Shown here: positions 1 to 64,000 of the stretch, one piece after another
Position numbering within the stretch: position 1 is the first letter of the stretch
Layout of the letters: the number at the start of each line of letters is the position of its first letter
From: Elsinoe ampelina
Lineage: Eukaryota
NCBI GenBank assembly: GCA_010093995.1
Contig: ML992509.1
Span: forward strand, 1,325,850-1,389,849
Length of the DNA: 64,000 nucleotides
Direction: 5' to 3'
Notes under the pieces: model-generated
The model's database searches: none
What the model saw: only the letters and a program-made list of their open reading frames with translations
Told to the model about the DNA's origin: nothing
Position numbers and translations under genes: made by a program

Positions 1-285
1 CCACCCACAGAGTTCAGGTCATAAAAGCCCTTCCGAGACCCCCAGACCATGGTCGGATCCGTTCACGACCACGGTATCAGCCCGCGATAACGGTGTGACG
101 AACTTTCTTTGCGCCCACTACGTCGTAAATAAAGCCAAAGGGTCCTGCTTGTGTACGACTACATTTACCTGGACACCAGCTCATTGCGTGGGACACTTGA
201 CTGGATCTGAGCTTGCCCCAGCCTCGCGTCTACCACTCCGACGCAGACAGTACGCAGCCCATACAAGAGCAGGACATCCACAATC

Positions 286-2165
286 ATGGACGCGGAGAAG
301 ACCGGCAATGTCAAGAGTGCAGACTCATCGCCGGTGGGTAGAGAAACCTCTGCAGAGTTTGGCAGCTCGCAACCGCACAACCGGGGCATATTCACTCGCA
401 TGGTCGATAGCTTCAAGCGCGATCCAAATGCTCACGCGACACCGAAAGGTGCCATTGGCGCAAATGGCAAGGTAAGGGGCCTCTCGCACTCCTGATAAGA
501 GCTCTATCTGACTACCATCAAGGTCTTCGATGTCGAGTCCGCCGTTGCGAACACCGCAAACTCCCCTCTGGAACGCAAGCTGAAGGGTCGCCATCTTCAA
601 ATGATTGCTATCGGAGGTTCGATCGGTACAGGTCTCTTCGTCGGTTCAGGTTCCGTTCTCGCCAATGGTGGTCCAGCCTCTGTCATCATTGCCTACTGCA
701 TCATTGGTGTCATGTTGTACTGCACTGTGCATGCTCTGGGTGAGATGGCTGTCCTGTTCCCCGTCGCGGGTTCCTTCTCTGCCTACTCGACTCGCTTCCT
801 CGATCCTGCCTGGGGTTTCGCCATGGGTTGGAACTACGCCATGCAATGGCTTGTAGTCTTGCCTCTGGAAATTGTCGCCGCGACTTTGACAATCGAGTTC
901 TGGAATCAAGGGCGATTGGATGTGAACGGCTTCATCGCTGTCTTCCTCGTCCTTATCATCTCTATCAACTTGTTCGGTGTCCGCGGATACGGTGAGGCAG
1001 AGTTCGTCTTCTCCTCCATCAAGGTTATTGCGGTCATTGGCTTCATCATCCTCGGTATCATCATCAATGTGGGCGGCGCACCCGACGGCGAGTACATCGG
1101 AGGCCGCTACTGGAATGATCCAGGTGCCTTCCACAATGGTTTCAAGGGCCTCTGTTCGGTCTTCGTCTCCGCCGCCTTCGCTTTCGCTGGAACCGAGCTG
1201 GTTGGTCTTGCAGCTGCCGAAACTGCCAACCCGCGCAAGTCCCTCCCCACCGCTGTCAAGCAGGTCTTCTGGCGTATCGCGCTCTTCTATGTCATCTCTC
1301 TTACCATTGTCGGTCTGCTGGTCCCATACAACGAGCCCCGCCTCCTCACCGGATCCTCTTCTGTCGATGCCACCGCCTCACCATTCGTCATTGCTATCCA
1401 GAACGCCGGGATCTCCGGCCTTCCCTCTGTCATGAACGTAGTCATCATGATTGCTGTACTCTCCGTCGGTAACTCCTCCGTTTATGGTTCCTCACGTACT
1501 CTCGCCGCTCTCGCCGAACAGGGCCAAGCCCCCAGAATCCTCGGCTACATCGACCGCCGAGGCCGCCCCATCGTCGCCATCGGTCTCGCCTCGGCCATTG
1601 GCTTCCTCTCATTCATTGGCGCAAGTGACAAGTCTTCTGACGCATTCCTCTGGATGCTTGCCCTCTCCGGTCTCTCGTCCATCTTCACCTGGGGCTCCAT
1701 CTGTCTCGCCCACATTCGTTTCCGTGCCGGTTGGAAGAAGCAGGGCCACTCCCTCGACGAGCTTGCCTTTACTTCCCAGCCTGGCGTCATCGGCAGCTGG
1801 ATCGGTTTCCTTCTCAACTGTATCGTGCTCATCGCCCAGTTCTGGACCGGAATTTGGCCTATTGGATACGGTGACCTCGGCCCAGCGGGTCAAGCAGAGA
1901 GTTTCTTCTCTGGCGGGTACGTTTCTTCGTTCCTATTTTCGCTCTTCGATCATATACTAATCAGTCCAGATATCTCGCCGCAGCAGTCGTCCTGGCTTTC
2001 TACATCCCTTACAAGATTTACTTCAAGACCCCATTCATGCGGAGCCACAACATGGATTTGGTGAGCGGAAGGCGGGAGATGAATATTGAGCAATTGATCA
2101 GGGAGGAGAAGGCCGAGCAGGCTGCGTGGCCAAAGTGGAAGAAGTTTTACAAGCTTTTCTGCTAG
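286..2165 (+). CDS. GAP1: General amino acid permease (YAT/APC family); 3 exons (286-471, 523-1916, 1970-2165)
   Basis: LKGRHLQMIAIGGSIGTGLFVGSG, FAFAGTELVGLAAAE and many TM segments. Introns 472-522 and 1917-1969 are GT..AG with CTRAC-like branch sites and restore the frame. C-terminus is ...FYKLFC*. Confidence 0.92.
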
Positions 2166-2450
2166 ATGTGCACTTGCAATATTTCAAGTGTAGAGATAGG
2201 AATGTTGTTGCATAGTTTTGTAGTCGATCAATGTGATTGTATAATCTGCTCTGAGTTCAGTATTGCGTGAGATCTTCGTTGTAGCAGGTGTCTCGTTGTA
2301 GAAGAACCTCGCATCGGCTCCGATACTTGCTACTTGTCGATTCTCTCCTTCGCGGAATCCCCATTATCCTCCCAATCGGCTCTCATACGTCCTCAGCAAT
2401 GGACGCAGCGTCCTCACTTCACGACCCTCTCGATCCTCCAGAACTCATCC

Positions 2451-4276
2451 CTACGTCCGTCCCCAAGCACACCACCTCCTCCCCACCCACTCCGTGCCAC
2501 CCCACACCACCCCCCAAACCACCACCTCGACCCCCGCCTCGAGGAGCAGACAAAGCCCCACCTTACCCACGATCTGGCCCCAACCCACCCGTCCCTCATC
2601 CTTGATACTCCGCAAAAGTCGTCCCGCCAGACCCGACCCTCGTCCGTCCCCTCCTCCCATCTCCGACGAGGTCGTCCCCCTCGATTGAGCCATGGAGAAC
2701 GCCAAGAGGACAGATCGATGGAGGAGGATCTCAAGTGGGATGAGAACGATCTTGAAGACGACGGTCTTGATGCGGTCGCCTAGGAGGTCAGCGGGGAGGG
2801 TGGACAGGCGTGTCGTGCGGAATGTGGGGGAGGGACGTTTCTTGGGTCTTGAGCGGCTGCGGTTTTGGAGTGGTTGGGCGGAAGGATCGGTGGATCGGTG
2901 TCGGTCTCTTTGGAGGGGACCAGGGAGGGGGATAAGCTGGTGGGTGGCTTCGGAGATCTCGTGTGGTGTGGCGCCGAGGGAGATGAGGAGGTCTTCTGTT
3001 GTGATGGTCGTTGGGGGTGAAGCCGGTGGGTCGCGGTAGGATTTGATAAAGGACGTGTGGGACCAGCCGAGGTGGTAGAGGAGAAAGTCACGGGCGGTGA
3101 CGAATGGTTTGGTGAAGGAGGTGATGAGAGGGTTGATGCGGCTTATGGCTGCCATGTCGATTTCGGACTTTACAGGGGTAATGATGGCGGGAGAAGAGGA
3201 GGAATGCTCGACGGCGTAGGCGAGATCGTGCAGGAGGCAGGTTGTGGTGTGGTAGATCAGGTAGAGTGAAAGGGGAGAGAGAATGGTGTCCAGAAGGCGG
3301 GAGCTTAGTGAAACAGTAGATGAACCAGCGGCAAAGCCCCAGTGGTACGGTGAGGCGGAACTCCATGGGAAGAATCTCGTATATGAAGGTACGAGTCTGT
3401 CCTCGACTGCTCTGAACTGGCATAGTATGGAGGTCAAAGTGAAAGGACTGAAGAGCAGCTGTATTCCCAGATAGCCCCTGAGGATGGTCAGTCACAGTAC
3501 CGTGCATCTCAATTAGACTCACGATGCTTTGAGGAATTCAATGGTCTGAAAGCACAACTTCTTTTGCCTAGGTCGTAATCTTGCCCTTCTGACTTTCGTC
3601 CGCAGCCACGTGATTGCATATCTCAGCGGATCAGTGGCGAATTCAGCAAGTATCGTACCGAGCAATTCCATCTCCAGACCTGCCGTGACATAATGATACT
3701 TCCAAGTCCACGAGCTTGAACGGAATGAGAGCCATTCAAGGTGTAGAATCCGCATGAATGGGACTGAGCAGTCTACCAGTCCAGCTTGCATTCGTCTTCG
3801 CAAAACGTCGATCCACCACGTCACGACAGCGTTAACGAATTCGGTAATGAGATAGAAATCCTCTCCTAGATCGTCTTCGGCGGCCTTGACAGTAGCCCAC
3901 GTCTCGGCACTGAATACGACCTCCGGACTCTCTTCATGCTGGTCTTGCTTTGACTTGCGCTCGGTGACCCCAACGACTTCAAGAATCTCGTTCATTGCGC
4001 GAATCTGTGCATCTTTGTTCGCTTTAGATAGTGAATTACGAGGTTTGGCCGTTTCATCGTAGTCCTGACGGTCTGATGCTCCAGGCGCTGAACCGCCATG
4101 ATGACCTCCTAGAAAGAAGAATTCTGGGTCCACGAATCTTTCGAATGCAGAGCGACCCTGACTATATTAGGATACCGTCCATGACACCAAGCCATGAGTA
4201 AGCGCCTCTCGAACGGCAAAGAGAAATCAAAATAGCTTACCAATGCCAGTCGGGTCAAGTAAGGGGTTCGCCCCAT
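2451..4276 (-). CDS. Hypothetical fungal protein, probably membrane-associated; ~3 exons
   Basis: Short exon MGRTPYLTRLAL (ATG 4276) is followed by GTAAGC. Minus ORFs 3519-4133 and 2451-3437 are separated by a GTGAGT intron near 3522. Hydrophobic C-terminal segments. Exact splice acceptors are uncertain. Confidence 0.6.
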
Positions 4277-4596
4277 GACCAGGGAGGTGTTTGAGGATGA
4301 TGTTGTAAGGAGCAGAACAACATGGAGAAGAGCTATGACATGAGCGATCTCGATTGGAACATTTGCCTCGCGAGCCACCAAGCTTCCTCACGGGATACTG
4401 TCTCGGCTATACCTTGTGCGACCAGAGCATTCAGGACATCGATCGTGTTGATGTGAGGGACACGAGTACGGTGAGCCATGTACTCTGCTCGGAAGCCAGC
4501 GCAGATATCGGCAACCGCAAAATTTTCCTTGAAATTTCTCCCCGCAGGTATGGCAATGTTGTTGGCCGCAGTCTATCTACACTCGGCGACGACGAA

Positions 4597-6237
4597 ATGT
4601 CGAGCTTCTTCACGACGCCGGCTTCTCAAAGGAAGAGGAAGCGGAATGAAGATGGTGCTGGGAGGCCTGCCGGGCGGAATAAGACATCGACCCGACCACA
4701 GAAGAAACAACGAGAAGACCGCGACGAATCGATCTCTGGAAGTGATTCAGAAGGAGTAGCAGATCAGGAAGAGGAGACGAGCCACACCTTGTCCGAGTCT
4801 TCCTCGGACGACGAGGATGCCGCCACACGAAGGACGAAGCTCGCCTCACGATATCTGGAGAACACCCGGAAAGAGATCTTAGCAGAAGGCTTCGATGCAA
4901 AGGACATTGACAATGAACTCCTTGCACAACGAATGGGAGAGCGGCTCAAGGAGGACACAGCAGAAACCAAGGGAAAGCTGTACAGGTGGATCGCTGACGA
5001 CTTCATGTACGACGAGTGCCGAACATCCAAATTCTCCAACGGATCTGGCGTGGTGAATGGTGTTGCCGTATGCGCACCATATATCTATACGGTCTCCAAG
5101 GATGTTCGACTTTCGAAGTGGAAAATCCCAGACCTTGGTGTGGACGCCATGCTACAGGGTCTTAAGCCAAAGCTGGTCGGAAGTGTTCGAGGCGACAGAT
5201 CCAGGAAACGGGACACCAAATACGACTTACACACGAACGAGATATACTGTGTCGCAGCATCACAGGACGGCAGGTTTGTGGCGACTGGCGGTAAAGATAG
5301 AAAGCTGGTAGTCTGGGATGCAGAGACGTTGAAGCCACTACGAGCATTCACGCATCATCGCGATGCTGTCATGTCTGTATGTTTCCGACGAGGTACGAAT
5401 CAGCTTTTCTCTGCGAGCAGAGACAGGACGATCAAGATCTGGAGTCTGAACGAGCTGGCATATGTTGAGACACTTTACGGGCACCAAGACGAGATTGTGG
5501 ATGTTGCGTCGCTAAACCAAGAACATTGCGTAACGGCAGGTGCACGAGATCGGACAGCCAGATACTGGAGAGTAGTCGAGGAGAGCCAGCTGATCTTCCG
5601 TGGAGGCGGAGCACACAACTCGCTGAGAAAGAGAAGGGACGAGGAGATCGATGGACAATACCAGGAGACCAAACCCTACCACGAAGGATCAACAGATCGT
5701 GTGGCCATGATCGACGAGGAAACCTTTGTCACAGGTTCGGACAACGGTTCTATATCCTTATGGAACATCAACAAGAAGAAGCCTGTCTTCACATACCCGC
5801 AAGCTCATGGGTTCGAGGATCAGAAGAAGTTGGAGGACGTGAGTGCAGAGACTCATCCGGACCCGAGGGTGTTGCCAGATCCACAACCCCGATGGATCAC
5901 TGCATTGGCTTGTCTGCCATACAGCAACGTTATATTCAGTGGAAGCTGGGATGGCCATGTAAGAGCTTGGAGACTCTCCGAAGACAAGAGGAAGCTGGAA
6001 TCACTGGGACCTATTATGACATCGTCCGGACCTAGCTTCGTTAACGGCGAGCTTGGGCATGAAGAGAGCAAGTTCAAGGGCGTGATCAATGATATCGCAT
6101 TGTTCGAGATGGGAAGTAGAGGCAAGGAACGTATCGGATTGGTCGCGGTGACGGGGAAAGAGCAGCGTCTGGGTCGGTGGGAAGAGATCGGGGGTCGAAA
6201 TGCAGGCATCGTAGTACAGATACCCAGAAAGTCATGA
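4597..6237 (+). CDS. RRP9: U3 snoRNP-associated WD40 protein Rrp9
   Basis: MSSFFTTPASQRKRKR start, acidic N-terminal region, WD40 repeats (SASRDRTIKIWSLNELAYVETLYGHQD; GSDNGSISLWNINKKKP; PRWITAL). Confidence 0.93.
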   Translation: MSSFFTTPASQRKRKRNEDGAGRPAGRNKTSTRPQKKQREDRDESISGSDSEGVADQEEETSHTLSESSSDDEDAATRRTKLASRYLENTRKEILAEGFDAKDIDNELLAQRMGERLKEDTAETKGKLYRWIADDFMYDECRTSKFSNGSGVVNGVAVCAPYIYTVSKDVRLSKWKIPDLGVDAMLQGLKPKLVGSVRGDRSRKRDTKYDLHTNEIYCVAASQDGRFVATGGKDRKLVVWDAETLKPLRAFTHHRDAVMSVCFRRGTNQLFSASRDRTIKIWSLNELAYVETLYGHQDEIVDVASLNQEHCVTAGARDRTARYWRVVEESQLIFRGGGAHNSLRKRRDEEIDGQYQETKPYHEGSTDRVAMIDEETFVTGSDNGSISLWNINKKKPVFTYPQAHGFEDQKKLEDVSAETHPDPRVLPDPQPRWITALACLPYSNVIFSGSWDGHVRAWRLSEDKRKLESLGPIMTSSGPSFVNGELGHEESKFKGVINDIALFEMGSRGKERIGLVAVTGKEQRLGRWEEIGGRNAGIVVQIPRKS

Positions 6238-6617
6238 GAGCTTCGAATCAATTCCTTCAATGGTCCGAATTCACACATCAATACTCGTATCGAACAACAA
6301 TAAATGTCCTCCCTTTGTGGGCACTTCCACCCCACCGCCATCAATGAAGACAGCAAGAGGAAGAAGCTTCCTATATACAAGAGGTGTCTCTCTTCAGAAT
6401 CGACGTCGCCTAAGCGACTGGCAACTCGGCAATGTGGGCTGCCTGTAAAATAGGCCAAAACTGCCGGTCGTGGCTGATTCCGTTATTTTTTTGATCTGGT
6501 TTGTCAAAGGGAGGAAGAATTTGTCGTTGATATAATCGCCGAAAGGTCCGTGCTGCGTTGTGGGGTTCCAACTGCGGCTCTGCGGGCTGGTGCATAACGG
6601 GGTCCTTTGTCAGAAAC

Positions 6618-6631
6618 TCGGCGAGGTCCGA
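6618..6631. promoter_or_regulatory. UaY/Ppr1-type Zn2Cys6 binding site TCGG-N6-CCGA
   Basis: TCGGcgaggtCCGA lies 120 bp upstream of the hxB ATG and matches the Aspergillus UaY consensus. Confidence 0.6.
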
Positions 6632-6750
6632 TGTTAGATGAATGTATCTCTGTCGAAACTCCTCTACCGATCAGCATTCGCACCTTTATTTCCCCATGCA
6701 GGTGGAGATCCGACTAGATCGCAGGTGGAACGGCTTGCTTGGAAGTGATC

Positions 6751-9220
6751 ATGGTTGAGACCACAGGCGATCGGTCTGTCTTCGAGCAAGAGGAAGACCT
6801 TCGATACAATGCATATATCGAAGAGATGAGGAAAGAGCAGTATCCTATGCTGGAAGGTCAATATGGAGCTCTTCCTTTGAGTTCGTACTTGTTGTCTGAC
6901 TACAACCACAGATGCCTTATACCTCGATCACGCAGGTACTACACTCACCAGCAAACGCCTCATGGATCTATTCCACCAAGAGATGATCTCCAACCTATAC
7001 GGCAACCCGCATTCATTCTCTCAAGCGTCACACAGGACCGCCGCTGTCATCGATACTGTTCGACTCAAGCTGCTGGCATGCGTCAAGGCCGACCCTACAC
7101 AGTTCGACGTTGTCTTCACAGCCAATGCAACCGCAGCCATCAAGCTTGTTGCGGACGCGTTTCGGGATTATACCTACGGCTTCCAGTACAATTATCATAA
7201 TGAATCACATACCAGCTTGGTCGGAGTGCGTGAGCTGGCGGAGGACTCGATATGCCTCGGTACCGACAACGAGGTGGAAGACTGGTTGCGCGAGAAGCGT
7301 CAGGCTGCGAAAGAACAGCCCGGAAGACCCACACTATTCGCATACCCTGCACAGTCGAATCTGGATGGACGCAGACTGCCTCTGTCGTGGCCTGCTAAGC
7401 TCAGACAAGAAAGCACAGAAGGACACCAAAGCATCCGCTGGACGCTGCTGGATGCGTCTGCCTATGTCTCAACCACACCCCTCGACCTCAGCGATGCGGA
7501 TTCTTCTCCCGATTTCACTGCACTAAGCCTGTACAAGATTTTTGGCTTTCCAGACATGGGAGCTCTGATTGTTCGGAGACAGAGTGCGGCTATCCTTGGT
7601 CACCGCAAATACTTTGGAGGCGGAACAGTTGACATGGTGGTCAATCAGCAGTTTAGCGACAGGGAGACGAACGTGGCACGTCACATCAGAAAGGACACCT
7701 CAATACATGAAAGACTGGAGGACGGGACCCTGCCATACCACAATATCATCGCGCTGAATTGCGCCATGTCTGCTCACACACAACTCTTTGATTCGCTCGA
7801 GCGCGTTTCAAGACATACGAGATTCCTTACCCGCCACCTACGCGATGGGTTGAACAAGCTCAAACATGCCAACGGTCATTCGCTAGTGCACATGTATACT
7901 CAGACAGGCATGGTCGATGATCAGACTAGAGATCAAGGCCCTATCGTTGCGTTCAACTTGCAGAACAGCGCCGGCGATTTCATTAGCTTATACGAATTTG
8001 AGAAGATTGCATTTGCCAGGAACATAAACGTCCGAACAGGTGGGCACTGTAATCCGGGAGGGACTGCTTCTCATCTTGGCCTTACGGCGGACGACACCCG
8101 AGCAAACTACGCCTCAGGTCACCGATGCGGCAGCGAGTGCGATCTTGTGGACGGCAGACCAACTGGCACGATTCGAGCCAGCTTAGGTGCCATGAGCACC
8201 GTCTCCGATATACTCCGTTTCCTGTCCTTTCTTGAGGAGTATTACATTGAGAAACACCCTGAGATTCGCCAAAGCATCGATTCCACTGGACAGTGCTCGA
8301 AGCTGCGAGTGGAAAGTCTGACGTTATACCCTATCAAAAGTTGTGCGGGTTGGACGATCCCTCCTGACGTGTCGTGGCAGATCCGTTCGGAAGGGCTAGC
8401 ATGGGATCGGGAGTGGTGCGTTGTGCACGCGATCACGGAGAAGGCACTGAGTCAAAAGAGATACCCCAGCATGGCGCTCATCCGACCTGAGATCGACATG
8501 CAGAACAAAGTCCTCAATGTTCGCGGCCTCCATGCAGTATCTAAGACACCGCTGAAGATCACTCTACCGCTGCAGTCTCCAACAGGCTTGGCGCAGGACG
8601 CAGCTGGTGAGGTCTGCGGCATGAAATGTGACCTGCTGTTGCACAAGGACAGTGCCATCGATGACTTCTTCACCAATTGTATCGGGGTACCTGCTCGTCT
8701 TGCACGCTTTCCTACGCGCGTCGACACGCAGTCAAGGCGACATGCTAAAGAGCATCCCAACCGCGGGATACAAGGTCTAGGAAGATCAATTGCTTTTTCG
8801 AACGAATCTCCCATCCTTACAATCACTCGAGCTTCGCTGAACCGACTCAACGAGACCATCAAGCAGCAAGGTGGAAAGGCCGCTGCACCGGCAGTGTTCC
8901 GTGCCAACATCGTTCTTGGGAGCACTGAATCCTCGAAGCCGGGGGATGAAACCCCATATGCGGAGGACGATTGGTGTGGCATGACAATCGGAGAGACGCA
9001 ATTCGACTTCCTGGGCGGATGTAGGAGATGCCAGATGATTTGTATAGATCAGAGTACTGGGGAGAGGAACTCAGAGCCGTTCAGTACTCTTGCGAAAACC
9101 AGGAAGATCAATGGTAGGGTCATGTTTGGCGTGCATACTGCCCTTGCAGAAGACATAGGGAGCCAGGCGTCCATCAAGACAGGAGATGAAGTCACCATCT
9201 GGGATGGTCGGGATGGATAG
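6751..9220 (+). CDS. hxB: Molybdenum cofactor sulfurase (NifS-like aminotransferase V + MOSC); intron 6857-6911
   Basis: Spliced YLDHAGTT, YGNPHS, PLP-lysine motif SLYKIFGFPD, RTGGHCNPG, MOSC motifs YPIKSC, WDREW, FRANIV and CRRCQMIC. Confidence 0.95.
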
Positions 9221-9326
9221 ACAACAATCCATGTTCACAATAATTCTATGAGAGCGGAATTTCTTTATCGGCATATAACATCAGTAGAGATGTACCTTAT
9301 CGTGAAGGGTTATTGGTCGCTGCCGA

Positions 9327-9401
9327 AACCAACTTCAGGCACCCACTTTGACCGCGTCTCCGGTGTAATAACCAACTTCAGGCAACCCTCTTTGACCGGG
9401 T
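9327..9401. repeat. Imperfect ~31-bp direct repeat in intergenic DNA
   Basis: aaccaacttcaggca-cccactttgaccgcgt (9327-9357) versus aaccaacttcaggcaaccctctttgaccgggt (9370-9401). Confidence 0.8.
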
Positions 9402-9862
9402 TCATGTCTCTATGCCTCAGGCCTCAGCTTTTATCCATCCAGTCAGCTCTGTCATCAAAACGTGGCTGCTTGGATAATCGCGCCGTTCTGCGAAACATTC
9501 TGCATGCTACAGTCTCTAATCTCTCCTGAGTACGGGATGAAAAGTATAATCTGTCATGCACCACTTAAATTACTTGATTATTCGCTTAAAACGCCTCTAG
9601 ACTCTATTAGGACCCATCGAAGGTAGCTGATTATCTACTGACCGCGGTCATGGCTTCAAGCCACTGCCACTTTCTGTTTGCCCGACTTCCGTTTTGCCAG
9701 GCGTCAAGATAGGAAGCTGTGGTATATATAATAGGACGCCATGCTCCCACCCTGGTAGGTGTTTCACTATCGCTTAATTCCTCCATCAAGAGAACAACTA
9801 CATATCCAAGTCATCCGTATCCTCAAAATTCTACCGCCAATCGAAGCATCAAAACATACACA

Positions 9863-10682
9863 ATGTCGACCAACACAATCGCATTCTTTGGCGCTAGCGG
9901 CGGCTGCGTTGGCTTCTCACTCGTACACGCACTCAAGAATGGCTACACCTGTAGAACTCTCACGCGCAGTGACCCAGAGAAGCTAAAGACCACTCTTCGA
10001 GAGCGAGGTGTATCTCAAGAAGCCATTGAGAAGCAGCTCATCGCCCTCCAAGGTGACGGGCAAGACAAAGCCAAGGTGAAGGAGACCATCACGCATAATG
10101 GCAAAATTGTCGACAAGATCCTGTCTGGCATTGGTATGTACCTTCAAGGCAACAATCAGAGAAGGCGGCTAACATGTCGGAGGTACCACCGCCATCACGG
10201 TCAAGTTCTCAATCTACCCATTGGTTCTCAAGGATGCGCACGTCTGCGAAACTGCAATGGCAACTCTCGTAAAAGCCGCCACGGAAGTGACACAAGAGCT
10301 GCCGGGATCTACCAAACCAGCACTCTACGTCGTGTCCACCACGGGCATCTCCAAAGGTCCACGGGACGTACCAATCGCATTCTGGCTGCTATACAAGTGG
10401 CTTCTCAAGAGCCCGCACGACGACAAGGAGAAGATGGAGGAGTTGGCTGTGTCATCTGCCAAAGTTGCCAACGGACCATTCGACAGCGCCAAAATCGTTC
10501 GCGCCAGCTTGCTCACCGACGGCGACAGTTGTGGCATGGATGGTATCAGAGCTGGCACTGAGGCTAAGCCGACCGTCGGGTACACCATCTCGAGGTCTGA
10601 TGTAGGTCTCTGGATCTACAAGAGGTGGTTGGAGCCGCAGAAGGACGGTGATGAGACTGGTGCTTATACCATCACCTACTGA
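9863..10682 (+). CDS. NAD(P)-binding Rossmann oxidoreductase (flavin reductase/BLVRB-like atypical SDR); intron ~10134-10182
   Basis: TIAFFGASGGCVG dinucleotide motif, VVSTTGIS, PHDDKEKME, VGYTISRSDVG. A GTATGT..GCTAAC..AG intron joins the two ORFs. TATA-like TATATATAA near 9723. Confidence 0.85.
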
Positions 10683-11432
10683 GGGATTTGACGATGGGTG
10701 ATTTGACTCGGTCTCAACGCGGAACGAAGAGTTGTACCGACTTCTGATTATGAATTTTGAGGTGTTGGCTGGCGGAGGCGTGGTATGGGAAATAATAATG
10801 GGCAGCATAGCTTTGGCGTTTCACGCGTTGTCAATAGATGCCTCCGAAGGATATTCTGCTGGTTTCCACTCAAACATGTTGGATCTTTTGAATTCTTCGT
10901 AGCCGTAGACCTGGAACATTCGTTGGCGCAATGCGTATTGCAATGTCAGCAGCAAATATGCAGCAGAACCTGTAAGGTCTGACTTGTCGAATCAATGGTT
11001 AAACACGGCTCAAAGTTGTTGAAAAGTCCCCAAAGATTTCGACCAGGCCCCGAGTTATTATTCCTTAGTCGTCCCCTAGCAACGACGCGCCCGCCCCCCG
11101 GCTTTTAAGCGAGCCGAGAATTTCTTCTTTAGAAACCAACCAACGAGGGCCCTGGCTAGGCAAAAAAAGTGTGGCTTGCTGGACGGCTTATCGAATTGCT
11201 CCGAGCTCTTGGTCTCACTTTGCCGCAAGCTCGATAATCAATCAAGGTAGGATCTCACTCTGCCTCAATTGCAACACCGTCTCTCCCTTCTTCAACACTA
11301 GAGAAGCAATTCTTTCGGCGTTGTACTCTGTATCAGTCATCACCGCCTGAACATTGACTGCGCAATCGCACCCATCCTCCTACCACGCACATCCGCCAAC
11401 TGCATCTCGAGTTTGCGCAGCACGAACCCACT

Positions 11433-12118
11433 ATGCCTTCAGCCGCCCCATTCGCAACCTTCCTCATCGTGGGACGTATGTACCCTTTCCTGCAGCCGTT
11501 GATACCATCTAACAATTCCAAGCAACATGCTTCTTCCTCGGCATCCTCTTCGCCAACTTCCCCTACGACTACAACGTCATCTGGCGCTCCCCTCCGCCCA
11601 TCGACTCCAACCCCTCCATTGACCCACGCACGCCTTACTATGACATTCTCGAAGCCCACCTCAAGTTCATGCACGCCTCGCCCCCGCTCATTTCGCGCAT
11701 CCTGCACATCGTCATTGGCACCGGCCTCCTCGGGTTCTCCATGAAGTTCTACAAGCCAAGCGAGAGCAACTACCTCTTCGATGGCGCTAGCATGGTGCTC
11801 TACATGGTGGGCGTGATTGTCTACATTACAAACATCATCAAAGGATTGAGAGTTGTGACTCAGGGACTGTACGGGGAGGGTATCAGTGATCCGGTCAAGG
11901 ACGCGGAGCAGGGAAAGATCATTGGGCGTGAGGACAGTTTGAAGGTCATGGCGGCCAGTGATACGATCTTGGCGCTGGTGTTGGTCGGCGTGCTGGTGTT
12001 GCAGGCTGGTCAGTGGTACGCGCAGAAGAAGGAGCAGGCAGAGTTGGATGCGATTGAGCAAGAGGAGCGGGAGGAGGCGTTGAAGACTAAAGGGAAGGAG
12101 GGGAGGAAGAATAAATAG
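11433..12118 (+). CDS. SHR3: ER membrane chaperone for amino acid permeases Shr3; intron 11476-11522
   Basis: FATFLIVG|ATCFFLGILFANFPYDY, KFYKPSESNYLFDGASMVLY, VLVLQAGQWYA and a charged C-terminal tail. Confidence 0.92.
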
Positions 12119-12398
12119 GCAACGTTGCACGGGATGAGGGCAGCGAGAGTGTTGAATCATTTGTAGATAGTGTAGCAGATGCTGCTTGGGTATCTGTTGT
12201 AATGTAGAAAAGCATGATCAAGCCGTCTACCAGGTGCCGCGAGGTAGTCCACATCAGAAACCCTCGCTTCCTCCGAGCGGACGCTCATACCTCCTCTGAG
12301 GGCAGGGCCTCCCTCCCTATCCCTGCCCAGCGAAACCCCTAGTCTCGCTCGCTCGCTCTCCAAGGGGTGATGTAAACGTCAGACAGTCTGGCAGTTCT

Positions 12399-12845
12399 TC
12401 AAGCATCAGGCAGTCCACCCGGTATCAGCTAAAAGTAGTTAGTCGGGCATTTATCAAGCATAATCAATCCAAAGATACCATGCAGATGTTGTTGCCGTTC
12501 AATAAGATCTTCGATAGTTTTGTGTTTGCGCCACTGGCATAGTCCCTTCCGATGTCAGTCTCAGCTTGCACAACAGCTACCTGGAATCGCATACACTTCG
12601 GTCACATCTTCCAAAACCATATCTAGAGAAGTTCAGCAACATTATACAAGGAGGCTTGCCTCGATCACTTACTGACGAAATCATCGAAACCGAGCAGGGT
12701 GCCACTGAATTCTGCGGTATGCGTTAATTGATATAAACAGCCAAGGGATACCCTCCGACGTACCCTTGTCGCCCTTCATGATTACCCAAATTTTGGAACC
12801 GACACACTTGTCGATAAGCTCCAAAGGGAGCAATTGGGTCGCCAT
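12399..12845 (-). CDS. LSM5: U6 snRNA-associated Sm-like protein Lsm5; several short exons
   Basis: Exons encode [58 protein letters not shown] and LIPGGLPDA*. Confidence 0.93.
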
Positions 12846-13045
12846 ATTCGAGGTTGTTGATCGTGTCAAAGAGCGCAATGCGAAGGAGAGCCGTGGAGCC
12901 CCACCTTGAATATCAAACTGCGGGATCGAAGATATCGCCTACCGTAAAGATATCATGCTTTGAATTCTCAATGTGCAAACCGCCACGCTTGCACAGCACA
13001 ACACATACACCTCATGCCAACCTGGAATTACGGAAATGGAGCAGG

Positions 13046-16000
13046 ATGCAAAACCGACAGTCAGCCATCGCTGCGGCCACAGCGAGACGGCATCTCGCAG
13101 CGAGATCCTGGAGCGGCCCCCTCTCCATCTCCTACATGACTATGGGACAGCACATGCGCGTAGCTACTCGTAGCATATTGTCCGATCATAGCCGGCGTGT
13201 GAACTGCTATCAAGCCTCACCCTCCAATAGCAGATCTGTCAGCTTCCGGCCGAAGTCCAGATCTGCACATCAGGTTGGACGAGAAGAGGCGCTGCCTGCC
13301 AGGCCTTCGCCCGTGCTACCATCGAGCCTGCGACCGCTTCCAATCAGACCAGCAAGTGCTGCGCAGCCCCTGATCAGGAATCGAGCTGCGACTCCAGTCC
13401 GGACCGACTCCCTTCAGCGACCGACGAACGCTTTGCCCCAAGCAGCTGCGAAGACCAGTCCTCGATCCGGTGACCCTGAAGATAAATTATGGCGGATCAG
13501 AGCTATCACCAATGACCAGGATGATCCAGTGACTGCCGAAAAGTACAAAAGACGAATTGAAGAGCTGGAAAGGACAATAGACGAGAGCAAAAGTCGAGCC
13601 AAGGTTCTCGAGGCCGAGAGCCGTGACTTCGAGGAAGCAGTCCGGGACGCCGTCAATAAAGGACTTGCGCCGATACGAAGTCGAGCGGAGGTTCTCGAGG
13701 CCGAGAGCCGCGACTTTAAGGAATCGGTCCGGGAGGCCGTCGATAAAGGGCTTGCGCCGCTACGGCAGTTGCAGCATGACCTTGAGCAGAAAGAGAAGGA
13801 GGTGCTTCGTCTCACAAACCGGACGTCTCGACTGCAGAATGCCGTCTCAGATGCGGAGGCCAACTTGGTGACACTGAGGCAGGAATTTGAGAATGAGAAG
13901 ACCGACAGTTCAGAGCGGCTCCGCCAGATCACCATTGCAAAAAGGGATCTCGAGTCGACAAGGCAGAAGCTTCAAGAGAGTGAAACCAAACTTCAAGAGA
14001 GTGAAGCCAAACTCAAGGAGTTCTCGCCCATTGTGGCCAAAGAACGACAGCAGAGGGCACATGAAAAGCGCATGCGTGACGAGAAGCAGGAGCGAGTCAA
14101 GTCTAGAGGCACGTACGAAGATCTAAGAAAGATCTTCAACGCTGTCGTTGAAGCAGGATATGATGGTAAAGACAACATGACGAAGGCTATGGAGCAAATC
14201 AAACAGCAAGAGAGATATTTGCGACGTGCCGCAAACACGTTTGGCGACTTCGTCAAGAATCTCGAGGACACTGCGTCACATTCACATCTGCCCGACTCTC
14301 GGCAAGCACGATCGACCCAGCTGTCTAGCGTTCAGCCGCGTGCGAATGGCAGTCCTGGTGCGATATCTCTTGGCATCAAATACAAGGCGGTCACCTCAGC
14401 AATCGTCAGCAAAATCCGGGCCGCTCTCGGGGCCAAGGCACGACTATTGAACTCCTTGGGCGAGAGTGTCGAGGCCTGGAGTGCGAAATTGAGTAATTTT
14501 CAAGATGAGGCACACTTTACACGTAGGACGACGCGCTTACTGCGTTACCGTCAACGCTTTGAATCTACCGAGCCCCTGCACCAGATGGTGGCTACAAACA
14601 TGCAACGAGCTCTGGATGAAGATCTGAGCAGTATTCGGGAGTTTGCGAATGCCGGAAACGAAGCCATTGGCTCTGATGAGGGTGACTACGAAGCGGTTGC
14701 AAAGTTGATGCATAATGCCTTGGGACTGGACATCACTCGGATAAAAGGAGCTCTCAGGCTCCGCACCCGTCTCGCCCTCCTCGCATGGTTACAGCTGGCT
14801 CCTTCGGCGGAGCAGATTTCCTTCCATCATAGCAACTCGGCTGCCCGTGACCTCCGGTACCTGATGGGCACGTTCCGGCAAGACAATGAACGACTCAAGC
14901 TGCGAGCCAAATCACTGCTGGACAAATTTAGGCTCAAGTATGGGCCAACTAATGTGAACGGCATTTTCAACAGGATTCCCTCAGCTTTGACTGAGTATCA
15001 GAGTATCGTCTGGTTGAGGAGATATGTGCAGGAGAGGGATGGTAAAGCAGCATCGGACGAGCTTGAACTAGCCCTGGAAGCAATCACTGAGCTGAAGATG
15101 ACTGTTGGGGATGAAATCCGTAGCTTGAATGAAAAGGTCCCGGAGGCGACGGAAACCGAGACCTTGCGCTCGAAAGCAGAATCACGTCCTGACGCAGCGA
15201 CGGTAATTCCCACCAAAGCAAAATCTATCTCGGCGACATCAAGTGCGTCCGCGCGTGGTGCACAGCATTCCAAGATCGAAAAGACGAAGAAGAATCGGCA
15301 TCTATATCAAACAAGACTTGCAATCGTCCGCAGCGCAATCGATCAAGGCAAAGGCCGACAGCAAAAGCTTCAAAACATCCTGGCCAAGCCTGATCTGAGC
15401 GAGCAGATCCGGGAACATACGACGAAAGATTTGGACCGCCTTCGACAATCGCAAGCAAGAAGACAGTCCAAGCTGCGTGTATTGGAGGAGCTCGTGTTAC
15501 GGTCTTCCAAAGATCCCGGCGCGGAGGAGGATGCCGGTCCTCGTGAGCCTGCAACTACAGCTCACTCTGATCTAGCCGCGATTCTTGAAGCGCCAGGCAC
15601 TACCGAAGCCGTGCAAGGGCAGGACAAGTCTGGAGTGGTTGAAAGTCAATCTGTTCGTTCCCCTGAAGAATCGACAGGTGCACCTGATGGCATTTCTGGT
15701 GGCGACCGTGGTCAAGTAGAATCCACGAAGAACTCTCAAGCATTGCAAAAAAGCTCGGAAGCCCCCATGGGAGAGATCCCGGAGTCGGTAGTCGCGGAGT
15801 CTCAGCAGGAAACCATATCATCAGTCAAGCAAGGTGAGATACAGGCGACAGCACACTCAGAAATATCGATCTCTGTTCAGAAGGATTACCATGCCGGAAA
15901 GGTCACCGCAGACAGACCTACTAGCAGCCCAAGCTTTCGAATCCGGAAGCACAGTGCCGATCACACGTCACCTGAAGCGGTAGCAAGGGACCATCTTGCA

Positions 16001-17785
16001 GAGAAAGCTAGATCCGCGGGGCCAATGCAACCCCGGTATACCTTCATCCGCGATACTAGCAGCCCGAAAAAGCCCCATTCCAGCGATGCCACCTCCGCAG
16101 CGGAGCTCAAACCGCATACAGCAAAGTCTTCCGACACGCACGACGTGGAACCAGACAGCGAAAAATCCGACCTTGCCGCTTCGAACCTGCTCGGTCATGC
16201 TAGGGACGCCATCAAAAAGCTAACTCAGACTCCCGTCGGAGCTGAAAGCCCGTTTCATGCGGCCGGGCGAGCTGAAGGATATGAATCCGATACAAAAGAC
16301 TCCTCGAGCACTGTCGACGGGTCTGTTCATCAACGACGACAACAGAGGGCTGCTCGTATAGCGAGAAGTGCAGAGACGTCCGAGGATTCCGAGGACGGAC
16401 ATGTCGATGCACCGTCTTCCACGACCGGCGCGATGTTTAAGCCTACCGAGTCGCGGCAAATGCATAATTCTGCAGGATCGATGGTAGCAGATCAATTGAC
16501 GGCGCAGTCATTGAGTCCAGCGCTTGATTACCATCTGTCCGAGGAAGCGCTGAATAATGCAGAAGCCGAGCTTCGTGGCTCGGATTTGATTCACTGGAGT
16601 CATCACCTGTACCTTTCGTCCCAGGGTCAGCCCATCGAAGTCCTCTACTGCCGCAACAGAGATTGGGCACAGACTGTAGCTTCGAGCTTCGCACGAGAGA
16701 TGGTACTGGGCATGGACATCGAATGGGAATATGGGCCAAAAACATTCTTAGGGGATATCAGAGATGTCAAGAATCATGTCTCTCTGATCCAAATCGCTTC
16801 AGAGTCCAAAATAGCGCTCTTTCATGTTGCTCTTTTTCAGGGGAACACCCCTGACGAGCTCATGCCAGCGGCATTAAAAGACATTCTCACGTCTGAGACT
16901 GTCATGAAAGCCGGTGTCAATATTGGCGGAGACGCAACGCGAATCAGTGGCGCCTTCGGATTCGACTGCAAAGGATTAGTGGAGCTCAGCCACACATACA
17001 GACTAGTCACGTACTCGAATGACAGGCCAGAACTTGTCAACCGCAAGCTGGTTAGTCTGAGCACACAAGTCGAGGATGTCCTCGGATATCCGCTCCGCAA
17101 AGACGACGTTCGAATGAGTTCCTGGTCGAAGCATCTCAACAAAGAGCAGCAGCACTACGCGGCCGCCGACGCTTACGCAGGCTTCAGGCTGTACCATGCA
17201 CTAGAAGATGCCAGATTAAGCATGAGCCCAGTGCCGCCTCGGCCTGCTTTCTACGAGAAGGGTGAGACCGTCCTACTTGCCAATGGGCAGGTCCCGCCGA
17301 AGAATAGGAGAACGGCTTCCGTACCGGCTGATGTGACTGACACCGCGCAAAATCCGAAAATGGCGAGCGAGCCGTCGTGTGATGCAGAATCGAACGATCC
17401 CGACAGTTCAAGAATGGATGCCGGAGAGCTCGCCGACGGTATCAGTGAACTGGCAAGTGGCGACCCTAGGATCGTGGCAGTCGACGAGTGGGTGTCCGAA
17501 TACAGGGCCGAAAGGGTCAAGCGAAACGTCATCACCGCCAAGAGGGCAAGCTTAAGAGTCTATGGGTTGTGGCACCAGCACGGTCTGAGTCCTGCGGAAC
17601 TGGCCGTTCTGCTTCGTGATCCTCCTCTGAAGCAGTCCACCATCAACAGCTACATTATAGAAGCGGTCGCATACGACAAAGATCTACCACGGGATCCCGC
17701 TCGGTTGAGGACAATAAAGAATAGTGTACCCGACTATGTCTTGAAACGGTACAAAGGTCTTGCGACCTGGTGGAGTACGATATGA
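13046..17785 (+). CDS. Large protein with C-terminal WRN/EXD-type DEDDy 3'-5' exonuclease and HTH; N-terminal coiled coil. Start uncertain (in-frame ATGs at 12971 and 13046).
   Basis: Uninterrupted ORF with ExoI VLGMDIEW, VSLIQIAS, ExoII KAGVNIGGD and ExoIII YAAADAY; C-terminal LRDPPLKQSTINSYIIEAV HTH-like segment. Confidence 0.85.
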   Translation: MQNRQSAIAAATARRHLAARSWSGPLSISYMTMGQHMRVATRSILSDHSRRVNCYQASPSNSRSVSFRPKSRSAHQVGREEALPARPSPVLPSSLRPLPIRPASAAQPLIRNRAATPVRTDSLQRPTNALPQAAAKTSPRSGDPEDKLWRIRAITNDQDDPVTAEKYKRRIEELERTIDESKSRAKVLEAESRDFEEAVRDAVNKGLAPIRSRAEVLEAESRDFKESVREAVDKGLAPLRQLQHDLEQKEKEVLRLTNRTSRLQNAVSDAEANLVTLRQEFENEKTDSSERLRQITIAKRDLESTRQKLQESETKLQESEAKLKEFSPIVAKERQQRAHEKRMRDEKQERVKSRGTYEDLRKIFNAVVEAGYDGKDNMTKAMEQIKQQERYLRRAANTFGDFVKNLEDTASHSHLPDSRQARSTQLSSVQPRANGSPGAISLGIKYKAVTSAIVSKIRAALGAKARLLNSLGESVEAWSAKLSNFQDEAHFTRRTTRLLRYRQRFESTEPLHQMVATNMQRALDEDLSSIREFANAGNEAIGSDEGDYEAVAKLMHNALGLDITRIKGALRLRTRLALLAWLQLAPSAEQISFHHSNSAARDLRYLMGTFRQDNERLKLRAKSLLDKFRLKYGPTNVNGIFNRIPSALTEYQSIVWLRRYVQERDGKAASDELELALEAITELKMTVGDEIRSLNEKVPEATETETLRSKAESRPDAATVIPTKAKSISATSSASARGAQHSKIEKTKKNRHLYQTRLAIVRSAIDQGKGRQQKLQNILAKPDLSEQIREHTTKDLDRLRQSQARRQSKLRVLEELVLRSSKDPGAEEDAGPREPATTAHSDLAAILEAPGTTEAVQGQDKSGVVESQSVRSPEESTGAPDGISGGDRGQVESTKNSQALQKSSEAPMGEIPESVVAESQQETISSVKQGEIQATAHSEISISVQKDYHAGKVTADRPTSSPSFRIRKHSADHTSPEAVARDHLAEKARSAGPMQPRYTFIRDTSSPKKPHSSDATSAAELKPHTAKSSDTHDVEPDSEKSDLAASNLLGHARDAIKKLTQTPVGAESPFHAAGRAEGYESDTKDSSSTVDGSVHQRRQQRAARIARSAETSEDSEDGHVDAPSSTTGAMFKPTESRQMHNSAGSMVADQLTAQSLSPALDYHLSEEALNNAEAELRGSDLIHWSHHLYLSSQGQPIEVLYCRNRDWAQTVASSFAREMVLGMDIEWEYGPKTFLGDIRDVKNHVSLIQIASESKIALFHVALFQGNTPDELMPAALKDILTSETVMKAGVNIGGDATRISGAFGFDCKGLVELSHTYRLVTYSNDRPELVNRKLVSLSTQVEDVLGYPLRKDDVRMSSWSKHLNKEQQHYAAADAYAGFRLYHALEDARLSMSPVPPRPAFYEKGETVLLANGQVPPKNRRTASVPADVTDTAQNPKMASEPSCDAESNDPDSSRMDAGELADGISELASGDPRIVAVDEWVSEYRAERVKRNVITAKRASLRVYGLWHQHGLSPAELAVLLRDPPLKQSTINSYIIEAVAYDKDLPRDPARLRTIKNSVPDYVLKRYKGLATWWSTI
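13591..13765 (+). repeat. Two-copy 87-bp in-frame tandem duplication (29 aa)
   Basis: SRAKVLEAESRDFEEAVRDAVNKGLAPIR / SRAEVLEAESRDFKESVREAVDKGLAPLR. Confidence 0.9.
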
Positions 17786-18111
17786 GACGTACGAAGGGAT
17801 TGATCCAGCCTTTTCGATAGGTTTTGTATTTGATGCATAGCGTAGCGTAGGTACCACTCTTGTACATGTATGTCAACGATTCCCATTTGCCCCTGGTTGT
17901 GAAAGTGATGTGATTTGAGCTCCGACGCGGTCCGTGCGCGCGTCGTCAAGCTGCAGCTGCCTTCGCGGAGCTTCATCTCCAAGAACATCATCAACATCTC
18001 TCAAATACCCCCCAGCATCGGCGATTCCCCATCAGCACACTCGCGCAGCTCTTGGAACATCCTCCACCGAATTCACACACACTCGCGCATCACCTCACCT
18101 GATCACCAGAG

Positions 18112-19097
18112 ATGAACCACTTCCCTCAGTCATGGGGTAGAGTACGTTTCACTTGACCTACTATGCCTTTGACAGCTTCATGCTAATCTATCCAACAGCC
18201 CCGTGATGATGTCTATGGCGGCTACGATCACTCACATTTCGGCCATGGCCAACCGGTATCGCATACGCAGTCCCCGATCGTGACCGGAACGTCAGTCCTA
18301 GGCATCAAGTACAAAGATGGTGTGGTCCTGGCGGCAGATAACTTGGGTAGGAGAATCACGCATGGCAAGAGCATCAAGAGGAGACTCTGACAATAACTCC
18401 AGCATCATACGGCTCTCTAGCGCGCTTTACCGACGTCAAGCGTCTCCGCAAATTCAACGCGAATGCTGTCCTCGGCTTCGGCGGCGACGTCTCAGACATG
18501 CAATACCTCGACCGCCTCCTCCAATCCCTGCGCATAGATCAAGAATACCAACAACCCTCATCCACCATCAGCCTCCCACCCACCACCACCTCCGACACCA
18601 CCTCCACCTCATCTCCCTCGGCAGCCGAGCTCTCGGCCAAAACCCAGCTCTCAGCCAAGAACCTCCACACCTACCTCAGCAAAGTCATGTACAAGCGCCG
18701 CACCGACTTCAACCCGCTCTGGAACGCCATCCTCGTCGGCGGCCTCGACGACAACGGCGACCCATTCCTCGCCTCCGCAGACCTGCTGGGCACGACGTTC
18801 AGCGCACCCACACTCGCGACAGGCTTCGGTGCACATCTGGCCCAGCCGATCATGAGGAGGCACGTCCCGGACGAGAAGTCGGCGAAGGAGTTGACGAGGG
18901 ACAAGGCGGTGGAGATTATCAAGGAGTGCATGAAGGTGTTATTCTACAGGGACGCGAGGAGTTTGGATAATTACAGCATCGCGGTTGTGGGCAAGAGTGA
19001 GAAGGACGGCGTCACGTTGTTGGAGAATGAAAAGCTGGAGGGGCAGAGTTGGGCTTTCGCGGAGAGAGTGAGGGGGTATGGGACGCAGGTTGTGTAG
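18112..19097 (+). CDS. PRE4: 20S proteasome subunit beta-7; introns ~18142-18198 and ~18347-18402
   Basis: [83 protein letters not shown]. Confidence 0.96.
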
Positions 19098-19421
19098 GTC
19101 CTTGTGCAAGAACACGGCGAGGTGGTGCTGGATGGGAGCATCATGTAGATCAGGTAGAAATGAAGAGCTTGATCATGACATCGTGAGCTCCCCACAAGAC
19201 AACACAAACACAGCGTGTGCGAGTCGAGTGTCAGTGCAATTCATGGCAAACCAGACTATGCTACTAAGCTATCCTACGTGTTATAGAGAGGTGTCCACCC
19301 TGCATGCGCACCCGAAGAGATAGATCCTATGCTTTTCGAATATCGTACAGCGTACCCTACCACCACCTGATCATTGAGATATACCTCAAACCATGGAACT
19401 CAACCAGACCGGCTCAAGCCA

Positions 19422-22400
19422 TCACTCATTCCTACCAGGACTGCTGTTCCCCGGCGTCCGATCCTGTTCATCAACAAGAAAATCATCCCATGAGAAAGAA
19501 GAATCCCACTCTCCCGTGTCCATGGTGGAAATACCAAGATCCAGAGATGGTGCGGCATCCACACTGGCGGTGCTAGCATTGTGGAACGGATCGGCGGGGC
19601 TATGGTTCTGTGTGGACGCGAAGCCGGGGGAGAGGTTCGGGGTTGCTGAGAGATCAGCTGAGATCGAGGGGACGGTCGAGAGGGTATAGTGCGTGGTGGA
19701 ACGGGACTGCGAGGAAGGTGAACTGCGGGCTGACACGATTGCGTTGAGGCGACGGGTGATGGTTGCCGCATCCAGGCCTTGAGCTTGCAGCATACCCAGC
19801 GTGTGCTCCAGCGCGGCGTCGATGGCTTGGCTGTCATGAGGCGAAATGATCGAAGGGCCAAAGGTTTGGTCCTGCGCTGATGGCATCTGATCCGGCGGGC
19901 GGTAGAAATTCGACCTAGTTTGGGCGCCATATTGCTGAGCTGTGTTCCTCATCATGCCGCCATTGAAATGTCTCAGTGCCATTGCAGGTGGTACTGCAGA
20001 TGAATCGGATGAGGTCGAACTGTACGTATCGAACAGAGTGGCCGCCTCTCGTCGTGGTGGGTACAGCGACGGCAGCCATGTACCCGCTTCGAGAAACTCC
20101 CTGTCGATGGCGTTGGCAGGCGAGCGCTGGAATGGCACTCGATCCACCGGGAATTCAGCCATTTCGGGAGTACGTTGGAGCAGCTCAGCAAGGCGCGTCG
20201 CCATTGGCCCCTGCCTTGGTAGGACCTCGGGGGGAAGCTCGGAGCTGAGGACGATGGGATCACCGGTCATAGCTGGCGATTCTGCGCGCGGGGCTTCCCT
20301 GTTCGCAGCCCGTCCTTCACGTATCACTGACGTGTACCTGAGATGGAACGGTCCTGCTCGGGTGCGGCGAGGTTGTGATTGCACTTGATCTGGGTCGAAA
20401 ACCTCAGCAGATGGTACAGGTACGTCTTGTGTGCCGTCAAATCCCAGATTTGCACCATGTAGTGGTCCAACATTCCCACGTACGTGCCTGTGGAACATCG
20501 TCGGCGCACTCGGATCCCCGAAATCACCACCAGTCATATGATCATGAGCATCGAAGTCTCCATCAAGGCGCATGAGAAATGAATCTTCTGGTAGGATAAA
20601 ATCACCAAGAGTGATGTCGGGATTGCTCGTCAGATCGAAAGGGTCATGTGCAACAAGCGCCGGCGGTTCATTCACGCTTGTAAAAGAGTCCTCGGGAGTA
20701 GCAGTGCCTACCAGCACCGGTACCTGGGTGGTATCGGGATCTTGGGTGAGCTGAATGTCAGCGACATCAGCGCGACTTGCTCTAGCGGATCTGTCTTCTG
20801 GTAGTAATTGGTTGTCGAGCTCCTCGAGGGTTACCTCGTCATCTGAGATCCCTCGATCGCTCTCTGGTAATAATGGGGTGTCGGGCTCCTCGAGCTTCAT
20901 CTCGTCATCGATCACAGGGGAACCTCCTGAACTGCTCTCTGGTAGTCTTTGGTTGTCGGGCTCCTCGGGATCGCCATCTGATAGTACCTGACTATCGAGC
21001 TCCTCCAGATCCGACCCCCCTGTACGCCCTTCGGAGGCGGCAGTGGCTTCGCGAATGGTCCACTCAGTTTGCCCAAGGCGGGCCTTTTCCAGAAGGTCTG
21101 GGCCAGCAGCGTGCTTCTCCCCAGTCATCTCATCCCACACGAAGCCCTCCTTGAGCCACATCCATCGCAGGAAGGCCCTCAGCTCTTTATCCTCAGGTAG
21201 CACCCGCTTCCACTCAGGCTCGAAACCTTCTACAGCATCCTTGCCATTGTAGTCAGAAGCTACACCACGGAGGACGTCCCGGCAGAATATGCGCCACGAA
21301 TCTCTAGCATATCTACCACAGCCAGGCAGTTTACCAATCTCGAGAGCGCCGGCACAGTCTTCAGCGTCACCCTCGACATGACTCGGCTTCCACTGCTTAC
21401 CATCACCTTGGGCAGGGTAGTGCAGTGTTCTGTATCGAACGCCGACTTCCGGAGGCTTGTCGACCCAGTGATTGGCTAGCTTTATGAGCTTATTCGTACG
21501 CTGGGTTTGCAGCCCCAGGCGCTTGACCATTCCGAAGAGCTCATCCCAGTTGGCCTTGGATAGAGCCTCAGGCGTCGGATACTTCTTGATCACCTCTCGA
21601 TACACAGGCATGGACGACTTGCCAGCAGTCTTGTTGAGAAAGAGCACAGCAATGAGCAAGCTGAAAGGATCCTGCCACAAGCGCTCCTGCACAATTCCAA
21701 AGCTATCCGCAGTCGTGGGAGGGAAGATAACGGCAGATTGCCCGGCGGGAACTCGTCCGGTAGTTCCCGTCTTCTGCTTCTTCCTCTTGGTAGACGTCGG
21801 GGACTTAAAGTGATCGGATGTCGTGCTCGTCCTCTTCCGCTTCTTGGGTGACTTTTTTGGGGTGCGATTCGCTTGACTACCTTCCATCTCATCCTCACTT
21901 GGATTCGTCCGCCACTCGAATGGCGTTGGGGAACGAGATAGCTCATCTAGCGAGCTACTGCTGGCCGCCTTGCTCGAATGTCCCCCTTCTCGTGCGTTGT
22001 CATACTTCTCGTCCTCATCTTCGCTGTCGTCGCTGCTGCTTTCTTCCTCTGCAGAGCTGCCATCGATTGGCTCTTCGGCATAGTTGGCTCGTTTCGAGCC
22101 TCGAGGACTCTGACGAGTTGGCATTGCCATTGAGTGGAATTGGGAAAGCACTTCGGGTGGTGGGACATCTATGATGACTCGTGGTGAGGCTGCACGTCGC
22201 GAAGAAGTCACACTGATAGCGTTCGCAGCTTGAGGGGTATCAGGTCGGTGTACTTTGGCCCTCGGTGACACGCTCCTACCACACTCAGTAGACTGCGCAG
22301 ATGGTGAAGTTGTGGAGGCTCTGAAAATAGCTTCTTCACGGGCCGAGTGGAAAGTCTGCACCGTGGACGGCGAGTTCATATCTAGCAAGCCATCCCCAAT

Positions 22401-23204
22401 GGACTGCCTTCCCAGGTCCCCGTTCTCACGAGCATGGTTGGCGATGACGTCGACTTCGACAGGCGTATCTGCATTCTCCATCTTCATGTCCACGTCCGAG
22501 TCATCCGAAGATATGCCGGGTTCAACAGAACTCTCTGACATAGTCGACGGTGCCGCGAGATCTTGTGCCGGATCGACCGGTTTCGAGGACGAGATGGCGG
22601 CATTGATTGCTTCGTCCTCCGCTGGCGAAGATGACATTTCGGAGTCTTGTGAGAAGTATGTACTATCCAAACGGTCGTTGATTTGTGTTCCAGCGTTCGT
22701 AATTACCACAGAACTGCCCGAAGCTTCTCTGGGTTCAGGGGAACCATTCGGTGTGAGTAGCTGTTGTACAGATCGGGACGAAGGTGGTGGCCGAGGCCCC
22801 TGCTGACCAGGAGGTGGTATCACTGTCGGCAGTATGATCGACTTGATCAAGTTCTTGGATATGCCGTAATTACCGAGACCCATGATGTTGCTGAGTCTGG
22901 AGCAGTCTCGTGGCATTACTTGTCTCGTGAGGAACTCTTGCCATCGTGGAATTGGCAGATTCGTCGAGATATCGTGCTTCAGTATTGTCAAGAGCTCGAT
23001 TTTTTCGTCTTCCTCTAGTCCTTGCAGAGCGTCCAGATAATCTTCAAAAGCTAGAGCATAAATCAAGTCCTCGGCGAAGGTGTGGCGAGCCTCTTCGATA
23101 CGATGTGCCCATGAGTCTGAAATGTACTCTGCGGTTGTGGAAGGGTTGAAGAGCTTGCGAATGACGTTCTCTTTGTCATTCTTGGACAGCGTGAGGATCG
23201 CCAT
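19422..23204 (-). CDS. MBD4-like HhH-GPD DNA glycosylase domain (~21150-21710) within a long low-complexity protein
   Basis: FGIVQERLWQDPFSLLIAVLFLNKT, YPTPEAL, LGLQ..R, and HhH motif GKLPGCGRYARDSWRIFC resembling MBD4 GIGKYGNDSYRIFC; basic NLS-like KKRKR. Confidence 0.85.
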   Translation of the reverse strand: MAILTLSKNDKENVIRKLFNPSTTAEYISDSWAHRIEEARHTFAEDLIYALAFEDYLDALQGLEEDEKIELLTILKHDISTNLPIPRWQEFLTRQVMPRDCSRLSNIMGLGNYGISKNLIKSIILPTVIPPPGQQGPRPPPSSRSVQQLLTPNGSPEPREASGSSVVITNAGTQINDRLDSTYFSQDSEMSSSPAEDEAINAAISSSKPVDPAQDLAAPSTMSESSVEPGISSDDSDVDMKMENADTPVEVDVIANHARENGDLGRQSIGDGLLDMNSPSTVQTFHSAREEAIFRASTTSPSAQSTECGRSVSPRAKVHRPDTPQAANAISVTSSRRAASPRVIIDVPPPEVLSQFHSMAMPTRQSPRGSKRANYAEEPIDGSSAEEESSSDDSEDEDEKYDNAREGGHSSKAASSSSLDELSRSPTPFEWRTNPSEDEMEGSQANRTPKKSPKKRKRTSTTSDHFKSPTSTKRKKQKTGTTGRVPAGQSAVIFPPTTADSFGIVQERLWQDPFSLLIAVLFLNKTAGKSSMPVYREVIKKYPTPEALSKANWDELFGMVKRLGLQTQRTNKLIKLANHWVDKPPEVGVRYRTLHYPAQGDGKQWKPSHVEGDAEDCAGALEIGKLPGCGRYARDSWRIFCRDVLRGVASDYNGKDAVEGFEPEWKRVLPEDKELRAFLRWMWLKEGFVWDEMTGEKHAAGPDLLEKARLGQTEWTIREATAASEGRTGGSDLEELDSQVLSDGDPEEPDNQRLPESSSGGSPVIDDEMKLEEPDTPLLPESDRGISDDEVTLEELDNQLLPEDRSARASRADVADIQLTQDPDTTQVPVLVGTATPEDSFTSVNEPPALVAHDPFDLTSNPDITLGDFILPEDSFLMRLDGDFDAHDHMTGGDFGDPSAPTMFHRHVRGNVGPLHGANLGFDGTQDVPVPSAEVFDPDQVQSQPRRTRAGPFHLRYTSVIREGRAANREAPRAESPAMTGDPIVLSSELPPEVLPRQGPMATRLAELLQRTPEMAEFPVDRVPFQRSPANAIDREFLEAGTWLPSLYPPRREAATLFDTYSSTSSDSSAVPPAMALRHFNGGMMRNTAQQYGAQTRSNFYRPPDQMPSAQDQTFGPSIISPHDSQAIDAALEHTLGMLQAQGLDAATITRRLNAIVSARSSPSSQSRSTTHYTLSTVPSISADLSATPNLSPGFASTQNHSPADPFHNASTASVDAAPSLDLGISTMDTGEWDSSFSWDDFLVDEQDRTPGNSSPGRNE

Positions 23205-24109
23205 GAGTGAGGTTTTTACTACCACTCAAAGAGTACTTTCGGGTATCAAGCGACAAGGTGAGCCTGGGTTTGTGAATTGCAGACCGCTCGCTCATATGCA
23301 GGCCAGACCCAAGGCTGTCGGAGCCGAGGGGCTGCCACGACTCAAGCATGCAAATTATTATTGATGAGAAGCGACCAGGTTATGCTTGCTGTGAGTGGTG
23401 ACATGGAGAAAGAAGCAAAGAGTAGACTTCATGTGTGGAGCCCGGGAGCTTCACGGAAGGCCTGTGCTGCAGCAACTTCAATGAATATCACGCACCGATC
23501 TGTCTTGACCCCAGCCATTCGGTGATTACGAGTCGACAGGATCCTGCACACCGCGGGGTGCAATTGACAACGAGATGCCCCCCCAGGCACAAATATATCA
23601 ATTCCTGAGGAAGAAAAGGGACACTGAACATCACGTCACCGAGCCAACATATAATTTTCAAACCTCGGAAAGACTGGACGACAAGATGACGAGGTGGGCA
23701 ATCGCCGCGACTCATGGACACACGCGTAGCGCGACCGACATTAATTGATTGCATGAACTGCCACCGAGATCTGCAGTCACATCCCCCTTTATCCCACATA
23801 CCCCTTCCGATATCTCTGCCCCGGTCCAATCGCTGGAAAGTAGCTTTTGCTTGCTCTTTACTGGCTTGGCCACGGCTGAAGGAACGAGGCATGGCGGGGC
23901 AGGGTTCAAACAATTTATCCCATGAGATGTAATCTACGCTGTATCGCGGATGAAAGGTTGATGTAGATTAAGACAGGTACTTCAAAGCGATGCATTTCTG
24001 CGAAGCGGAGCCGAAGCGGAGACACTCCACGAGCTTGCCAGTCGTCTTTGTTATGCAGGGGGCTGAACGCTGAGGGAATATGAGTGGTGGCAGGCATTGG
24101 AGCCACTGC

Positions 24110-25030
24110 TCACATGAAGTCGTCGCTGTGGCTGGTCAGTGTGGTACCCATAATGTCAAACTGGTCAGGACTCACTCTTCGAGACCGTCATCATAGGCAG
24201 TCGTATCTGCCCTGGTGGCGACATCGCGGGAGGCTGACAGACTGGCTTTCGTCTTCGCGGCCTTGGTCTTCTTACCTCCCTTCTCAGCCGCCTTCTCCTC
24301 CTTCATCTTCTCGTTCGACAATGCTGTGAGGGCACTGGCTACTTTCTTGATCTGTTCTGACGGCAGGTCTTTCGATATTTGCTTGACAAATTCTGGGAGA
24401 AAGATGGTGTATTGGACGTGCTTGGAGTTCTGTGTCAGGAGGGGAACCAGCGTCTCACGAAGCTGGGTGAATTGCTCTTTGTTGACCGGCTTGAAGATCT
24501 GGAGTGAGGACAGGTCGATGGCGTTGGCCGGGTCGGCACCATTCTGAATGGTCACAGGTTTCGCGCCTCTCTTGTTGGAAATGCCTATGTTGCCAAAGAG
24601 GTCTTCAGCGTTCTTGAGATCGGCATCTTGTTCCGTCTTCCGTAAACGGGCCCTCCTCTCGGCCTCGTCTTCGTCCTCGCTGCTTTCTTCCCCCTCTTCT
24701 GCCAATCGTCGGCGCATTGCCTCCTGTCTCCGTTCTTCTATCCGCTGACTCTTGCTCTTGTGATTCGCCTTTGCCTCAGCCTCAGCCTTCGCCTTGGCTT
24801 CGGCGGCTTTCTTTGCCTTTTCGCGTTCCACTTCAGAGTCTTCCGCCGCATCCCATGATTCCAGCACATCCTCGTCGTCTTCTTCGTCGTCGAATTTGCC
24901 GCGACGGGTAGCGGCAACAGGGGGCGAGGAAGGTGGGGTGCTCTCGCTCTCCTCGTCGTCTGGGAGAAATGTTAGTCACGAATGACGCGGAGGGGTAATA
25001 AATCATACCCCACGTGTTAGGCGGCGCCAT
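24110..25030 (-). CDS. HCR1: Translation initiation factor eIF3 subunit J; 3 exons
   Basis: MAPPNTW|.., KFDDEEDDEDVLESWDAAED, DADLKNAEDLFG, NEKMKEEKAAEKGGKKTKAAK, terminal DDFM*. Confidence 0.93.
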
Positions 25031-25584
25031 GATCGCGACGGAGTTCCCTGACGGAGATCGTAGGAGTGATTAAGTGTAGTAAGATGCTGGCTCCGAGACT
25101 GCGGAAGTGAGGGAGAGTTTGAGGTTGCAGAGGCGATGTGTCGCGGTTGGGCATGAAAGGAGAAGGCAGTGGGGGGAACCGCGAACAATGAAATTTGGCA
25201 TCACACCCGGACATCATCATCCGGCGGGAAACGGGCAGACAGAACTCACCCTAACCCTTGCACAAGTCGGCCGTCGGGCCTGCCAAGCGATTGTCACGAG
25301 TGGTTTGCTGGAGCTCCTGTGCCAGGTCAGCTCCATCACAATTTCACGAAACGACTTTCGACTTCATAATCCATTGACTCCTTCATTCCATTTCATTCGC
25401 TCTGTATTCGCGCGAAGAGCCTCCAACTACGCTTAACGATCACACCTCTCATTTACCGCGACTGATTTTCGGGGCCTCTTCTCGGGCGGTTCGTCGCTCT
25501 CCAGCAAACAGGTCACGTTTCTTCACATCGCGACCTCGCTTGTGGATGAGGTAGTCCGGAGACCCGCGCTCTGTACTGGTCGCC

Positions 25585-28500
25585 ATGGCGCCTTTACCTA
25601 TCAAGTTCACAGAGCTGTTACAGCTCACACAGGCAGGCATAGATGTGAGCTCCTACGCACGAACCTCGTTGGAAAACACAAGCTAATATGCCACACAGCA
25701 AGCATCAATCGGATTCAATTCATGTGTAAGCTATCGCCGCGTTCCTACGTCAAGTATCAAACTAATTTCACCAGACTCTTGAATCCGATCATTATGTCTG
25801 CGTGCGCCAAAAGGCAGGTGAGGCCTCACCTGAGGTCATCATCATCAACCTCAAAAACAACAACTCCATCATCCGCAGACCAATCAAGGCCGACAGCGCG
25901 ATCATGCACTGGCACAAAGAAATCATCGCCCTGAAAGCACAGCAGCGCACTCTTCAGATCTTCGATCTAGGTGCCAAGGCAAAATTGAAGTCAACAACCA
26001 TGAACGAGGACGTGGTCTTCTGGAAATGGTTTGATGATAAGAGCTTGGGACTGGTGACAGATACTGGTGTGTACCACTGGAACATCATGGACGCTTCGCA
26101 GCAGACTCCAGTCAAAATGTTCGACCGCAACCAGAACCTCAACGGCTGCCAGATCATCAACTACCGTGTCAGCGACGATGAGAAGTGGATGGTCGTGGTT
26201 GGCATCTCGCAGCAGCAGGGTCGTGTCGTGGGCAGCATGCAGTTATACTCGAAGGAGCGCGGCATTAGTCAAGCTATTGAGGGCCATGCAGCTGCATTCG
26301 GCAAGATTCGTCTTGAAGGTGCACCCGCCGACTCCAAGCTCTTCACATTCGTCAACCGCTCAGCCACAGGTGCGAAGCTTCACATCGTCGAAGTCGACTA
26401 TCAACAAGGCAACCCTCAATTCACCAAGAAGAATGTCGATGTATACTTCCCTGCGGAAGCTACCAACGACTTCCCGGTCGCCATGCAGGTGTCGGACAAA
26501 TACAAGGTGATTTACATGGTCACCAAGTATGGATTCATTCATTTGTATGATCTGGAGACTGGTGTCTGTATCTTCATGAATCGTATCTCAAGCGACACCA
26601 TCTTCACAACCTCGCGAGATGACGAGTCCACCGGCATTGTGGGCATCAACCGCAAGGGTCAGGTCCTATCCGTCTCTTTGGACGAGACTACTGTCATTCC
26701 GTACCTCCTTCAAAACCCAGAGAACGGTGAGCTGGCGTACAAGTTGGCTTCACGTGGAGGGCTCCCCGGTGCGGATCAGCTATACCAGCAGCGTTTCGAC
26801 CAGCTCCTTTCCTCTGGCAACTACTCGGAAGCGGCAAAGACCGCAGCAAACTCACCACAAGGATTCCTCCGCACACCACAGACCATTGAGCAGTTTAAAG
26901 CAGTCCCTGCTCAACAGGGTCAGCTGTCCGTGATTCTCCAGTACTTCGGTATGCTTTTGGACAAGGGTAAGCTGAACCAACACGAAACGCTGGAACTTGC
27001 CCGCCCTGTGCTTCAACAAAATCGCAAACATCTGTTGGAAAAATGGATGTCAGAAGGAAAGCTTGGATGTTCGGAACAACTTGGAGATCTGGTCCGCCTG
27101 CATGATCTCAGCCTTGCCCTGCAAATATACCGCGAGGCCGGTACTTCGCAAAAGGTCATTGCTGCCATGGCTGAGACTGGCAACTTTGAGCAGATACTGC
27201 CGTACTCGAAGGAAGTGGGCTACACCCCAGACTTTAACGCCCTCCTTCAGCACATTGTCCGCGTAAATCCAGAACGCGGTGCAGAGTTCGCAACTTCGCT
27301 CGCCAAGGAAGACGCTGGACTCATTGACACTACGCGTGTGCTCGATATCTTCCAATCCCAAGGCATGATCCAGCAAGCCACTGCATTTGGACTTGATGTT
27401 CTCTCCGCCAATCGCGAAGAAGACGGGCCTCTCCAGACACGCCTCATCGAGATGAACTTGATGAACGCCCCTCAGGTCGCTGACGCCATCCTTGGAAATG
27501 AAATGTTCACACACTTCGACAAGCAGCGGATTGCAGGCCTTTGTGAACAGGCTGGCCTCCTCTCGCGTGCTCTTGAGCTCTACCAGGATCCTGCATCGAT
27601 CAAGCGAGTTATCGTGCAGACCGACAAGATCCCAGAGGAATTCATCATCAACTTCTTCGGCAAGCTCACCGTTGACCTCGCCCTGGATTGTCTCAATGAG
27701 ATGCTCAAGGTCAACATCCGCCAGAATCTTCAAGCCGTCATCAACGTCGCCAAGAAGTACTCCGACCTATTTGAGGCACACCGCATCATCGAGCTTTTGG
27801 AGAAGTACAGAACCGCCGAAGGCCTTTACTACTACCTGGGTGGCATCGTGAACATGACTGAAGACAAGGAAGTCACGTTCAAGTACATTGAAGCTGCCAC
27901 CGCGATGGGCCAAATGCAAGAGGTTGAACGCATCTGCCGGGACTCCAACTTTTATGATCCCGAGAAGGTCAAGAACTTCCTCAAGGAAGCGAAGCTCACC
28001 GAGCAGCTGCCTTTGATCATCGTTTGTGATCGCTTCAACTTCGTGCACGACCTGGTTCTCTACCTTTACAAGAATCAGCAATTCAAGTCGATCGAGGTCT
28101 ACGTCCAAAGGGTCAATCCTGGTCGCACTCCTGGTGTCGTCGGCGGTCTCCTGGATGTCGACTGCGACGAGAGTATCATCAAAAATCTGCTTTCATCCGT
28201 CACACCAGCGTCTGTTCCCGTCGATGAACTTGTGGCAGAAGTCGAGTCCCGCAATAGGCTCAAGCTTCTCCTTCCCTTCCTCGAGAGCACGTTGGCGCAA
28301 GGCAACCAACAGCAGGCTGTGTACAATGCTCTCGCGAAGATCTACATTGACAGCAACAACGATCCGGAGAAGTTCTTGAAGGAGAACGACCAATACGACT
28401 CTCTCGTGGTTGGTAAATACTGCGAGAAGCGTGATCCAAATCTTGCATTCATTGCCTACCGCAAAGGTCAAAACGACCTCGAACTCATCAACATCACCAA

Positions 28501-30820
28501 CGAAAACTCCATGTTTAGGGCACAAGCTAGATACCTGCTCGAACGCGAAGATCTGGAGATCTGGAACTATGTACTCAGCGCCAACAACATTCACCGTCGC
28601 TCGCTTGTCGACCAAGTTACAGCCACTGCGGTCCCGGAGAGCACGGATCCCGAGAAGGTCTCTATCGCTGTCAAGGCGTTCATCGATGCAGACATGCCGA
28701 CAGAGCTCATCGAGCTACTTGAGAAGATCATCCTCGAGCCCACAACATTCAGCGACAATGCCAATCTGCAGAATCTGCTCATGCTCACTGCGTGCAAATC
28801 TGATCGCGGTCGTGTTGCTGGTTACATCCAGAACCTCAACGAGTATAGCCCGGAGGACATTGCACAACAGTGTATCGAAGTGGGCATGTACGAAGAGGCA
28901 TTCTTGATCCACAAGAAGGCTGGCGATCATCTTGCTGCCTCTAATGTCTTGGTCGAGCATGTTGTCAGCATCGACAGAGCCCAAGAGTATGCCGAGCAGG
29001 TCGAGATCCCTGAAGTGTGGAGCAGAGTCGGTAAGGCTCAGCTCGACGGTCTCCGCGTCACAGATGCCATCGACTCTTACATCCGCGCCAACGATGCGTC
29101 CAACTACAACGAAGTGATCGAGATTGCCACTCATGCTGGCAAGGACGAAGACCTCATCAAGTTCCTCCGCATGGCCAGGAAGACACTGCGGGAGCCTCCC
29201 ATCGACACCGCTCTTGCTTTCTGTTTCGCCAGGACAAATCAGTTGCCTGAGCTCGAAGACTTCCTCAGGTCGTCCAACGTCGCCGACATCGAGACGTCCG
29301 GTGACAAGGCATACGAGGAGGGGTACCATGAGGCGGCCAAAATCTTCTTCAGCAGCATCTCTAACTGGGCCAAGCTTGCTACAACCCTGGTCCACCTTGA
29401 GGACTACCAAGCTGCAGTCGAATGCGCACGCAAAGCCAACAGCGTCAAGGTCTGGAAGCAAGTCAACGAAGCATGTGTTGCGAAGAAGGAGTTCCGTCTC
29501 GCGCAGATCTGTGGCCTTAACCTCATAGTACATGCCGACGAGCTGGCCGATCTTGTCAAGCAGTACGAGTACAATGGCTACTTTGACGAGCTCATCTCCC
29601 TCTTGGAGGCTGGTCTTGGTCTGGAGCGTGCTCACATGGGTATGTTCACTGAGCTCGGAATCGCCTTGTCGAAATACCACCCTGATCGCGTGATGGAGCA
29701 TCTACGTATCTTCTGGGGCAGAATCAACATCCCCAAGGCTATCAAGGCCTGCGAAGAAGCTCATCTGTGGCCAGAACTTGTCTTCCTCTACGCGCACTAC
29801 GACGAATGGGACAATGCTGCACTTGCCATGATGGAGCGTGCAGCTGATGCCTGGGAGCACCACGCCTTCAAGGACACTGTCGTCAAGGTCGCTAATCTCG
29901 AGATCTACTACCGCGCACTCAACTTCTACCTCGAAGAACAACCGTCTCTCCTCACCGATCTGCTGCAAGCTCTCACTCCCCGCATCGACGTTAACCGCGT
30001 TGTTCGCATGTTCGAAAAGTCGGACAACATTCCTCTCATCAAGCCATTCCTTCTCAACGTTCAGAGCCAGAATAAGCGTGCTGTCAATGACGCTATCAAT
30101 GACCTGCTCATTGAAGAAGAGGACTACAAGGTGCTGCGTGATTCGGTGGAGAACTACGACAACTACGAGGCGATCGCGCTGGCTCAGCGTCTCGAGAAGC
30201 ACGACCTCGTCTTCTTCAGACAGATCGCTGCGACCATCTACCGCAAGAATAAGCGTTGGGACAAGAGCATCGCACTCTCCAAGCAGGACAAACTCTTCAA
30301 GGATGCCATCGAGACCGCTGCCATGTCCGGCAAGACTGACGTGGTTGAAGAGCTCTTACGCTACGTAGGTCATCCTGACATTTAATATTTGGAACATACT
30401 GACTATTTACAGTTCGTCGACATTGGAAGCCGCGAGTGCTTCGTAGGTATGCTTTATGCCTGCTATGAACTCATCCCGCTTCACACCGTCATGGAACTTT
30501 CATGGCGCCACCAGCTAACAGACTTCACCATGGTACGTCGAATTCGAAGGTTGATAGATGTAGGACTAACTTGATCGCAGCCCTTTATGATCAATTACCT
30601 CGCCCAGCAGGCCTCCACCATAGAGATTCTCAAGAAGGATAACGAGGAGCGCAAAGCAAGGGAGGCGACTCAACAACAGGACGACGATACCAAGCCCATC
30701 CTTGGCGGATCTCGTCTGATGCTTACTCAGGGCCCAATGGCGCAGTCTTCGACCCCAGCGCCCTACGGTCAGACCAATGGTGTGCTCCCTCAGCCGACCG
30801 GCTATGGAGGATTCAGATAG
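25585..30820 (+). CDS. CHC1: Clathrin heavy chain; 5 exons including a 27-nt microexon at 25699-25725
   Basis: MAPLPIKFTELLQL, IGFNSC|TLESDHYVCVR, RRPIKADSAIMH, CHCR repeats, and C-terminal introns at ~30365-30411 and ~30533-30580. Confidence 0.98.
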
Positions 30821-31363
30821 AGAGGTGTAGACGAGCGCTTGTTGATGATTCCGCTTCCTCATGCTGCCAAAGGCCAGGGCTAGTCCCATGGACAGTGAGC
30901 ATGAGGGGCCTTCCATTTGAACTTTGTGGTTTCTCTACGGAGGACCCAGTTCAGCACCATGTAATCTAGTTCAGTCCAAAACATAGCTTCGCGGAGTATG
31001 GAAGTTATGATGTCTCAGAAGACCTGTAGTGCTTTGACCGTGAATGCTCGTTTTGCAGCTGTTCTGCTGGACCTCTCCGAATGATTGCTTGAGCACGGGC
31101 CAGCTTTCACATGTCAAGTTTTTGCAGCAAACGCACATGGATCTCGACTGTTCAGGCACAAACGTGTCAGCAAAGCGGAGAAAAGATCCACACTCTTTCG
31201 TCACAGTGTGTGAGATCCCGCAACACTCTTTTATGTTTTGTTTCCGTCGTACACAAGAGTCACGCGATCCGATTTTGCTGACACACATACATGATCCTTC
31301 ATCTTTGAGTACTTCTCGACATTCGCTGAGCACAACTCCTCACTGCAATCTTTCACAACAACA

Positions 31364-32591
31364 ATGACAGAAGACATCCTCCGTCCCCGCCCCCGCCGAC
31401 CCTTCAGCCTCACCAACACCCCAGACACAGCACACTCCTCGCGCCCATCCTCCCCATCCATCCGCGACCAACCCTCCTCCCCCAACCTCACCACCGGCGC
31501 CGCCGGCGAAGACCACACCTCCCCTCCCTCCCGCACCCGCTCCATCCTCAACCTCACCTCCTCCACCCTCTTCGGCATCTACTCCCCCACAGGCTACCCG
31601 GACAAGGACGACCCTGGCACCCCGTTCGGCACGGACACACCCTTCGACAGCCGCTCCCGCTCACGAGCACCCAGCCAGCCGGACGGTGCAGGGTTGGGCC
31701 TCGATACCGCGGCGTGGGAAGAGCGGACGAGGAGGAGAAGGAGTAGCGTGCTGGACACGTCGGCCAAGAGGACGAGGCAGAGGGAGCAATTAAGGAGGCA
31801 GAGTAGTTATGCGAAGAAAAAGGCGGGGAGGGGGTGGTTTGGGTTGGTGGGGAGGAGTGTAGCGTTGGGGACCATGGGGGTGTGCTATGGGGTGTTGATC
31901 GGGCATTTGCATGATCGGAGGAATATAGCGCCGGTCAAGGTGGAGGGGATCAGGAGGCAGAGCTGGGTGTACTTGGCTTTCTGGGGTGTGGTGGCTGTTG
32001 CATTGGGAGGTTTGCTGCCGTTACTGGACGGGGTGTGGGAGGGGGAGGGGGAGGAGGTGAGGGAGGATCAGGTCGAGGGCAAGGAGCAGAAGAGGGAGAA
32101 GCCGAGACGGGGAGGGTGGGCGCCGGAGTGGAATGATGTGGTGAGGAGCATCGGGGCTTTTGTGGGCATCGCATTTGCCATTGTAAGTGATCATGCATCA
32201 ACTTTGAGAAGACATACTGACGATGACGCAGCGACGTCTACCATGGCAATCGACCCTCCAGCTGTCCCTGACTCTAGCCCTTTCGAATCCAGCTATCTGG
32301 TATCTGCTCGATCGCACTCCACCCGGCCTCGTCTTCTCCACCACAGTCGCCCTATCCGGCACCGCTCTCTGCCTGGCCATCAACCCCAACCTCATCCCAC
32401 CACCATCAGGCCTGGATGTTGTACGCTCGGGAACGTTGACTGCCAACGCCAGCTCAATCGGAGCAGCAGCCGCAAGCCAGGATTTCGTGGCAGGTATCTT
32501 CAGTCACGAGAGCGTGGGAGTGGCGACGTGGATTGCCAGCGTGCTCTTCGTGAGCTGCGTTTGCTTTGGCAACATTGGGAGGCGGCTTTGA
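31364..32591 (+). CDS. INSIG family (Nsg1/Ins1-like) ER membrane protein; intron 32183-32231
   Basis: SRTRSILNLTSSTLFGIYSPT, YGVLIGHLHD, WNDVVRSIGAFVGIAFAI|RRLPWQSTLQ, NPAIWYLLDRT, VCFGNIGRRL. Confidence 0.9.
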
Positions 32592-32918
32592 AGCCGGCCC
32601 AAGACCCCCATGAGAGTGTCTGGGTGTGTGTGATTTGATCTGGAAGCGTTTCATGCGGTCATAGCGGGACTATCTGGTGTATCCATCTTTTTCCTCTGGA
32701 CGAAATTTGCTTGTTTGAGAACAGTGTTCGTGCTCCTGTATTGCCTGCACTTGGGTTGTGATGCGGTGCTATCCATGATGATACCTTCGTGTCTGATAAA
32801 TGTTTGAATACCACAGGCCAAAACGTGCTCAAAGAGGATCTTTTGCAAGTCTATGTCATTGATATCGTCCCCTTTCCAAAACGCCAACGCTATGCCCGAA
32901 CTTTCATCGACCTCTGAT

Positions 32919-33686
32919 TTAGAATCTCTCCTTCATCCTCGCCGCCACTGTCCTCAAGTTCCCATACACCTTCCCCGGCTGACTGCCCAAAATCAGACTC
33001 ACCACCGCCTCCCTCGCCACATGGATGTTCTTGAACCCTCCCAGAATATGCACCTTCTGATCCGCCAGCACAATCCTCGTCCGACTGGCATTCTCGATCG
33101 CGAACTTTGTCCGCCCGTCCTTGCCTGCTATCCGTCCAATGGCTCGCGACAAGTGCTCTCCTTGCAGCGTCTTGACGTCCTTGATTTCGAAGGTCTCAAT
33201 GTAGAGGTCGTCCAGCCGTAACAGGGCAATGGCATCGTCCACGTCGAATCCCAGGCAGAAAGCGGTGATGAAGTCTGCGCCCTTTTGCAGCGCTCCGGTG
33301 TCGTCGGTGTGTTTCGAGGTGCGAAGTTCGACGGCTTTTGATTTCACGTTCATCCGTACTTGGAGCTTGAGATGCTCGACGAGGGGTGGGTAGATCTTGG
33401 TCCATTGCGACTTGAGGGGAGACATGCGGTGGGGTGGCACAGGGACTTTGCGAGATTCTGCGCGGTGACTGATGGCACCAGGGGTCTCGGGGGTGAAGAG
33501 AGGGGCAGTGCCACTGTCAATGTCCATGTCGAGAGGGGCGTCGGGTTGTGCGTCGGTGGTGGTGGGGTTGGCGAGGGAGAGGACGACGTCGTCGTCGTCA
33601 TTCTGGACTGGAAGAACAGGTTGAGCGGGTTCGATCTCGGCAGCGAGAGCCTCGGGGGCGCGCTGGAGCGCAGTAGGTGCAGGCAT
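32919..33686 (-). CDS. PNO1: Pre-rRNA-processing KH-domain protein Pno1/Dim2
   Basis: RKVPVPPHRMSPLK, GFDVDDAIALLRLDDLY, HLSRAIGRIAGKDG, GSQPGKVYGNLR. Confidence 0.97.
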   Translation of the reverse strand: MPAPTALQRAPEALAAEIEPAQPVLPVQNDDDDVVLSLANPTTTDAQPDAPLDMDIDSGTAPLFTPETPGAISHRAESRKVPVPPHRMSPLKSQWTKIYPPLVEHLKLQVRMNVKSKAVELRTSKHTDDTGALQKGADFITAFCLGFDVDDAIALLRLDDLYIETFEIKDVKTLQGEHLSRAIGRIAGKDGRTKFAIENASRTRIVLADQKVHILGGFKNIHVAREAVVSLILGSQPGKVYGNLRTVAARMKERF

Positions 33687-33957
33687 GGTTGCAGCGGTGT
33701 CTTCGACCAGTATTGCTCATTGTCGGTCAAAGTGAAATCGCTGTATGGCCTGCCACTTTTTCTGCCAGCGGTGAGAAAGCTGGGCGAGCATGAGCCGGAG
33801 CGAATCAGAGATGGCCCAAAACTGCTTGGAGAAGCACAGACCACTTCTGGCGAAACCCTTCGATCTCGAATCTTTCTCGTCGACCAGGATAGCACTCAAG
33901 GTTGACATCCCCACCTCGCCCAATACACGCCCGGAGTCGTCGAAGCTCATCAGCAAG

Positions 33958-35111
33958 ATGCTCTTCAAGTCTGGACAGTCAGCGGCGCGCGCGGCCGCGA
34001 CGATTCGCAATGCATTGAACTCAACAAAGGTACACACCCAAAACACCCAGCACTCCCGAGGTCTACGTCTAGACATCAAATCAGTCACGATACATCAGGT
34101 TGATCGATTCATTGTCAAACACTGACATTCTGACAGCGTAACGCATCCACATCAAGCAATGGCGAGGCATCACAGTGGCGGACGACTGCCGTCGGATCTG
34201 GCGCAACCCTTCTCGCTGTTGGATCTGTTGGATGGTATTACCACATGTTTGGCCGATCCGCAGCTGCCATGACACCCGCGGAAGAAGGGTGAGTTGACCC
34301 AAAGAACACGGAAATATGGGTGGGACTGATATATCCACAGCCTTCACGCTACCAAGTACCCCTGGGAGCACGAGAAGCTCGCAAAGACCTACGACCATCA
34401 AGCATTGCGAAGAGGTTTCCAGGTCTACCGCGAGGTCTGCGCATCCTGCCATTCTCTCCAGCGCATCCCGTACCGGACACTGGTTGGTTCTATCATGACT
34501 GTGGATGAGGCCAAGGTTTTGGCAGAAGAGAACGAATACGACACCGAGCCCAACGACGAGGGAGAGATTGAGAAGAGGCCAGGAAAGCTTTCGGACTATA
34601 TTCCGTCGCCTTACAAGAACGACGAGGCCGCCCGTGCTGCCAACAACGGTGCTCTGCCCCCAGATCTCAGCTTGATGGTCAAGGCCAGGCACGGTGGTTG
34701 CAACTATATCTTTTCGCTTCTCACTGGGTACCCCGAAGAGCCTCCTGCTGGCGCGACTGTCCAATCTGGTCTCAACTTCAACCCATACTTCCCCGGTACC
34801 GGTATCGCTATGGCCCGTGTGCTCTATGACGGCCTTGTCGAGTACGAGGATGGCACTCCGGCCACCACCTCGCAGATGGCCAAGGACGTTGTTGAGTTTC
34901 TGAACTGGACCGCCGAGCCCGAGATGGACGAGCGCAAGAAGATGGGCTGGAAGGTCATGGCTGTCGGCACTGTGCTCTTTGCCTTGAGCGTGTGGGTCAA
35001 GAGGTATGTTTGTCAGATCTTGTCATTGACGTATGTACACTAACAACTTTCTCCAGGTACAAGTGGTCCAACATCAAGACCCGCAAGATTATCTACAACC
35101 CACCCAAGTAA
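33958..35111 (+). CDS. CYT1: Mitochondrial cytochrome c1; 4 exons
   Basis: Presequence MLFKSGQSAARAAA, heme motif CASCH, GALPPDLSL, FNPYFPG, AEPEMDERKKMG and a C-terminal TM segment. Confidence 0.97.
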
Positions 35112-35508
35112 AGATGAATACATGATGGAGGATGCTGGTAGATAGGTTCGTGTAAAGAAACGGAGTTTACGTTTGCATGCAGCTAGCGTGGACGCGTTGA
35201 TGCTCAGTAGCATAGATCTTCATGGCTGACATATCAGCCTCCTTTCTTTTTCCGCTGTAAATCAATCATGTTCAAACCATCCTTTGTGTTGTATTTGCGT
35301 CTTGTTCATGAGCAAGGACTCTAGCCTTGCATGAGTGGGTTCGCGTGGATGTTTCGGCCCTCAGATGCCACTACACAGCTTCTATGCCATCAATCGCCCC
35401 TTCCCAACAACGTCAAACCACGTGATAGCATCGTTAACGTGAACCCACCTTGTCGAGGTTTAACAACGGCCGAACCCACCTGTTCCTGCCAAGAACTTCT
35501 CCGAGCGC

Positions 35509-35671
35509 TGATGGCACTGGACTCAGAACTTGATAAAGGACGTGATTACTTGACGGTTAACTATCTGACGATGAAATCTGGCTAAGTACGTGCAAACTTG
35601 CTACCCTTCCTAAAAGGGTTTAGCGGCTGACAAAGCGCTTTCCCAAAGGCCAGCCAAACTTGCCGTCCGCA
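35509..35671 (-). repeat. 3' LTR of outer Gypsy element (163 bp, TG..CA)
   Basis: Matches 52940-53102 at all but 3 positions, all RIP-type. Preceded by TSD GCGC (35505-35508). Confidence 0.93.
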
Positions 35672-36218
35672 ACACTGCCAGGTTAGAAAGATCGCTGTTG
35701 CCGGCAGGCTGAGTGGCAACTCAAGCCAGCCTGGCAAGCAGTCGATGATTGTCATTTAGCCTAGATATCAACTCCATATTCCCTCCGCAAGCATCCTCGT
35801 CCTTCCTTTTACTAGGGGGGGGGAAACTATCTATCGTAGTAAAAAGAGGTATAAACTAGTAAATATGTAGTGCTAGAAAGGGGCAGTGAATCGTGCTCGG
35901 AAAGCTCTCGAAAGCTGCTAATAATAATATATATACTGTCGTAAATGTTGTTAATTATAATTGCTTAAACGCTTGTTAAAGAAGAGAAATAGTAGGTCGT
36001 TAGACCCTTATCTAGCATCTAGCTAGGCATCTAGCTCTATCGGAGCTAGGTATCCCCTACTATCCGGTAGAGAGAAAGAGAAGACTATAAACTATTAACT
36101 ATTAAGAGTTACTGTGTAAAAGCTATATATTAGAGAATAGTAACTTACTATCTATGTTAAGCTACACCTATAAGTTGTTATATATACGAGTAGGATTATT
36201 GTTCTAAGCTATAAAACC

Positions 36219-38600
36219 TTAAGTGGGATTACTAGCTATCTTCTCTTCTATAAGTTTAGTATAATTCTACTCTAGTGCCTTATCTTCTTCTTTAGGGAAT
36301 ACCTCCTTCTAGTTATAGGTCTTAATGTCTAGATTAGCCTCTACCTCTAAATCCTTCCCGAATATGTAGTTAGGGGTAATATTATAATACTTAAGCTATT
36401 AGGTGAGACTCTTAATAATAGTATAATCTCTAAGTACTATAGCGCTTCTAAACTTATCCCTATAAGTAATAAGCTCTAACACCTTAGATATATACTTGTT
36501 AATCTTCTCCTACTACTTCTATAGACGTTTATACTACTTAGCGATTGTAGCATCTTAGTCCTCTAGTTCGTTAATAAGCTTGTCCTAATTCTCTATTATC
36601 TGCTTCTTAAGTTCGTAGTACGCTAACTTCTAGAATAGAGCTACTTCCTTAATCTTCTTTCTATTAGTAGTACCTCTCTCGATTATCTACTCTATCTTTA
36701 TTAACTCCTCTTCCTGCTTTACTAGTATAGCTATATACTCCTCGAGCTTCTACCTAATGTCTTTATAAGCCTCTTTCTGTATCTTAACTCTTATCTTAGC
36801 GTTAGTAAGAGACTTCTCGAAGAGTGTTAGGCCCTCCTTAACCTTCTTACCTAGGCGGCCCTTCTCTAGCTCGCTAATAACCTATACTAACAATCTATAC
36901 TATGCTTTTAAGGCCTGCTACTACTAAGCTATAGTGTAGATATTAAGCTTCTAGCCTCGGCGTAATAGTTCTACTTGCTTGCTATTAGCGGCCTTCTCCC
37001 TAGTTATCTTCTTTGCCTATTGTCTAGTGTCTAGATTATTGCCTTAAACTAGGAGGCCGTTCTACTTACGTTAGCGTTTAACACTATAATTCTTAAACCG
37101 GATTAGATTCTTAAACTTCTCCGGACCTTACTTATTCTTGTTCTTATATAGTATAGCCTAAAACTTAATAGGGACGCTAATCTCTTTAGGATTAATCTAT
37201 AACTAGAGATAGTTAGCCTTAATGTTGCCTCTATAGTCTAGGTACTTACGATAGTACTCTAGTCTATAGCTCTTAGTTAGCTAGCCTTAACAGGAGACTA
37301 GTAGCTTATAAATGTCCTTCGTAAACTCCTTTAGCTTCTTATTTAGAATTTTAGCTTGTCTTTTCTTATACTTAGCCTTAGACAGGTATAGTAGATAATC
37401 CGGACGCGGGTAATCTATCGCTCTCTTAAAGTTAGCGTAGCGTTTACTCCTAGTAGTAGTTTGCTTCTTAATACTATATTATGTTAAGCGGAAGGCACGT
37501 TTAGGGGTAGAGTATTATATAGAACCAATCCGCACACTAGTTAGGTAATAGACGAGTTAATTAATTAAGGAGTCTATCTACCGAAGGAAAGAACAGCTAT
37601 AAATCCCTAGGACTTAGCATTATATAACCTATAGTCATGTGACCTTCGGGCCTAATTATCTAGAGAGAGCTATATTCTTAGCATATTAGGTAATTCTCGT
37701 AGCTTTAGTAACTAGGTATACTTCGAGGGTAAAGACTAGCGCCTTCTTATTCGTTACACCCTTAGGGCAACTACGCCCTAGCTTCTTAACTGCTGCTTTA
37801 TCCCTGTCTTTAATCTCTTTAGCCTCGTCGTCGGTGTCGATATAGGCTATAGACTTTCCTACCTTCTTCGTCTTAGTAGTAGGTTTAGTTACCGCTTCTA
37901 CGGACTTACTAGCTACACTAAAAAGCTTATCGAGCAAGTCTACTATTACCTAAGACTCGTCTAGCGAGACGACTAGGACGTCCTTAGCCGTAACATGATA
38001 CTAGATTGCCTATCCCTTAATATTAAAGTCTCTACTTCTCTCCCCTCGCTCTTTACTATAATACTAATACCTCTTATTATTATCTTCCCTAATTCGCTCT
38101 TCGGCTAGTTCCGTGCACACTATATATCTTTTATTATTATACTCTCTCTAACTTAAGTAAAACCTCTTAATTGGCCTCCTATACTTCGTACGCTCTAATA
38201 CTATTGTTGTTTTATAGTATCCCTTATTAAAGTTATCTCTTACCTTAACATCGTCTCGCTCTTTATCTCTCTTATAACTATAGTCGTCTATGTCTAAGTA
38301 TTCGGACTAGTCTTCGTCTATATTATATTTCTATTCCGACTCTAACTTAGGTAGCCTATTATATATCTTATCGAAGGTTTAGGTATTACAAACTACATTT
38401 AGTAGACTTAACTATCTAGTATTAGCTATGTCGGCGTCGCCTAGAAGCGCTAGGTTAAGCGGAAAGTCGTAGGGATTACTCGTTAGCTAAGCTAGATTGT
38501 CGGCTATGTCGATGTTAAGGTTCTATAAGGCGTCTATACTGTCGGGGAGATTATTCTTATCTAGAGTTGTCTAAAATAATGCTAGATATAAAAACTCGCT
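36219..38600 (-). pseudogene. RIP-destroyed extra ORF of the Gypsy element (acidic N-terminus, coiled-coil C-terminus; family unknown)
   Basis: One reading frame runs from ~38100 to ~36219 once the solo LTR is removed, with stops being TAG/TAA revertible to CAG/TGG/CAA. Includes the surviving ORF 37686-37937. Upstream acidic segment (DFPLDPALLG after de-RIP) is in another frame; the 5' limit is approximate. Confidence 0.65.
37482..37683 (-). mobile_element. Solo LTR (202 bp) of the Copia family, inverted relative to the full copy
   Basis: Reverse complement of 40781-40982; TG..CA ends; TATTA on both flanks (37477-37481, 37684-37688). Confidence 0.93.
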
Positions 38601-40780
38601 CTAAACTATAAATTAGAGTCTAGGCACTATAGATTAAGTGCTAGATAGTAACGCTATTAGCTAGGATTGCACTAAAGGTCGCGAGATAGTAAAGTAGTAG
38701 TAGATAAAGAAGAAGAGGTTATTATCGTACTAGAATGTTTAATATAGGCGGCTACGCTACCTTAGCTACAACCGCTAATATATAATCCCCTTACATTTGC
38801 TATCCCTATATAGTAACTTACTAGTCGTAGTCGTTACTACGGCCCGCATATATTTCGTGCCATCCTTTAATTCTAGCTATCTATCGATATCTAGCGTAGC
38901 TAGGGGGAGAAATAGGCCCTAGGTTACTATACTTACTAATTTGCTTATAGCCGACAAGTATTCTAGCTAGTCTAGCGATAGATTGCCCTAGCCCCCTCTT
39001 ATCTAGCGCTACTAGTGGATGCTCTATAGTCCGTCGATAACTGCGCCTACACTGCTAGTCGACGCCTTCTAACACTTATAGGGCCTTACGAGATATAGGT
39101 AGTAAGTATTAGAGTAGGACTCAAAAATTAGAATTAGCTATCGGTAAGACAATATAGATTAATAATGACTAAAGACTTAATTGTTCTTAATGATATAGGA
39201 TGCTATACTATGCTATATAATTCTACCCTATTAAAGAACGCCTCTAATACCTTCGCTTAAGTAATTACTAAGGCTTATGCCTTCCCTCTATAACACTATA
39301 CTAAAAAATTAAAAAAAAACACTAAGTAATGCTATACACCTATCTCTCCTCTCTAAAAAGCAAATAAAAACGCTATTACTATCCTCCCTAATATTCTACT
39401 AAACCCTCGAGACATCCTCTACTATACTAACTGTAGGTTTAACTACAAGTTCCGTACTATAGTTCGCCTAACTATACTACTACTACTAGGTTAGAAAGAT
39501 CCTCTAGTCTAGGAGCTTATATGTATATATCCGAACTATTAGAGCGCTAGTACTCTCCTTCTCTAGTATTCCGCGTCTAGATCTTAGTCCTTAACCTCTA
39601 GTACCTCCCCCCTATTATCCCTAGTGTCTATTGTATCTTCCTTGCTCTTAGTCTTATAGACCTTGCCCTTAGCGTAACGGGTGCTCTAGTCTTTAAGGTT
39701 CGCGAGGTATATGTCTCTAATCTCCGTAAGGTTATATCTATTATAGTAGTTACTCTCTTCGCGCGGTATAAACATCTTTAGATTGTTAATATAGTATTAG
39801 CTAATCTTCTTACTAGTGCGGACACCTGCAAGTACTATAGTGTTATGTGCTCGCTTCTCTATAAGGAAAGGGCTAGTCTATCGGGGCTCTATCTTTCTTC
39901 CTCGCTAAGTATTAAGCTCTATTCGACATAGTAACACTAGGTCCCCTAGCCTTAGCTCTTGCTATGTGTAACTAGATCTTACGGTATTAGAGTTATATAC
40001 GTTAAGCTTTGCTTCGCTATATATATCTCTTATCTTATTAATCTTAGTAAGTCGTTCGTGCATAGAGATAGCTATAGTGTTTAGAGCTAGGCTATTACCC
40101 CGGCCTAATAGTTCGCTTAGAGATTCGACTTTAATTTCGTTAATAGCGTTAGACTTAACCTTTAGCTCCCTATAACGTAGTGTCTATCCGAACATAAGTT
40201 GTGCTAGTATAAAGCTCTTAATTCTTAATGCCCTTAAGTTAAGTAAGTACGAGATAGGAGTAATAAGCCTATTCTAATCTATCTTAATATCCGGCAAATC
40301 CTTAATCTCCTTTTAAAGGCCGACTTTTAATATCTGTACGTAACGCTCTATAAGTCTAACCGAGCTTAGTAAGCCTAGGGCAGTAAAGATCTACTCGACG
40401 AGTAGTGTTATAAAGAACTATAACACCTCGTTTCTAAAGTAAGCTTCGTTATTATAGTACGTAGTTCTTAGCATACTAAAGACACTAAAGATCTTTTTTA
40501 AGATCTTAACGACTATAGCCGAATTAGCAAGTATTGTAGGCTCTATCTAGTTAAAGCTACTAAAGTAGTCTACTACGATTAGTGTATACCGATAACTACT
40601 CCGCGATGCTAGAGATATCGGCCCTAAGAAGTCTATTCTAATTATGTCTATTAGGGTAAGATATAAGACTAGGAGGAGCGTCGCTAATGGCCTTAGCGGG
40701 CCTACTATCTAGCATAGGAAGTATAATCTATAATATGTAGCAATCTGTTCCGCTCTCTTCGGCTAATAAAACTTATTAAT

Positions 40781-40982
40781 TGCTAAGAATATAGCTCTCT
40801 CTAGATAATTAGGCCCGAAGGTCATATGACTACAGGTTATGTAATGCTAAGTCCTAGGGATTTATAGCTATTCTTTCCTTCGGTAGATAGACTCCTTAAT
40901 TAATTAACTCGTCTATTACCTAACTAGTGTGCGGATTGGTTCTATACAATACTCTACCCCTAAACGTGCCTTCTGCTTAATA
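40781..40982 (+). repeat. Copia 5' LTR
   Basis: Aligns without gaps to 45898-46099; about 12 differences, all transitions. Confidence 0.93.
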
Positions 40983-43900
40983 GGTTATAAGCCTAGAGCT
41001 TATAGCACAAGTATAGAATTGTATGTATAGTAGTTAGCCTACTACTTAAACAAAACGGAAGCGGAATTATAATATCCCTACCGCCTTATAGTCAACTATC
41101 TAGATACCTTTAGTAAGCCTAGTAGACTATACTATAAGTTGTGAAAGATTGTACTACTTAGGACAACAAGTAGGAATAGCACTTCTATTTAGCATAGATT
41201 TAACTCCTGTAATTGTTCTACTATAGCTGCTGTTCATTAGCTAGATTAACTAAACATATTCGATTTATTAACTTCCTCTAAGGCCTAGCTAGCCTTATAG
41301 ACAACTATTAACTAGAGGTTATTAACTAAACTCGACCTTTATCTATTTATTTAATTCTCTTCTCCTTAGAGAACTTAATTCCTAACTATAGAAGATTAGT
41401 CCTTATCTTTAAGAAGACTAGTTGTTAAGCTTAATAGACTTAACTAGAGAGAATAGTTCTACTAGATAGAAATGTACCTTACAAGTAAGAATGCCTTCTA
41501 GACTATTCGTAGTTAGACTACCCCTTTAGTAACACTATTATCTAATAACACCTCTAGCTCCTTTTTAGTCCTACCTATTAAGTTAAAGGACTAGTAAAAG
41601 GCCAATGTAACTACTAAGTACTAGGTTGTCTAGTGCATCTTATAAGATAACAAAGAGTTACTATATAAGGAAGAGCTTACATTAGAATATTAGAGATTAC
41701 TTAAGTCTAAGTATAAAACAAACCTTAAGGTAAGCGTAAGGGAGCTAGTTATCTAATTTGTAAACTACAAGATAGATAAGTAGGACACTATTAATAAAGC
41801 TTAGTCCTACCTTACTAGCCTAGGAAGACAGATCGCTATTGTCTACCTAGATAAGGGTTATTAGAGGGCAGTAGAGAGATTATAGTAGCTTCTCTCTTCT
41901 CTTCCTAACGACTATAGGTTTACAAGGCAAGCAATTAAAGTAAGGGGATTAACTAACATAGATAAGGTCCTTCTTATTCTTAAGGAGGAAGAGAGACGCC
42001 TTAGTAAGCATAAGATTACTATATTTGCTAGGGGGAGACTAAATTAAGGACCTAGTAGAAGTACAAGCTATACATATATCCTCTACTTATAGGCTAGTCA
42101 CACTATAACTAGATGCCCTTAACTTTAAAGAGCATAGAGGCATATTTAGCCTTCCTATAGGATTACTAAGAGCCTACTAAGGAGAAGAAGATCTCTATTA
42201 GCTTCTAATGATCTAGTCACCCTTGTTAGGCATCTTACTAAGAAGGTTAATAGACTAGAAGTAGCATCTAAGTTAAAGAAAGGCAAAGCCTTTACTACTG
42301 CTAAAGGCTAGTCCGAACCTTTCTCTCTAATCTTAACTCTACTACCTAAAGTTCTATTAGGTAAAGAGGAACTTAAGACTATAGGCTCTGTATTAGAGGT
42401 ACAAGGTAAGCTTTCACATTATTAGTAGATGCTTAACTCTAGAGCATCCAACTATATAACAGACAAGCTAACCCTCTTTAGGGGCCTATTAAGCAAGATA
42501 CACACTCGATAGATCTAGGTTAGGGGGGGTTACCTTTAGTTATAGTCAATAGAAACCGCTGTTATTAAGACTAAGAAGGGAGATAAGATAAAGGTATAGG
42601 CTCTTTATATACCTAATCTTAGTGTTAATTTAGTCTTCTATCGTAAGCTATGTATAGATTTAGAAGTTTCTAGAGTTCTTAATTCAAATTCTTTTCTTGT
42701 TCTTAATTTATAAAAGCAGCTACTACTTGAAGCTAGAATTCGAAGAGGGGTATACATTATCTAATCCCTCTTTAAGTAGTTAGCTAATCAAAAGCCGTAT
42801 TCTAGATCTAAGCCCGGCTTAATTCTAGATTTAGCCAATTAGGACATAGCATTCCTTACTACTTAGCTAGTAATTATATCACACACTAAGTATACATATC
42901 TAACCTAGAATAAGCAACATAAGGATCTTATTAATTTAAGACCCGACAACTCTAATATAGAGTACTAACTCTAGTATAGGAGATTTGCTCACCTTAGAGT
43001 TAAGAAGCTTAGGGATCTTTATAAGGTTACAACTCTTAAGAAGCCTATTAATTTAAACCATGATTTGTTAATCCTATGTAAGGTCTGTTCCTTGACAAAG
43101 ATAAGGAATAGAAGAGGCAAAACTTTACAGAGAAGACTAGAGGTTCTTTAGCTTGTTTATGCTAACATCTGTAGCCTAATTAAAGTAAGTAGAGAAGGAT
43201 TTAGATACTTCCTAGAGCTTATAGACAGCCATTTAAGGATAACATAGATTATACTACTTAAGACAAGAGATAAAGCCCTATAGAGGCTTATTAAGTAGAA
43301 GCTAAGGGTTAAGAAGGAAAGTAATACTAAAGTTAAGGTTACTAGATCAGATAATACTAGTAAGCTTAATAAGATTCTAAAGTAGTAGGAGCGCTAAGAA
43401 GGCATCTATTACACAACTACTGAGCTATATAATTCAATCTAGAATAGACTAGTAGAGAAAGGCATCTAAACCTTAGAGAATGGTATAAGAGCAATGCTTA
43501 AGGACTTAAAGATGCTAAATAAGTTCTAGCCTAAAGCAGTTTAGGTAGATACATATCTAAGGAACAGGACAGCAACTAGACCTATAATTAATAATAAGCA
43601 AGTTACACTAATTAAGGCCTATATAGGCATTAAGCCATTAGTTAATTATATTAGAGTCTAGGGCTATAAGGTATACACCTATATAAACCTAAAGTCCCTT
43701 CCTATATATAGAAGAAAAGATAAGCTTATAGATAGAGGGAGAGTAGGAGTATTCCTTAGCTATATAGATAGAACTAACAGGATGTACAAGATATAGGCAC
43801 CTAACAGGAAGGTAGTAATTATATTACTAAATGTTAAGTTCTCTAAATTTGAGAAAGGTAGGAATATTAATCTTAGTATCAAGATTAGCACTACGAGCAA

Positions 43901-45897
43901 TTAAGCACTAGTTAGGAGACTAATTAGTAGACTAACCTAGATCCGAGCCCGGCTTAATCCTAAGGTAGACTAATTAGATTAGCCTATTTAGTAAGAAGCG
44001 CCTATAGGGAGAATCTTCTTACACATTAAGATTCTAAGGGTTAACCCTATTAACCTTATAGAATTCTAACGTAGAGAAGAGCTAATAGTTCAATCTATAT
44101 TACCTAGTTATATAGGTCAATCACTTAAGAGATTAAGAGATAAAGAATCTAATAATAAAGAGCCTAAGGTAAAGCATTATAGAGCATTTATTACTAAGTA
44201 TATTAATTGGCAAGATAAGGTTAATAAGATTACTATAACAGCCTCTATTAAGTAATATATCCTAATTCTAAGAGACTACTATAAGGCTATTACTAATCCA
44301 GTTTAGGGAAGTAAGTGGCAGGAAGCAATTAATGTAGAGCTTAATACTCTAGGATTAAACAATACATAGGAAGAGGTTATTCCTCTAAAAGGATTAAACT
44401 TAGTAACATCTAAGTAGGTCTTTAATGTCAAATATAACACGGATAGCTCCATTAAGAAGTTTAAGGCTAGACTTGTTACTAGAGGCTTCTTATAGAAGTA
44501 TAGCATTAACTATAAAGACATATTTACACCAACAGTTAGAGTAGATATACTAAGACTATTCTTTGCTATCGTGTGTATACTTGACCTTAAATGTCATTAG
44601 GTGGATATTAATAATACCTTTACAGAATTATTCCTTAGGGAAGTAATTTATATAAGGCTACTACCTAGACTTAAGGTCTAACTTAGCATTGCCTTCCGTA
44701 TTCTTAGGAGCTTATATAGACTTAAGTAAGCTACTAGAGATTAGAATTAGCACTGCATCTCTAAGCTTTTAAAGCTAGGCTTTACTTAGAGCGAAGTAGA
44801 CCTCTATCTTCTTATATACTATAATAAGAAGATTATTCTCTTAGTTTATGTTAATAACATACTATTTACAGTATAAAGCAAAGAGAACATCTAGTGGTTT
44901 AAGCAAGAGCTTAGCAGAATCTTCAAGATTAAGGATCTTAGTAAGGTTAGTAAAGTTCTTAGGGTTAAGGTTATAAGGGACAGACAATAAGGAACCTTAA
45001 GGCTTAACTAGACCCACTATATAGATGATGTGCTATAGAGGCTTAACATAACCTCTAACAAGGCTACTCTAACAAAGTAGCTAATAGACAATAAGCTCCC
45101 TTAGAGAGCTTAGACTAAAGATATAAGGTTTAGTAGAACTAAGTACTTATATACTATTAGAAGCTAGATATACCTTAGTACCCTAACAAGACTAGACACT
45201 GCCTTTGCCTTAGGAAGGCTTAGTCAGTTTATGGCAGATCTAATAGACAGCTATACTATTAAGATAAAGAAGATGTCAAGATACATTAGATTAACTAAAG
45301 ATCTTAGTATAGTGTTTAGGAGGAATAGTAATAAGACTCTTAAGGGATATTCTGATTTAGACTATGCCTTAGACAAGATAGACAGAGTCTCTATTCTTAG
45401 ATACGTCTTTATGCTTGTAGGTGGTCCTATTAGCTAGATAAGTAGGAAGTAGAAGTCTGTTTTAACCTCTACTATAGAGGCTAAATATATAGTAATATAC
45501 TCTTGTATAAAGAGATTATAGTTCCTATCTTAGTTACTAAGAGACATAGGCTGTTATAAGATAGTTAGTTAATCACCTTAGAAGCTAACTATAAAGGAGT
45601 CTTAGAAAGTAATAATGAGATCACCCTTTACTACTAAGATTAATAGTGATAACTAGGCGGCTCTTTCACTTATAAAGGAGCTACATACTTATAAAAGGGC
45701 AAAACACATTAATGTTGCTTACTACTACGTTAGGAGGCTATAGAGGGACTAGAGGATATAGGTTAAGTTTGTAAGGACAGTAGACATAGTAGCTAATAGG
45801 TTAACTAAGCTATTGCAAGGTTAGAACTTTACGAGGTTTATGAAGCAACTTGGCTTATTATTAACCTAATAGCTCATCTACAGGAGCTAAGTAGGAG

Positions 45898-46099
45898 TAC
45901 TAAGAATATAGCTCTCTCTAGATAATTAGGCCTAAAGGTTATATAACTACAGGTCATGTAATGCTAAGTCCTAGGGATTTATAGCTGTTCTTTCCTTCAG
46001 TAGATAGACTCCTTAATTAATTAACTCGTCTATCACCTAACTAGTGTGCGGATTGGTTCTATATAATACTCTACCCCTGAACGTGCCTTCTGCTTAACA
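45898..46099 (+). repeat. Copia 3' LTR
   Basis: Aligns to 40781-40982; ends ..AACA followed by TTAAT. Confidence 0.93.
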
Positions 46100-49000
46100 T
46101 TAATAACCTTATAAAGGACAAGTTGTAAGGAGAAATGTCTATGCTTATTATAAAAGGTCGATAACACCTAATCTACTTCGTGCTTAACTAGACATTATAT
46201 AAGCTCCCTATTCTACTCCTTATAGACAAGCATTAGGTTGTAACTGTCGATAAGCAAAAATCGTCGTGCCTGTCGCACTACTCGTTTACGACGTGCTAGG
46301 TCGTTTATGCCCTTATACTAGGGTATTATACCACAAATAAGAAGGGACACTACGTCTCGGTACTACCTATAGGTGGCCTATTTCCTGTATTTATTAAACT
46401 TATTAACGAACTTATCGGTTATATCTTTAGTCGTAGAGCTAGTAAGTTATAGAACTATCGCTATAGCTAAGCATAGGTAATCCTTCTTATTTAGGTTAAT
46501 AAGGTCGATGTTAGAACTAGTTAGCCTTAATAAGCTATCGGCTATAGGATTCTTCTTACTAGGAAGGTGTACTATCTTAAAGTTGTATTTAGAGAATCTA
46601 AGTTACTAGCGGGAAAGCCTTCCCCTAGAATCGTTGTTCTTTATTACTGTAATTAATGCTTAATAATCTATGTACTATATAAATAGGTATTTATAGCCGA
46701 TAAGTAACTATCGATATTCGTCTATAGCTCTTAAGCTAGCTAGAGCCTTACGCTCTGTAATATAGTATTTACGTTCCGTATTTAAAAATTTCTAGGACAT
46801 AAAGGACACAATTCTAAAGTCGTCTAGTGTAGCTTCTATAAGTAATTAGCTGTCCTAGTATCCGTTGTCGAGTTAGAGTAATACGCCTCTAGCTTCTATA
46901 TTTAATACGTCGGTAACTAAGTAGTATTAAAGGGTATTATATCCCCTAGATAACTTGTTAGCTGTAACTGCTGCCTTTACTCTCTAGAAGGCAGCTTCGG
47001 CTATGTCGTTCTATTTAAAGCTGACAACTTAATGCTTCTTACGAGTGTAGCCGGGGATAGCTATAAGTTCCGTCTTAAGAGCCGTCTTTATTACAGTTAT
47101 TAAGTCTACCTGTCCGGGAATTAGCGAAGATAGCTACGAGAGCATCTATAGGAATTAGTTAAGGCTTGCTTTATCGTAAGGCCGAGGAATCTTACTAACT
47201 ATAGCAATCTTCTTAGGAGTCAGCTACAAGTTCCTAGATTCGATTTTATAGCCTAGTAACTTAATCTTATAAGTAAAGAAGGTAGACTTCGTAGGATTAA
47301 GTATTAGCTTTACCTAGGCGACCCGCGGGAAATAATAGTAGTGCAGGAAGAAAATTAACTCCTTATTCGTCTCGGTAGCGCTAGCGTCGTTATTAACGAA
47401 GCAGCCGAATGTCGCCTTAGGTGCGCACTTATAAAGGGCTAGTTCGCTAAAAGGGCCTAGGATAAAGCTAGAGAAAACATTCTTAAGTGTAGTATATGTT
47501 AAGCATACACTAGTAAGACCTTAGCCTATACGGGTATTAGCGAGTTGTCTATAAATCGAATAGAAGGCCGTCTTATACACATGCTTCTACTAAACTTTTA
47601 TAGCCTAATACCTGTTAGTAGTATCGGCGCTAAAGTAAGTAGTAAATCTAGCCTAGGCTAGACAATTACGAATTGGTTCTATACGTAGCATAAGTGTGTT
47701 CTCCTTAATAGTGGCGTTATTAATTGGAATATAAGCATACACTATCCTAAGGGATCTATTTTGCTTTCTAGAGTGTCGAGTTTTTATACACTAAGGTAAT
47801 CTAGGCACGTAGACTAGTATCCCCTAGTTAATTATAGCTAGGAGCACTTCCTTCTAATATGCCTCTTCCTCCTTGTTAAAGATACTATAACAGGCCACGG
47901 ATAGTCTTAAATCCTTATAGGTAGGTATATAGTAAATAACTAGATCTATTATAGGTATAGCTTAGATATTATTATAGAAGAGATTCTCCTATATAGCTAG
48001 CAAGTTTATAATCTATTCTTACTCTTCTTCTATACGTACTATATCGCCGATAAGGTTTAGGTATTACTCTACTAGCTTATTTATTCGTTCTCTCTATTAA
48101 GGTGTCGCCTCTATCCTAGATCGACGGAATTACTTTAGTCGTCGCTAGGTAGGAAACCTATACGCCCGATGCTTACTAAACTTCTTATCCTCCTTAGGTT
48201 TAGCGGTTAGAGGTTAATATACGATCGGTGGCTTCATCTTTAACCTAAACCTTAACTCCTTCTCTTCTTCGTACCTAGTCTACTCCCTGTCCGAGGTAGT
48301 AGGCTAAGGGTTACTCCTGTAACTAGTCTCTAGTAGGACCTCTACCTCTAGGAAGAACGCCTTAACTCCGCCCTTATGCCGTAGGCAACTTACCGGCTGT
48401 AAAACTGTAACTAATAAGTCTAGAGCACTCTCCGCGTAAGTATATCTTGGCTTAATAGAGAGCTTTTTGCCTAGATAGTAGGTAGAGTAATAGATGCCTT
48501 TAAAGGGCATTATCGTTAGTCTAGTAGTTAGTAATAGTATAGGTGCATAGCTAAAGAACTTGTCGTAGGTAGTAGCTTCTAGGTGAATAGAATCGTCCCT
48601 ATAAACAACTATAACCTTAGCGTGTTCCTTATTCTAGTATAGGCTACTTATTAACTCGTCGCACCTCTCGAGGACTATGTCCTTAACCGCTCGAGCTATA
48701 ACGTCGAATAGCAGCCGTAAATATAACGCTTGCTACAAGCATATAGCGTCTATACTCGCTATAATAGCGTCTAGTCTACTTAGGATAAGCTGTCCCTAGT
48801 CGTAGGAAAGCTTTAAACTTACTAGTAGTAGTATAGTCCGTATGTACTACTAAATCTGTTTCGATAGCGCGACGTATAAAGTGTCGCCGTCGGGTAGTAT
48901 AAATCGTAGATCCTCGTCGATATAGCAAGTTATTATACCTATAGCGCGATCTAACTTGCGGGCTGCTCGATTAACTCTACGCTATAAAGTTCGATCTATA

Positions 49001-52000
49001 GGTAGACCTATATGTTTGTATCTTTACTTGTCGTTTATCTCGTCTTAGGCTCGATTATCTATCTACTATAGCTGCGCCCTAGCCTCCCTAATTCGTCGTG
49101 TAAAGTAATTAGGATAAGTGTCTTAAAGGGCTAATATTACTACTATAGACTTAATCCCGGTATTCTCCGTAGCTTAGACTTACTGCCGGAAGGTACTAAT
49201 ATTATTTTGTACTTCGCCTATGTCTTCTACGTCTATAGAGTCTAGGCTCTTTATAGACGCCTACCTTTCCCTATCTTGCCGACTATTAGCTTCTAGGCTT
49301 AAGGGTCGAAATATCTATAGTTTACTCCTAGAGCTCTCTATATAATCTTACTAACATCTATACTTAATATATCTATACTTCTCTTAGGTACTATAGGGAC
49401 ATTTAGACTTACTAGTGTAGACGGCGGAGCAATTAGTACAGTTAGCAACTTTATGTTTATCTTCTTTACTAAGATATACTATCTAGTAGCATCTCTAATA
49501 TATATAGTTTAGAGTCCGTAGTCTTCGATAATCCCTACTATATAGAGATAAAGTCTTCCGAGTAGGATAGTAAATAGGCTAGCCTTAGCTATAACCTACA
49601 CCTTAACATTATAGGCGACACTCGAGATCTTAATAGCGTAGTAAGTATACTCCTTAAGTAGATCGGTAGAACTATTCGCGACTCTTATAGTAATCGAGAC
49701 ATCCGAGTAAATATAGGTTAGATAGAGAGCCTTAAGAGCTTAACGTGCGATTAAGTTAATTATCGACTCTAAGTTAAGTAGGACAAGACTAGTCTTAAAT
49801 CCTTCCGAGGTAATACCTTTTATCTTATCGATATAGGTAATAACTACAGTAGTAAAGAAGTTAGTAAACTAAATCTTAGTGCTTACGTCCTAAGTAGTAA
49901 GCCTAGCAGTGTCTATCTAGACTTAAGTAGCGTAAACTAACTATAAGAGCTTATGCTCGGCATCCTTAGTCTAAACTATATTTGCTAGATAAGTAGCCTT
50001 ATAACACTTACGAGGTATAATTAATTTGCTTATAATCTGTAAGTGAATATTGTAGCTCTAGTCTATAAGAACGTAGAATAGGATATTAGTAGGCACTATA
50101 ACTTGCTTAAATACCTCCTACTAGTTAATGTCTATACCTTCTACTCCGTAGATGTGTAGTAGGTTCTTCTTCTTGTTCTACTAGCGTAATTTAGAGTAAT
50201 ATTCGCTAGCTAAAGGTAGTTAAGCGACAGGTTGCAAGGGAACACTCTCTATCTATAGTAATTCTTAATACTAAGTAGTATCTATATAATGATTGCGGAT
50301 TTAAATATTAACGTCGTTACTCTCCGACTTAGACATCTTTACTAGAATACTTACTAGCTATTAGACACTTATAGGTACCGGTTCCTCCGGCACTTCGGAC
50401 TTGTTATTCTTAATAGTAACGATCCTCTAGTTGTCTATAAGGTAATTTACATATTCGTATAGATTCGCCTTCCTCTTCTTACTAATGCTATAGCTATAGA
50501 TCCTACTCTCTAGGTTAATAAGAGAATATAGCTTACGCCTAGAAGCCTTAGTAACTCTACCGGAGCGAGTAACTAGAGCTACAATCTTATCCTAGATAGC
50601 TAGCTAACGAAGGAGTAATACTAGTTTACTTCTCTCTACGAGGTTAACTTCCTCGTTAAGTATTAGGTAACTGAATTGTAAATCGAAATAAGAGTAGAGA
50701 TAACTAGAGCTTATAGTAACGATGTTAATGTAACTTATATCTACTAGGAGGTTATCGATCTTATTAACCTAAGCTTGCTAGTATAAGTAATTCCTACGTT
50801 AAAGTATTTATACTCTCTTCTTCTTCTTAGAGTAATCGACCTATACCTTATAGTCTCTAGCTATATGTCCTAGATGTAAGTAGTTATAGTAGTAACTATT
50901 AGGGATATCTCCGAGTCCCTTAATAAACTAGGTGCCGATTACTAGGGGTAGGACATACCTCTACTAAATGTTGCTCTACGGCTAGGCTAGCCCTTACGGC
51001 CTTTATAGCTACTATAGTGGCCGAACTATTCCGGCTATAGATTAACCCTAAATTTGTTACTAGCCGTTGTACCCTAGGACAGCTATTATTAAAGCTCTAT
51101 AGAACTTAGTAACTACGTTAGCTATAGACTTCTATAAAGCGAGAAGGGCTTTTATCTTCTTATCGAAATATAACATCGGCTTAGCCTAAGGCGGTAGGGG
51201 AGGTCTAGCCATTTAGGGAACGTAGTTAACGTAGTAAGGCTACACTCTAAAGACCTAGTTAAAGTCGAGCTTTTAGTTGCCTATAGTATCTAGGGTGATA
51301 GTGCATAGAGCGTCGAATATAAGAGGCCTACCTATAGTATCTACGCTTAAATAGGAGTTATAGATATAAGACCTAAGCTATAGTTCCCTTAAGCTATTAG
51401 CAAACTTCTTCTTAACTATATACTAGATCGACGTATCCTATTCTATAGAGATGTTCTAGAGCTAACAGCCGCGATAAATATAGCTCGGCAATAATTCGTC
51501 CTTCTCCTACTTATAGGTAGTAATAGTATTAAAGAACACTCCTATCTTACTCTTCTTCTTAATAGGAGAGAAAGCCTCTTTAAGAGCGATTAGAAAGGGA
51601 TCTAATTTAAACTTGTCTTCGTCTGTCCTCTAGATGTATAAGTAATAGAAGTAAAGTAAGTCTCCGCTAAGGAACTAGCTAATAATAACCCTAGCAACAA
51701 ATGCTTAATTAGGTTTAGTAGCCTCCGGCTCTATGTTGTCCTTAACTACCTTCCTAATTAATCGAGACTAGTCTTTAAATAACAATAGGGTGTTCTTAGT
51801 AAGCATAAATAGCTTAAACATGTTGTCCCTAGCTAGCCTCCTTAACTAGAAGGCACTATCCGGCTAGCTAAATAGATCTAGTATACCTACACCTACTATA
51901 GTGTTAGGATTCTTTAGAGTGTCGGCGAGAGATAATTAAGAAGGTTAAATAGGTTATTTAGGCTTGATAATCTTAATTTTAGGTGTCTCGTTAGCGGGGT

Positions 52001-52939
52001 TAGCTACCTTACCTAGTAGTATAGATTAGGAACTAGAGAGAGAAGACTTAAGTAAGAAGTTGCCGAGTTAACTACTTAGATTGCCACCTATTAACATAAG
52101 GTAGAAGAAGTTATTCTCTAGTAATTAATCTAGCGCCTTCTTCTTTCCCTCCTACTTTCGCTACTTCTTAGGTTTAAGCAGGTTAGTGTTCTTGTTTAAC
52201 TTAGATAAGTTGCTCTCTAATTGTAATAACTCGAGGGCTTCGCCTAGAGCTTTATTATAGAATGTGTTAGAAGCTAGTATTATTAACTAAACAGCTAGGG
52301 ACGCAACTCTTTAGCTACTCTAGTAGCGTACTAACTGACTTGCTAGCTGTAGTCTAACGCCTATAGGTTTATAGTAAGGTAATATAAGGTATATTATAGT
52401 CGAGGTAAAGTAGTAGAAGTAGATTACTAAGGGCTCTTAGCTTTATAGAGATGTTAGGAGAATTCGAGACAACTATAATAGCGTAAGACACTTACTACTA
52501 GCTACGAACTGCCGATTAAAGCGATAAGTGTATAGCTTGTTCTTAATGATAATTCTACACTTACTAGTCTTAAGGGGAATAGAGAGCAAGTGTTAATAAT
52601 AGAATTAATTTACTTATTGTCTCGATAGCTTAACTTTAGATATAGTAATGCCTATAGAACTTAGTCACCTAAAAGGTAACTACGATAATACTATAGTAAA
52701 TTTCGACAAGTCTCGTAGTGTAATAATAGTTTTCGAGGGTATAAGAAGTTACTAGTAATAGAATATTATTATTAATTACTAGTGTAGCTCTCCTATAATG
52801 GTTGCTAGCAGAGGTGTAGCGTACAAGTCGAACTAGACAGACTGTTGCCTCGCAACGATATAATAAGGGATTGTTTCAAATAAGAACTTACTAATAAAGA
52901 TTACGCCTTATAATAGTAGCCTTACCTTCGGCTCTAAAT

Positions 52940-53102
52940 TAATGGCACTGGACTTAGAACTTGATAAAGGACGTGATTACTTGACGGTTAACTATCTGAC
53001 GATGAAATCTGGCTAAGTACGTGCAAACTTGCTACCCTTCCCAAAAGGGTTTAGCGGCTGACAAAGCGCTTTCCCAAAGGCCAGCCAAACTTGCCGTCCG
53101 CA
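52940..53102 (-). repeat. 5' LTR of outer Gypsy element (163 bp)
   Basis: Direct repeat of 35509-35671; followed by TSD GCGC (53103-53106). Confidence 0.93.
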
Positions 53103-53329
53103 GCGCGTTCCAGTCCCACATTTCCGGGACATGCGCCTCATCCTGCTCCGACTTCTTCTTCACATGCCGCATTCTCCAACTTTTTGTGTTTGTGTTTCCT
53201 GCCATTGTCCTTCGTTCTCGTTTTAGCTGAGCGTCGTTTCAAATCTTCTTCAACTGCAGATCTTATGCACCTATCCTGTATCCTACTTCACCGAGCGCAG
53301 ACACGAATTGAGGTTTCGCCCTCGAGACT

Positions 53330-54513
53330 ATGGCCCCAGGCTCAAAAGCCGATGGCGCAGCAGCAGATGCCGTAAAAGATGCCATAGACAGAGCAGACAT
53401 TGACTATCCATGGTGGTTCGGGGGCTCAGCATCGTGTTTCGCAGTGTGCTTGACGCACCCACTTGATCTCAGTAAGGCTTTTCTCATTCACTTTTCAAAT
53501 CTCGAGTCTCAGATCCTGCAAGACCTTCTGGGGCATCGAGAGAAGAGTCGCGTCGTATCCTCGTAGATTCCATGCTAATACAGGATAGTAAAGGTCCGAA
53601 TGCAAGCTGCACAAAAGTCGCCCGTGCGGTTAGGCGCGGTAGGGACAGCGATCGATGTTGTCAAGAAGGACAGTGTGCCAGGCTTGTATCGAGGTGTAAG
53701 CACAATTGCTTGGGCGTTAAGCTATTTGACTGACGATACATAGCTCACAGCAGGTCTCGCAAGACAATGTATGTTTCTTCAAGACTCCTGAGGTCAAACA
53801 ATTAACAAGGTCCAGTACTCTACGGTACCACCCGCTTCGCCGTCTACGACATGCTCAAAGCCCGCCTCCAACACCAACACGACACGCCTGGCCACACATC
53901 ACCAACGTCCCCGAGTATGCTCGCCCTCGTCGCCGCCGCCTCCTTCTCCGGCTTCCTAGGCGGCATAGTAGGCAACCCCGCCGACCTCGCCAACGTCAGA
54001 ATGCAGAACGACTCCACCCTCCCACCCGACCAACGGCGAAACTACCGCAATGTCTTCTCTGCCTGGACAAGCATGGCCCGCGAGCCTGGCGGCTTCCCCA
54101 AGAACTCCATGCGCGGTGTATGGGCCAACAGTACCAGAGCAGCCATCATGACCGCCTCGCAACTCGCCGCCTATGACGGATTCAAAAGCGTCCTCAGCTC
54201 GCCGAATGGCTTCTTCAAGCTCTCCCCGGACAGCAGCGTGACGCATCTGACGGCTTCGACACTGGCTGGACTGGTCGCCACAACGCTCTGTTCACCCGTG
54301 GACGTGCTGAAGACGCAGATCATGAAGGCCAGAGCGGATGAGGTGAAGAGTGTGGGTGAGCTGATGAGGACGAACTTTGCAGAGAGTGGACCGCGGTGGA
54401 TGTTCAGGGGGTGGGTGCCGAGTTTCACCAGGTTGGGACCTCAGACAGTAGCGACTATGATGATCCTGGAACAGCATCGGAGGGTGTATAGGTGGTTCAA
54501 GGGGATTGAGTAG
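53330..54513 (+). CDS. DIC1: Mitochondrial dicarboxylate carrier; 4 exons including a ~25-nt microexon
   Basis: YPWWFGGSASCFAVCLTHPLDL|.KVRMQ, GNPADLANVRMQND, MTASQLAAYD, CSPVDVLKTQIM, FRGWVPSFTRLGPQT. Confidence 0.92.
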
Positions 54514-54857
54514 GGGTTCTTGCGACATTGGAAAGGCGTTGGGAAGTCAGTGCCAACTGGGCATCCGGACCGAGTCTGATAAGAGGTTGCATGCCAGTCG
54601 TCAGGATTCGAGTACTTGCATATACCAATCGATCATCGATCCGACAACGGATCACTGTCACACATCACAGGCGAAGAGCAGGATTTGAATGAGGAGAAGT
54701 TGCATACCCATCTGGCTACGCCAAATAAAGAGCCGATCCAGCGGCTTCAGTGTCACCAGTAGATAGATATTTTGTACAATGCTTGACCCCACCTAGCGAG
54801 ATCCCTACCACATCGAATCGAAAGGTCAAGTGAATCCTCCGATCCCAGCGATCAACC

Positions 54858-57800
54858 TCAAAAAGATCGGTCAATCTGCAACCCCCTAGCCAGCTCCCTC
54901 TTACTCAAGCTCATGCTCTGCTTCCTACACTGGCTACTACTGGCCACCTTGCTCTCACTGCTGACACGCCGTCCATTGACCGTCCGCGCCGTATCGACAC
55001 GGTATTGCCGTTCGACTTTCTCCTCCTTCGATACTTGCAACACCCTTTCCACCTCCTCCACCACTACCGTCGGAACCAATCTGCCAGGCTCAATAGACTG
55101 CATGGTCTGCACCTCCCGCTGAATCTCCCCTTCCACATCCTCTTCGTCCTCTTCATCCTCCCTCGTCCTCGAAACCTGCCTCCCTCTACACTTCTCCAAC
55201 GCCTCGCTCCTCCTCCTCTCTCTTTCCCTTTCCTGACTCACCTTCCACTCCCCGTCACTGCTCGTCCCGCCTCCCTCGCCTTCGCTCTCCTCCTTAGACA
55301 ACTCGCTGTCACTCGTATGCGGACTGACTTTTGCTCCGCACAGCCTCTTGGCTTTCCTCTGATCATGCGCCTCCTTTTCCCTCTTCGCTACTTCTCGCTT
55401 CCGTTCCGCTGCCATCTCGTCGGCTTTGCGGGAAGCGAGCATGGCCTCGATCCTCGCGCGTTCGAGATCGTTGGCGAGGCGGAGCTTGCGGCGGAGGCGG
55501 CTCTCGACCTTGGCGGCGTCGGTGCGGCGACGTTCGCCATGGCGGTGGACCGGGGATGAGTGCGGGACAGGTGTGTCGCTAGCGCCGTCAAGCTGAGGGA
55601 GAGAAGGGGTGGGCTGGGAGAGTGGGGGGAGGAGCTGAGATGAGATGGATGCTGAGGAAGGCGACGGCTCTGCGATGTGGGACGCTGTAGGGACAGGCAG
55701 TTTCGAAGTGCCCCGGGGCTCTTTTCCATCGTTCGCGCTGGTCGCCGGAGGAGGCTGGCTGCTGAGACGATCTGTCTGGTTTTTCGTAGCCGGCTGCTGG
55801 CTACTTGACGGGCTCGGCTGGCTAGATTGCTTGTGAAGCTTATCGACTGTTCTTTCGATGTTGTCGGCGAGATCACGAATTCTATCGGCAGGCACAGATC
55901 CTCCCTTGCGGAGCAAGTCTTCCAGAGCTTGCACATCTTCAAGCATTTTCCTTGACATGGCTGCCCCTTGTTGGGAGAGAAGCGCTACACGCATGTTGAT
56001 CAGCTCTGCGGCAACCGTGGGCCGAGGTTCCAGAGTTCGTAATTTATCGAAGAATTCCAGCGCATCGGGCTCCATACTTCCGACAAAGGAGAGCGCTGCT
56101 ACCTTGCCAGAGGATGGAAACGGTGGTCTGAGTGATCCGAGGGTGGATATATCATTGGTATTCCGCTGTGCGGTGTCAGAGGTTGGCGCATCCTGTGTCG
56201 GCTGCGCTTGTGCGTCGACGGTGGAAGTGGAGGTTGGGCGATCACCCGGCCCACTCCTGTCCGAGGATCTTTCTGACGGTGACTTGCTGCTAGATCCGCC
56301 TTGGGGTGCTGATGTTGCATGGGTTCCAGGCTGAGCAGCGTCTGCATCTTGATCAGGCTCCGAATCCTCATCATCCTCGTCAGAACTGGAAGGTGGTTCA
56401 TCAGAAGATTCGCTTTCGGACTCGTCCGAGGAAATCTCTTGCGTAGGTGGTCGTTGTGTCCTAGCGGGGTCCGCCGGGTTCTTGGCCCCTTTAGGCGAAG
56501 GTTGTATTGAGGAACGAGGAACCTGAGAAGGCAAATGACGCTGTGACGGTGATTTTGAAGGCGGCGGATGACCTCGATGGGGTTGCTTCGGAGGGCTTGA
56601 GTTGAGCTTCTCAAGTTGAAGTAGAGGCAACTGTGCATTTGCCAGCTGAGTCTGATCTTTGGGTCCAGGTTGGTCGTCATTCGAGATCTCCTCGATGGGT
56701 CGATCGAGGCTCACGTTGGGCCGTAACATGGCGAGCCATCGTTTTTTGGCTTTGGCATCGTGCGCCTCTCTGGCAGCTTGCTCTTCGTACCACCACTGCG
56801 GCTTGTCTCCTTCCTGGGCATTGACTTGTGGACTCGGGGGAACCGAGTCCTCATCGGAGCGAACGTCTCCGTAGATGATGTCGACATCCTCCGATGGACC
56901 GTGTTGCGGAAGTGTGGCGGCAGCTGCGAGAACACCGCTGGACGGTTGCGTATGGTGGAATTGCCTCTCTATCTCGTACTCAACATCACCTGTATCATGT
57001 TGAAAGTCATGCATTTCAGTGTCTGCATGAGCTTCGCTAGATACAGGCTTCGCCGAACTTGCCATCTTCATCTCCCGTTGCAGTTGTTCGGCCGACGAGT
57101 CTAAAGATGTGTGTCTAGATTGTCGAAATACCTCAGGGCGTGCCGGGCTAGTATCGATGTTCGGTTGTGATGATGCTTGATGAAGCGACTCCCTTTCTAC
57201 TCTGTCGGCCACGTCTGCAAATGCTTGATCTGGTATGCTTGAATGATAAGGGGATCCGTGGATGGTCACGCCGATCGTCTTCTTAGCTTTGCTTTTTGAT
57301 GATCCTGCGATTGGGAGATTGGCTCCAGCAATACGCTTGGGCTGAACGACACTCGCTTTCTCGTTTTTGAGGAGCGGAAATGATAACGTCGTTTGCCTTC
57401 GCTTCGCATTAGCATTTTGTTGATTAGAAGAAGCAGGAAGGACGGCTGTGGAACTGTTACCGTCAGACTCTGCCCCAGCTGCAGCCTCGCCACTCTTTCC
57501 CGCCACGTTTGAGTCGTCCATCTTGACAAACTGGGACAGACGAAGCGGGTCCGCTGGCTCGATCTCAACAATGGCTTCTCTTTGGACTGGCGCGTTGGGG
57601 ACCGCAGCGGGCTGCTTTCCCCTCTTCTTCGATGATGGCGGTGCCTCATATGAATCCTGAATGACTGCGGTTGTGTTGTGATCCGCAGACTGACGCCGGG
57701 CTGCGGCTGAGCTCATTCTTCCAGGCTTAGGTAGTAGCGACGTGAGCTTGCCATCTAACTTTATTCTGGCCTTTGAAGATGGACCAGCACGGACCGCATC

Positions 57801-60384
57801 AGTTCGTTGTGGTACCGTAGAAGTTCTCTTTGGCGTGGTCGGTTCCACGCCGTCCGAGGACGTTCGTGGAATAGCACTCAGGCCGTCCATGCCATCAAGG
57901 CCCATGGTTTTCTGCGTGTCAGGGTCCCAACGGCGCCCATTGTCGCTTCTCAGGGCTTCGTGGTCGGATGAGCGTCGTGTGCGTGCAGGCGTCGGCTCTC
58001 TCTCCATCCGTTCCTGTGCTGGGTCTTGCTCCGTATTCTCTGCCTGTCTTTGTGCAGCTGGCGAGCTCAAAGCAAGTTCTCTGTACAGACCAATGGTGCT
58101 CGGCCGCGGGGTGGGAGGTCTCGGCGGCTCAGGTTGGCCTCTATGTCTAGCCTGCTCGCAGTGTTGCTTCCACAGCTTGATTTGTCTAGCATATTCTGCT
58201 TTGAGGGTATCGTCTTCTTGCACTCTCAGCTCTGTGTCCCTTTTGGCCTGGCGATCCTTTGCTTCTTGGGAGGACATCAAACGCTGTAGCTGTTCCTGAC
58301 GAGCACGGTCGACTTGTCTCCGCCGCTTGCGTTCCTCTTCTTCAATGATGTTCTGCTCGCGAACGTCAATCTCAGCGCTTCTGAGCTCGTTGAATTCAGC
58401 CTTGTCGACCTCGATTTGGGAGAACCATGCTTGAACGCGCACCCAACCTGCAGCATCCATGCTTTCCATCACATGTTCGTCTGTGACACTGACGGCAGGG
58501 TTCTTATTTTGAGCTTTGCCTCTCACTCGATGGTATAGTGTCGATGCTCGCTTTACCACCTGGTTCGACGGTCGACGGGGGAAATACTTGTCAGCGACGC
58601 GAGCAATTTCCGCGTTTGCCAGCCTAGCAGCAAGGAGTAAGTCCTCTTCGGATTGTGTGAAGGGCTCACTAGGTAAAGTCGAGCGCCGCCCAGATTGATC
58701 TTCTAAGAGAATCCGTTGTCTTCGATACGCTGTTTTCCGGGCGGCCTCCTCTTCATTTCTCACTACTTGTTCGACCTCTTGCAACTTAGCAAAGACCTCA
58801 CGCTGAAGTCGATGTGGGAAGTGCCTGTTGCGGATCTCTTGAAAACTTTGGTGATGCTGCAGGCCGATACGCATGTTATTGATGTCTATGCGATTCCAGG
58901 CTCCATCCTCCAAAGTATTCGAACGCGTTGCGCTTCCATTGACTGTGGGCCGGTTTGGTGGATTCGGAGCGGTGTCTTCGTCATGCTGCGCTTCACTGAC
59001 CGACCTTATTTGCTGCGCCGTGCTTGTGGTATGCTCCTGCGCCTCATCGCGCAACTCCTTCCTCCTTTGCCTAATTGCGGTCTTGCTCCGTTTAGGTAGT
59101 GTCTGTTGTATGTCTTTGACTCTCACGTCGTCATGAATTGCGGCAAGGATAACTTGGTCTTCCTCAGGAAGCCAGGGGTCTTCAGGCAGGTCAACCGACT
59201 GTTCAGGCAGGTCAACCGACTGTTCAGGCAGGTCAACCGACTGTTCAGGCAGGTCAACCGACCGAGGACGCGCTGCCTGCTGAGGCTGAGTACCAGGCTC
59301 TGTGAGCTCGTCTGGATCGTCGAGCGTTGCAGGTGCGGCTGTTTCCGGACGAAGCAGACTTGAAATGAAAGGAGATACAATGTCTGCTGGAGGGCCCATT
59401 GTGTCGAGGTTGGCTTGTGTGAGTCGCCGTGGTACAGCGGTGAGCGCACGGGTGATTGAGCCGGCTGAAGTTGCCTGTGGCGTTCGTCCAGTACTCGATG
59501 CTAGAACATCATTATGTGTGTCGCGCTGGACGTTGTTGACTTGTGCAGGAGGCTGCCCAGGAAGAGGAGGTAGTTTGAACATCCTATGCCGCTCGGTGAG
59601 AGGTTTCGACTCAAATCTCGACGCATGCTCTCGGCTGGCTGTAATGGCTTCGGGTTGAACACTCGTCATTGGCCTATTCGGAGTCGTAGGATTGAGAGTA
59701 TCTGGCAGACCCTGAGCGGGGGCAAGCTCTTCACGTCCTGGCGATTCGGGTTGTCCGGAAAGATTTTGCTGTGCAGGTATTGCTGGGCCGGCCGCAGGAC
59801 TACTGCGAAGCTTTGTCGGCACCTTGAACCCTTGAGAGTCTTGCCGAGTTTCAATCTGAGGGATCGTTGTTGATTGCCGGGGTGGTGCTGGCGGTGGCGA
59901 GCTCTCAACTTCCTCGTTATCCTGCTTCCGTCTCTTGCCGCTCTGTGGTGGCTGTTCTGTGCGCTTTCGCTTGAACCCTCCGAGGCGCAAGCCAGAGTCA
60001 CCTGGCATTGACAGTTCGTCCGAGTCCAAAACCAGGTGCATGCGGACAATCCTTTCATCGTTGGGGTCATGCTTGTCGAATACATCCTGTACAGCATCGT
60101 TGAGATCAATATCGTAGCCGTCCGTCGTAGTCAGCTTTTTGACTTGCCAGCCTCTGCAAATTTGTTTAGCGGAAGCTCGCAACCTGACCATGGAAGACTC
60201 ACCCGATTCGGCCTTCCATGTAATTCTGAGCATATCTCTCCCTGGCTCGGATCGCGATCTGTTCAAAGGTCTCATGATCCTTGGCCGGGACGACAAAGTT
60301 GCGGATCTCGCCTTTGGCGAAAGTGCCGAAGGCAGGCTTCACCGGAGGTTGGAATATCGGGGGAACTTGGAAGAGCAGCTTCAT
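54858..60384 (-). CDS. Large nuclear protein with Net1/Tof2/Dnt1-like N-terminal domain and three Myb/SANT-like repeats; intron 60202-60154
   Basis: ATG at 60384 (ccgccATG); a GTGAGT..GCTAAAC..CAG intron joins exon 1 to the 1812-aa ORF in frame. TFEQIA..ERYAQNY..KKLTTTDGYDIDLNDAVQDVF; Myb-like PWLPEEDQVI..PKRSKTAIRQR and PFTQSEEDLL..FPRRP. Confidence 0.75.
59181..59262 (-). repeat. Perfect coding minisatellite, 21-bp unit x ~3.9 (SVDLPEQ)
   Basis: ttcaggcaggtcaaccgactg repeated without mismatch. Confidence 0.95.
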
Positions 60385-61624
60385 GGCGGACGAGCTGCAA
60401 GGAATTGATGGTGGTTGAGCCAAAATCAAGACTCATGAGCACAGTCTTGCGACGTCGTGTGTGCCCTCGCGGACTGTGATGTGTGAATGTGAGAGGTGAA
60501 AGTGAAGTCGAGCTTGAGCTTTGTTGAAAAAGTGGAGCTTCGATATCGCGAACCCAACCTCCGCAAAATTTCGGGCAGAGGTTCCGCGAGAGAGCGGTTC
60601 ACGAACTTCACGTTGGTGAAACGAACTACGCCAGGGTCTGCAGCCAACCGGCGATTTCACGGGAGATTGAGAATCGAGGGCTGTCCGACAATTCCTGCCT
60701 GGATAGAGCTTCTCTCTGTCAACCTCGGCAAGAGCTGTGGTGCCAAGAAGGACCCTGATTCAGTGCAACCAAGGTTGAACTGAGCACTCATCAACAGTTA
60801 CACCAGTTCATGATCAATTTAGACGGTTATTGTCTTATTCTGTTACCATCAAGGAGTTCTTCTAATTCAGCTATCTCTCAGTTCATCAGGTTGAGTATAT
60901 ATGTAGTTACAATCCACCTAATTTGGGTGGATCAGGCAGTAATAAATCTTCTCTCTCCCCACACACAAGTCAACACTCTCTGTCCGTCACGTGCATCTCG
61001 ATATGCATCACCAATTCACGCCTTCATTTCAAACCTTGATCTAATGTCAACTCAGTGACAACGCTTCTACTTGACTACCGTGCAAAAGTCTTTGGTCGCA
61101 TCGCACATGATCTTTTGCCTGATCTCCAAGACATTGCTTTACGAGTGAAGCATCTTGACTTTGGACTCCACTTGGTACCAGCACTGTGGAGGCTATACTG
61201 CCACCTTTCAACGCTACCAGCGCCCACAGATACTTCTGATTGGCGTTCGTGTCAGGCGTATGCACGCAAGACGTGCAAATGCGAGACAGCGATGGGCAGA
61301 GCTGGCCGGGTGATGAGCCGAGGCGGAGCACATTCCTGATTGTGGACAGAATCTCACTATGCGCAGCTGCACAGCGACCGTTATCCAAGGCGAGGAGCTG
61401 TATTTATCTCGGAGCTTGTTTTGATGCTTCTCCCGCATCCTTCTATCCTTCTGTGCTTCCATGCCTGTTGGCAGAGTGTGCATTAAGGCAGGATTCGGCC
61501 AAGCATGACGTCGCCAGCAGCTGAATGCTCAGCCTTTCCTGTTCTCACAAAGCAGATCAATCCCATGTCAAATATTATATAGTATCATGACTTCTCTGCT
61601 TCTACTTCCAGCTCACCGTCATTA

Positions 61625-61662
61625 CTTCTTTACTTCAGTACAGTCTTCTTTACTTCAGTACA
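61625..61662 (+). repeat. 18-bp direct repeat (20-bp period) in putative 5' UTR
   Basis: cttctttacttcagtaca at 61625-61642 and 61645-61662, downstream of a TATA-like ATTATATA near 61574. Confidence 0.85.
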
Positions 61663-61699
61663 CAAATCGCTCACGCCCCCCCTCTACCACTTCTTCGTC

Positions 61700-62290
61700 A
61701 TGAAGAGCTACAATCAACATCGCAGCGTGCTCGGAGTGGGCATGACCACTTCTCTCGTCCTACTCCTTACACTGCTAGCCTCTGTCGCTCAAGGCTCACC
61801 CATCATCACTACCGACAAGGACACCACTGGTCACCAAATCTGCAACTACAAGAATTTCTACCAGTGCGCCCCTTCCTTGGCCTATGAGAACGCTGTAGCA
61901 TTCGGTCACTCAATCGTCGACGATGCTCGTCACCTGAACGATCTCTACAAGCGTCGAGGGGGTGGAGGAAGCGGTGGTGGATCGGGTGGAGGATCAGGCG
62001 GCGGCTCTGGGGGCAGTGGCGGTTCTGGAGGAGGAAGCTCTGGTGGCAGTTCTGGTGGGAGCTCTGGCGGGAGCTCTGGTGGCAGTTCTGGCGGGAGTTC
62101 TGGTGGCAGTTCAGGCAGCTCTGGCAGCTCAGGCGCTAGCTCTGGTGGTGGAGGCCGCTCAAGTGGCTCAAGTGGCGGAGCAGCAGTCGTCGGTTCTTCT
62201 GGCTCGCGCAGCGCTGCCTCAACTCATAGTCAGGCTGTTGGCTTTGTTTCGGTCATTGTTGCTATTTCCGCAGCTTGTCTACTCATTTGA
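61700..62290 (+). CDS. Small secreted Gly/Ser-rich protein with KRR site and GPI-like C-terminus
   Basis: Signal-like TSLVLLLTLLASVAQG, two Cys, YKRR, (GGSS)n tract, and small-residue omega region plus hydrophobic tail VGFVSVIVAISAACLLI. Confidence 0.75.
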   Translation: MKSYNQHRSVLGVGMTTSLVLLLTLLASVAQGSPIITTDKDTTGHQICNYKNFYQCAPSLAYENAVAFGHSIVDDARHLNDLYKRRGGGGSGGGSGGGSGGGSGGSGGSGGGSSGGSSGGSSGGSSGGSSGGSSGGSSGSSGSSGASSGGGGRSSGSSGGAAVVGSSGSRSAASTHSQAVGFVSVIVAISAACLLI

Positions 62291-63036
62291 GGATACTGCC
62301 ATTGCCATATGATCACCTCATTGTAGGATCCAGGCCTGATCGAATGACTTCACGGAAATGCTTATGTCATAATGAAATGGGGTTGTGCATGGGCGCAAGG
62401 GGCATTGTACCACGATCGTAGCTAGATTGTTGAATCGGAAATACGTAGCAATCCACAATCTCATCTTCCTCTTCATTGGATACAGCTCCTGGACAAGTCT
62501 CGCACTTGTACCGCACCGTTCAGCGCGTGCTGCATGAATGCCTGGCTGCAAGTTCTGCCTGAGTTCGGATACGAAAGTTGCCGCCTTGCCGGATGCCAGC
62601 TCAGCCATTGGTGTTGGCCGTGTGAGCGTTGCAGCATCGCTCGAGAGTGTGAGTGCGGCTAGCTAGCTGCTTTACAGTGGTCGATGAAAATGGGCGGTCT
62701 TCCTCATCGAGCCCAGCGTTACATCCTGTGCTTCAGCTGTAGTAATCCCCACAGCGCTCACAGGTCGATGGGACGCACTCTAGACAAGACACCGTGTGTG
62801 CTCATTCCTTCGAATGATTATTGTTTGAGGCGGAGTGGTGCTGAAAGCGGCGTCTCGCCTGTGTGATGTGACCAAGCGCAGTTCAAATAGACTCGAATGA
62901 CAGGGGCGCCTTGGCGAGTATGAATAGTGCAGATTTATACTGAACATTCTTACTCTTATAGGGGAGCACCAGTCGACACGTCTCTATCAGTCAAATTGGA
63001 TCCTAACGCCCGACGCTTACTGCCAGCGTGTACGCG

Positions 63037-63495
63037 ATGCAGCCCGGTATACCTTGTCTTCTTGCCGTCACGATACTGGCTCCATCATTCACTCAAATGT
63101 GCTTCGCTACAGTAGTGCACCACATCGAGACGGCCTCATCGACTACGACATCCACCCTGGTCACCACCAACGCACTTGATCATGGTCCAAGAAGATCCGA
63201 TTGCCTCTATCGAACGCGATCGGTAGCACAGATGGCGCCAATCGACACAACTAGGACCGCTCATAGTGATCTCACTGTCATCCGCAAGCGGAAGGGCGGG
63301 AGAGGAGGTGGGGGTGGTCGAGGTAGTGGTAGCAGCTCTGCCAGTGGAGGGACCAGCGGTGCAACACAAGTGGGCGCGGCGAGGTCGCCAGGTGTCTCCG
63401 GAAGCACTGCTTCCAGCAGACATGGTGGCGACGTTATCGTCGTCGCCATACTGAGCTATCTGGCTGGCTTGGTCATGCTCGATCTGTTTGTTTAA
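63037..63495 (+). CDS. Small secreted Gly/Ser-rich protein with RKRK site and GPI-like C-terminus
   Basis: Signal-like MQPGIPCLLAVTILAPSFTQMCFA, IRKRKGGRGGGGGRGSG, hydrophobic tail VIVVAILSYLAGLVMLDLFV. Confidence 0.65.
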   Translation: MQPGIPCLLAVTILAPSFTQMCFATVVHHIETASSTTTSTLVTTNALDHGPRRSDCLYRTRSVAQMAPIDTTRTAHSDLTVIRKRKGGRGGGGGRGSGSSSASGGTSGATQVGAARSPGVSGSTASSRHGGDVIVVAILSYLAGLVMLDLFV

Positions 63496-64000
63496 CATTT
63501 CGCCGGAATCCTTTCAAGTCCACGACTATCACCAGCTATTGCTGGGGAAAAGGAACATGATGTGGACGGAGTCAGGAGTAGCCAAGAGAAAATATACTAC
63601 TGTGATCAACTGAGAGGCTCCCTCACCTTTCCAGTCGATGTACTGGAGGGGTTCCTGATTTTGGGTCGTGATGTCAAGCATTGAAGACGAAGTTCAACCA
63701 TGAAAACATCTTCAACGATACCCGTTACGTCCCCCACTCGATCCCCACACGTCCCCCCCGATTGACCCCACATGACGGCAGCTTCCTCGAACAAACTTGA
63801 CCCCTCCTCCCCGCTTCAATGACATGACCTGCAGGATCTCAACGCGTTCCTGACCCTCGGACCAAGGCAGGATAAGTATGTTTGACCGCTAAATTGAGGC
63901 AGTTGAGCTCCCTTCCATCATTCTCGTTTCCAGTCTCTTTGCCATACGAACCTCGAATCCCTTCCCTCACATCAGCCTGTCCTAGTATCCTACCGCATCA

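Follow-up and report, generated by a model that had tools for sequence, protein, structure and literature searches.

Organisation of the element

The window, a stretch of 64,000 nucleotides of Elsinoe ampelina DNA, contains a RIP-mutated Ty3/Gypsy element that spans 35509-53102 on the minus strand and in which no chromodomain was seen. Its two LTRs show 3 differences in 163 bp, all transitions, and are flanked by a GCGC target duplication at 53103-53106 and 35505-35508. The insertion site is intergenic, between a cytochrome c1 gene and a mitochondrial-carrier gene. Read along the element, the backbone and the Copia element nested in it comprise the following features:

52940..53102, minus strand: 5' LTR of the outer Gypsy element, 163 bp, starting with TG, almost RIP-free
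49350..52500, minus strand: gag-protease frame, RIP-mutated
46102..49350, minus strand: first part of pol, with ~350 unassigned codons, then RT, RNase H and the first half of the integrase zinc-binding region
40781..46099, plus strand: nested Ty1/Copia element of a multicopy family, inside the outer integrase, with ~200-bp LTRs and a TTAAT target duplication
39512..40777, minus strand: integrase core and C-terminal tail of the outer element, pol ending near 39510
35509..35671, minus strand: 3' LTR, 163 bp, TG...CA

The domain order PR-RT-RNaseH-IN was recovered by tblastn with intact relatives as queries (PR at 49.9-49.5 kb, RT-RNaseH at 48.2-46.5 kb and IN at 40.8-39.75 kb), the protease region at 49900-49500 matching relatives at E 5e-5 to 5e-7. 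The outer pol has an RT_RNaseH Pfam match (E 2.7e-10) and, against longer proteins, two distant matches at 23-26% identity; the nested Copia has an RVT_2 Pfam match (E 1e-29), and its LTR has at least 40 matches. No chromodomain was seen in the window integrase, where RIP hides even rve, and none is present in the pol of three out of three intact relatives. The outer element is a Ty3/Gypsy LTR retrotransposon that does not qualify as a chromovirus, and this copy of it is dead. Without its Copia insertions it measures 12,063 bp, and 8,462 bp when the cassette described below is also removed. The sequence after the 5' LTR resembles that of the relative L103, and a 9-mer tRNA primer search was uninformative. 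A polypurine tract next to the 3' LTR is present in most relatives; none abuts the 3' LTR of the window element, where a 20-bp repeat stands instead and a purine tract lies ~135 bp upstream.

A former gene between pol and the 3' LTR

The coding signal of pol stops at ~39510 and the 3' LTR begins at 35671, 3.85 kb further on, in agreement with an earlier note on this DNA that had placed the end of pol near 39517 and the LTR 3.8 kb beyond it. The interval is occupied by these features:

39482..39501, minus strand: left copy of the 20-bp direct repeat, just after pol, RIP-mutated
38613..39481, minus strand: cassette spacer, non-coding, ~870 bp
37686..38612, minus strand: third ORF, part 1, ~295-309 codons, an acidic stretch followed by basic patches, no intact ATG left
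37482..37683, minus strand: solo LTR of the same Copia family, 202 bp, target duplication TATTA, orientation opposite to the nested Copia
36201..37478, minus strand: third ORF, part 2, ~426 codons, a basic helical middle and an E/K-rich helical end (~36950-36410), exact stop unreadable
35694..36200, minus strand: cassette tail, non-coding, purine tract at ~35805-35826, last ~110 bp RIP-free
35674..35693, minus strand: right copy of the 20-bp direct repeat, unmutated, 2 bp before the 3' LTR

Coding signal lies in a single minus-strand frame between ~38610 and 36200. Both native halves surpass 300 of 300 dinucleotide shuffles in stop rate and codon periodicity (12 stops in 295 codons and a periodicity chi2 of 47 at 37686-38570; 31 stops in 426 codons and a chi2 of 80 at 36201-37478), and neither the 940-bp stretch before the ORF nor the tail gave a coding signal above such shuffles. 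With a codon model trained on gag-pol, all 14 ORF blocks of 150 nt outside the solo LTR were positive. Because the gene keeps one frame, with no frameshifts seen and with native-half stops that are all TAA or TAG, it was probably intact until RIP. The ORF totals ~790 codons, of which ~720 are native and 69 come from the solo LTR, whose 207 bp with target duplication amount to 69 non-coding codons that keep the reading frame. The same-strand ORF of roughly 700 codons proposed earlier is borne out as a coding frame of that native length, and the gene does lie between pol and the LTR, but the supposedly clean 3.8-kb cassette has a Copia solo LTR inside its ORF. Together, these observations support the third ORF as a real former gene within the LTRs, and the spacer may have served as its promoter or splice region.

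The composition of the predicted protein sets it apart from gag-pol. D+E reaches 0.25 at 38390-38211, near the ORF start, compared to 0.07-0.09 in gag-pol, and K+R reaches 0.20-0.32 in the middle compared to 0.13-0.16, so that the acidic N-terminal part and Lys/Arg-rich middle of the earlier description both stand. The E/K/Q coiled coil of that description is a candidate. Proline is absent from 36950-36411 and heptad periodicity reaches P<0.02 in 5 of 27 windows of the ORF, all starting between 36850 and 36550, but 6 of 49 RT-RNaseH windows also pass this test; the signal is therefore not specific, and the sequence is compatible with a coiled coil. An AlphaFold model of the second half contains long helices at a mean pLDDT of 47, a quality insufficient for fold searching. 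AT-hook-like and paired CxxC patterns were considered and set aside as not above background: an AT-hook-like patch at 37781 scores 14.4 bits, and 5 of 56,288 six-frame background positions, including 37781 itself, reach 14. A six-cysteine spacing of the Zn(II)2Cys6 type, with Tyr allowed for Cys, had no match in either half of the ORF, which runs in the sense direction.

No transmembrane segment was found, the maximum 19-residue hydropathy being 1.1 and 1.3 in the two halves, in keeping with the earlier view of the product as not env-like. An envelope gene would fit the position and strand, and a helical heptad region is present, but we consider this origin extremely unlikely given the very high charge and the want of any hydrophobic segment (highest 19-residue mean 1.3), which RIP would be expected to accentuate rather than hide. 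The product looks like a soluble protein with high charge and mainly helical structure.

Searches with the third ORF, its stops entered as X, found no homologue among 8,000 candidates scored (lengths 434-1383 only), no match among 1.84 billion representatives, no Pfam family and no transposase, RT or recombinase match; its second half matched no PDB sequence at E<=10, and viral contigs yielded nothing by protein or motif. The cassette had no match in 109 clade loci by tblastn and blastn, and in a RIP-tolerant scan of 75 loci longer than 2.5 kb its forward scores were no better than reversed ones. These blanks weigh little because RIP also hides gag, which had no RIP-tolerant match to relatives, and integrase, which has no Pfam match. 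The suggestion of a captured host gene found no backing, with neither a donor in the genome nor a cellular homologue detected at a sensitivity lowered by RIP.

A probable footprint at the cassette ends

The 20-bp direct repeat brackets the cassette, and its motif occurs at these two sites only in the 28-Mb genome. When the 40 nt before the 3' LTR were compared with the 17.2-kb interior, the best match scored 18 and lay at the end of pol, whereas the null peaked at 14 (0 of 100). Among 15 relatives bearing LTR pairs, a label not given to the three repeat pairs at 66-75% identity in L085, L093 and L120, 14 had no comparable bracketing match above their own nulls, and that of L128 is marginal, purine-rich and far from the end of pol. 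The distance from the RT motif to the LTR, minus Copia and cassette, is 2,591 bp, and 13 of the 15 relatives are compact, at 2,536-2,955 bp. Since subtracting the cassette restores the distance of these relatives, the cassette is best read as an insert at the pol/3' LTR junction, and the duplication at both of its ends suggests a recent insertion whose scar is still visible. The repeat could alternatively be a kept cis-signal. The compact relatives and the repeat speak against the standing accessory gene of an unusual lineage that the earlier note had envisaged. We hypothesize, at a probability of roughly 0.55, that spacer, intron-free ORF of ~720 codons and tail form a gene module of 3.6 kb, inserted into a Gypsy of 8.5 kb, chromodomain-less but otherwise ordinary, exactly where pol meets the 3' LTR, with 20-21 bp duplicated.

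A duplication of 20 bp is of a size typical of LINE-type or integrative insertions, and the outer Gypsy is already a proven site for nested insertions; both would suit a cassette that is itself mobile, as a non-autonomous element or one of a type not yet recognised, nested like the Copia with a 20-bp target duplication. We regard this as highly improbable. The cassette ends carry no terminal inverted or long direct repeats and no poly(A) at the sense end, no mobility enzyme was matched, no other copy was found compared to the abundant matches of the Copia LTR, and the exact pol/LTR junction would be a coincidence. Of the independent transposable element with its own termini and target duplication against which the earlier note had set its reading, the duplication-like repeat was found, and its own terminal repeats, enzyme and copies elsewhere were not.

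The one relative of the 15 with a large third ORF, L115, lends support to the gene module reading and also to a rival. It is an 11.8-kb metagenome element of the same RT clade, in which short LTRs almost free of mutation enclose a RIP-mutated interior, and it has a charged, same-strand frame of ~850 codons after pol, so the pol/LTR slot has been used elsewhere in the clade. Central polypurine tracts are plus-strand priming sites in Ty1 and lentiviruses, and the third ORF could be a long-standing ORF3 of an unsampled sub-lineage, in which the 20-bp repeat would be a functional duplicated signal such as a second plus-strand priming site. The L115 ORF shares its position, strand, size class and charge pattern with the window ORF, one repeat copy lies at the required plus-strand primer position, no close relative is sampled (the best match is 32% identical over RT-RNaseH), and gag itself is unmatched in relatives, which leaves room for remote third-ORF homology. 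Both elements are also ~12 kb, like RLG_Rolly (11,875 bp; PMC3105345). However, L115 lacks the 20-bp repeat, the repeat itself is not rich in purines, and the cargo has no detectable homology to the L115 ORF, its scores being equalled by 35 and 38 of 100 shuffles, where the integrase control gave 339 versus 38. In a tree that kept 45 of 72 candidate rows, 27 having been dropped for frameshifts or poor coverage, the window element does not join L115 as sister, and deep nodes have 37-51% support. The nearest-scoring relatives, L082 and L110, look compact, with purine tracts within ~340 bp of the end of pol, and the blank among the 1.84 billion representatives tells against an old lineage as well. 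On balance, we find a long-standing ORF3 rather unlikely.

Elsewhere among the relatives, 4-bp target duplications are readable in 7 of 11. The third ORF of L115 had no homologue among 7,997 candidates, and two Pfam matches fell below the cut-off. An apparent third ORF in L071 is the gag of a tandem copy, and the longer 3' region of L103 consists of tandem repeats. Of 16 downstream ORFs scanned, those with matches are host or other-element genes, and 7 have no match.

RIP, copy number and proposed history

The cassette is RIPped as heavily as pol, as the earlier note had stated (index 1.79 and 1.95 versus 1.52-1.67 in pol), and mutation is flat across it, ending at the LTRs and leaving host flanks untouched. 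The accompanying claim that it was multicopy is not borne out by this assembly, where cassette, gag-pol, integrase and LTR pair each match their own locus only. Neither a second copy of the cassette, as DNA or protein, nor a donor gene was found in the host genome, RIP again lowering sensitivity. Two of the six sequencing runs listed contain the DNA, both from the source sample, whose contigs join as assembled; a 176-bp contig of depth 3 from another sample matches 35709-35884, which is too short a match to build on. Even RIP over cassette and pol fits a putative joint transposition with the element, of which no sibling copy was found. Both RIP-mutated full-length elements, the window element and L115, bear a large third ORF, and none of the 14 unmutated ones with LTR pairs does, these 14 representing a handful of lineages.

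RIP of the DIM-2 type can also strike non-repeated DNA beside repeats (10.1101/2021.04.05.438447). It is conceivable, though improbable, that the cassette is foreign or host DNA captured once at the DNA level after integration, has not moved since, and took up its mutations from RIP that spread out of the Copia copies or the LTR pair. The single copy in assembly and reads agrees with such a capture, as does the recency implied by the intact duplication. Yet RIP stays at pol level over 3.6 kb and spares the flanks outside the LTRs, the host has no donor gene, and gag-pol is single-copy too, so that lost siblings are needed regardless. Nearly all Copia flanks are AT-rich themselves, which would mask any leakage from Copia.

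For the inserted gene module, we propose a history of four steps. The cassette would first have entered, leaving the observed footprint, most simply when RT jumped to another RNA template (the 3' module of another retroelement, or an mRNA) and returned, or else during the repair of a break. The enlarged 12.1-kb element, presumably with the cassette aboard, would then have transposed as a unit into the intergenic site, where its LTRs and target duplication are seen. RIP mutated pol and cassette evenly and spared the ends, probably while siblings existed. Finally, two insertions of a Copia family gave rise to the full copy and the solo LTR now seen.

Possible function

Donor, homologue, family and fold were not found, and any guess at function draws on composition. 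Tentatively, and with the odds against it, the product may have helped the element as a nuclear, self-associating protein that binds nucleic acid or chromatin, acting in RNA export, targeting or counter-silencing; as part of the same guess, the putative gene would have been expressed through a promoter of its own or by way of a spliced RNA, and would otherwise be a passenger. A broader and quite doubtful extension is that chromodomain-less Gypsies in RIP-competent fungi acquire, between pol and the 3' LTR, interchangeable modules of 3-4 kb for nuclear, self-associating, AT-rich-DNA- or RNA-binding proteins that counter silencing. Its hint is the presence of a large third ORF in the two RIP-mutated elements only, and under it the 20-bp footprint would be the relic of one such gain. 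The window offers one dead copy. With an unmutated copy, if one exists, the gain of third genes by retroelements could be tested directly, as could any help that such genes give against RIP or silencing.

Comparison with known systems

Descriptions of fungal Gypsy elements usually stop at gag-pol, and the few extra genes on record are without a known role. A survey of fungal Ty3/Gypsy elements describes sizes to over 13 kb and an extra ORF of unknown function, as in the window element; what it says of these includes no insertion footprint. Retention of a dated-looking arrival scar at the exact pol/LTR junction is unusual. As an element of an ascomycete host without a chromodomain, the window element resembles the Ylt1-like non-chromodomain lineage as characterised in PMC2864245, an assignment made by exclusion. 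RLG_Rolly of Leptosphaeria maculans is likewise a RIP-mutated Gypsy, and the resemblance is one of size only (11,875 bp with 235-bp LTRs versus 12,063 bp with 163-bp LTRs; PMC3105345), its reported 594 copies contrasting with the single copy found here (PMC3105345; PMC4210507).

Non-env third genes after pol, family-specific and sometimes low-copy transductions, are reported from plant LTR elements, as sense aORFs, and from LTR elements of bdelloid rotifers, as coiled-coil ORF3s (PMC7264820; PMC5408684), and CERV of the C. elegans element Cer1 is reported to act in the nucleus on element RNA (PMC10309623). They are not known to be homologous to the window ORF, and may serve as analogies for its possible action only. 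In position, the nearest counterpart is brtn of Boty/BcGypsy1 in Botrytis and Sclerotinia, also an extra gene between pol and the 3' LTR (10.1101/2021.04.13.439636; PMC7264820). As described there, brtn is antisense and family-wide, whereas the window ORF is sense, has ~720 codons and occurs in one copy of a chromodomain-less element. To the known extra genes of this broad kind, the present sequence adds an orphan sense gene in a chromodomain-less clade.

The outer Gypsy element and its setting

The window is fungal DNA belonging to contig 9 in an assembly of 28.3 Mb. Its GC content is 50-58% apart from one AT-rich block (~35.8-52.9 kb), which is occupied by a RIP-mutated Ty3/Gypsy element. 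Its principal features are as follows.

Features of the outer Gypsy element (minus strand)
52940-53102 and 35509-35671: 163-bp direct repeat, the LTR pair, bounding the AT-rich block
40781-46099: nested Copia element of 5.3 kb (plus strand) inside the outer integrase (RVT_2, E 1e-29; TSD TTAAT)
39482-39501 (directly after pol) and 35674-35693 (2 bp ahead of the 3' LTR): 20-bp direct repeat bracketing the cassette

These are true LTR ends, starting with TG and ending with CA, with three mismatches between the copies (every one a transition) and a GCGC target-site duplication on either side. Protease, RT-RNase H and integrase, mapped with intact relatives, follow on the minus strand in Gypsy order, and contigs from the source sample confirm the joins of the assembly. 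For the ~350 codons between protease and RT (48301-49350, minus strand), neither Pfam nor a RIP-tolerant comparison with the relatives gave a match.

A cytochrome c1 gene lies on one side of the element and a mitochondrial-carrier gene on the other, the element being upstream of the latter. The surrounding DNA is gene-rich (34330-35279 and 53730-54513), with the element ~230 bp beyond the point where the cytochrome c1 RNA contigs stop, whereas the flanks of the Copia family are nearly all AT-rich. Copia LTRs of this 200-bp family, present here in the nested element (40781-46099) and at 37482-37683, find at least 40 matches in the genome, many as pairs ~5.1 kb apart; the LTR contains a 31-bp imperfect palindrome. 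Elsewhere in the window, a host frame of 1,826 codons (54858-60338, minus strand) has no Pfam match and carries 21-bp tandem repeats (59160-59283); a Gly/Ser-type repeat region lies further right (61964-62115).

A former gene between pol and the 3' LTR

The coding signal of pol stops near 39510, and ~900 non-coding bases separate it from a third ORF, whose signal occupies a single minus-strand frame (~38610-36200). An earlier note had proposed a same-strand ORF here, and the coding tests bear this out: both halves exceed 300/300 shuffles in low stop rate and codon periodicity, while the spacer and tail of the cassette show no excess in either, and scoring with codon usage learned from gag-pol gives positive values in 14/14 blocks outside one gap. 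That gap is a second Copia insertion, a 202-bp solo LTR with a TATTA duplication; of the 41 matches that the entire interval finds in the genome, it produces 40. It contributes 69 in-frame codons, leaving ~720 native ones. Stops are exclusively TAA or TAG and no frameshift is seen. The third ORF is a real gene, once intact and now dead.

The composition of its product agrees with the earlier note: an acidic part lies close to the start, the middle is basic, the region towards the end is E/K-rich and also free of proline, and no hydrophobic segment occurs. The coiled coil it also proposed is plausible only, since the heptad periodicity test is passed by 5/27 windows of the second half and by 6/49 RT windows as well. 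Searches for a homologue, a Pfam family or, with the second half, a PDB sequence were all blank; the RIP-mutated integrase was equally blank in Pfam, so the missing matches do not show novelty. A single-sequence structure model is all-helical at low confidence, and neither an AT-hook-like patch (37781) nor a paired CxxC spacing (38126) rises above background. The picture that remains is of a soluble protein, charged and helical. CERV from a worm LTR element, which exports RNA and is nuclear (PMC10309623), and the nuclear products of plant aORFs (PMC7264820) offer an analogy by which it might tentatively be read as a nuclear nucleic-acid-binding helper; that the gene is a passenger has about the same likelihood.

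A probable insertion footprint in a compact element

The two copies of the bracketing repeat agree at 18/20 positions, both mismatches being RIP-type. Its score of 18 exceeds a null maximum of 14 (0/100) when the whole element interior is scanned, and with one mismatch allowed it occurs at these two genomic places only. A comparable repeat above the null is absent from 14 of 15 relatives with LTR pairs; in the remaining one, L128, a purine-rich match of marginal score lies at another place. Once Copia and the 3,808 bp from one repeat copy to the other are subtracted, the element measures 8,462 bp and its RT-motif-to-LTR distance is 2,591 bp.

Relatives came from an RT motif scan of metagenomes (109 loci). 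The window RT-RNase H matches 109/109 of them with a best full-length identity of 32%, and the sampled relatives are thus distant. LTR pairs at 96% identity or above were required, giving 15 relatives and leaving out three looser pairs; 13 of the 15 are compact (motif-to-LTR distance 2,536-2,955 bp), a range that spans the window's value. The cassette is therefore probably an insert within a compact Gypsy, flanked by a duplication at the ancestral pol/LTR junction; an accessory gene of the whole lineage, as had been suggested, is the less likely reading. Four-bp TSDs are legible in 7/11 relatives, and 3/3 intact pols lack a chromodomain.

No purine tract adjoins the 3' LTR (35672-35830). The nearest lies ~135 bp upstream, followed by a short TG-starting stretch with 7 bases in common with the LTR start; together they are possibly a relic PPT/U3 junction from a donor element.

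RIP has also mutated one of the relatives, L115, which is 11.8 kb long; its 128-bp LTRs are nearly clean, and it carries a third ORF of its own.

Third ORF of L115
Oriented 13250-15950 (locus ~540-3240, minus strand): charged, ~850-900 codons, after pol on the same strand

No homologue of this ORF was found. Neither BLAST nor a RIP-tolerant score (integrase control, 339 vs 38) detects homology between it and the window's third ORF, an absence tempered by the window gag being as invisible to that scan. A purine/pyrimidine tree (45/72 rows used) does not pair the window with L115 but groups it weakly (51%) with L082 and L110, two loci whose contigs have purine tracts shortly after pol and which therefore look compact. 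In L103, the longer region between pol and 3' LTR holds tandem ~33-bp repeats (oriented 10190-10400).

A distinctive RT motif marks the clade (L051-L159): three aspartates are followed by FLHxx[YF]FPR. RVT_1 scores at or below the Pfam cut-off in 3/3 intact pols, so standard annotation may miss the clade. L071 (3903-6074) is a head-to-tail Gypsy tandem with one common LTR, its gag containing a 12-residue repeat.

RIP, copy number and history

The RIP index is 1.79 and 1.95 in the third ORF and 1.52-1.67 in pol, matching the claim that both were hit as heavily, against 0.4-0.6 in the Gypsy LTRs; host DNA stands at about -0.8. DIM-2-type RIP may hit unrepeated DNA close to repeats, with linker and flanks affected equally (10.1101/2021.04.05.438447). 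Here the level is flat across the cassette and ends at the LTRs, and the host flanks are clean; a former multicopy state, as claimed earlier, would thus most likely account for the evenness of RIP. In the assembly, neither the cassette halves nor gag-pol nor the integrase find a match besides this locus, and the LTR finds none besides its partner; protein-level searches agree, all as lower bounds on copy number. Contig depth is close over cassette (198-237) and host flank (173-180), though depth is no copy count; two of six listed runs contain the DNA, both from the source sample.

In both RIP-mutated elements, short LTRs (35509-35800 and 52940-53102 in the window) are almost untouched beside heavily mutated interiors. 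This is not automatic, since LTRs of full copies are hit by RIP in Podospora (PMC10787394, which also gives size limits of RIP).

The module may have entered by a template jump in reverse transcription or by break repair, and would afterwards have transposed with the element, with sibling copies present at the time of RIP. Expression of the third ORF may have relied on a promoter of its own or on splicing.

Comparison with known elements

We found no description of this third ORF, or of such a footprint in fungi, in the open-licence literature. The element is Ylt1-like by exclusion only; Ylt1-like and complex nested elements are mentioned in PMC3248453, and RLG_Rolly resembles it in size alone (PMC3105345 Table 4; PMC4210507). 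That elements of RIP-competent hosts gain counter-silencing modules seems improbable, the idea arising from a third ORF in 2/2 RIP-mutated versus 0/14 unmutated elements, which are non-independent. Non-env ORF3s, coiled-coil types among them, are documented (PMC5408684), Boty carries an antisense extra gene, brtn (10.1101/2021.04.13.439636, PMC7264820), and low-copy transductions have been kept apart from family-wide aORFs (PMC7264820). Fungal Gypsies with an "add. ORF ... unknown function" are likewise in print (PMC2864245). Extra ORFs in fungal Gypsies are thus already known, and the window adds one more, with a probable insertion footprint.
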